Virus record (IMG/VR): IMGVR_UViG_3300035182_001904
Length of the DNA: 64,000 bases
Strand: one strand, 5' to 3'
Source: a virus
The position numbers were made by a program, and so were the translations under genes. Each line of letters starts with the position of its first letter. Position 1 is the first letter of the stretch. Shown one piece after another: positions 1 through 64,000 of the stretch. A model generated the notes under the pieces. It was not told where the DNA came from. It saw only the letters and a program-made list of their open reading frames with translations, and did not search any database.

Positions 1-873
1 CAGCAATTCTCAGACTTCGGGCAGATGCGCATCGAGAACGACCAAGGGCGGACGTCGTTCGTGCTTCGCGCAGGTTCCAACCAGGCGACCCAGTCCGGGA
101 TGGACGAACAGCACTGGACGATCCGCTTGGACCTCGGCGCGACAGGTGATGTGTTGGATTTTCGAATCCTCGAGCCCGAGGGCAAGCTCTTGTTCCGGCT
201 CCATGCCGGCTCGGATGGGCGCGTGCAGATCTATGGGGATGGTGGCGTTGACCTGTCGTCTGGCGACAAGGGAACGTCCGAGATGCGGCACGATGTTGCA
301 GGGTCGAGGACCGCCACCGTCGGCGGAGACGAGACGCACGTCGTGGGCGGGAGCATGTCGTCCTCGATCGGGGCATCAGCAACCACCACGGTCAGCACCG
401 ACGAGACGCGATCGGTGGGGCGCAATTCGACCGCGTTCGTCGGGGGCGACCGCGATGTCGGCGTGAGCGGTGCTGAAACGCAAGCGATCGCAGGCAACCG
501 TGGCGTTCAAGTCGGCGGAGACGACACTGTCGACGTTAGCGGAAGTTCTACGTCCAAGGCAGGCAGCATCTACACGGTCGACGGCGGCACCGCAGTGAAG
601 CTAGGCGCCAACGCGGTCGAGCCAGTGATCAAGGGCACCGCGTACGGAAGTACGGTGATGTCGCCTCTCGGAGCCGCCGGCGCTGCTGCAGAAACGATTG
701 CAGCGACCGCCCTCGTGACGATCGCCCCGGACGCGTTTATCGGGTCACCAACCGCGCTCACCCTCACCGCAGTGACGCAGCTTGCAGGCGGGCTTGCCGC
801 TCTTGGCGCCCAGCTGTCTGCGATCGCGGCGGCATACCCAGGAACTCTCTCCACCAAGGTACGCACCGAGTAA
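1..873 (+). CDS. Baseplate spike protein, gp5/VgrG-like C-terminal beta-helix (5'-partial)
   Basis: Frame is open from base 1; 8-residue VxGxxxxx repeats (TATVGGDETHVVGG...VGRNSTAFVGGDRDVGVSG). Confidence 0.75.
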   Translation, partial: QQFSDFGQMRIENDQGRTSFVLRAGSNQATQSGMDEQHWTIRLDLGATGDVLDFRILEPEGKLLFRLHAGSDGRVQIYGDGGVDLSSGDKGTSEMRHDVAGSRTATVGGDETHVVGGSMSSSIGASATTTVSTDETRSVGRNSTAFVGGDRDVGVSGAETQAIAGNRGVQVGGDDTVDVSGSSTSKAGSIYTVDGGTAVKLGANAVEPVIKGTAYGSTVMSPLGAAGAAAETIAATALVTIAPDAFIGSPTALTLTAVTQLAGGLAALGAQLSAIAAAYPGTLSTKVRTE

Positions 874-875
874 CT

Positions 876-1034
876 ATGGTGGATGACCTCCGGTGGAGTG
901 GTACGCCTGCGCTAGGCGCTATCTTGGCAAAGATGGCTGAGTTGTATGCACGTGCAGTTCGCGTCGACCTAGAGAGGCGTCGACAGAACGCAGAGCGTGT
1001 GTTGGCGATGTTCAACAAGAGCGTGCCCAAATGA
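876..1034 (+). CDS. Small hypothetical protein (52 aa)
   Basis: ATG at 876 to TGA at 1034 (MVDDLRWSG...VPK); ATGA overlap with the next gene; below the ORF-track cutoff. Confidence 0.55.
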   Translation: MVDDLRWSGTPALGAILAKMAELYARAVRVDLERRRQNAERVLAMFNKSVPK

Positions 1035-2773
1035 CCTGGACCGCGGTCAACCCGAACCAGCTGATACCCAGCAACATGGTGACTGCGATCACCGCTATGG
1101 GTGACGTGCTCGCGGGTGCGTTGAGCATCGACAACCCCCTGACGGGGCTTCCACCATTGCCTTCAATAGGTATTGGACCGGATGCAGTGCTTCTGGTGGT
1201 CAACGCGATTCTTGATACCTTGACCGGCATCTTGAAAGCGGGACGTATCCACACGCTCGCGATTCCGATCGTCAAGACAGTTCCAAACCAACCCCCACCG
1301 GCGTTGCCGCCGACTCTGCGCGATCTTCAGGCAGGGTTGAACGCGGCGCTTGGACCGCCGACGACGGCGGCAGCAGACGCCTATACAAAGATGATTGTTC
1401 GTACAGGCGGGAATGCAGGGTTTTACAAAGCGTTTGCAACGGCAACGAACAACCCCCAGGACCCCAACCGTCCGCAATACGACAACAAGAAAGACGCTGT
1501 CGTCATGGCGGTGCTGCTTGTGGGGGCTCCGCGGTTCTCCTCGATTGCTTCGGCAGCGAGGACGCTCGACATCCTGACACGCCCCTCGGGCGACAACAGT
1601 TACATCGCCCGCACGATCCCTATCCCGCAGAACCTGATTGCAAAGGTAGTCGGGTCTTCGACCGCGCCTGGTATCGGTGTCCGTCTCGACTGGGACGCCC
1701 CAAGCCCAGTCAATACGCTGCGTTATTTCCCCGGCGTATCAATCGTCGTCAATCGATACGCGGTGATTCGAACGACAGACGCGAAAGCAGCACAAGCACG
1801 CACGGTCCTCGACCTATTTACTACCGCGACACTGTCCGAAGGTCTAACGTCCGGGAAAAACAAGGTTGTCAAAATCGGGTCAGGTAAGAACACCGCGTAT
1901 CTAGACACGGACGACGGCATCGATCGGTCAGTGCCCGTCTACTACTTCATCGCATGGGAATGCTCCGTTCAAGAGCATGGTGAGACCGTCACACTTCCTT
2001 TCGACCGCTTGTCAAACGTGTCCAAGATTGCGGTCAAAGCTCCGACGCCGCCACAGACGGGAAGTTCTCCCAGCTGGAAGGCGACAGACGCCGCGATTGA
2101 CGCATTCCCCGCGTTGAGCGATGCCGCACAACGTTTCCTTGCAGAAGCGAACGTCTTACTCAAACCGTCGGCACACTCGGCTTCACGCATCGGCGATGCC
2201 GTCAAACTGGCACAAGGTGCAGCCACACGGCTTGCTGCCAGGTCTACCGAACTGATCAACGACATCAAGCGCCTGTCGGCGGCGTTGTCAGCACCTATCC
2301 CAAGCCTCTACGTCACACAGATGTCGAGCGAAAAGGGTGGAACGGCGTTCTTGCTTGCGGAGCTGGCCAAGCGTTTGGGCGATACGACAGACGAAACGCG
2401 GCCACCGTTTGACAATGGTGAGTACGTATGCGGCGTGTGCTTTGTTGCAGGGGCTCCGCGTCTCGCGGACCTTGCCAAGGTGATCACCTTCTTCAATGCA
2501 ATCTTCGGGACGGCAACCGCCGCGAATCCGTTACTGGGCCTCCTCGCTTCGATCGACACCTTGGTGACCCAAGCGGAGACGGTCGTCTTCCAGCCCAACA
2601 TGACGCCATTCCCGTCGGGCACTGACCTTACCAGCGTCGACCCCGCGACCGGGAAACCCGTCGTCCCGACGACGCCTGCAATTGCTGCAGATGGAACGCC
2701 CGTGGCGACGCTCGACGCAGCAAACCCGAACGCGGGCGACACGAACGTCACGCCCACCTCGGAACTCTGCTGA
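1031..2773 (+). CDS. Hypothetical virion/baseplate-associated protein (580 aa)
   Basis: Long ORF coupled to the spike gene; no recognisable catalytic motif. Confidence 0.6.
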   Translation: MTWTAVNPNQLIPSNMVTAITAMGDVLAGALSIDNPLTGLPPLPSIGIGPDAVLLVVNAILDTLTGILKAGRIHTLAIPIVKTVPNQPPPALPPTLRDLQAGLNAALGPPTTAAADAYTKMIVRTGGNAGFYKAFATATNNPQDPNRPQYDNKKDAVVMAVLLVGAPRFSSIASAARTLDILTRPSGDNSYIARTIPIPQNLIAKVVGSSTAPGIGVRLDWDAPSPVNTLRYFPGVSIVVNRYAVIRTTDAKAAQARTVLDLFTTATLSEGLTSGKNKVVKIGSGKNTAYLDTDDGIDRSVPVYYFIAWECSVQEHGETVTLPFDRLSNVSKIAVKAPTPPQTGSSPSWKATDAAIDAFPALSDAAQRFLAEANVLLKPSAHSASRIGDAVKLAQGAATRLAARSTELINDIKRLSAALSAPIPSLYVTQMSSEKGGTAFLLAELAKRLGDTTDETRPPFDNGEYVCGVCFVAGAPRLADLAKVITFFNAIFGTATAANPLLGLLASIDTLVTQAETVVFQPNMTPFPSGTDLTSVDPATGKPVVPTTPAIAADGTPVATLDAANPNAGDTNVTPTSELC

Positions 2774-2802
2774 CCTCCGACTTGTTTATCGGGTAAGCGA
2801 CG

Positions 2803-2811
2803 CCTATCATT
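2803..2811 (+). promoter_or_regulatory. Putative -10-only late promoter CCTATCATT
   Basis: TATCAT lies 5 nt before the GTG at 2816; the motif recurs upstream of other structural genes. Confidence 0.55.
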
Positions 2812-2815
2812 CCGC

Positions 2816-3079
2816 GTGCCCAAAATCCGGGAGTACTCGTGCGACTGCGGGAATCGCTTCGAGTACATGCACATGACCGACGAGGATTTGGCAAAATGCC
2901 CCTCGTGCGGAGAACCTGTCACCAGCGCGGACGAGCTGCTGGGTGGCCACTCGTGCACGACGATCGTGCCTATGTCGCGCACCTCACTGAAGAACAAGGC
3001 AGGATACGTTCACACACACGCTGACCGTCCAGCCGAGAAGGGCTCGGTCTCGGTGCCACGCAACAAGGGAGATATCTGA
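2816..3079 (+). CDS. FmdB-family zinc-ribbon protein
   Basis: MPKIREYSCDCGNRFEY...CPSCG zinc-ribbon pattern. Confidence 0.75.
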   Translation: MPKIREYSCDCGNRFEYMHMTDEDLAKCPSCGEPVTSADELLGGHSCTTIVPMSRTSLKNKAGYVHTHADRPAEKGSVSVPRNKGDI

Positions 3080-3363
3080 TGGTGACTGCACTCAAAGATC
3101 TGCTCGCGTCGAAGAAGTTCCTCGTCCTACTGGCTGCGATCATCGTCGCGATCGCCAGCAAGCTGGGGCTCAACCTCGACCCCGACATGTTGACCCAGAT
3201 CATCGCTCTCGCGGGCGCCTACATCGTGGGTCAGGGAATCGCCGATCATGGCAAAGAAGCCGCCAAGATCAACGCGGCAGCAAACGACAACGCTGCTCCG
3301 GCCGCTCCGGCCGCTCCGGCCGCTCCGGCTGCTCCGGGCGCTGCAACCACAGTCGCGGTCTGA
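3079..3363 (+). CDS. Holin-like small membrane protein with a PAA-repeat tail
   Basis: LLASKKFLVLLAAIIV and second TM LAGAYIVGQGIADHGK; 9-bp GCTCCGGCC repeats at about 3295-3340. Confidence 0.65.
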   Translation: MVTALKDLLASKKFLVLLAAIIVAIASKLGLNLDPDMLTQIIALAGAYIVGQGIADHGKEAAKINAAANDNAAPAAPAAPAAPAAPGAATTVAV

Positions 3364-3374
3364 AGGAGTCCGTC

Positions 3375-3824
3375 ATGAACAAAATCTTCGTCATCGCTCT
3401 CACGTTCTTCATCGCGACGTCCTCTGGCTGCGGTGCCGCCCAGGACTGCAAGAAGCCCGAGAACATGAACTCGGTAACGTGCACCGCGCTCAACAGCGTC
3501 ATCGACTGCACCAAGGGCGAGCTGCCCGCCGTGATCATGCAGTTCGGTCCTGTGGTCAGCCAGCTCATCGACGAGGCAACGGGCGCCGACGGTACGGTCG
3601 ACTGGGCACACGTCGAGAAGATGCTCGGCTCGCTCGGCGCCGCGTATGGCACGTGCGTGCTCGGCACCATCATCCAGAACTACATGGCGTCGCCGCCGAA
3701 GCTCTCGCCGGGTGAAGTGAAGCCGTCGGTGGCTGCACTCAAGGACGGCCTGAACCACACGCGCGCGACCCTGTGGAAGCTCGACCCGAAGGTGAAGATC
3801 CACACCGCCAAGGGGGACCTGTGA
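3375..3824 (+). CDS. Putative lipoprotein/secreted protein
   Basis: Signal-like N-terminus ending SSGC. Confidence 0.55.
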   Translation: MNKIFVIALTFFIATSSGCGAAQDCKKPENMNSVTCTALNSVIDCTKGELPAVIMQFGPVVSQLIDEATGADGTVDWAHVEKMLGSLGAAYGTCVLGTIIQNYMASPPKLSPGEVKPSVAALKDGLNHTRATLWKLDPKVKIHTAKGDL

Positions 3825-4606
3825 GCACCACCCAGATCGCCGGCGTCACCCGCAAGCTCAACTGGAAGCGTCAGCCGTCCGATCCGCGCGACCTCGTGCT
3901 CGTGCACAGTCCTGCGTTGATGGCGGCGCTACCGCCACACGCGACCACACGCACGCGCGCAGAGCCGCCGATCCGTGATCAGGGCCAGCTCGGTAGCTGC
4001 ACGCAGAACGCCGGCGCCGAGGCCATGGGCTTCGCGTACATGGTCGCGACGGGCAAGCCTGACCCGATGTTCTCGCGCCTGTTCGGCTACTACCGTACAC
4101 GTGTGAACATCGAGGGCAACCCGCCGTCCGAGGACAGCGGCTGCAACGTGCGTGACGTGTTCCGTGCGTACCGCCGGTTCGGCATCTGCCTCGAGCAGAC
4201 GTGGCCGTATGACGTCTCGAAGTTCGAGATCGAGCCCAACGCCTCGGCCGTTGCCGAGGCGCTCAATCACCAGGCGCTCAAGTTCTACGCGTGCATGACC
4301 CTGCACGCGATCAAAAAAAGCATCGCGGATGGCTGGCCCGTCATCTTCGGCTTCGACTGCTTCGACTCGCTCGACAGCGAGGAGACCGCGCGCACCGGCG
4401 TCATCCCGCTGCCGAAGTACGGCGAGGGGTCCATCGGCGGCCACTGCATGATGTTCGACAGCTACGACGACGCAACCCAGCTGTTCTCGGGTCCCAACTC
4501 GTGGGGCACGGGCTGGGGAGACCACGGGCGCTTCCACCTGCCGTACGGGTACTGGGAGCAGGGATACGCCTCGGACGCGCACACGCTTCGCCAAGAAGAG
4601 ATCTGA
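3821..4606 (+). CDS. Papain-like (C1 family) cysteine peptidase
   Basis: DQGQLGSC (Gln/Cys), GGHCMM (His), NSWGTGWGDHG (Asn); GTG start overlaps the upstream TGA. Confidence 0.9.
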   Translation: MSTTQIAGVTRKLNWKRQPSDPRDLVLVHSPALMAALPPHATTRTRAEPPIRDQGQLGSCTQNAGAEAMGFAYMVATGKPDPMFSRLFGYYRTRVNIEGNPPSEDSGCNVRDVFRAYRRFGICLEQTWPYDVSKFEIEPNASAVAEALNHQALKFYACMTLHAIKKSIADGWPVIFGFDCFDSLDSEETARTGVIPLPKYGEGSIGGHCMMFDSYDDATQLFSGPNSWGTGWGDHGRFHLPYGYWEQGYASDAHTLRQEEI

Positions 4607-4616
4607 CGCGTAACCG

Positions 4617-4625
4617 CCTATAATT
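4617..4625 (+). promoter_or_regulatory. Putative -10-only late promoter CCTATAATT
   Basis: TATAAT at 4619-4624 lies 6 nt before the ATG at 4631; no RBS. Confidence 0.65.
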
Positions 4626-4630
4626 AGGCC

Positions 4631-4996
4631 ATGGCGCAGAACCTGACCGTCGCTGGTGCGGCCGCGATCCCTCTCGAGGACGGGGGTGCCACTGCACCTA
4701 TCAACCTGGCGGTCGCGCTCGGTTTCACGTCGCGTGTGGACTTCCAGCGGTCCTACTCAGGCGCCGTCACCGACGACGTCGTCAACTTCGGCACGCTCGC
4801 GCTCGCGGGCGCCAAAGGCCTCATCGTGAAGTGCACCGCCGGTGGCTGCACGATCAAGTTCAACGGCGGCCTCGACGCGTGGCCCCTCGCGCCAGGAGGC
4901 TACTTCATCTGGATCAACACCGCGCAGGCGTTCCCGACCGCGGCGTTGATCACGACCACGGGCGCAGCCGCGGTCCTCTTCATCGCGGTGGGATGA
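4631..4996 (+). CDS. Hypothetical virion protein
   Basis: 121-aa beta-rich ORF after the promoter motif. Confidence 0.6.
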   Translation: MAQNLTVAGAAAIPLEDGGATAPINLAVALGFTSRVDFQRSYSGAVTDDVVNFGTLALAGAKGLIVKCTAGGCTIKFNGGLDAWPLAPGGYFIWINTAQAFPTAALITTTGAAAVLFIAVG

Positions 4997-4999
4997 CCC

Positions 5000-5473
5000 G
5001 TGCTGCGCACGGCGTTCCAACGCGGCCGTGAAGGCGCACTTGCACGCTTCGGCGTGAAGGTTGCAGCGGTTCCGCTCGCACGTCCGATGCCTGCCGCCAA
5101 GGGCCTCGCAACGCCTCATGCGGCACCTACAGCGGCACCCTACACACCGTCAGGCCCGCCGGGCCATGCAGACACGGTGCAGCAGTTCGCCGCGCGCGAT
5201 AAGCAGCACGCGATGGAGATGCGCGAACCGCTGATGGCGGACGTTCACAACATGGCAGCACAGCACATGGCACAGCCGAGCCCCGCAGTCCCGACGCCTG
5301 CGCCTGCTGCAGGCCCCTCAGGGATGCAGCGCTTCATGCGTCCGGTGAAACGCGGCCTCGGGCTTGCTGCACTCGGAGCAGGCGGCGCGCTTGCCTACGG
5401 CCTCCATCAACAGAACCAAGAAGACCGCGACAAGCGGTCGCTCGTGTACGCACCGTTGCAGGGGGCTTACTGA
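5000..5473 (+). CDS. Low-complexity Ala/Pro-rich protein with K-x-A motif (putative internal head protein)
   Basis: ARFGVKVAA near the N-terminus; Pro/Ala-rich; hydrophobic segment near the C-terminus. Confidence 0.55.
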   Translation: MLRTAFQRGREGALARFGVKVAAVPLARPMPAAKGLATPHAAPTAAPYTPSGPPGHADTVQQFAARDKQHAMEMREPLMADVHNMAAQHMAQPSPAVPTPAPAAGPSGMQRFMRPVKRGLGLAALGAGGALAYGLHQQNQEDRDKRSLVYAPLQGAY

Positions 5474-5787
5474 TGACACTCAAGCAGGCGTACACGAAGG
5501 GTCGGCGCGACGCGTTCAAGAAGTTCGCACTCGGGCCACCGACGCAGGTCGATCAGTTCGTCGCGAGCGTCGAGCACGGCAAGGACGTTCCACCCGAAGC
5601 GGGCATGCCTCCGATGTCTCACGTGCCAGGGGGCACGCTACCTGCGCTCGACGGCACCGTCCCGCTCGACATGTCGACGTCGCCGCCGACGCCCCCGGGT
5701 CTCGGGTCCACGGTTGGAACACCGCCCGCGCTCGCAGGAGATCCCGCCATGCAGCCACCGCCCTCGATGGGCGCCTTGGGCGGGTGA
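5473..5787 (+). CDS. Pro-rich protein with K-x-A motif
   Basis: AYTKGRRDAFKKFALG N-terminus; TGATG overlap. Confidence 0.55.
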   Translation: MTLKQAYTKGRRDAFKKFALGPPTQVDQFVASVEHGKDVPPEAGMPPMSHVPGGTLPALDGTVPLDMSTSPPTPPGLGSTVGTPPALAGDPAMQPPPSMGALGG

Positions 5788-5790
5788 CCT

Positions 5791-8091
5791 GTGGGTTCCG
5801 GCTGGGTCAAGTTCGCGATCCTTGGCAGCACGTACGCGCGTGCGCTGCAGAACCGCGCCGTGCGCACACACGGTGCCGAGAACGTCAACCCATCGACGTT
5901 CGCCGCGACTGCGGCGCAGCCCCAAGCGCGCTTCGACACAGACCTCTCGTCGTACGCACGACAGCGTGGTGCGCTTGTGCCGACGCAGCAGAGCCGTGCG
6001 ATGTCCGGGCTCGCACATGATCTGCCGTGGCAGGGCGAGGAGCACCAGGCTCCCGTGAGCGCGTACGGTGCCGCGAACAAGATGCTCGAGGCGCGCGGGC
6101 TCTCACACAACGCGCGCCCGCCAGAAACGACGTCACACCAACGAATCGAACAGGCGTTCGGCAAACCAACCGAGGCGAGTGGTGGCACGGAAGTCGGGCG
6201 CGCACGTTTGAACGCGCGCCCACAAGGTCCGAACCCGCTGCAACACCTCGACCAGTGGCAGCACGAGAACCCAGACAAGCCGCGCAACTGGATGCCGCCC
6301 GCCGGGGGCGCTGCGGTTCAACCCGCACAACAACAACAACAGACGCACGCGCAGACGCAGGTGGGCTCGATGAGCGGCTGGAAGCCTCAGGCAACCACGA
6401 GTCCGATCACGACGACACGTCCTGCGGGGTCACCTTCGACAACGCAGCTCCTGCGAGACATGCGCGCCGAGCACGCGCCCGCGATGGCGGCGCCAGGCGG
6501 CGCCTCGACCGCCGTGTTGACCAAGCGGCCAGCGCCGAACATGGCGACGCAAGTCCTCAAGGCAGGCGCCGCTCGATTCAAGATCGCAAACCCTGCGTCT
6601 CTCATGACAAGCATCGGGCTTCCGCTTGCCGTGGGCGGAAGCATGTTGCTCAACAAGCCCGGCATCAAAGCGGACATCGCAGATCGTCTACACGGGCAAG
6701 GCGACATTCATCAAAAGGACGTCGCACAGGCGATCCCCGAAGAGCTGCAGGGCACTGCAGCACGCGCTGCACAAGCGCTCGCGGAACGTGGCATCGACCC
6801 CAAGGCTATGCGTTTCGCGGTCGACGCACCGTCGGGGGCAGGCAAGACCGTCTTGTCGAAGGCGTTGGCGCAGCAGATGGGGTTGCAGCACCACGGACTC
6901 GACTGGCGTCCGCACCTGCGTCTCCACCAGTTGATGGGCGGTGGAGACATCGAGAAGATGCCGTACACCCCGCATGCGGGCGAAGTCCTCGAGCACCAGC
7001 AACTCTTGCGCAGCTACGACCCGGAGATGTTCGACGTCGCGCTTCACATCCACAAGGATCCGAACACCATCAAGCAGCAGGTGCTCAAGCGGGGACGTGG
7101 GGCACGGACCGCAGACCTCCTCGACTACGACAAGTCGATCGACGTCGGTCGCAAGGCGTTCGAGACGCTCGGTGGAGAGCCGATCGATCTGGGCGGCGGC
7201 ATCATCATGAAGGTTCGTCCGCAAGAGGGCTGGGGCAACCAGCTCGAGCAGCGACTGGCCCAGCAGGGCATCGACGCCACGGGCCTCACACGGCACCAGA
7301 AGCTGCTCTCGCTGCACAGCGGCAAGCGCGAAGAACATGGCGCGGGCTGGACGCCGTACATAAAGAACCCGTTCTCGGGCGCGGAAACGTCTGCGCTGGG
7401 ATCGACGGGACCATTGGGCGCGTCGATCGCGGGGATGCTTGGAAAACAAGCAAGCCGACGAAGCGATGAACGGGAGGCGCGTCATACCGCGATCGCAGGA
7501 GGTGCTGCAGTGGGTGGGCACCTATTGAAGGGACTGATGCATCGCGCCACTGATGCGCTCGTTACCAAAGAACGCACGCCAAAAAATCTAGAAAACACAG
7601 TTCAGACATTTGCAAAGAGAATGCTGCCAGCAGACGCTGAAAACGATCTGAACGTGTATGTTGGGCCGCATCTGGATGAGGGTGCTGGAAAGCGCCTTCT
7701 TAACCTAAAACCAACAAGTTCAGATGCGGCTGTTGCGCATGAGTTGGGGCACGTTTCGAACTACGAATCCCCGTTGACCAAGTGGAGACCGTCGACAGTT
7801 CCATTGGACAACGTTCTCCCTTACACAGGCATGGGTGCAACTGGGTATGGCATTATGGCAAAACACCCAAGCTATGCTCCTGCGCTTGCACATCTCGCTG
7901 TGTCATCGCCGAGGCTTCTAGACGAGGGCCTAGCGAGTCTACGTGCGTCAAAGCACCTAATCAGTGAACACGGCGTGCGCGGTTTGGGACAAGCCCTATC
8001 GTTGGCATTTCCGTTTGGAACGTATGCACTTCCTGCTGCAATGCCGCTGGGCATAACCGCACTCAAACGGCACCTCGACGATAACGACTAA
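5791..8091 (+). CDS. Multidomain protein: disordered N-terminus + P-loop kinase-like domain + HExxH zinc metallopeptidase-like domain
   Basis: DAPSGAGKT Walker A; AVAHELGHV with downstream LLDEGLAS; KFA/KIA/KQA at domain borders. Confidence 0.65.
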   Translation: MGSGWVKFAILGSTYARALQNRAVRTHGAENVNPSTFAATAAQPQARFDTDLSSYARQRGALVPTQQSRAMSGLAHDLPWQGEEHQAPVSAYGAANKMLEARGLSHNARPPETTSHQRIEQAFGKPTEASGGTEVGRARLNARPQGPNPLQHLDQWQHENPDKPRNWMPPAGGAAVQPAQQQQQTHAQTQVGSMSGWKPQATTSPITTTRPAGSPSTTQLLRDMRAEHAPAMAAPGGASTAVLTKRPAPNMATQVLKAGAARFKIANPASLMTSIGLPLAVGGSMLLNKPGIKADIADRLHGQGDIHQKDVAQAIPEELQGTAARAAQALAERGIDPKAMRFAVDAPSGAGKTVLSKALAQQMGLQHHGLDWRPHLRLHQLMGGGDIEKMPYTPHAGEVLEHQQLLRSYDPEMFDVALHIHKDPNTIKQQVLKRGRGARTADLLDYDKSIDVGRKAFETLGGEPIDLGGGIIMKVRPQEGWGNQLEQRLAQQGIDATGLTRHQKLLSLHSGKREEHGAGWTPYIKNPFSGAETSALGSTGPLGASIAGMLGKQASRRSDEREARHTAIAGGAAVGGHLLKGLMHRATDALVTKERTPKNLENTVQTFAKRMLPADAENDLNVYVGPHLDEGAGKRLLNLKPTSSDAAVAHELGHVSNYESPLTKWRPSTVPLDNVLPYTGMGATGYGIMAKHPSYAPALAHLAVSSPRLLDEGLASLRASKHLISEHGVRGLGQALSLAFPFGTYALPAAMPLGITALKRHLDDND

Positions 8092-8312
8092 GGCTTGTCG
8101 TCGACGATCGCCACGAGGTCGTCCGCCTCGAGCGTCTGCCCACACGCGGCCAGCCACGTAACCTCGCCATCGACAGGAGTCTCCACTGGAAACTCCGTCT
8201 TCATGACCTCGCAGATGAGCAACGTGGTGCCCGCGACAACACGCTGACCTACGCCCACCGAGTGTGTCCACACGCTGCCCCCGACAGGGGACCGGATCGA
8301 ATGCTTGGCCAT
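8088..8312 (-). CDS. Standalone biotinyl/lipoyl-carrier domain protein
   Basis: IRSPVGGSVW...VGVGQRV...EVMKTEFPVETPVDGEV: the biotin-carrier pattern with an MK acceptor. Confidence 0.85.
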   Translation of the reverse strand: MAKHSIRSPVGGSVWTHSVGVGQRVVAGTTLLICEVMKTEFPVETPVDGEVTWLAACGQTLEADDLVAIVDDKP

Positions 8313-8326
8313 GTTTACTAGATAAA

Positions 8327-8788
8327 CTAGAACACAGACCCGCGCACGAAGACACGCAAGAATTCGGTGGGCTCCGAACCGACGTTCTTCACTTGGACAC
8401 GAAAGTAGCGCCCGAAGATGGTGCAGAAGTACTTGCCGGTGGGACCCTGCTTGGCCGGTTCGTACATCTGCTTGAGGGCCTCCGCGTCGAAGTTCAAGCT
8501 CGAGATGTTGTCGTCGGTGACGTAGAAACCCTGCGCGTCGGTCTCTTCGTTCGAGAACGACAGCGTCATCTCGAGCGGTTGATCCGACGCGACCGAGCCG
8601 TAGAACCGTGTGAACGGCTGAGCATCGTGAAACGCTGAAACGACGGTGCCGGGCTCAAGCGGCTTCTCGAAACGGTTCAGCGTCGAGAACCGAGGCTGTC
8701 CAAAAAAGGGCGTCTGATCGGGCGGCGGAGGCTGCACCCACGCGAAGATCAGGTTGAAGGAGTTCTTGGGGTAGTGCGTGAACGGCAC
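8327..8788 (-). CDS. Hypothetical protein
   Basis: 153-aa ORF in an operon with its neighbours. Confidence 0.55.
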   Translation of the reverse strand: MPFTHYPKNSFNLIFAWVQPPPPDQTPFFGQPRFSTLNRFEKPLEPGTVVSAFHDAQPFTRFYGSVASDQPLEMTLSFSNEETDAQGFYVTDDNISSLNFDAEALKQMYEPAKQGPTGKYFCTIFGRYFRVQVKNVGSEPTEFLRVFVRGSVF

Positions 8789-8789
8789 G

Positions 8790-9110
8790 TCAGCCTCCCA
8801 ACTCTTCGTCGGTAGGTGAAGGTGTCTTGGGCTCGAGCAGGTTCAACGAGAGCCCGTTGACGACGAACGCGGTCATCCCAAGCTGTGTGCAATACCAGAA
8901 CCCCGCCACCGTCACGCGGTCGTCCCAAGACGTGCCTGCGGCCACATCGAACCACGCCTGTCGATCGAAGCTGATCCACAACGTGTTCGTTCCGGTGTTG
9001 CGCATCGAGACCTGCCGCGTGGAGGTCTCGAACTTGTGATACCGGATGGTCGCACGCGCGACGCATTCGGCCGGCATTGCCTGGCCGGCGTCGGCGTGAT
9101 GCGACCCCAC
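8790..9110 (-). CDS. Hypothetical protein
   Basis: 106-aa ORF with tight spacing to its neighbours. Confidence 0.5.
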   Translation of the reverse strand: MGSHHADAGQAMPAECVARATIRYHKFETSTRQVSMRNTGTNTLWISFDRQAWFDVAAGTSWDDRVTVAGFWYCTQLGMTAFVVNGLSLNLLEPKTPSPTDEELGG

Positions 9111-9121
9111 CTACGAAGAAC

Positions 9122-27270: not shown

Positions 27271-27773
27271 CAGCAGGGCTCCCATTTTCCGTTGGTCACA
27301 TGACCATGTGCACCACAGGTGCGGCAAAGCAAGCTTGGCATGAGCGTCAAAGGATCGACGCTCACGACCTGATGGATCGGCGTGCCGTTGAGCGGGCGGA
27401 CGGCACAGAACGACTGGCAGAGCATCCCCTCGAGGCTTCGAGCATCGGGATGAGTGTGCAGCCACCCGATGAGCTGTTCGTCGCTGCCAAGCACCGCCTC
27501 GAAGATGTGCCCGTACCCGAGGTCCAGCTTGCCTGCATGGACGAGGGGGTTCAACGGAGGCGGTGTCGGCATCGGCTTCCACGTGGGACGCCCATCGATC
27601 TCCTCGAGGTCGTCGGCGGTACGCGGCGTGGGCACTTCGAAGCCGTGGTCGACGAGGCACACGGCGCACACCGGCCGCCGAGCGAATTCGGTGCCCGGCA
27701 CGTGATAGAGCTTGGTGTCGATGCGTTTGCAGTCGCACTCACCAACGCCGACGTAGACGGGACGCTCGGTCAT
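27270..27773 (-). CDS. Protein with a C-terminal DUF6527-like domain
   Basis: LTLMPSLLCRTCGAHGHVTNGKW. Confidence 0.6.
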   Translation of the reverse strand: MTERPVYVGVGECDCKRIDTKLYHVPGTEFARRPVCAVCLVDHGFEVPTPRTADDLEEIDGRPTWKPMPTPPPLNPLVHAGKLDLGYGHIFEAVLGSDEQLIGWLHTHPDARSLEGMLCQSFCAVRPLNGTPIHQVVSVDPLTLMPSLLCRTCGAHGHVTNGKWEPC

Positions 27774-28963
27774 CGCAGGCCGCCACCTGAATGCATCCCG
27801 CCGGTCTGTGCGGGCACGCCGCCCATCCCCGGCGAGGTCTGACCCTTGCCAGGACCTTCGTGTCGTTGCGAGCGCAGCGCGTTCGTGTCCAGCGAGAAGT
27901 TGGTCTTGGGCGCGAAGTCGGTCGCGAACTTGGCAGCGTTGACGCCGAGTGCGGCTTCTTTCTTTTCGGCGTCGGCCTTGGTCTTCTCGACGATGCCGTC
28001 CGGATGCTCGTTCTGGGAGTAGACCGTGTAGAGCTTGAGCGGGTCGTCACCCGTATTGACGATGTTGTGTTGCGTGCCTGCGGGGATGATGAGCGCGGTG
28101 CCGTCGCGCATCGGACGCTCGACGCCGTTCAAGACGGCCTTGCCCTGGCCGCCTTCGACGCGGATGAACTGGTCCGTGTTCGGATGCTTCTCGGAGCCGA
28201 TGTCGCCGCCCTTGGGCAGGGACATCACGACAAGCTGCTCTTTCTTGGCGGTGTGCAGGACCTTGCGGTAGTTGTCGTTGGCGTTGGTGGCGTCGTCGAT
28301 GTTGGTGATGAAGCCGGGGAAGGCGGCCTCGGCGGCCTTCTGTCCCATCGAACGTTCGACGCCCGTCAACGGGATCTCGTGGTGGTCCCGCGACGTCACG
28401 TGCGCTCGGTCGATCGTGAATCGTCCGTTGATCACAGGCAGTGGCTCTTCGGTGCGCCCAGCGTCACCGAGGTAGCCGAGCGTGATGTGCGGCGTGAACA
28501 CGTGCTTGTCGCTCGGGTCGATGCCGTGGACCTTGAGGGCGCGCACCATGTCGACGTGCAGATGTTCGAGGCCAGGGGCGTCGAGCAACGCGACCAGCGC
28601 GGTGTTCCGCTTGCCTTGGGAGGCCGCGCCATCGAAGTAGCCCCAGCCCTGGATCTTCGCTTCGATGGGCTCGGCGTTCTCGCCAACCTGACGAAGTGCC
28701 GCGAGCGCGGCGTGGACCTTCTCGGGCGGGTGGTCCTCGAGCGGCTTCTTCGTGTAGACCAGGGTGATGTGGTCGATGTCGGAGTGCTTCGCAGCGTCCG
28801 GGATGACCTTCTTCTGGATCTCGCGAAGGTTCTCAGCGACGTGCTCGGGCACACGCACGTGCACGAAGAAGGTCTTCGGGCTCGTCGAGATCTCAGCGGT
28901 CTTCTCGCGGCTGGCAGCCGAGAGGAGCTGGTCGAGGACGCCCGCAAGCGAGACGGTTCGCAC
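27770..28963 (-). CDS. 2H-phosphoesterase + cupin fusion with K-x-A motifs
   Basis: Two HxT motifs (DHITLVY, PHITLGY); cupin EKHPNTDQFIRVEGG...PAGTQHNIVN; GTG lies 6 nt after TATAAT. Confidence 0.8.
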   Translation of the reverse strand: MRTVSLAGVLDQLLSAASREKTAEISTSPKTFFVHVRVPEHVAENLREIQKKVIPDAAKHSDIDHITLVYTKKPLEDHPPEKVHAALAALRQVGENAEPIEAKIQGWGYFDGAASQGKRNTALVALLDAPGLEHLHVDMVRALKVHGIDPSDKHVFTPHITLGYLGDAGRTEEPLPVINGRFTIDRAHVTSRDHHEIPLTGVERSMGQKAAEAAFPGFITNIDDATNANDNYRKVLHTAKKEQLVVMSLPKGGDIGSEKHPNTDQFIRVEGGQGKAVLNGVERPMRDGTALIIPAGTQHNIVNTGDDPLKLYTVYSQNEHPDGIVEKTKADAEKKEAALGVNAAKFATDFAPKTNFSLDTNALRSQRHEGPGKGQTSPGMGGVPAQTGGMHSGGGLR

Positions 28964-28968
28964 GGGGA

Positions 28969-29024
28969 AATTATAGGGGGTTTCAGCCCCCTTGCGTCGG
29001 GGCCAAAAAAATCCTCCTATCATT
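28969..29024. promoter_or_regulatory. Back-to-back promoters CCTATAATT (minus, 28969-28977) and CCTATCATT (plus, 29016-29024)
   Basis: Each -10 hexamer lies 6 nt from a start codon (GTG 28963; ATG 29030). Confidence 0.65.
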
Positions 29025-29029
29025 ACAAG

Positions 29030-29476
29030 ATGGCGGCCAACCCCAAGACCCTGATCACCCTTCTCGTCGGGGCCATCGTCGGGATCGCGCCTGCTTGGTT
29101 CGGCTACCTCTCAAGCCACGAGGAGTTGAAGGCCAAGTATCAACAAACCCAGGACGAAGCGACCGGCGGCTATGCGGCACTCGCGACTTCCGTCAAGGAG
29201 CTGCAGACGACTGCGACGACCCAGCACGACTACGTCGTGAAGCTCGAGGCACGGCTCGAGGCCACCGACACGTTGATCCAGTCACTGTTCGCGAAGCTCA
29301 ACACGGCGCCCGTAGCAAGCGTGCACCGTCCCGCGCCCGTAGCAAGCGGGCACCGTCCCGCGCCCGTCGACACGTACAAGCAGCCGTTGCCTGTGCCGAC
29401 GCCCGATCGTCCGAAGTTCAGGGACCTGCCGCGCGACTTTCCTGACGCTGCGGCGGAGTTCGCACCCAAGAGGTAA
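29030..29476 (+). CDS. Membrane-anchored coiled-coil protein (possibly spanin-like)
   Basis: N-terminal TM, coiled coil, Pro-rich tail with a 27-bp tandem repeat at 29306-29359. Confidence 0.6.
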   Translation: MAANPKTLITLLVGAIVGIAPAWFGYLSSHEELKAKYQQTQDEATGGYAALATSVKELQTTATTQHDYVVKLEARLEATDTLIQSLFAKLNTAPVASVHRPAPVASGHRPAPVDTYKQPLPVPTPDRPKFRDLPRDFPDAAAEFAPKR

Positions 29477-29480
29477 CGTC

Positions 29481-30098
29481 ATGCCTTCTCGCCATCGCTG
29501 CTTCCTGCTCACGCCCACAGATGACGTCGTTGTCACACTTCGTCGGTACGCGTTCGCGCGTGACGGCGTGCCGCCTTGTGGTCGACGGGAGTCGCGGTAC
29601 CCCGGCGCTGAACTGACGTCCTACGAGACCCATGACGTCGAGATCGAGGTCACACGCGCGGCGGGAACCCTCGAAGCGTCGCTCGACGGCGACCGCACGC
29701 AGCACACCGTTGCGCTCGACGATCCGCGCTGGCCGACCGCGTGCTCGTGTGGTTACGTGTTCCGTCCCGAAGACGCGAAGCAAGAGAGCCACACGCGGCT
29801 CTATCAACGTGGCGACAACCAAGAGCTGGTCACGATCGGAGATGCGCCTGTCGGCGCGCTCTACGACTGGCGCGTGCTCAACGGAGACGACAGCTACCAC
29901 CGCAACGGTGAGATGTCGCTCGTGTGCAAGACCCCCGCAGGTGAATGGATGATCGACGGTCCTGCGAGCAATGGGCCTGGGTGGACACGCACAGGTGCAC
30001 CTCCGGATATCGATGTGACGCCATCCATCGGGATCGGTAGTCCCCAACGCATGCATGGATGGTTGCGCAATGGTTGGTTGGAAATCGACATGCCGTGA
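29481..30098 (+). CDS. Protein with a C-terminal DUF6527-like domain
   Basis: WMIDGPAS...WTRTG.PP.IDVTPSI...HGWLRNGWL. Confidence 0.65.
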   Translation: MPSRHRCFLLTPTDDVVVTLRRYAFARDGVPPCGRRESRYPGAELTSYETHDVEIEVTRAAGTLEASLDGDRTQHTVALDDPRWPTACSCGYVFRPEDAKQESHTRLYQRGDNQELVTIGDAPVGALYDWRVLNGDDSYHRNGEMSLVCKTPAGEWMIDGPASNGPGWTRTGAPPDIDVTPSIGIGSPQRMHGWLRNGWLEIDMP

Positions 30099-30110
30099 TA
30101 TAGCGGCGGC

Positions 30111-30638
30111 ATGTCCATTATCGCCGCGGTGCTCGTGTTCCTGTTCACGTCGCCCAACGACGCCGACGCCTTGCGAAGAACGGCCCCCAACGATCTGACG
30201 GCGCCGGCGGCGATGGAGCACCTGACCTCGGCACGCATCGCAGCTTCGTTCTACGGCATCGACGCGGACATGTTGCTCAGCACCGCGTACTTCGAGAGCC
30301 GCTACACCTCGAGCGTGGTGGGCCCAGTCGTAGCAGGCAAGACCGCATGCGGCGTGCTGCAGCCGACCATGGAAACGAAGTGCGTGGGCCAGACCGTGCT
30401 CGAGGACTACCTCGACGGGGCCAAGCACCTGCAGGACTGGTATCGCGCGTGTCGTGGCAACGAGCGGTGCGCACTGCTCGGCTACGGAGGTGGCTACGCG
30501 CTGATCAAGAGCTGCGCCGAAGGCCCCGTCATGCGTGAGCGTGGTGGCCGCAAGGTCGACCTGTGCACGATCCCCGACATCCGCCAGTTCCGTGCTCGTT
30601 GGATTAAAAAAGAGCGGGCGAAGCGCTCGAACAGCTAA
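30111..30638 (+). CDS. Lytic transglycosylase (SLT)-like protein
   Basis: YGIDADMLLSTAYFESRY...ACGVLQ...ALLGYGGG. Confidence 0.7.
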   Translation: MSIIAAVLVFLFTSPNDADALRRTAPNDLTAPAAMEHLTSARIAASFYGIDADMLLSTAYFESRYTSSVVGPVVAGKTACGVLQPTMETKCVGQTVLEDYLDGAKHLQDWYRACRGNERCALLGYGGGYALIKSCAEGPVMRERGGRKVDLCTIPDIRQFRARWIKKERAKRSNS

Positions 30639-30833
30639 CCGTCGCGGAACTTGAGGTCGAGCTTCTTCAGCGTGGCCGCGTTGACGATCACCTCACCCAC
30701 TGTCTCGTACGCGAACCGCGGTAGATAGTCGACCGCGCTGCCGATGCACATGAGGCACGTCGGAAACTCGTGGCAGACGTCGTACTCCGGCGTGATCCCC
30801 GAAGGGGTGACGTCGTCGTTCTCGACGACGATC
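30635..30833 (-). pseudogene. Displaced 3' half of the HC3 gene at 30854-31135
   Basis: Starts with the duplicated segment A and ends ...PRFAYETVGEV...KFRDG; deleting 204 bp restores a 98-aa ORF. Confidence 0.6.
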
Positions 30834-31037
30834 GCATACACGACAGGAACTGGTCATCGGAGACATAGAAACCTTGGCGACAAGCCCCAAGCGTTCCTGA
30901 TAACAGGGTCACGCGCGAACCGCGGTAGATAGTCGACCGCGCTGCCGATGCACATGAGGCACGTCGGAAACTCGTGGCAGACGTCGTACTCCGGCGTGAT
31001 CCCCGAAGGGGTGACGTCGTCGTTCTCGACGACGATC
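30710..31037. repeat. A-B-A repeat: exact 124-bp direct repeat (30710-30833, 30914-31037) enclosing an 80-bp copy of 32249-32328
   Basis: Aligned by eye; B differs from its donor only at 30908 (G) versus 32323 (T). Confidence 0.9.
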
Positions 31038-31135
31038 TCGCCGCACTGGGTGTAGATATGACGGTAGCCATAGCTACCTGCGATGTGGACGATGCCGTGT
31101 TCGTCCTTCCAGCCTGGCGTGTGGATCATGATCAC
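30854..31135 (-). CDS. HC3 zinc-motif family protein
   Basis: DEHGIVH..C..PTCLMC. Confidence 0.7.
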   Translation of the reverse strand: MIMIHTPGWKDEHGIVHIAGSYGYRHIYTQCGEIVVENDDVTPSGITPEYDVCHEFPTCLMCIGSAVDYLPRFARDPVIRNAWGLSPRFLCLR

Positions 31136-31389
31136 CTCTTACTACGCAAGTAGCGGACCAACGAACCCGATTCGACGGGATCAGAGTTCGCGCTCCACCA
31201 TGTCGTTGTGTACATCTTCGCAAGGCACTGAAGACACGTAACGATCACGCCTTGGTCGATGGCGAACCAAGCTTCAGCGAGACCGCACACGGCGACATCT
31301 TCGTTGCCACGGTGATGTACGTAGACTTCGTTCTGGTCGTAGACTGCATGGACGATACCCGTCGTAGACTTGGCAACGTAGGTACTCAC
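31132..31389 (-). CDS. HC3 zinc-motif family protein
   Basis: TGIVH..C..VTCLQC; GTGA overlap. Confidence 0.7.
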   Translation of the reverse strand: MSTYVAKSTTGIVHAVYDQNEVYVHHRGNEDVAVCGLAEAWFAIDQGVIVTCLQCLAKMYTTTWWSANSDPVESGSLVRYLRSKR

Positions 31390-31640
31390 GCACCCTTGCC
31401 CAAGCACTGAAAGCATGTGACCGCACCAGGGTCGATTGCGGGCGCGTTGTTCACCTCTTTGCGAGAGAGCCCCATGTTGTCGCACATGCGCGCCCAGCCT
31501 CGCGTCAACCGCGACCACACCACGCGATGGGTGAGACTGTCCTCGTCCCCCATGCGGAAGGTTCCGATCCCGAACTGGCTTTCGCGCTCGTCGCAGTCTT
31601 GGAGATGGATCAACGACCAACGGTCATCGATTTCAGACAT
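31386..31640 (-). CDS. HC3 zinc-motif family protein
   Basis: DSLTH..C..VTCFQC; AGGAG RBS. Confidence 0.7.
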   Translation of the reverse strand: MSEIDDRWSLIHLQDCDERESQFGIGTFRMGDEDSLTHRVVWSRLTRGWARMCDNMGLSRKEVNNAPAIDPGAVTCFQCLGKGA

Positions 31641-31761
31641 TGTCGTGCTCCTTATCACCACGCGACCTCCGCGAGGCGCTTGGCCTTGTTGAAGGTCTTC
31701 GCGAAGCTTGTCCCCTTGCCGAAGTAAGGCGCGTCAAGGGGCTTGGCGTAGTTCCATGACG

Positions 31762-32010
31762 TCACTCCTTGGCGTTTATCACGTCTGAGATCGGCTCAGC
31801 AACAATACACCGCATGCACGTGGGGAAGTCGTCGGTCTTGGTTCGGGCGTTGACGTCATCAACGGTAACGGAGTACCCGCAGAATGTTGTGTACGAAACA
31901 CGCTTGACACCTCGAGACATCTTGTACTCGGACCGATAGATGCGATGGCGGAGCTTGCGGAAGGGGTCGTGCCAATGCCAAGGCATTGTGGAACGGTAGA
32001 CAAGGATCAC
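31762..32010 (-). CDS. HC3 zinc-motif family protein
   Basis: KLRH..TFCG..PTCMRC; GTGA overlap. Confidence 0.7.
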   Translation of the reverse strand: MILVYRSTMPWHWHDPFRKLRHRIYRSEYKMSRGVKRVSYTTFCGYSVTVDDVNARTKTDDFPTCMRCIVAEPISDVINAKE

Positions 32011-32486
32011 GGCTTCTCGTACGTCTTCAACAACTTGTCGAGTCCAGGGTTGCGCCTCAGCCACTCATCGAAGAGCTTCGCCACTTCCTCGGAAGTGAGG
32101 CTGTACGCTTCATCGAGAACACGCCGGGGTATGTTCTGCATGTTGGGCTTGGAGCTGTTGAGCGTCGACCCGTACACCTGGGCGACCCGTGATTCTTTCT
32201 GAGTCTGTCGGAAGCTGATTCCGTCCGTACACACGCCCGATGCGCAACGCATACACGACAGGAACTGGTCATCGGAGACATAGAAACCTTGGCGACAAGC
32301 CCCAAGCGTTCCTGATAACAGGTTCACGTAGACGCCACACTCGGTAATACCGTCCGTGGGGTAGACATGAACGTCACGCTGTTCGTAGCTCGACCCGTGT
32401 GCCGCGAGCACCATGTGCACGAGGTTGTCGTGGTAGGGCCCGCTGCTGTAGCGAAACGTCCAGCGGTCGCGCCCCAGCGGCCTCAT
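32007..32486 (-). CDS. HC3 zinc-motif protein fused to a PolA-like fragment
   Basis: DNLVH..TECG..SCMRC, then RQTQK..YG, SSKPNMQNIP, EEVAKLFDEWLRRNPGL. Confidence 0.7.
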   Translation of the reverse strand: MRPLGRDRWTFRYSSGPYHDNLVHMVLAAHGSSYEQRDVHVYPTDGITECGVYVNLLSGTLGACRQGFYVSDDQFLSCMRCASGVCTDGISFRQTQKESRVAQVYGSTLNSSKPNMQNIPRRVLDEAYSLTSEEVAKLFDEWLRRNPGLDKLLKTYEKP

Positions 32487-32674
32487 CGGCTCTCCCATGC
32501 GATGCACTCCAGGCATGTGGGTATTCGATTTCCCGCTTGAATCTCATCGCTTCCAAAGTAGCGGCCGCACCACGTCTGATACGCAGTAAGGCTGCGTCCG
32601 GGGAAATTCACGATGTGGACGATGCCAACGCCATCAACGACGGTGTACTCGCTACGTTTTGATGTCACGTTCAC
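32483..32674 (-). CDS. HC3 zinc-motif family protein
   Basis: DGVGIVH..TWCG..PTCLEC. Confidence 0.7.
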   Translation of the reverse strand: MNVTSKRSEYTVVDGVGIVHIVNFPGRSLTAYQTWCGRYFGSDEIQAGNRIPTCLECIAWESR

Positions 32675-32885
32675 AGCCCGGCTCCCAGGCATTCTGCCCG
32701 TCGAGCTGCCCGGATGTCCATGACGCAGCGGCGTAGACGCCCGCTTCGAAGGAGCGGCAGCCCACCGCTGCGATGGTGAGGTTGCGCACGAGGTTCATGA
32801 CCCAGCGGGTCTGCAGGGCCTCGAGCATCTCCTGACGGATTAGCTCGGTGCGCAAGACGCGCGTGTCCTCGTTGTCGCGACTCAC
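32652..32885 (-). CDS. Hypothetical protein
   Basis: GTGA overlap with the upstream ORF. Confidence 0.4.
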   Translation of the reverse strand: MSRDNEDTRVLRTELIRQEMLEALQTRWVMNLVRNLTIAAVGCRSFEAGVYAAASWTSGQLDGQNAWEPGCERDIKT

Positions 32886-33388
32886 GGCGCCGCTTTCAAC
32901 CGTTCGAGGTGGGCCTCGAGGTGCACGAGCGCATCGTCGAGCGTCGCGAACGTGGCGGGCCGCGTCTCCATCATCTCCGCACGACAACCAACGGCGTGGC
33001 CGTCGAACTGAGCGATGCGGTTGCAGTTACAGCGATACATCTCGTAGTACTGCTTCCGTGCCTTCACGATGTCGATCGCGGCTTGCACCCCCTTCTGCTC
33101 TTCTGTGCCGTCCGCGAGCCCTCGACCGTAGATACACTCGAGCTTCTCGCTCAGGTACGCGATGTGGAGCGGTGCGAACGGCAGGTGGATGTCGCCGTGC
33201 ACGTTCGCGTGCACCCACTCGATGCCAGAGCTGTCGGCTTCGTGGCAGAGCTTGATGTACTCGTTCATCAGGCCCGTGAACTCGATGAAGGCGTGGCAGC
33301 CCGAGGCCACCGCAGCCCTGTAGAACGCGTTCGAGGCGGCGTGCATCTTCGCAAGAATCGCGGCACGCTCTTCGTGGGTTTCTTTCAT
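32882..33388 (-). CDS. Hypothetical protein
   Basis: MKETHEER...GCHAFIEFTGLMNEYIKLC; TGATG overlap. Confidence 0.65.
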   Translation of the reverse strand: MKETHEERAAILAKMHAASNAFYRAAVASGCHAFIEFTGLMNEYIKLCHEADSSGIEWVHANVHGDIHLPFAPLHIAYLSEKLECIYGRGLADGTEEQKGVQAAIDIVKARKQYYEMYRCNCNRIAQFDGHAVGCRAEMMETRPATFATLDDALVHLEAHLERLKAAP

Positions 33389-33666
33389 CAGTCCTTCGCT
33401 TTCACGATGCACTGGAGGCACGTGATGAGAGGGCAGTGCTCGCGGTCGTATTCGACGACGGGCGTTCGTACCTGGATGGTGGTGTCGCAGAGCAACACCG
33501 TTGAGAACGAACCGCTGACCATCGGCAAGCGCCCCACTCGATGCAGGAGGCCGTCGATGTTCGCGGTCCACACCTTGACGCTGAGAGTGGCGAACACCTG
33601 GGCCTCCTCGAACATACGTAGGTAGTTCCACGACGGATCGAGCGCAGACCGCGCCCGAGGAACCAC
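33388..33666 (-). CDS. HC3 zinc-motif family protein (start uncertain)
   Basis: DGLLH..LLCD..ITCLQC. Confidence 0.65.
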   Translation of the reverse strand: MVPRARSALDPSWNYLRMFEEAQVFATLSVKVWTANIDGLLHRVGRLPMVSGSFSTVLLCDTTIQVRTPVVEYDREHCPLITCLQCIVKAKD

Positions 33667-33700
33667 CCGGAGACGCGAGCCCCCAGCGTTGCGATCCAGG

Positions 33701-33871
33701 TTACGGGCTCTTCAAACACTCGGGCTTCACCATCGTCTTGACGGTGTCCTCGACCTTGCTCTCGTAGCTCCACGAGTAGTGAGCCGTGCGCTCGAGGTAC
33801 CAACCTCCGACAGCAAGGGCGCCCGCGAAGATGAGCACGAGGGCGTAGATGGCGACTTGCTTGGCGTTCAT
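33701..33871 (-). CDS. Small single-TM protein
   Basis: MNAKQVAIYALVLIFAGALAVGGW. Confidence 0.55.
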   Translation of the reverse strand: MNAKQVAIYALVLIFAGALAVGGWYLERTAHYSWSYESKVEDTVKTMVKPECLKSP

Positions 33872-34196
33872 GTCTTGGCTTTCTCCTGTTCCTTGTACGC
33901 GCGCATCAACGCCTCCTGCTTGAGACGCTCGGGCCAGTAGACCTCGGGCAGGCTGTAGTAGGCGCCCTTCGCCTCGACGAGTGGTCACGAATCTCCACGC
34001 ACAGCAGGCACGTCTTGTATGAACTGGGGGAACCGTCCCAGACGCCGCTCGAGTAGTCGTACTTCGTGCCCTTGGGGATGGGCTCACGACACTCCGAGCA
34101 CGTGTGCTCCTTGCGCGCCTTGCGGACCGCCCTGGACGCGCACGTAGGGCCTTCACCATCGTTGCCTTGCAGCGGGCAGCAAACAACGGTGCTCAT
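33868..34196 (-). pseudogene. Zinc-binding protein with a frameshift/deletion junction near 33985
   Basis: RKARKEHTCSEC..IPKG..Y...KTCLLC..RDH, then coherent coding continues in another frame (LVEAKGAYYSLPEVYW...AKT). Confidence 0.5.
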
Positions 34197-34381
34197 GAAC
34201 GCCCTGTGTAGAGGTGGGCGTAGGCGACGCACGGGATGCACGTCGGCGGACCTTCGACCTCAGGATAGCCGCCTGTATGATCGCCGTGCGGTGCCATACA
34301 TACGGTCATGTAGGTACGGGCCTGTTCGATGTGAACAAGCCCGTCTCTAGGGAAAATCAAGATGAACCGTTGCCGATTCAC
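34193..34381 (-). CDS. HC3 zinc-motif family protein
   Basis: RDGLVH..TVC..PTCIPC. Confidence 0.7.
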   Translation of the reverse strand: MNRQRFILIFPRDGLVHIEQARTYMTVCMAPHGDHTGGYPEVEGPPTCIPCVAYAHLYTGRS

Positions 34382-34401
34382 CGTGCGTCGAACTGCAGGC
34401 G

Positions 34402-34650
34402 CTAGGCGGTCGCGTCCTTGATGATCTTGTTCAGGACGCTCGTGTCGACCGGACGGGCCACACGGCGCGGCATCATCTTGAGCTTGACACCCTCCTTGCG
34501 GAGGCGGGTCGACATCGCCGACACCGTGTTGCGAGACAGGCCCGTCGCTGCGACGACCTCCGCCACGTTGTTCGCCTTGGTCCAGTTCTTCACGAAAGCC
34601 TCGTACGAGTACGGGGCGCTCTTCTTGCCGTTGCCGTTGGTCTTTGACAT
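34402..34650 (-). CDS. HTH DNA-binding protein
   Basis: VAEVVAATGLSRNTVSAMSTRLRKEGV. Confidence 0.7.
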   Translation of the reverse strand: MSKTNGNGKKSAPYSYEAFVKNWTKANNVAEVVAATGLSRNTVSAMSTRLRKEGVKLKMMPRRVARPVDTSVLNKIIKDATA

Positions 34651-34713
34651 GAGTCGTTTTTGGCATAGAGCTTGACCTCCGTCAAGAGTTACGTTGGTAC
34701 GATAAACAAGACC

Positions 34714-34941
34714 CTAGAAATCACCCCACGGTCTGTCAGCCCACATCCAGTCGTGCATCGTCACTCCTGCAGCGCAACCCATGCACGACACCGGCTGTTC
34801 CGTTGCCTCGGTGTCACCTGTCATCAGGCCACACTTGAACCAAGGCCACTCGGACCGCATGTCGCGGTCGTTCTTCTCACCGAGATGTACGAGCCCCGTA
34901 CGTCGGTCTAGGAAACGGTCAGAGATCAACCGCGGAGGCAT
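34714..34941 (-). CDS. HC3 zinc-motif family protein
   Basis: RTGLVH..KCG..VSCMGC. Confidence 0.7.
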   Translation of the reverse strand: MPPRLISDRFLDRRTGLVHLGEKNDRDMRSEWPWFKCGLMTGDTEATEQPVSCMGCAAGVTMHDWMWADRPWGDF

Positions 34942-35350
34942 GGATGATGTGCTCCTTAGCGAGGCAGCCGAAGCAAGTGACGGCCTCGTCGGTGGACAGG
35001 ATGTACATCGAGTCGACGGTCTCGTCGTCACAGAAACGCTTCCAGACGGTCTCGCCGTGCCCACTGATGTACGGGTACATCCCGACGTGGTGGGTAAGCG
35101 CGGCCGTGCCGAGTTCGCGCCACTTGTGGAACGGCGGCACGTACGACAGCGGTGTCATCATCAAGACCTGGTGGGTGAAGGACTGCTGCGACAGTTTCGC
35201 CTTGATGGTGTCGCCGATGAGGTTCTGCATCGCGACGGTCTGGGTCGGCGTCAGCTGCTCGCCGATCTTGTGCTTGAGCGCGTCCCTGAGGGTCCCGCTC
35301 ATGTGGTCCATGGTCTTCTTCAGCCGCTTCTTACGTTGGCGCTTGTTCAC
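34919..35350 (-). CDS. HC3 zinc-motif family protein with an N-terminal extension
   Basis: LTHH..RFCD..VTCFGC. Confidence 0.7.
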   Translation of the reverse strand: MNKRQRKKRLKKTMDHMSGTLRDALKHKIGEQLTPTQTVAMQNLIGDTIKAKLSQQSFTHQVLMMTPLSYVPPFHKWRELGTAALTHHVGMYPYISGHGETVWKRFCDDETVDSMYILSTDEAVTCFGCLAKEHIIHASAVDL

Positions 35351-35807
35351 GGGCGATGCACTCCAAGCACGTCACGAGGCGGGTCTCCTTCGGGAGGTAG
35401 GCACGGACGCGGTCCCGTGCCTCCTCACCCTGCCAGAAGAACGGACGCTCGCACAACGCGAGACCGTGCTGGTCCGCATATGGCCACAAGGCCACGATGT
35501 GTGCAAGCTCGGTGTCGACGTCGACCATGACGAAACGCTCGTTCACGTGCGCGTCGTTGAGCCTGCAGTCCTCGATGGTCATGTTCTCGTCTTCGACCTG
35601 TTCGCAGTAGAGGTCGTAGCAGCGAGCCCACTCACCCTCGCGGTGGCACTGCTTGATGATGGTCCGCAGGTTGTCGTCGGTGACCTCGTTGTCGAGGTTG
35701 TCCATCACGAGATCCGCACGCGCTTCGAGCGCAGCCTCGTGGGTTGCGTACGCAGAGACGTCGGTCCCGTGACGGTGCTCGTAGTAGATGACGAACACGC
35801 GTTGCAT
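35331..35807 (-). CDS. HC3 zinc-motif family protein with an N-terminal extension
   Basis: TELAH..ALCE..VTCLEC. Confidence 0.7.
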   Translation of the reverse strand: MQRVFVIYYEHRHGTDVSAYATHEAALEARADLVMDNLDNEVTDDNLRTIIKQCHREGEWARCYDLYCEQVEDENMTIEDCRLNDAHVNERFVMVDVDTELAHIVALWPYADQHGLALCERPFFWQGEEARDRVRAYLPKETRLVTCLECIAREQAPT

Positions 35808-36145
35808 CAGTCCAGCCCTCCCATGGCCACGCAACGCAGACACGTCGGCGCTTCGTGGACGTTCCACGCGACGACGGTGAAGCGGAGCTTCGCAGCGATC
35901 GGAGAGCCGGGCGACGTCATCGCGTCGTGCATGTCGACGTTGGGCAGATTGTGCGACCCGGCCCAGGGCAACCGTTGCGGGTTCGCGACCATCGTGACCG
36001 CGGGATGACAGGCCGTCGCGACGTGGAGCGCCGAGATCAAGCTCTCGTTGGCATCGTCGAAGAAGCGCATCACCGAGGCCATGTGCACGAGGCCGTCCTT
36101 GTCACGAACGGCCCAGATGTTCCGTTGGGGACGGAGCCGCGTCAT
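35807..36145 (-). CDS. HC3 zinc-motif family protein
   Basis: DKDGLVH..TAC..PTCLRC. Confidence 0.7.
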   Translation of the reverse strand: MTRLRPQRNIWAVRDKDGLVHMASVMRFFDDANESLISALHVATACHPAVTMVANPQRLPWAGSHNLPNVDMHDAMTSPGSPIAAKLRFTVVAWNVHEAPTCLRCVAMGGLD

Positions 36146-36381
36146 CGCCGCGCCCCAGGTCGCTGCGGGCAGAACCGGTTCTCGTGCGGCCCCAGGCACA
36201 CCGTGCAGTGCGTCTTGCCCGTCTTGATCTCCAGCTCGATCGAGTCAGCGGTCTTGCGGAACATCTCGGCGCGGTTCCGATGAACCCCTCCGTAATGCCC
36301 GCGACCTTCTTCGTACGAAGCCCAGCGCAGCTCGTCGTCGGCGAGCTTGTTCCAGTGGGCCGCGGATTCTTGCGTCGTCAT
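36142..36381 (-). CDS. Small zinc-binding protein
   Basis: HCTVC..H...C; ATGA overlaps. Confidence 0.55.
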   Translation of the reverse strand: MTTQESAAHWNKLADDELRWASYEEGRGHYGGVHRNRAEMFRKTADSIELEIKTGKTHCTVCLGPHENRFCPQRPGARR

Positions 36382-36608
36382 GATTCTTTCTCCTGACCAG
36401 CGCCGCTCGAGGGCGGTGCGATCGCGCAGTAGAGGCACGTGAACGGCGTAGTCGTCGGCTTGATGGGCAGGATGTCGCGTTCGAGGAATCGCACGGGGTC
36501 GTTGTGGTGCGCGAAGTCCCGCCGACACGCCGTGAGGCCGTACTCGTACTTCGTCTCCGGAACGCGTACCAGGTGCACGAGCCCATCGAAGAGAGCGAGC
36601 ACATTCAT
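36378..36608 (-). CDS. HC3 zinc-motif family protein
   Basis: FDGLVH..TAC..FTCLYC. Confidence 0.7.
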   Translation of the reverse strand: MNVLALFDGLVHLVRVPETKYEYGLTACRRDFAHHNDPVRFLERDILPIKPTTTPFTCLYCAIAPPSSGAGQEKES

Positions 36609-37036
36609 TCGTCGGGCCAGACCGGATGGACCTCTTCCATCTTGCCGTTGTTGAAGACCCAACGCCACACCATGCCGTCTTCGCCCGCCATCTGGAGGTA
36701 GCTTCCATGCTCGACGAACGGTGCGACCGCGCGCCAGAGAACAGGATCGTCACCCAGCTTCTCGCCGTTGAAGCTGATACCCACGACGTCGCCTGTCTTC
36801 TCGTCGGCGTGCGCTTCGTAGCGCCACGCTTCGAACGCGACCTCGAGCGTCTTGGCGAGATAGAACTCGTCCGTGGTGACCCACGAGAAATGGCGTGAGC
36901 AGCCGTGCGAACCCCACGAACCACCACCCATCTTGGACTCGTCCTCGGCGAGCGCACGGATGGCCTCGAGGGCTTTGCTCTTGTTGGCGGCCTTGATGAA
37001 GAAGTGCGATTCCATGAGCGAGATGCAGTAGCCCAC
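36605..37036 (-). CDS. Hypothetical protein (start uncertain)
   Basis: GEKLGDD..LW.AVAPFVEHGSYLQMAGEDG..WRW, a typical phage ORF. Confidence 0.65.
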   Translation of the reverse strand: MGYCISLMESHFFIKAANKSKALEAIRALAEDESKMGGGSWGSHGCSRHFSWVTTDEFYLAKTLEVAFEAWRYEAHADEKTGDVVGISFNGEKLGDDPVLWRAVAPFVEHGSYLQMAGEDGMVWRWVFNNGKMEEVHPVWPDE

Positions 37037-37038
37037 GA

Positions 37039-37251
37039 CTACGCGCTCCCAAACCGGAACGAGATGAAGCACGGGTCACCGTCTTCGTCGCTCACGAAGA
37101 ACCCCCGCTCGTCGAGCTTCTTCTTGTCCTCCTCCGTGACATCACTGGGGTCGATACCGCAGATCGTCAGCACGTCGTGCTCGCAGTGCGTTGGGTTCCG
37201 TGGGTTGCCGTACTTGAGCAGGAGGGTCAGGGCTTCGATGAGGTCCTTCAC
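37039..37251 (-). CDS. Hypothetical protein
   Basis: DLIEALTLLLKYGNP..PTHCEHDVL...FRFGSA. Confidence 0.65.
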   Translation of the reverse strand: MKDLIEALTLLLKYGNPRNPTHCEHDVLTICGIDPSDVTEEDKKKLDERGFFVSDEDGDPCFISFRFGSA

Positions 37252-37505
37252 GATGCCGGCTCCTCGGCCTTCGCCTTGCCTGGCTGCGGGCTGCGGATCC
37301 ATTCCTCCTGAGCGAACAGCACGCACGCACCGTCGACCTTCATGTCGTGCGGGCCGGCGGGCTGCAGCTCGAACAGCTTCGGCGTGCCGTCATCGTTGTA
37401 CTCGACGATCTTGAACGGCATGGACTTGAGGACGATGCCACCAGGCAGATGGAGCTGCGACGGGATGGTCTTGGGTCCGGCGGTCTTCTTGGTCGATGAC
37501 TTCAC
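37248..37505 (-). CDS. Hypothetical protein
   Basis: GTGA overlaps at both ends. Confidence 0.5.
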   Translation of the reverse strand: MKSSTKKTAGPKTIPSQLHLPGGIVLKSMPFKIVEYNDDGTPKLFELQPAGPHDMKVDGACVLFAQEEWIRSPQPGKAKAEEPAS

Positions 37506-37690
37506 GATTCTTCCTTGAGTTCTCCGCTAGGGAGGGTTTGTGGGTGGCGCTTCCACCACGCCTTGAACTGCGTGTTCAGGTACTCGATGTCGTAGCCCAC
37601 GTACAATGCGGCGCCGGCCTGAAACGCCTGCCACGCGATGTCGGCCGGACGGAGGAGAGGCTTACGCGGTCTTGCCTTCTTGGGCGGCAT
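37502..37690 (-). CDS. Hypothetical protein
   Basis: MPPKKARP... following an AGGAA RBS-like site. Confidence 0.45.
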   Translation of the reverse strand: MPPKKARPRKPLLRPADIAWQAFQAGAALYVGYDIEYLNTQFKAWWKRHPQTLPSGELKEES

Positions 37691-37844
37691 CGCGTTCCTT
37701 TCGTTGCCTGCGCTCGGCACGCGTCAGGCGCCAGCGCACAGGGCCGTTGGTGCCGTACTGGTACGTGTGCCTGCCCTTGTGGTTCATAGGCAACGTGCAG
37801 CGGTACAACGTGCTGTGGTGCTTGATGTTGCACGCCGTCATTCG

Positions 37845-38288
37845 CTATTCCTCCGGTTCGTCGGTTTCAGCGGCGTCACGTAGCGGGTTGTAGTCCCACT
37901 TGAAACGGGCGTAGCTCCACTCGTTCCCAGGTTCGTCCGGATTGTTGTTGGTGTCGTACGTCTCGAAGTTGTGTCCCTCGTCCACGTATGTATTACCAAC
38001 AATACGTCGGGCATCCGCGTACGCAGCGCTCGTTGACTCACAGCCGTGCACCGGGTGACGGTCATCCTCCCCAAGGACCATCCAGCGCAACTCCTCGACA
38101 GTCATATCGAGCAGCAGTGCGATGGCTTCAAACTTCTCGACGTCGCTCTGTTTGGGGCCATGACCGGGCTCGTTGTGCCCACACGTCAGCATTTGAATGA
38201 CCATGTACAAATCGTTACGCTGCTTGTACAGCCTCGCAATCTGTTCTTCGGGCGTCATGTCTTTGATACATTTGGCAGGCTGAGACAT
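37845..38288 (-). CDS. Hypothetical protein
   Basis: 147-aa ORF starting 3 nt after an upstream stop. Confidence 0.55.
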   Translation of the reverse strand: MSQPAKCIKDMTPEEQIARLYKQRNDLYMVIQMLTCGHNEPGHGPKQSDVEKFEAIALLLDMTVEELRWMVLGEDDRHPVHGCESTSAAYADARRIVGNTYVDEGHNFETYDTNNNPDEPGNEWSYARFKWDYNPLRDAAETDEPEE

Positions 38289-38468
38289 GTGGTTACTCCT
38301 CGGGTTCGATGGCCTCGTTGGCCTCGTAGTTCGGGTTGTTCAGGACCTCGGGGCGATAGCCCTGGAGCTTGTCCTTGATGCAGCTGAAGCAGACCCGCGC
38401 GAGCGGGATGCCTCGAGCGTCGCACTCCCACCAGGAACCGTCGCCCTTCTCGTGGCGTCCGTTGCAGG

Positions 38469-38699
38469 TCATTTCGATGCCTCCGGGTCAACGACGTCGA
38501 TGACACGCCCGCCAGGGCTGAACTTGCAGTGCGCCCGCGCCGTCTCCAACGGAGACGACGATATAGGTTTCGGTTGCACAGGCGTGTAGCGTGACATCCG
38601 CTCAAGTGGAATACGCGCGTTCTCGTCACCTGTAATCTCGACGGCTCGGTGTTCGAGACCAAGCGGGATCTTCGGAGATCGATGTCGTCGACGCTTCAC
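38469..38699 (-). CDS. Hypothetical protein
   Basis: GTGA overlap. Confidence 0.45.
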   Translation of the reverse strand: MKRRRHRSPKIPLGLEHRAVEITGDENARIPLERMSRYTPVQPKPISSSPLETARAHCKFSPGGRVIDVVDPEASK

Positions 38700-38857
38700 G
38701 GTCGCCACGACGGGTCCAATACCTCGAGCGCCTTGCGTGCGTGGCAACGCATGCACAGGCACACCGTGCCGCAGTTGCTACGTCGGCAAGGCTGCATGGC
38801 CGCGTCACGTAGCGCCGGGATGGCGTGTTTACGGAGAGCGTCATCGTGATGCATCAT
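38696..38857 (-). CDS. Small zinc-binding protein
   Basis: CRRSNCGTVCLCMRCHAR. Confidence 0.45.
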   Translation of the reverse strand: MMHHDDALRKHAIPALRDAAMQPCRRSNCGTVCLCMRCHARKALEVLDPSWRP

Positions 38858-39428
38858 CAGCGCTTCGCCTTGGGTGGAAATCTTCTCCGGGCGTGGCCGG
38901 ATAGTGCACCGCGCACACTGGGCGATACACATCGTCCCCGCCGAGCAGCACCTGTTGGTCCCCTGCGATCAACCGTTGGTTGAACGTCGCCTTGCGGTTG
39001 CAGAAAAAGCAGGTCGTCTTGACCTCTTCGATGCTGTCCGCCAGCTCGAACAAACGCTGCGACGCTGGGAAGAGGCGGCGACGGAAGTCGGTGCGCAGCC
39101 CGTAACAGATGACGGGCACGCCCTCGTGATGCGCGACGCTGTGAAGCTGATCGACTACGCGGGCCGTGAGGAACTGCGCCTCGTCAACCAACACGCACGC
39201 GATGCCTGTCCACAGCTTGTCGGGAAGGCCGTCGTCGTCGACGAGCACATCCGCCTTGGCCGAGAGCCCAGAACGCGATGCGACGACGTCCTCACCGAAC
39301 CGCGTGTCCAGCTTGGGCTTGATGATGACGACGCGCTTGCCCTGCAGCTGATAGTTGTGCGCGACGGCGAGCAGGTTGAGCGTCTTGGCCGAGGAGACGA
39401 CGCCGTAGCGGAAGTAGAGCTTGGCCAT
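38841..39428 (-). CDS. tdk: Thymidine kinase
   Basis: KLYFRYGVVSSAKT, VLVDEAQFL, VICYGLRTDF, LFELADSIEEVKTTC..C, Y.PVC..HY. Confidence 0.95.
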   Translation of the reverse strand: MAKLYFRYGVVSSAKTLNLLAVAHNYQLQGKRVVIIKPKLDTRFGEDVVASRSGLSAKADVLVDDDGLPDKLWTGIACVLVDEAQFLTARVVDQLHSVAHHEGVPVICYGLRTDFRRRLFPASQRLFELADSIEEVKTTCFFCNRKATFNQRLIAGDQQVLLGGDDVYRPVCAVHYPATPGEDFHPRRSADDASR

Positions 39429-39429
39429 G

Positions 39430-39726
39430 CTAGTTGTCGCCTTTGTTCTGCATCACATGCAGAGCGAGCCCGCGTCCTCGCGCCATCCGCTCGCGCCGAA
39501 CCTTCACGAGGTCGGGCGGACGTTTCCCACACAGCTTCGCGCCCTCTTCGAGAAGCTTCTCGAGACGCCCCACCTCTTGTGCAAGCGTCGCGTGTGCAGC
39601 TGACAACACGTCGTAGAAATCACCAGCGAGACCCCGTTCGTGACAGACCGCGTCGATCTCATCCTTGATGGCACGCAGGAGGCGCTGGTACGTGAACTCG
39701 TAGACGTCCTGCAGGTCATCCCCCAC
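39430..39726 (-). CDS. Hypothetical protein (start uncertain)
   Basis: Helical ORF ending 1 nt before tdk. Confidence 0.5.
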   Translation of the reverse strand: MGDDLQDVYEFTYQRLLRAIKDEIDAVCHERGLAGDFYDVLSAAHATLAQEVGRLEKLLEEGAKLCGKRPPDLVKVRRERMARGRGLALHVMQNKGDN

Positions 39727-39907
39727 GAGACGCCTCGAGTGCGAGACACGCGAAACATGTGATGGGCTCATCGTCGTGCACAGTCATCGGCGGACCATAC
39801 TGCGACGTCGCACCGCATAAAATCTCCTCGGCGCGACTACGGATGGTGATGTGCACGAGCCCCCAGCTGTAGATGTTCCAGCCGAAGACGTTCCAATGAA
39901 TCTTCAC
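39716..39907 (-). CDS. HC3 zinc-motif family protein
   Basis: WGLVH..ILCG..ITCFAC. Confidence 0.7.
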   Translation of the reverse strand: MKIHWNVFGWNIYSWGLVHITIRSRAEEILCGATSQYGPPMTVHDDEPITCFACLALEASRGG

Positions 39908-40227
39908 GACGACACCACCGAAAGAATCTTGCAGCCAGCCTCGTGCTCGTTGATGGCGTCCTGCAACGTGCCCTCGTCGAGAAAGTGCTCGACGACCTGA
40001 GACGCCGCATCAGCGTCCCCTTCGACCTCGAGGGTGATGGTGATAGTCGACACGGGGGGTTCGTCCACGAACCCTTGCGCCAAGTTGTTGGCGAGGTCGT
40101 GTAGGAACGGAGCGAACGGGACGTTGTGACCGTGTGCGTCGATGAGCGCCCCGACCTTCGTTGCAAACTGTGTATGCAACGACGCGAGGATGCGGTCTCG
40201 AAGTGCTTCGAGCTGTTCTTTAGACAT
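39904..40227 (-). CDS. Hypothetical protein
   Basis: GTGA overlap downstream. Confidence 0.55.
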   Translation of the reverse strand: MSKEQLEALRDRILASLHTQFATKVGALIDAHGHNVPFAPFLHDLANNLAQGFVDEPPVSTITITLEVEGDADAASQVVEHFLDEGTLQDAINEHEAGCKILSVVSS

Positions 40228-40492
40228 GTCGGTCCACCATCCCACCGCGAAGCCGTCGTGCTTCGCACGAGGCACACGTGTTTGGGTTCATCGAGCACAG
40301 CAGCTTCGCTAGCGTGTATTCGACGGCGACGACCACGCGCGATGTCGTGCCGAACTTCTGACACACGTTGGCGACGTGGAACTTCGCCGTGTGCTCGCTG
40401 ATGTCGAGCTTGTCTGCGATGAGCTTGTTGGAGAGACCTTCGGTGATGAGTGCAGCGACAGCGTCCTCGCGTTGCGTGAGTAGTTTGATCAT
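40220..40492 (-). CDS. Standalone LuxR-type HTH regulator
   Basis: LTQRE..VAALITEGLSNKLIADKLDISEHTAKFHVANVCQK; CxxC tail. Confidence 0.9.
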   Translation of the reverse strand: MIKLLTQREDAVAALITEGLSNKLIADKLDISEHTAKFHVANVCQKFGTTSRVVVAVEYTLAKLLCSMNPNTCASCEARRLRGGMVDRHV

Positions 40493-40499
40493 GTTTCTC

Positions 40500-40730
40500 C
40501 TAGATCGTGCACTTGAGTTCGATGATGTCCATGCGCTGACGTGAGCGGTCGGCGATGCACCAGAGACACGTCACGATGCCGCCCCAGCGCCAGTCGTACG
40601 CACGGGGCACAGTGACATAGCCGCCACACCGCACGTTCAGCTTGGCTTCGGGTGCATGATCTCGTACGGAAATGAAGTGGACGGTCGTGACTTCATGCAC
40701 GAGGTTATCGATGAAGACACAGTCGGTCAC
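40500..40730 (-). CDS. HC3 zinc-motif family protein
   Basis: DNLVH..VRCG..VTCLWC; GTGA overlap. Confidence 0.7.
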   Translation of the reverse strand: MTDCVFIDNLVHEVTTVHFISVRDHAPEAKLNVRCGGYVTVPRAYDWRWGGIVTCLWCIADRSRQRMDIIELKCTI

Positions 40731-40975
40731 GTCGACGTCACCAGGTTCGGCCCACCAACACCCCACTCGAACCAACACAACGAACTGCCATCCGCGCCAC
40801 TGAGGCACCAGAAGCACGTGGGTACGGCGTTCACGTCATAGTGCTGGTCCATCGACGATGCAGCGAATCGACCCCGGCACATGGCGAGGTTGAGCATTCG
40901 AACATCACGAAGGTGGACGACAGGATCGGGTCCTTTGATGCGGACGTAGTCGGTGTACTTCATGACGTAGGCCAT
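40727..40975 (-). CDS. HC3 zinc-motif family protein
   Basis: DPVVH..AMC..PTCFWC. Confidence 0.7.
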   Translation of the reverse strand: MAYVMKYTDYVRIKGPDPVVHLRDVRMLNLAMCRGRFAASSMDQHYDVNAVPTCFWCLSGADGSSLCWFEWGVGGPNLVTST

Positions 40976-41226
40976 CAGCGTTGGGCTCCTGCGATGCACC
41001 AGAGACACGTGACGTCGGCGAGCGTATCTTCGAGGGTCTCGTTCGCGTACGGGTCGCACGCAGGCATGCGAATCCGGTCAACATCACCAGGCGCATATCG
41101 CACATGGACGACGCCTCGGGTATCACACAACGCCCACGGCAACCCGCTGCGCGGGACGTGCAGCAAAGGGCCGTGCTTGCTCATCGGCGGAGGTGTGTGA
41201 GGTGTTGGACGACGGAACTTGGTCAT
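40975..41226 (-). CDS. HC3 zinc-motif family protein
   Basis: DTRGVVH..PAC..VTCLWC. Confidence 0.7.
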   Translation of the reverse strand: MTKFRRPTPHTPPPMSKHGPLLHVPRSGLPWALCDTRGVVHVRYAPGDVDRIRMPACDPYANETLEDTLADVTCLWCIAGAQR

Positions 41227-41441
41227 GGGGCTTCGTCGCCTTTTGCCAAACATTGGAGGCAAGTTATGAAGCCCTTGAAGACGCGCGGCTTCTTGCCACC
41301 GCTTGTCGTCCAAAGCGTGTCGTGAGACTCACACAACGTGGCCCACGCGAACGTGCCGTCGTTCCACCACTCGACGACAACATGTCGAACACCATCAACC
41401 TTCCAGACGACATCCGGCAGGGTGCGGTTGTCCCAGCTCAC
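41223..41441 (-). CDS. HC3 zinc-motif family protein
   Basis: DGVRH..TLC..ITCLQC. Confidence 0.7.
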   Translation of the reverse strand: MSWDNRTLPDVVWKVDGVRHVVVEWWNDGTFAWATLCESHDTLWTTSGGKKPRVFKGFITCLQCLAKGDEAP

Positions 41442-41614
41442 CGGAACCTCCTGCCCGCGATGCACCAGAAGCACGTCACGGGTCGAGCGGTACGGATCGG
41501 GCCCCGATGGCTACCCGGAACGTAGACGCTCATGCGGCACTTGTGGTTATTCGAAGAGCCGATGACGTGAAAGTGCACAAGACCTCGAGCATCCACAACG
41601 TGGGGATAGTTCAC
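41438..41614 (-). CDS. HC3 zinc-motif family protein
   Basis: DARGLVH..HKC..VTCFWC. Confidence 0.7.
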   Translation of the reverse strand: MNYPHVVDARGLVHFHVIGSSNNHKCRMSVYVPGSHRGPIRTARPVTCFWCIAGRRFR

Positions 41615-42144
41615 GGCGGCTTGATCTCCTCGAGGGGACGCCCGTAGCCACGCCACTCCTTCAAGCAGTCATCACACGTGATGACTCGGTGGCGCGCGGT
41701 CAGGAACTTGCGGATGGAGACGCCACACATCGCGTAGGGGGACTCCGCACGAACGATGTGCACGGTGTTCGGGTGATACGGATACTCGAGCAACCGTGCG
41801 TCCGTGCCTGGGCCGAGCGTGTAGTGTTTGTCGGTGGGCATGTTGGCGTAGCGCCAATGCCGAGGGTTGATACATGTGGCCAAGCCGCACGTATTGTTGA
41901 GCACCAGACGCTTGATGCCGACCCCGTCGTTCTCCCAGCACCACAGCAACCGAGCCACCACGAACTGTGTGGAGACTTCATACGGCGGTGACCATGGAAA
42001 GATGGCGGTAGGACCTTCGCCATCGTCGTGGAACTCCGCGAGCCAGTACCAGTGATTCGGGGTGACCTCGACGAACGGGTCAACAAGGTCACGTGGAGGC
42101 AGTACCGTAGAGCGTCCGTGGTGTGGTTGTAGGCGAGCACCCAT
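41611..42144 (-). CDS. Degenerate HNH-like domain fused to an HC3 module
   Basis: HWYW...VARLLW...NTCGLATCINPRHW, then NTVH..AMCG..ITCDDC. Confidence 0.7.
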   Translation of the reverse strand: MGARLQPHHGRSTVLPPRDLVDPFVEVTPNHWYWLAEFHDDGEGPTAIFPWSPPYEVSTQFVVARLLWCWENDGVGIKRLVLNNTCGLATCINPRHWRYANMPTDKHYTLGPGTDARLLEYPYHPNTVHIVRAESPYAMCGVSIRKFLTARHRVITCDDCLKEWRGYGRPLEEIKPP

Positions 42145-42731
42145 CAGCAACCTCCTTTGCATGTGATGACAGCGTTCGAGGCGAGCACGACCGAGACCTC
42201 GGGGATGATGAGGGCATCGCACATCGCAACGAAGCGCGACGTGAGGTGAGGAGGCGCCGAGACCGTGTGGGAGACGCCGTGCTGGTCGCGCACGGCCAGG
42301 AGAAGGCGGGCCTGGACAACGCGCCCCGAACGAACCTCAGCAACCCGCCACCCTTCGGCCAGGGGGTGGAAGCGGTAGCGGACGGGCAGCGAACGCCACT
42401 TCCAGTGGTTCGGGTTCACGCAGTGCGGAAGCGAACACAAAGGCTCGAAAACTGAGTACTCCGGGAAGGGGCCTTTGTAGTGTTCGATAAGCAACCGTGC
42501 AACCGAGAAAATTGCACGCTTAACACTGGCCTTGGGTGACCATGAAATGATCGCTTGGCCGCCTGCACTAAGGCGTCGTGGATGTTTGGCTGCAGAATCA
42601 AGCCTCCAAAACCAATGGTCTGAAGCGTCATCACCCTTTTCGACGTACCGCGTCAGATACTCGAGGGTCGGTCGCTGGTCCTTCAGTCGGGAGGCCGAAT
42701 GAGGGATCAATAGGTTGGGCGATCTCGACAT
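42144..42731 (-). CDS. Degenerate HNH-like domain fused to an HC3 module
   Basis: HWFW...SVARLL...LCSLPHCVNPNHW, then DQHGVSH..AMC..ITCKGGC. Confidence 0.7.
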   Translation of the reverse strand: MSRSPNLLIPHSASRLKDQRPTLEYLTRYVEKGDDASDHWFWRLDSAAKHPRRLSAGGQAIISWSPKASVKRAIFSVARLLIEHYKGPFPEYSVFEPLCSLPHCVNPNHWKWRSLPVRYRFHPLAEGWRVAEVRSGRVVQARLLLAVRDQHGVSHTVSAPPHLTSRFVAMCDALIIPEVSVVLASNAVITCKGGC

Positions 42732-42892
42732 TGTCGTTTTAGACCTCGTACTCCATTAATATGGATGGACCCAGGAAACGCTGCGGCCGCCGCGGCGCCT
42801 CTACTCTACTCTATATACTAGGATCATAATGGTTTTAGTTTAGGGGGTCGAGGGGGAGGGGCCAAATCGCAACATTTAACGCGGAACCAACA

Positions 42893-43067
42893 GCAACCTA
42901 ACCGATTACCGGTATGATTTCGGCGTAGCGCACGAGGTACATGTGGTGTAGGTTGGTGTGTGCCGACGTACGTGAGACGACGACACGTAAGATAACGTGC
43001 GCAAAAACCGAAAAAATACGTCTTTTAGGCGCTAACCCGAAATCATACCGGCGATCGGTTAGGTTGC
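42893..43067. repeat. 39-bp imperfect inverted repeat (42893-42931 / 43029-43067, 35/39 identical) in an AT-richer intergenic region
   Basis: GCAACCTAACCGATTACCGGTATGATTTCGGCGTAGCGC versus GCGCTAACCCGAAATCATACCGGCGATCGGTTAGGTTGC. Confidence 0.85.
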
Positions 43068-43181
43068 ACTTAGGTTGTTGTTTGTGGTTGCGGTTTACTA
43101 GAACCGCAAGGTAAACCCTTTCACTCCTTAACGAGAGCCCTTTGGGCGTTTCCAAAACCGTTGATCACGTGAGCAGAGCGC

Positions 43182-43994
43182 ATGACGAAACACCAAGTTC
43201 ATTTCACGTTTTCCTTCAAGCCGATGGAGTGGGTCGACTCAACACACTTCGCACAGCTCAATGCGCGCTTGCTTGAGGACAAATCCCCGTTTGAGTTCAC
43301 GGGGTTGAATGCCTGGCAAGCACGGCATCAGTGGCAGCTTGAGGTCCCGCTCGGGCTCTTCGCCAACGACTTCCGACCAGGCCTTGTCACGCCTACACAG
43401 GACTTGGAGGCACGGGATGCCCTCTTCGACCAGATGCGTCCGAAGCGCTTCCGTCAGGTCGACATCAGCACACGCGACGGCGTCACGTACTACCGCAAGC
43501 CGGTGTTTGAGCAGGTCCGCGCCTACCACGAGCACCCTGCCATGGCACACGCCTTCCTGGCCTTCTGGAACGCTGCTGAGAAGGATCGGCGTCTCATCAA
43601 GCCGGCGCCCCCCAAGAAGCCGCTCCTCGAGCCGTGGGAGCGCAAGCAGCGTGATGGCGACGCTTGGCGCGGCCCGCCCTGGACGGTGGAAGAAGATGCG
43701 ACCCTGCGAAAGTGGTTCGGGCGTCGCACCATCGGCCCGCACGCCGGTCACCACACCTACCTGACCAAGCCCGAGTGGGACGTCGTGCTCGACGCGCTCA
43801 GCCGCCGTCGCTCCCAAGCCTCGGTGCGCCAACGCCTCGTCATCCTCAACAACCGCCTCCGCCAAGAGTTCGTCGATCGCAAGTACATCGCCGGTGGCTT
43901 CATTGGCGCACGCCACCACGAAGAGTGGCTCGACCGTGTGCTCGGTGAGCGGCCGCGCCCTCTTCACGTGCGACCGCCGCGACGACAGGCCTGA
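43182..43994 (+). CDS. Hypothetical protein (possible DNA-binding C-terminus)
   Basis: 270-aa ORF; PWTVEEDATLRKW resembles a Myb/SANT-like helix start. Confidence 0.6.
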   Translation: MTKHQVHFTFSFKPMEWVDSTHFAQLNARLLEDKSPFEFTGLNAWQARHQWQLEVPLGLFANDFRPGLVTPTQDLEARDALFDQMRPKRFRQVDISTRDGVTYYRKPVFEQVRAYHEHPAMAHAFLAFWNAAEKDRRLIKPAPPKKPLLEPWERKQRDGDAWRGPPWTVEEDATLRKWFGRRTIGPHAGHHTYLTKPEWDVVLDALSRRRSQASVRQRLVILNNRLRQEFVDRKYIAGGFIGARHHEEWLDRVLGERPRPLHVRPPRRQA

Positions 43995-43995
43995 C

Positions 43996-44004
43996 GCTAT
44001 AATT
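43996..44004 (+). promoter_or_regulatory. Putative late promoter GCTATAATT
   Basis: TATAAT lies 8 nt before the GTG at 44012. Confidence 0.5.
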
Positions 44005-44011
44005 CTGCGAA

Positions 44012-44539
44012 GTGACGACGCCGAAGAAGGACCTCGTTCGCTACAAAGAAGTCCGTGGCGCTGACGCACGCGACGACCAGAAGTCTGCTGCCCAGATTCT
44101 CAACGCGGACGCGCTCTCGGTCACCCAAGAAGACCTGCAGGAGTTCGTCCTCTCGCAGATCAAGCGGATCATCTACGGCAACGACGCCGGGATCTGGAAG
44201 GGCGACTTCGTCGGCGCCGGCATCTCGAGCCTGGCCGACACGACGCGTCGCCTCATCAACTTCATCGACCAAGGTCCCGTCGAGGGCTACCCCAGCGGCT
44301 ACAAAGAGATCACGGGCGTGCCGTGGCCCACGGCCATCACCTGGTACATCGACGCGACCAAGGCCAAGAAGATCGTCGAGAAGCTCATCACCCGCAACGT
44401 CGAGCAAGCGCCCACGCAGATCATCTGGCGGCTCTACGCAGAAGACGGAGTCACCGTGCGAATCACGTCGACCGACACGATCGTCAACACCGGCGCACCG
44501 CCCGTGTTCGAATCCACCCGCACGCGTGTGATCACATGA
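44012..44539 (+). CDS. Hypothetical virion protein
   Basis: First gene of the fibre operon. Confidence 0.6.
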   Translation: MTTPKKDLVRYKEVRGADARDDQKSAAQILNADALSVTQEDLQEFVLSQIKRIIYGNDAGIWKGDFVGAGISSLADTTRRLINFIDQGPVEGYPSGYKEITGVPWPTAITWYIDATKAKKIVEKLITRNVEQAPTQIIWRLYAEDGVTVRITSTDTIVNTGAPPVFESTRTRVIT

Positions 44540-44796
44540 GCGACGACAACCCGAACGTCATCGTACGCAACGCCGACGGAACGGCGCGCCCGATCTCCCT
44601 CGAGCCCACGCAGCTCGACGTCTTGGCGAACCTGCAGGCCATCAACTCGCTGGTGCCTACGAAGTTCGACAACATCGCGCTCTCGTATACCGGCGGAGAT
44701 CTCACCCAAGTGGTGTACAAGCTGGGTCTGGCCGTCGTCTCGACGCTCACGCTCACGTACGCTGGCGGCAACCTCACCTCGGTGGTCAAGACCTAG
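44536..44796 (+). CDS. Hypothetical virion protein
   Basis: FDNIALSYTGGDLTQVVYK...LTLTYAGGNLTSVVK. Confidence 0.65.
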   Translation: MSDDNPNVIVRNADGTARPISLEPTQLDVLANLQAINSLVPTKFDNIALSYTGGDLTQVVYKLGLAVVSTLTLTYAGGNLTSVVKT

Positions 44797-44798
44797 CC

Positions 44799-47210
44799 AT
44801 GGCGATCAAGTTCATCTTCAACCCGCTCACCGGAAAGTTCGACGCCGTCAACGTCGCGCCCGGTCTGCCAGGTCCTGCGGGCATCGAAGGCCCCGAAGGT
44901 GACGAAGGGCCTCAAGGTCCACCCGGTCTCCAAGGCACCACGGGTGATGCAGGTCCTCGCGGGCCTGCCGTCTTTCTCACCGCCGAAGACGGTGAACCCG
45001 GAGACGTCGGTCCGCCAGGCGCGCCAGGCGCGCAGGGCACCACGGGTGACGTCGGGCCTGTCGGTCCGGCGGTGTTTCTCGTCGGCGAAGACGGTCAAGA
45101 CGGCGACCTTGGTCCGCAGGGTCCACCGGGCGTCCAGGGTATCCAAGGCCCGCTCGGCCCCACCGGCGCACAAGGCGTTGCCACGTTTCTCGAGGCCGAG
45201 CGTGGTGAAGATGGCGACGTCGGTCCGCCCGGCGCTCCCGGGCCACAAGGCACCACCGGATCGCAGGGGCCCCAAGGCGCCGCGATCTTCCTGGCCGCCG
45301 AGCGTGGTGACGACGGCGAGATCGGACCGATGGGACCGCAGGGCCTTCCGGGCTCGAGTGGCCCACAGGGCGTCGCCACGTTCCTCGTCGGCGAAGATGG
45401 GCAAGACGGTGACATCGGACCGCAGGGCGCGCAGGGTGTTCAAGGCACGACGGGCGCGGTGGGTCCGCAGGGTCTTCCGATCTTCCTCGTCGGCGAAGAC
45501 GGTCAAGACGGTGGCGATGGACCGCAAGGTCCTGCAGGCCCGCAGGGCACCACAGGTTCGGTCGGTCCACAAGGCGTCGCAACGTTCCTCGAAGCCGAGC
45601 GTGGTGATGACGGTGAGATCGGACCTCCGGGTCCGCAAGGCGTCACCGGCGCACAAGGGCCGCAGGGCGCCGCGATCTTTCTCGAGGCGGAGCGTGGTGA
45701 CGACGGTGACGTAGGCCCGATGGGGCCCGCGGGTCCGCAGGGCACGACGGGCTCGAGCGGTCCGCAGGGCCTGCCCATCTTCCTCGTCGGCGAAGACGGC
45801 CAAGATGGTGGCGATGGTCCGCAGGGGCCGCAGGGTCTTCCAGGCGCCACCGGCGGGACAGGACCGCAAGGCGTCGCCACGTTCCTCGTGGGCGAAGACG
45901 GCGCCGACGGTGAGATCGGTCCACAAGGTCCGCAAGGTCCCACCGGCTCACAGGGACCCCAGGGTGTCGCCACGTTCCTCGATGCTGAGCGTGGTGAAGA
46001 CGGCGAGCCGGGTGCACCCGGTGCCGCAGGGCCGCAGGGCGTCACCGGCAACGTGGGTCCGCAGGGCCTGCCCATCTTCCTCGTCGGCGAAGACGGGCAA
46101 GACGGCGGCGATGGTCCGCAAGGTGCGCAGGGCCTGCAGGGTGCGACCGGCAGCGCAGGCGCGGTTGGGCCTGCGGTCTTCCTCGCAGCCGAGGACGGTC
46201 AAGACGGCGAGCCCGGCGCTCCGGGTGCAACCGGGCTCACCGGCGCAACTGGCGCAACAGGTCCCCAGGGCCTGCCGATCTTTCTCGTCGGCGAGGATGG
46301 GCAAGACGGCGACCTCGGTCCGCAAGGTGCGCAGGGCATCCAAGGCACCACGGGTGCGTCGGGACCCCAGGGCGTCGCCACGTTCCTCGTCGGCGACGAC
46401 GGTGCGGATGGCGACTCCGGTCCGCAAGGCCCTCCGGGTCCACAAGGCGCGACCGGCGACACCGGCGGGATCGGCCCTGCGGTCTTTCTCGTCGGTGAAG
46501 ACGGTCAAGAAGGCATCCAAGGACCTCCCGGTCCGATCGGACCGCAGGGCGCCGCAGGCGCGCCCGCGCAGACCGGCGTGGCCGCCTACGGAGAGATGGT
46601 CAACGCTGCGTCGGCCGTCACGACGATGACGCTCGCGAGCACGTTCTACCAGATCTCGACGGGGTGGACGGCGGGTGACAACAACGGCTTCACGTTCAGC
46701 ACGGACACGCTGGTCGCAGGCATCGCCGGGACGTACCTGACGATCTGCACGTTGTCGTTGTCGTGCGACGCGAACAACCAAGACCTCACCTTCCAGCTCT
46801 ACAAGAACGGCAGCCCGATCGCCACGCACGTGGCCCAGCACACCTCCACAACCCCCGAGGTTGGGACGGTCACGGTGTCGGGCGTGGTCCAAGGCGTCGC
46901 ACCAGGTGACACCTTCGATGTCCGGGTCTCGAACGCGACCGGGCCCGGTCACACCATCACCGTCTACTACGCCAACTACGTGTTGACCGCGGTCTCGGGC
47001 GCGGCGGGCGCTCCCGGGCCTGCCATCTTCCTCACCAGCGATGGTGAAGACGGCCAAGACGGACCGCCGGGACGCCAGGGCGTGGACGGCGCGCGCGGTG
47101 TCGATGGCGCCCCTGGGCCACCTGGACAAGATGGTGACTCAGGTGACACGGAGTACGTGGCGCCGACACGTCGTCCGAACTACGGCTTCCTCTTCTTCAT
47201 GGCGGGATAA
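44799..47210 (+). CDS. Collagen-like fibre with about 34-aa interrupted repeats and a BclA/C1q-like domain
   Basis: 16 tandem units of Gly-X-Y triplets broken by xFLx; jelly-roll-like domain ([10 protein letters not shown]...FQLYKNG...[13 protein letters not shown]). Confidence 0.85.
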
Positions 47211-50200
47211 ATGTTGACACTGGCCGGCGGAGAGACGATCGCAGGCGTTGCAGGCGTTGGTGCAACCATCACGTATACCTTGGCAGGTGCCGAGGTTACG
47301 CAAGGCGAACCGACGTACAAGACACTCGCTCAAGGTCAGTTGAGCAATGTTGCTGCGACGGTCTACACCGCACCCGCATATCCAAACGCGACATTGGTCA
47401 AGTCGATTCATCTAGCCAACACGGCAGGTATCGACATTGCGGGCGTGGTGGTCTTTCTCAACGGAACCGCTGCGATCAACCAGATCACGGGTAACTTCAC
47501 TATCCCGGGCAACGGTTGGGCAATCGTCGATTCCGATGGATGGAAGGTCTACGACTCCACAGGCGGTCTCAAGACCACCGGCAGCATCGGACCAACAGGG
47601 CCGTCCGGTGGGGTTGGTCCTGCCGTCTTCCTCGTTGGCGAAGACGGACAGGACGGTGGTGACGGCCCACAGGGTCCACAAGGTCTTCAGGGCACCACGG
47701 GCGCACAGGGGCCGCAGGGCGCGCCCGTCTTCCTCGTCGGTGACGATGGTCAAGACGGTGGCGAAGGTCCACAGGGACCCGCGGGCACGCCGGGCACGCC
47801 GGGCACCACAGGTGCGCAGGGGCCACAAGGCGCCGCGATCTTCCTCGACGCAGAACCAGGGGCCGATGGCGAGCCCGGACCGCAAGGCATCCAAGGTCTC
47901 ACCGGCTCGAGTGGACCGCAGGGTCCCGCCACGTTCCTCGTCGGCGAGGATGGTCAAGACGGTGACCTCGGTCCGATGGGGCCGCAAGGTATCCAGGGCA
48001 CCACAGGCGCGTCAGGCCCTCAGGGCGTCGCCACGTTCCTCGTCGGCGAAGACGGCCAAGACGGTGACCTTGGTCCGCAAGGTCCGCAGGGTGTTCAAGG
48101 CGCCACCGGCGGGACAGGCCCGCAGGGTGTCGCCACGTTCCTCGTCGGCGAAGACGGTGCGGATGGTGAACCCGGCAAGCCGGGTGATCCAGGACCACAG
48201 GGTACGACCGGCGCGATCGGCCCTCAGGGTGTGGCCGTCTTTCTCGAGGCCGAGCCGGGCAACGACGGTGACCCAGGGCCGCCTGGCGTTGCGGGCACCG
48301 CGGGCGCTGCCGGGTCCACAGGTGCACAAGGGCCTCAAGGCGCCGCCACGTTTCTCGTGGGCGAAGATGGTGCGGACGGCGAGCCCGGCAAGCCCGGCGA
48401 CGTGGGACCACAGGGCGTGGCAGGGGCGACAGGTAGCATCGGACCCCAGGGCGTTGCGACGTTCCTTGTCGGTGAGGACGGACAAGACGGCGAGCCCGGC
48501 AAGCCCGGTGATGCTGGACCGCAGGGCGCGACCGGCGCGACGGGTGGCATCGGACCGCAGGGTGTCGCGACATTTCTCGTGGGCGAAGATGGCCCCGACG
48601 GTGATCCCGGACCGCCCGGAGCTGCGGGACCTCCCGGCGCCACCGGCACGACAGGCGCGCAAGGCCCGCAAGGATTCATCTTCCTCACCGATGCGGATCG
48701 TGGCGATGACGGCGGTGTGGGGCCTCCGGGTGCCGCGGGAACGTCTGGCAATGCGGGTGCGCAGGGAGCGCCGGGTGTCGCCACGTTCCTCGTAGGTGAG
48801 GATGGGGCCGATGGGGAGGTCGGTCCGCAAGGTCAGCAAGGGTCCACCGGCTCACCGGGGCCCGCGGGACCTGCGGGACCTGCGGTCATCTTCATCGGCG
48901 ATGAAGCGGACAACTCGACGCTCGATCCGATCGCGCTGCCGCAGAACGCCATCGCGTCACGCCTGGTCTACGACGTGGTGGCCGAGTTCGATGCCCGCGA
49001 TGACCTTGTCACCGTGTTCGATGGTGCCATCACCACCGGCACCGCGACGCTCGTGTGTGCCACGAGCACACCATTCACCGCACAAGACATCGGCAAGCGC
49101 ATCACGGTGGCGCGTGCAGGCGCGTCCGCAGGGCAGCTCACCACGACTATCTCGGCGTTCACGTCCTCGAGCACGGTGACGCTCGCGGCCAACGCAGGCA
49201 CGACTGCATCGGCCGCAGGCACTTCGTTCGGCACGGACAACACCACCGCCATCCAGAACGCGATCAACGCCGCGCAGACGGCCAAGGGCGGCATCGTCTA
49301 CTTCCCCGTGGTCAACAAGGGGCGCTACGGCGTCACCGCAGGCCTCACGGTTACGGCCAACGCGGTCCACCTCATGGGACCGTCGGGTTCGTACACCACG
49401 GACATCGGTGACTACACGCGCCAGGGCGGCGCCCACATCTGTTGGTGGGGCACGTCGAACGGTTCGTTCACATCACCCTTGCTCCAAATCACCGCGGTCT
49501 CTGGTGCGAGCAACGCCGCCAACACGGGCTCGATCATCGAGGGCCTCACCCTCGATTGCCGCAACGGTGATCAGAACAACGCGCTGATCGGTCTTCAACT
49601 GCTGTCTTGTCACGGCGGGCACTGGCATGACTTCTTCGTGAACGATGCGCTCGCGGTGGGCATCGACATGAACGTCGTGGCCACGCTCGGTGAAGCCCGC
49701 GACTGCACGCGTTTCAAGATGGAGCGGTTCTGTGTCCGCATGCTCGACAACCCGCCGAGTCCGGTGACCACGGCCATCTTGATGACAAGTGCCGTGACGC
49801 TCTCGGCGACGCCACAGAGCTTGACCGTCGCTGCCAACACGCTACCGACCGCGGGCTACGTCTGGGTCGAGACGAACATGGGCTACCCCGTGCTCGTGAA
49901 CTACACGGGTGGCGGCGGCACGGTGACTCTCACGGGCTGCACGATCTCGGCAGGCGAAGCCATCAACGTACCGGCCACCGTCAACGGCTCGAACGTCGTG
50001 CAAGCCGTGCCGGGCAACGGCACGTGTATCCGCATGGACGGCGACACGACGGCGAACACGTGTTGCGCGAACATCGAGATGTTCCAGTTCTCGCACGGCA
50101 CGACGTGGGGCCCCGCTGCGATGGAGTTCCGCAACTCCGACAGCGTCCTGACCATCAACGCGATGATCAACGGCGGCAGCATCACGGCCGATGGCGCGAT

Positions 50201-50978
50201 CAACCGGGTGCGCAAGCCGGGCGTGCGGCTCAACGGTTCGAACTCGAGCGCAACGCTTGCTGCCCGTAACAATCAGTTCAACGGGGGTTCTGCGGGCCTT
50301 GGCGGTGTCGATGTGATGGGCGTGCTCAACAGCGGCACGCGACTGCTCGCGATGTCGCAGCCGCATTACTGGGACTATTACCAGTTGGGCAACGGCGAAG
50401 CGATTCCGGTGACAGAGGGTGGCGTGTACTTCGAGTGGACTCCCAACGGAGGCCTCGTCATGCACGCATCGACCTCTGTTGCTGACCAGGCCATCTCAGC
50501 TGCGACGCTCACCTTGTTTACCGGGTCATTGATCACGGTGCCTCCACAAGGCTTTCAAGTCGGCACGGTTTTACGTTGGACGATCCGCGGGGCGTCGGCC
50601 GCCGTGGGCACTGCCACCAACTCCATCACCATCCGCATCGGCACCGCGGGCACGACAGGTGATGGCGTGGTTGCGACGTTTACGACCACGGCAGGCCTGG
50701 CTACCGTCGCTGAATTCAGCATCGTCATCACGTTCACCATTCGCACATTGGGCGCAGCAGCGACCGCGATCGCCGATTGCTCGATCTTGAGCACCACAAC
50801 GGCAGGTGCCGCCGGCGGCCTCATCGGACAGATCGTCAACATGCTCACCGGCACGATGGCGACCTGGAACAGCACCACCGCGCAGCAGTTCATCAGCGTC
50901 AACATCACCACTGGCGCTTCGAAGACCCTCACGATTCGGCAGACCATCGCTGAAATCATCAATCCCGCGAACCCGTAG
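47211..50978 (+). CDS. Collagen-like tail fibre/tailspike with a pectin-lyase-like beta-helix domain
   Basis: About 12-13 interrupted collagen units; TDNTTAIQNAINAAQTAKGGIVYFP starts a beta-helix region. Confidence 0.85.
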   Translation: MLTLAGGETIAGVAGVGATITYTLAGAEVTQGEPTYKTLAQGQLSNVAATVYTAPAYPNATLVKSIHLANTAGIDIAGVVVFLNGTAAINQITGNFTIPGNGWAIVDSDGWKVYDSTGGLKTTGSIGPTGPSGGVGPAVFLVGEDGQDGGDGPQGPQGLQGTTGAQGPQGAPVFLVGDDGQDGGEGPQGPAGTPGTPGTTGAQGPQGAAIFLDAEPGADGEPGPQGIQGLTGSSGPQGPATFLVGEDGQDGDLGPMGPQGIQGTTGASGPQGVATFLVGEDGQDGDLGPQGPQGVQGATGGTGPQGVATFLVGEDGADGEPGKPGDPGPQGTTGAIGPQGVAVFLEAEPGNDGDPGPPGVAGTAGAAGSTGAQGPQGAATFLVGEDGADGEPGKPGDVGPQGVAGATGSIGPQGVATFLVGEDGQDGEPGKPGDAGPQGATGATGGIGPQGVATFLVGEDGPDGDPGPPGAAGPPGATGTTGAQGPQGFIFLTDADRGDDGGVGPPGAAGTSGNAGAQGAPGVATFLVGEDGADGEVGPQGQQGSTGSPGPAGPAGPAVIFIGDEADNSTLDPIALPQNAIASRLVYDVVAEFDARDDLVTVFDGAITTGTATLVCATSTPFTAQDIGKRITVARAGASAGQLTTTISAFTSSSTVTLAANAGTTASAAGTSFGTDNTTAIQNAINAAQTAKGGIVYFPVVNKGRYGVTAGLTVTANAVHLMGPSGSYTTDIGDYTRQGGAHICWWGTSNGSFTSPLLQITAVSGASNAANTGSIIEGLTLDCRNGDQNNALIGLQLLSCHGGHWHDFFVNDALAVGIDMNVVATLGEARDCTRFKMERFCVRMLDNPPSPVTTAILMTSAVTLSATPQSLTVAANTLPTAGYVWVETNMGYPVLVNYTGGGGTVTLTGCTISAGEAINVPATVNGSNVVQAVPGNGTCIRMDGDTTANTCCANIEMFQFSHGTTWGPAAMEFRNSDSVLTINAMINGGSITADGAINRVRKPGVRLNGSNSSATLAARNNQFNGGSAGLGGVDVMGVLNSGTRLLAMSQPHYWDYYQLGNGEAIPVTEGGVYFEWTPNGGLVMHASTSVADQAISAATLTLFTGSLITVPPQGFQVGTVLRWTIRGASAAVGTATNSITIRIGTAGTTGDGVVATFTTTAGLATVAEFSIVITFTIRTLGAAATAIADCSILSTTTAGAAGGLIGQIVNMLTGTMATWNSTTAQQFISVNITTGASKTLTIRQTIAEIINPANP

Positions 50979-50986
50979 AGGACCCC

Positions 50987-51259
50987 ATGACCGCACGTGC
51001 CTTGGTGACCCGTCTTAGCGATGAACGTATGACCGACAACGGCTTCCACGTGTTCGCGCACTTCATCGTCTTCGACCCAGAGATCTACCCGGGACAAGGG
51101 GGCGTGGTCAGCGCGGTCGAAGTGCTCCTCGACCCCACCGCCCTGTCGAACGCGGCATGGCAGGCGGCGATCCAGAGCGCGGTCGTGGCTGCCGCTGCCG
51201 TGATGCCCGCTCCATTCACGGTCCAGGCTGCTGACGTGGCCGTTTCCGTCTTCGTGTAG
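50987..51259 (+). CDS. Hypothetical protein (possible fibre chaperone)
   Basis: Small ORF directly after the fibre gene; GAGG RBS. Confidence 0.55.
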   Translation: MTARALVTRLSDERMTDNGFHVFAHFIVFDPEIYPGQGGVVSAVEVLLDPTALSNAAWQAAIQSAVVAAAAVMPAPFTVQAADVAVSVFV

Positions 51260-51276
51260 TTTCTGAACTTCGATCC

Positions 51277-51285
51277 CCTATAATT
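51277..51285 (+). promoter_or_regulatory. Putative late promoter CCTATAATT
   Basis: Exact motif, followed by a GGAGG RBS and the ATG at 51302. Confidence 0.6.
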
Positions 51286-51301
51286 CTCGGGAGGCAAAGC
51301 C

Positions 51302-51673
51302 ATGGCGTCCAACAAGATTTTCCGCTTCGGTCCGATCGCGCTCACCAACGTCACCACGACCAACCTGCTGAACCCGGCAGCGGCGTCAGGTGGCGTGAAC
51401 GCAGGCGCGGCCGCGCAGTACGTCGTCCTGCGCCACATCCGCGTCGTGAACAAGACCGCGGGCGCGGTCACCGTCTCGCTGTGGGTCGGCGCGACCGGCG
51501 CGAACGCGGCCGGCACCGAGTTCGCCTTCCAGGCCGTCTCGGTCCCGGCGAACAGCTACGTGGACTGGTACGGCGTGCTTCGCCTCGATGCGACGGACTT
51601 CCTCGTCGGCGGCGCCAGCGCGAACACCGCGCTGTCCATCGACGGCGAAGGCGAAGTCGGCGTCTCGGGCTAG
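51302..51673 (+). CDS. Hypothetical virion protein
   Basis: LRHIRVVNKTAGAVTVSLWVG...VSVPAN, resembling the N-terminal domain of 47211-50978. Confidence 0.65.
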   Translation: MASNKIFRFGPIALTNVTTTNLLNPAAASGGVNAGAAAQYVVLRHIRVVNKTAGAVTVSLWVGATGANAAGTEFAFQAVSVPANSYVDWYGVLRLDATDFLVGGASANTALSIDGEGEVGVSG

Positions 51674-51679
51674 TAGCTC

Positions 51680-51886
51680 GTGACGTTCCAGGTCGCGTTC
51701 GAGGCTCCAGACGGGGCCCGGCGCGACTTTTCCTCCCCCATCCCCTGGATTCCAGGTACGGCCGTTGTTGCCATCAACGGCCGTACTCGTTCTGTAGGCT
51801 GGACCGAGACCAGCGCCTCCTCCGTGCGCATCGACGACCCGCCAGGCTTTGGCGACGTCGTTGCGTTCTGGGTCCGCCTACAATAG
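51680..51886 (+). CDS. Small virion protein
   Basis: PGT..VAING......WTE.....I..PP..GD.V, similar to the next gene. Confidence 0.55.
   Translation: MTFQVAFEAPDGARRDFSSPIPWIPGTAVVAINGRTRSVGWTETSASSVRIDDPPGFGDVVAFWVRLQ
51877..51884 (+). promoter_or_regulatory. Putative late promoter CCTACAAT
   Basis: TACAAT lies 6 nt before the ATG at 51891. Confidence 0.5.
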
Positions 51887-51890
51887 AGCC

Positions 51891-52355
51891 ATGGCCAACG
51901 CTCGCATCGTCCTTGCGCAGGGCGTGATCGACGGCTCGAACCGGGTCTTCGGAACGGGCGTGCCCTACGTGGCGGGCTCGACGGCGTACATCCTCAACGG
52001 GCGCATCCACAGCCCGTCGATCGCACGCGGCCCCGACAACGACTACGGCTACAGCGAGCTGGATCCCGCATCGGGGACGATCGAGGTCGACAACGCGCCC
52101 GTGGATGGCGACGTCGTGCAGATCTTTTTTTGGGACCGCATGGTCCAGCCGGTCTCGCCGGTCGCGCAGCTCACGGGCATCGTTCGCAGCACCACGCCGC
52201 TCGTGGGCGTCGCACGCGAGCCCCAGACCACACGCCTCTCGGGCATCGTGCGCTCAAGCAAGCTCACCGGCGTGGTGCGAGAGCCCGGCGCAGCACGGCT
52301 CGCCGGCGTGATACGAAGCCAACGGATCGTGGGAACGATCAAGGAGCGTTGCTGA
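51891..52355 (+). CDS. Virion structural protein
   Basis: GVIDGSNRVF...YVAGS...LNG...DYGYSE...NAPVDGDVV; short C-terminal repeats. Confidence 0.65.
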   Translation: MANARIVLAQGVIDGSNRVFGTGVPYVAGSTAYILNGRIHSPSIARGPDNDYGYSELDPASGTIEVDNAPVDGDVVQIFFWDRMVQPVSPVAQLTGIVRSTTPLVGVAREPQTTRLSGIVRSSKLTGVVREPGAARLAGVIRSQRIVGTIKERC

Positions 52356-53002
52356 TGTCGAACCGTATCTCGTTGACCCGTGGCACCACCAAAAAACTGA
52401 GCATCGACCTCGTGGACGAGAACGGCGAGCCCATCCCGCTGGCTGCGCTCGTGGACGCCACGGCGCAGTTCTTGATGAGGAACCAGCCCGAGGATGTCAG
52501 CAACGTCCTGAAGTTCACGACGGCGCTCAACCCCGACAACCTCGCCTTCGAGCAGAACCTGCCGGTGCTCGACCTGACGTTCCTGCCCACGGACACGGCC
52601 GCCCTGCCCCTGCAGCTCTACTTCTACCAGGTGCAGCTCACGCGTGGCGCTGACACGGTGGACGTCATCGAGTGGGATCTGCTCGACCTGAACCTCGGCG
52701 GCGCCGCAGTGCCGACGCCCCCACCGTTCACGAACACGGTGGCGATCTCGGCGGACTACCCGCTGCCCGGCGACATGGCGTACATGACGCCCGGCGGCAG
52801 CCCGATCGAGAACGCGCAGGTGCGGGTCTACTACAAGAGCGACTACGACGTCGGGAACCTCGCGAGCCCGGTGGGCATCACGACGACGAACGCGGCCGGC
52901 AAGTGGGTGAACCCGATCCTGGTGCTGCCCGGATTCACCTACGTTGCGCGGGTCGAAAAGCCGGGTGAGTTCGGTCCGGACAAGCTCGAGTTCTTCGCCT
53001 AG
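52355..53002 (+). CDS. Baseplate-upper (BppU-like) + Ig/transthyretin-like domain protein
   Basis: ISLTRGTT..L.IDLVDENGEPI.L...; GSPIENAQVRVY...TTTNAAGKW. Confidence 0.6.
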   Translation: MSNRISLTRGTTKKLSIDLVDENGEPIPLAALVDATAQFLMRNQPEDVSNVLKFTTALNPDNLAFEQNLPVLDLTFLPTDTAALPLQLYFYQVQLTRGADTVDVIEWDLLDLNLGGAAVPTPPPFTNTVAISADYPLPGDMAYMTPGGSPIENAQVRVYYKSDYDVGNLASPVGITTTNAAGKWVNPILVLPGFTYVARVEKPGEFGPDKLEFFA

Positions 53003-53271
53003 ATGTCCAACGCACATTGGTGCATGCAATCACTGCAGCACTTGCACCGCTGCGTGCTGTCATTGTGGATGTCCGCCGCGTACGGACAGTTTCCGATCCG
53101 AGCGTCCGTGTGCCCGCAGTCTTTGCTGATAGCGGGATGCATGCACGCGAAGCACGTCACCACAGATCCTGCCTCTGCGGTTGCCCACGCGCTGTGGTAG
53201 CTGCCGCACATCGTCCCGCGGTTGTCGAGGACCTCGTGAACGAGGCCTTTGTCATCGATGACGTAGCTCAC
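52999..53271 (-). CDS. HC3 zinc-motif family protein with a Cys-rich tail
   Basis: DDKGLVH..TMCG..VTCFAC. Confidence 0.7.
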   Translation of the reverse strand: MSYVIDDKGLVHEVLDNRGTMCGSYHSAWATAEAGSVVTCFACMHPAISKDCGHTDARIGNCPYAADIHNDSTQRCKCCSDCMHQCALDI

Positions 53272-53600
53272 ACAAACTCCTTTGCGATGCACAGCAGGCA
53301 CGTCACCATCCGCGGTGAATCATCCGGCTTGCGTTGGATCATCCAGTGCTGCCAAGTGTGTGTGATGCCGTGCTCGTCGGTCCACGACGACGGCACGACG
53401 CCCTTCACACGCCACCAGTTCGGGTGCAACCCGGTCCGACGGATGGCTTCGGTGCCCAGGGCCTCGACTTTGGCGTGGATCAGGCTTTGGTAGCGTCCTC
53501 CGACGCCATCGAACGCCTTCTCAAGTTTGACGCAACGTTCGAACTCACGCAAGAGGTTCTCGAGATCCCACTTCGTCAGGTCTTCAGGTACGAGGCTCAT
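53268..53600 (-). CDS. HC3 zinc-motif family protein (middle Cys lost)
   Basis: DEHGITH..VTCLLCIA. Confidence 0.65.
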   Translation of the reverse strand: MSLVPEDLTKWDLENLLREFERCVKLEKAFDGVGGRYQSLIHAKVEALGTEAIRRTGLHPNWWRVKGVVPSSWTDEHGITHTWQHWMIQRKPDDSPRMVTCLLCIAKEFV

Positions 53601-53806
53601 CGGTATTCCTTCATGGCTGCGAGACACGGGATGCAGGTGATAAGCAGGTACTCGTCGTAGGCTAGTTCCCACGGCACGTAGATGTCGCAGAACGTTCGGA
53701 CGTAGTTGCCCAGCGGACGCACAGCGTGCATGAGGCCGTAGTACTCGAAGCGCGAGCACAACACCCGCCGATGGACCGATGTCCCGCTCCGCGGATCATC
53801 AATCAT
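53597..53806 (-). CDS. HC3 zinc-motif family protein
   Basis: YGLMH..TFCD..ITCIPC. Confidence 0.7.
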   Translation of the reverse strand: MIDDPRSGTSVHRRVLCSRFEYYGLMHAVRPLGNYVRTFCDIYVPWELAYDEYLLITCIPCLAAMKEYR

Positions 53807-53990
53807 CGTCCCTCCGGTACCCAAGGCACATGATGCACGTCGCGAATCGGTCCACCCCCATCACGCGGAACAGGCTCTTGCCCTGATGTACGAACCCTCG
53901 GCTGGTGCAGAGGGTGTATGAGTCCCAGCTGCCGTCGTCAGGGCCGAGATGTACGATGCCCGCCTTGTCGCTCCAGAGCGTTGTCGGCAT
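53799..53990 (-). CDS. HC3 zinc-motif family protein
   Basis: DKAGIVH..TLC..ATCIMC. Confidence 0.7.
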   Translation of the reverse strand: MPTTLWSDKAGIVHLGPDDGSWDSYTLCTSRGFVHQGKSLFRVMGVDRFATCIMCLGYRRDDD

Positions 53991-54095
53991 GTTGACCTCG
54001 GTCCCGATGGAACCACGTCAGCGGTTGGTAACCGGGCCACGTCAGACTGATGCACGGACGGCCTCGCTGTGCACCGCATGTTGTACATGCACTAT

Positions 54096-54302
54096 TCAGG
54101 GATTCTGCCACGAACCCTCCGGGATCATGAACACCATCTGTGCATCCGCTGCGATGCACTCGAAACACGTCGGAATCTTGTTCGTCTCCCGTGTCTGTGG
54201 CGAACGGTAGAGTCCGTTGCACGCCATCACATAAGACCCATCGAGCAGGATGTGCACGAGGCCGTGCCTGTCGGTCCAGTAGTACGCGTGGGCAGGAATC
54301 AC
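54096..54302 (-). CDS. HC3 zinc-motif family protein
   Basis: DRHGLVH..MACN..PTCFEC. Confidence 0.7.
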   Translation of the reverse strand: MIPAHAYYWTDRHGLVHILLDGSYVMACNGLYRSPQTRETNKIPTCFECIAADAQMVFMIPEGSWQNP

Positions 54303-54526
54303 GGTTGCCTCGTGGGCTCGATCGCTGCGATGCACTGCAGGCATGTGGGAATGTGGCGGGTCTCACGGCTCATCTGCGTCTCCGCCTTGACGTAAGACTG
54401 TCCACATCTCGAGGCCCACCAACCGGCATACGGATGATCGAACGTGTTCCGCGACGCGATGTGAACGAGGCCGTCAGGGCCCATGCGGCGCTCGGAGTAC
54501 CCGATGATCGACGCTCCCCATGTCAT
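54299..54526 (-). CDS. HC3 zinc-motif family protein
   Basis: PDGLVH..SRCG..PTCLQC. Confidence 0.7.
   Translation of the reverse strand: MTWGASIIGYSERRMGPDGLVHIASRNTFDHPYAGWWASRCGQSYVKAETQMSRETRHIPTCLQCIAAIEPTRQP

Positions 54527-64000: not shown

Follow-up and report, generated by a model that had tools for sequence, protein, structure and literature searches.

A single uncultured phage carries about 45 copies, each under selection, of an unnamed family of small HC3 proteins, built around one His and three Cys residues, and no sequence match for these copies was found in Pfam, PHROG, NCBIfam or PDB. With about 45 diverged members it is among the largest gene families seen in any phage. We consider it most likely, with a probability of about one half, that these proteins are diversified small metal-stapled binders used for host takeover, nucleic-acid binding being the main rival explanation.

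Size and layout of the array

The phage genome (158,425 bp, 62% GC, with numerous spurious ORFs) originates from sediment and microbial-mat samples; the window analysed here is a stretch of 64,000 nucleotides. An HMM trained on 31 copies (local HMM) recognized 45 ORFs at E<2e-3, all on one strand between 25.5 and 70.8 kb of the genome, the best match on the opposite strand having E=0.2. A second, independently built profile (A2, 140 homologues) likewise gave 45 matches in the phage genome, on the same strand throughout. The window holds 33 of the 45 copies. Of these, 22 are genes of the block 30635-42731 (two fusion proteins, the other 20 mini-proteins), a second cluster at 52999-55762 has 10, and a single one is at 61119-61316. 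About 12 more lie outside the window, at 26-37 kb of the genome. The motif [TS]C[LFIMVW]xC[ILVA] has 33 occurrences when the window is read in its three minus-strand frames, versus one in the plus-strand frames.

A sequence-only reading had proposed a minus-strand H...C...TCxxC family, unannotated and amplified about 30-fold, with 21 members in the block and about 32 in the window, chained by ATGA/GTGA overlaps. The family is real, and the profile counts (22, 33 and, for the genome, 45) agree with this proposal. Both quoted examples are present (DEHGIVH...PTCLMC at 30854-31135, DARGLVH...VTCFWC at 41438-41656), and the family is indeed unannotated. The NTGA end of a gene is the start of the next ORF in 26 of the 45 genes and a one-base overlap occurs in 4 more, so that 30/45 genes overlap the next one. 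The block also encodes a thymidine kinase, a GerE/LuxR regulator and further small non-structural genes. Its features are, from the upstream region to the last gene (E-values from A2 unless stated):

42732-43181, no strand: low-GC divergent intergenic region upstream of the block; promoter-like site at 42851-42823 (minus) and imperfect inverted repeat
42147-42731, minus: His-Me-finger-like (HNH-like) N-terminal domain with C-terminal HC3 (ITCKGGC end), fusion group B, first gene of the block
41614-42144, minus: second His-Me-finger-like + HC3 fusion, group A, C-terminus VH...C...ITCDDC
41438-41602, minus: HC3 mini-protein gene (interval from the start of the domain to the stop codon), E 4e-12, DARGLVH...VTCFWC
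41223-41408, minus: HC3 mini-protein gene, E 1.3e-11
40975-41136, minus: HC3 mini-protein gene, E 4.4e-12
40727-40969, minus: HC3 mini-protein gene, E 8.4e-9
40500-40712, minus: HC3 mini-protein gene, E 1.1e-9
39716-39871, minus: HC3 mini-protein gene, E 3.7e-11
36378-36590, minus: HC3 mini-protein gene, E 7.6e-11
35807-36145, minus: HC3 gene with long insert from His to CxxC, two pieces (E 2.7e-3 and 3.9e-3); local HMM E 5e-7
35331-35525, minus: HC3 domain, C-terminal in a longer protein (~158-178 aa), E 3e-8
34919-35092, minus: HC3 domain, C-terminal in a ~143-aa protein, E 8.5e-7
34714-34914, minus: HC3 mini-protein gene, SCMGC variant, E 6.3e-9
34193-34351, minus: HC3 mini-protein gene, E 1.2e-11
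33388-33570, minus: HC3 mini-protein gene, E 3.2e-9
32483-32653, minus: HC3 mini-protein gene, modelled copy, E 1.5e-15
32007-32543, minus: HC3-like gene, LSCMRC variant with 80-aa C-terminal tail, local HMM E 6e-9 (training member), absent from the A2 list
31762-31974, minus: HC3 mini-protein gene, E 5.3e-9
31386-31550, minus: HC3 mini-protein gene, E 2.3e-7
31132-31371, minus: HC3 mini-protein gene, E 2e-9
30854-31135, minus: HC3 mini-protein gene broken off by an A-B-A duplication (repeat D1), E 4.3e-15, DEHGIVH...PTCLMC
30635-30796, minus: last gene of the block, a second copy of the C-terminal half of the gene before it that covers only the CxxC part, E 5e-4
30612-30628, minus: terminator-like hairpin and T-run directly after the last gene (consensus match only, regional counts near chance)

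The second cluster and the isolated copy comprise the following genes:

55544-55762, minus: HC3 gene, E 6.5e-4; orthologue in L003 100% identical
55329-55514, minus: HC3 mini-protein gene, E 2.1e-8
55144-55308, minus: HC3 mini-protein gene, E 1.6e-14
54523-54708, minus: HC3 mini-protein gene, E 5.2e-12
54299-54484, minus: HC3 mini-protein gene, E 1.3e-15
54096-54284, minus: HC3 mini-protein gene, E 1.2e-14
53799-53993, minus: HC3 mini-protein gene, E 1.1e-10
53597-53743, minus: HC3 mini-protein gene, E 4.5e-6
53268-53795, minus: weak member within a longer ORF whose C-terminus carries ITH...VTCLLC, recognized by the local HMM only (E 5e-4); orthologue in L003
52999-53262, minus: HC3 gene with extra Cys-rich C-terminal tail, E 1.4e-8; best match in L002 (E 4e-18); no other member has a clear orthologue in another lineage
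61119-61316, minus: isolated HC3 mini-protein gene, E 1.7e-10

The family is present in several phage lineages. Four other metagenomic phage lineages have 28-54 copies per 7-20 kb, and arrays of 54, 28, 53, 45 and 34 copies, each on one strand, were found on other metagenomic contigs.

Conserved residues, predicted fold and putative metal site

The domain of about 55 residues is usually the entire protein and always C-terminal. Among the 140 homologues only H26, C42, C60 and C63, the last two forming the CxxC pair, are invariant, and a Gly and a Thr are nearly so. A search of 1.8 billion proteins returned 269 cluster representatives at E<1e-3, and since all of these are small and some carry two or three tandem domains, the domain is autonomous.

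The common scaffold proposed earlier is supported by the alignment of the 140 homologues and by AlphaFold2 (AF2), according to which the copies share one confident family-level fold. The model of the copy at 32483-32653 (full gene 32483-32692; pLDDT 79, pTM 0.64) predicts five strands and a C-terminal helix beginning at the CxxC, that is, a small beta-barrel-like sheet closed by the helix. One metal ion, probably zinc, would staple the domain, its ligands being the His of strand 2, the Cys that follows strand 3 and the CxxC that opens the helix; we infer this site because its four ligands are invariant in 140 sequences and sit on neighbouring elements of the model. Among solved structures the predicted fold has no significant counterpart (best Z 3.1), so that structure gives no functional transfer.

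Relationship to known families

The sequence-only reading had also mentioned an HC3-type finger family of actinobacteria. The uncharacterised short His-Cys3 zinc-finger family zf-HC3 (PF16827), found mainly in Actinomycetota, is probably the closest named family by predicted shape and language-model features only, whereas its Pfam HMM matched no copy: a search of the genome in six frames at E<=10 gave no match (curated cut-off 25 bits), and none was obtained for the 140 homologues at E<=10 or for 20 proteins at E<=1. The best ESM-Atlas shape match of the AF2 model was a 78-aa actinobacterial cluster (TM 0.68/0.61, rmsd 2.1 A over 57 residues); zf-HC3 is assigned to 23% of its members, and both compared structures are predicted models. 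For two different copies, language-model features likewise placed this cluster nearest among the Pfam-bearing ones (0.88). In ligand identity and number and in length the two families agree, one His and three Cys being the only strongly conserved residues in ~60-70 aa (zf-HC3 ~67), but the present family is phage-encoded with dozens of copies per genome. As zf-HC3 has no known function, such a kinship would not explain the role of the phage copies.

The HC3 CxxC is predicted to supply two ligands from the N-terminal end of a helix, as the CxxC in the second half of a treble clef does. Assignment to the zinc ribbons or treble clefs was nevertheless rejected: there is one conserved CxxC, a first zinc knuckle is missing, and the lone His and lone Cys are on separate strands. 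The only related Pfam match was zf_Tbcl (one of 140 sequences, E 0.0056). Five short strands and a C-terminal helix are also found in SH3-like barrels such as PWWP, Tudor, chromo and the retroviral integrase C-terminal domain; however, the Z of 2.0-3.1 is well below the usual noise level of the tool, no sequence similarity was found, and these barrels have no metal site, whereas the HC3 domain has a putative one.

Bacillus phage G, likewise a large phage in which a single tiny zinc-finger protein is present dozens of times, has a lineage-specific expansion of about 35 small zinc ribbons, which was termed 'unprecedented' and for which a role as specific transcription factors or structural DNA-binding proteins was proposed (Iyer et al., 2021; PMC7824862). 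The A2 profile gave no match in the phage G record NC_023719 (497 kb) against 45 in the present genome as positive control; the phage G ribbon is a different domain. Unlike the phage G ribbon, the HC3 domain has one CxxC with separate His and Cys ligands, and the family occurs in several uncultured high-GC phage lineages, where it reaches 45-54 copies within 13-45 kb.

Two fusion proteins at the head of the block

Both fusion proteins are conserved across four lineages, and neither had a Pfam match at E up to 1. The first (42147-42731) matched phrog_1872 endonuclease (E 2.9e-7) and phrog_826 HNH (E 7e-4). It has orthologues in L021 and L022 and was included in an alignment of six sequences (A4), which hhalign matched to A2 over the C-terminal part (probability 90.7%, E 1.3e-6). 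The second (41614-42144) is 36-39% identical to its orthologues in L002 and L021, and hhalign matched it to the HC3 profile. Its N-terminal domain was modelled by AF2 with pLDDT 80-95, and the top four VIA structural matches were I-PpoI (Z 5.0), NFI (4.9), I-HmuI (4.8) and SMAD MH1 (4.5), the next being at 2.5. In A4, H31, C86, C91, N93 and H96 are invariant alignment positions, and the CxxxxCxNPxH loop is kept; judging from the residues preceding this loop, the nuclease-like proteins seem to have no obvious catalytic His there.

These two proteins at 41614-42731, the only ones that the comparison covers, resemble His-Me-finger homing endonucleases and the DNA-binding derivatives of these in their PHROG endonuclease and HNH matches and in that the top four structural matches belong to one superfamily. 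They differ in the low absolute Z and in having HC3, not a known DNA-binding module, as C-terminal partner.

Selection and turnover of the repertoire

In one pair of related phages, with gapped and non-orthologous parts left out, orthologous family copies had a median dN/dS of 0.21 (n=18) versus 0.216 (n=21) for non-family neighbours, and pooled codons gave 0.17 and 0.28 for the loops versus 0.19 for the scaffold. Each copy is individually constrained and kept by purifying selection. Paralogue pairs have a median identity of 23.5% and a maximum of 40%, one partial duplicate aside, and therefore duplication is mostly ancient. Moreover, no variants were seen across 13 kb in four runs. The diversity of the family is old, and point-mutation hypervariability is not supported as its source.

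The earlier claim that hypervariable loops are under arms-race selection is not supported by these values, and a fast-evolving library of anti-defence binders under ongoing diversifying selection appears unlikely to us: orthologues evolve like their neighbours, loop codons show no excess over the scaffold, close paralogues are missing, one partial duplicate aside, and the four runs show no variants in 13 kb. Such a library would fit the paralogues having only the ligands and two turns in common, as well as the preferential gain and loss of family genes between related phages, 7 of the 27 family genes of the related phage having no orthologue here versus 2 of 24 other genes. It would also fit the recent patch duplication described below and a lineage-specific burst in L022, where 35 of 47 best matches lie within its own contig.

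A very improbable explanation is that the ORFs are non-functional, being open frames that arose by chance in GC-rich DNA, duplicates in decay, or selfish mobile mini-genes spread by their nuclease-like neighbours. In its favour, the genes are short in a genome rich in spurious ORFs, the block opens with two nuclease-like genes, and a duplication has visibly disrupted one copy. However, the strand and frame specificity of 45 to 0, a dN/dS of ~0.2, four residues invariant in 140 sequences from several lineages, translational coupling and the confident fold prediction all speak against it, as does the apparent lack of a catalytic His in the nuclease-like proteins.

The repertoire turns over as genes are gained and lost and as patches recombine between copies. 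Within 30635-30796, 124 nt are 100% identical to 30914-31037, and in four runs this duplication shows junction contigs and a doubled depth; an 81-nt patch at 30833-30913 was copied from the gene at 32007-32543 (repeat D4). Junction contigs in four runs back a live recombination patch between copies. In the upstream intergenic region an opposite-strand joint at 42931-43000 was observed in 4/4 runs.

Possible function

The roughly 45 genes per genome are arranged in long operons of one direction with translational coupling, located in the non-structural part of the phage, and would be expressed from these. If the proteins are binders for host takeover, the minimal metal-stapled scaffold would present different surfaces (loops, N-terminal extensions, helix face), by which different copies may bind different host or phage macromolecules while the cell is taken over, and the repertoire would be renewed by gene gain and loss and patch recombination instead of point mutation. 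Since the copies are old and individually constrained, a separate target for each is most likely. The heterogeneous net charge of the domains (-13 to +14) fits diverse targets.

It is conceivable, though we would put it clearly behind, that the copies are sequence-specific nucleic-acid-binding modules acting as a large set of small transcription or RNA regulators or DNA-coating proteins together with the multisubunit RNA polymerase of the phage. DNA-binding modules of homing endonucleases usually occupy the C-terminal position, and this is where HC3 lies, behind a domain like that of I-PpoI, I-HmuI or MH1, in two proteins and four lineages. A fused beta/beta-prime RNA polymerase is encoded in the genome, 97 of 199 domains have a pI>8, and, counted from the Thr of TCxxC, helix positions +7, +8, +10 and +13 show a mild excess of K/R (0.21-0.27 versus 0.12 background). 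The weak shape likeness to PWWP, Tudor and the integrase C-terminal domain (Z 2-3) points the same way but is at noise level, an acidic pI (<6) was obtained for 43 of 199 domains, the net charge falling as low as -13, and none of the basic patches is invariant among the 140 homologues. The ~35-copy zinc-ribbon proposal for phage G (PMC7824862) offers a precedent, but from a different family.

As regards the takeover binders, which we prefer, the nuclease-like fusion and the basic character of about half of the copies speak against this reading and point at least partly to nucleic-acid binding.

Size and layout of the array

The repeated ORFs of the minus-strand block at 30635-42731 belong to a large family of mini-proteins built on one domain of about 55 residues with the motif H...C...TCxxC (HC3 domain). 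A local HMM built from 31 copies of this genome detected 45 ORFs at E<2e-3, 14 of which were not part of model building; all lie on one strand at genome 25.5-70.8 kb, and the best opposite-strand ORF reached E=0.2. A second profile, A2, derived mostly from homologues elsewhere, again gave 45 matches on one strand, and for the strict C-terminal motif the window has 33 occurrences in its minus-strand frames versus one in its plus-strand frames. The HC3 genes of the window are distributed as follows:

30635-42731, minus strand: 22 HC3 genes
52999-55762, minus strand: ten HC3 genes
61119-61316, minus strand: one HC3 gene

The sequence-only reading had counted 21 copies in the block and about 32 in the window, which agrees with the 22 and 33 found with the HMM profiles. 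It had also described the genes as chained by overlaps; indeed, 26 of the 45 end in an NTGA that forms the start of the next ORF (40 codons or longer), and a further four overlap it by one base. Nearly all copies stop within about one residue of the domain end, and they are highly diverged from each other (pairwise identity 23.5% in the median, 40% at most).

Upstream, the block borders on a divergent intergenic region of low GC that contains a promoter-like site; downstream, a hairpin and T-run come directly after the last stop codon. Both are consensus matches only; a scan for sigma-70 promoters and terminators gave match counts near chance. No RNA runs holding the block were listed among public runs. 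The block itself is present at 0.99-1.00 of sampled words in four public runs (sediment and microbial-mat metagenomes), which may be the source samples of the phage contig. The following elements were also observed in and next to the block:

42895-43065: imperfect inverted repeat of about 29 nt flanking about 100 bp, within the divergent intergenic region at the upstream edge
33906-34241, 38293-38472 and 38696-38932, minus strand: other small Cys-rich ORFs with CxxC pairs, negative with the HC3 profile

The inverted repeat, at which an "opposite strands" joint (42931-43000) was seen in four of four runs, may serve as an operator, form a hairpin or be an element that inverts, and the Cys-rich ORFs may encode different zinc-finger mini-proteins.

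Conservation and predicted fold of the HC3 domain

The search of 1.84 billion cluster representatives with the HC3 profile yielded 269 proteins at E<1e-3, almost all of them 52-90 aa long. In a few of them the domain is present two or three times in tandem, which argues that it is an independently folding unit. Across 140 aligned sequences the sole invariant columns are His26, Cys42, Cys60 and Cys63 (numbering of the protein of gene 32483-32692), while Gly23 and Thr59 are kept at 90% or more. Since one His and three Cys are a classic structural zinc set, we infer from this invariant set that the domain binds zinc. AlphaFold2 run on the same alignment (pLDDT 79, pTM 0.64) predicts strands at 16-19, 25-29 (bearing the His), 37-40 (followed closely by the lone Cys), 45-47 and 51-53; the C-terminal helix, 61-68, begins at the CxxC. 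One metagenomic homologue of 188 aa (P0007) combines two HC3 domains with an N-terminal HExxHxxGxxH-like zincin motif; its matches to Pfam peptidases are at E 0.07-0.4 only.

Relation to known families

The mini-proteins had been described as unannotated, and Pfam, PHROGs and NCBIfam hold no family for them. Searching the PDB sequences with the HC3 profile gave only Man1 (E 0.08), and Foldseek found no match at E<=0.001 in PDB or BFVD. Those BFVD rows, all short of this threshold, that come from uncultured Caudovirales at 23-28% identity may be members of the family. An exhaustive VIA search had its top score at Z 3.1 (PWWP, SH3 and Tudor-type barrels), which is under the noise level of the tool.

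Among known families the one consistent lead is zf-HC3 (PF16827). The best ESM-Atlas shape match of the HC3 model is a 78-aa actinobacterial cluster (TM 0.68/0.61, rmsd 2.1 A over 57 residues), 23% of whose members carry zf-HC3, and the same cluster was the nearest Pfam-bearing one by language-model features for two different copies (0.88, lead level). Membership in zf-HC3 was not accepted, because its HMM matches neither the genome nor any of the 140 homologues. We therefore treat HC3 as an unnamed family, possibly a remote branch, carried by phages, of a zf-HC3-like superfamily. To our knowledge zf-HC3 has no known function, so that kinship with it would not settle the role of the phage proteins.

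Selection and turnover of the copies

A related metagenomic contig, L003, shares its gene order with genome 25.4-48.4 kb, and the nucleotide identity there is 70-91%. The median dN/dS of 18 orthologous HC3 pairs was 0.21, compared with 0.216 for 21 non-family neighbour genes.

dN/dS by zone of the HC3 proteins (codons pooled from 12 orthologous pairs with L003)
Scaffold: 0.19
His-to-Cys loop: 0.17
Cys-to-CxxC loop: 0.28
N-terminal extension: 0.27
C-terminal tail: 0.22

From these values it follows that the HC3 copies are real genes, each individually constrained, and that on the time scale of the L003 comparison their loops do not evolve faster than the scaffold. Arms-race selection on hypervariable loops, as proposed from the sequence, is not supported by these tests. 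Non-functional ORFs are excluded for practical purposes. An anti-defence role of the proteins as such is not contradicted by the selection tests.

The gene content of the array changes: seven of the 27 family genes of L003 are without an orthologue in this genome versus two of 24 other genes, and L003 has five additional copies where this genome has 240 bp. Recombination between copies was caught in the act at 30710-31037, where an A-B-A mosaic breaks one HC3 gene into two ORFs. Here an exact 124-nt repeat (30710-30833, identical to 30914-31037, 204 nt apart) encloses 81 nt that are a 99% copy of 32248-32328, part of another HC3 gene 1.4 kb away. An assembly artefact is ruled out by the approximately doubled depth of the repeats relative to flanking DNA in four of four runs and by junction-spanning contigs in most of them, with the reservation that these runs may not be independent of the assembly.

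Occurrence in other phages

HC3 homologues occur in a uniform genomic context, namely long co-directional runs of small genes without Pfam matches. The arrays on five other metagenomic contigs are of similar kind, and no HC3 copy was found on their opposite strands.

HC3 arrays of other metagenomic contigs (counts with the A2 HMM)
L002: GC 64%, 54 copies in 20 kb
L003 (relative of this phage): GC 61%, 28 copies in 20 kb
L021: GC 60%, 53 copies in 15 kb
L022: GC 65%, 45 copies in 13 kb
L023: GC 66%, 34 copies in 7 kb

Best-hit analysis revealed clear orthology between lineages for one member only. The copies of the phage studied here match other lineages as often as their own genome (27-41% identity). 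Those of L022 are mostly self-similar, and the 35 of 47 best hits within L022 indicate a lineage-specific burst.

In 50,697 GenBank phage records, tblastn with two family members gave nothing, or chance matches at E=9 only, and species-representative bacterial genomes contained no confirmed HC3 relative. Pattern scans of viral and bacterial genomes with one member and with a TCLWC sub-alignment produced pattern matches and no tblastn-confirmed relative, a weak negative because only one short sequence served for confirmation. Longer fused HC3 forms did not turn up in a word-indexed search.

Possible roles of the HC3 proteins

The best-supported account, to which we give a probability of about one half, is that the array represents a metal-stapled mini-scaffold that shows many surfaces, with each copy kept for its own target. 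The copies would be expressed from coupled operons in the non-structural region.

The main rival is a repertoire of nucleic-acid-binding regulators, which we consider less likely. Such a role has been proposed for a lineage-specific zinc-ribbon expansion in Bacillus phage G, termed unprecedented with its 35 copies (PMC7824862). What the two cases share is that a large phage has multiplied a very small zinc-finger protein; by profile search the two families are not homologous. Two genes at the head of the block, which form two orthologous groups kept across four lineages, bear on this question:

42147-42731, minus strand: fusion protein with His-Me-finger-like N-terminal domain and C-terminal HC3 domain
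41614-42144, minus strand: fusion protein of the same type

Their N-terminal halves match PHROG endonuclease/HNH families, and the AlphaFold2 models of these halves (pLDDT 80-95) match I-PpoI (Z 5.0), NFI (4.9), I-HmuI (4.8) and SMAD MH1 (4.5), all of which are His-Me-finger folds, as the halves themselves would be by this model match; the next row is at 2.5. Profile-profile comparison identifies the C-terminal parts as HC3 domains (hhalign probability 90.7%, E 1.3e-6). That the HC3 domain can act next to a DNA-binding or nuclease module is best argued from this fusion. Lys and Arg are mildly enriched on one face of the C-terminal helix. Over 199 domains the net charge ranges from -13 to +14 and the pI has a median of 8.0 (43 domains below 6, 59 at 6-8, 97 above 8). 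An early subset was acidic to neutral, while the full set is heterogeneous, and pI was dropped as a discriminator.

A more specific form of the mini-scaffold account is tentative: the arrays might be a repertoire of dozens of metal-stapled mini-binders, with a fold without solved structure, each directed against a different host or competitor molecule. If so, no phage would be known to have a larger family of paralogous effectors; the proteins would form a new class that serves host takeover or counters defence, and binder design would gain a minimal scaffold of natural origin.

Gene families of phages mostly comprise between one and a few members. Here a genome of 158 kb carries about 45 copies, and other uncultured lineages have up to 54 within 20 kb; the copies are old and each is under purifying selection, and a clade of large environmental phages therefore devotes about 10 kb of genome to dozens of distinct tiny proteins that have neither a known function nor a solved structure and are not represented in culture. 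In kind, the multiplication of a very small zinc-finger protein within one lineage of large phages is already known. The HC3 domain, its copy scale and its spread across several uncultured phage lineages were not described in the literature searched. Finding the binding targets would open a sizeable piece of phage "dark matter" and would also provide a first functional context for zf-HC3, a Pfam family as yet uncharacterised.

The phage and its genome

The window is the reverse strand of genome 37402-101401 on one 158,425-bp contig with 62% GC, recorded in IMG/VR as linear and, by CheckV, an estimated 85% complete. The phage is distant from cultured ones: searching 50,697 GenBank phage records with the block by megablast gave no match, and most large ORFs of the genome are without a PHROG. 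Its genome also codes for collagen-repeat fibre proteins, a thymidine kinase and a LigT/cupin protein. Further features are:

G000:C1:132476-134848 (genome coordinates, outside the window), minus strand: fused beta/beta-prime RNA polymerase, from Rpb2_6 and Rpb1_2 domain matches
38841-39428, minus strand: thymidine kinase gene inside the HC3 block
44799-50978, plus strand: two large proteins, 803 and 1255 aa long, that contain collagen triple-helix repeats (E 2e-61 and 1e-37)
57069-61019: about 4 kb missing from the syntenic relative L003
58940-61018: 692-aa phrog_1735 protein
27770-29023, minus strand: 417-aa protein that joins a cupin domain to a phosphoesterase domain of the 2H/LigT type (2_5_RNA_ligase2, E 6e-15)
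23558-27738, minus strand: four tandem genes of 342-359 aa

Since one open frame of 1815 codons contains domains of both RNA polymerase subunits, beta (Rpb2_6, E 3e-48) and beta-prime (Rpb1_2, E 3e-17), the phage encodes a fused multisubunit-type RNA polymerase. The closest bacterial relatives of the thymidine kinase (50-60% identity) are in Bdellovibrionota, Oligoflexia, Chlamydiae and "Proteobacteria" MAGs, not in Actinomycetota, and give no clear clue to the host; the ESM-Atlas neighbours of the HC3 domain lean towards Actinomycetota. The collagen-repeat proteins, divergently transcribed from the HC3 block, are probably fibre proteins. The phrog_1735 protein, which falls in the segment missing from L003, shows 42-48% identity to proteins of 547 phage records with very different hosts, including phages of Microcoleus, Ruegeria, Pseudomonas and Salmonella. 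With a weak match to the anti-CBASS protein Acb1 (E 7e-4, under the cut-off), the LigT/cupin protein is a candidate cyclic-nucleotide-degrading anti-defence enzyme. Two of the four tandem genes at 23558-27738 have no PHROG match, and with 56% identity between the two compared, the four appear to form a second, smaller tandem paralogue family.
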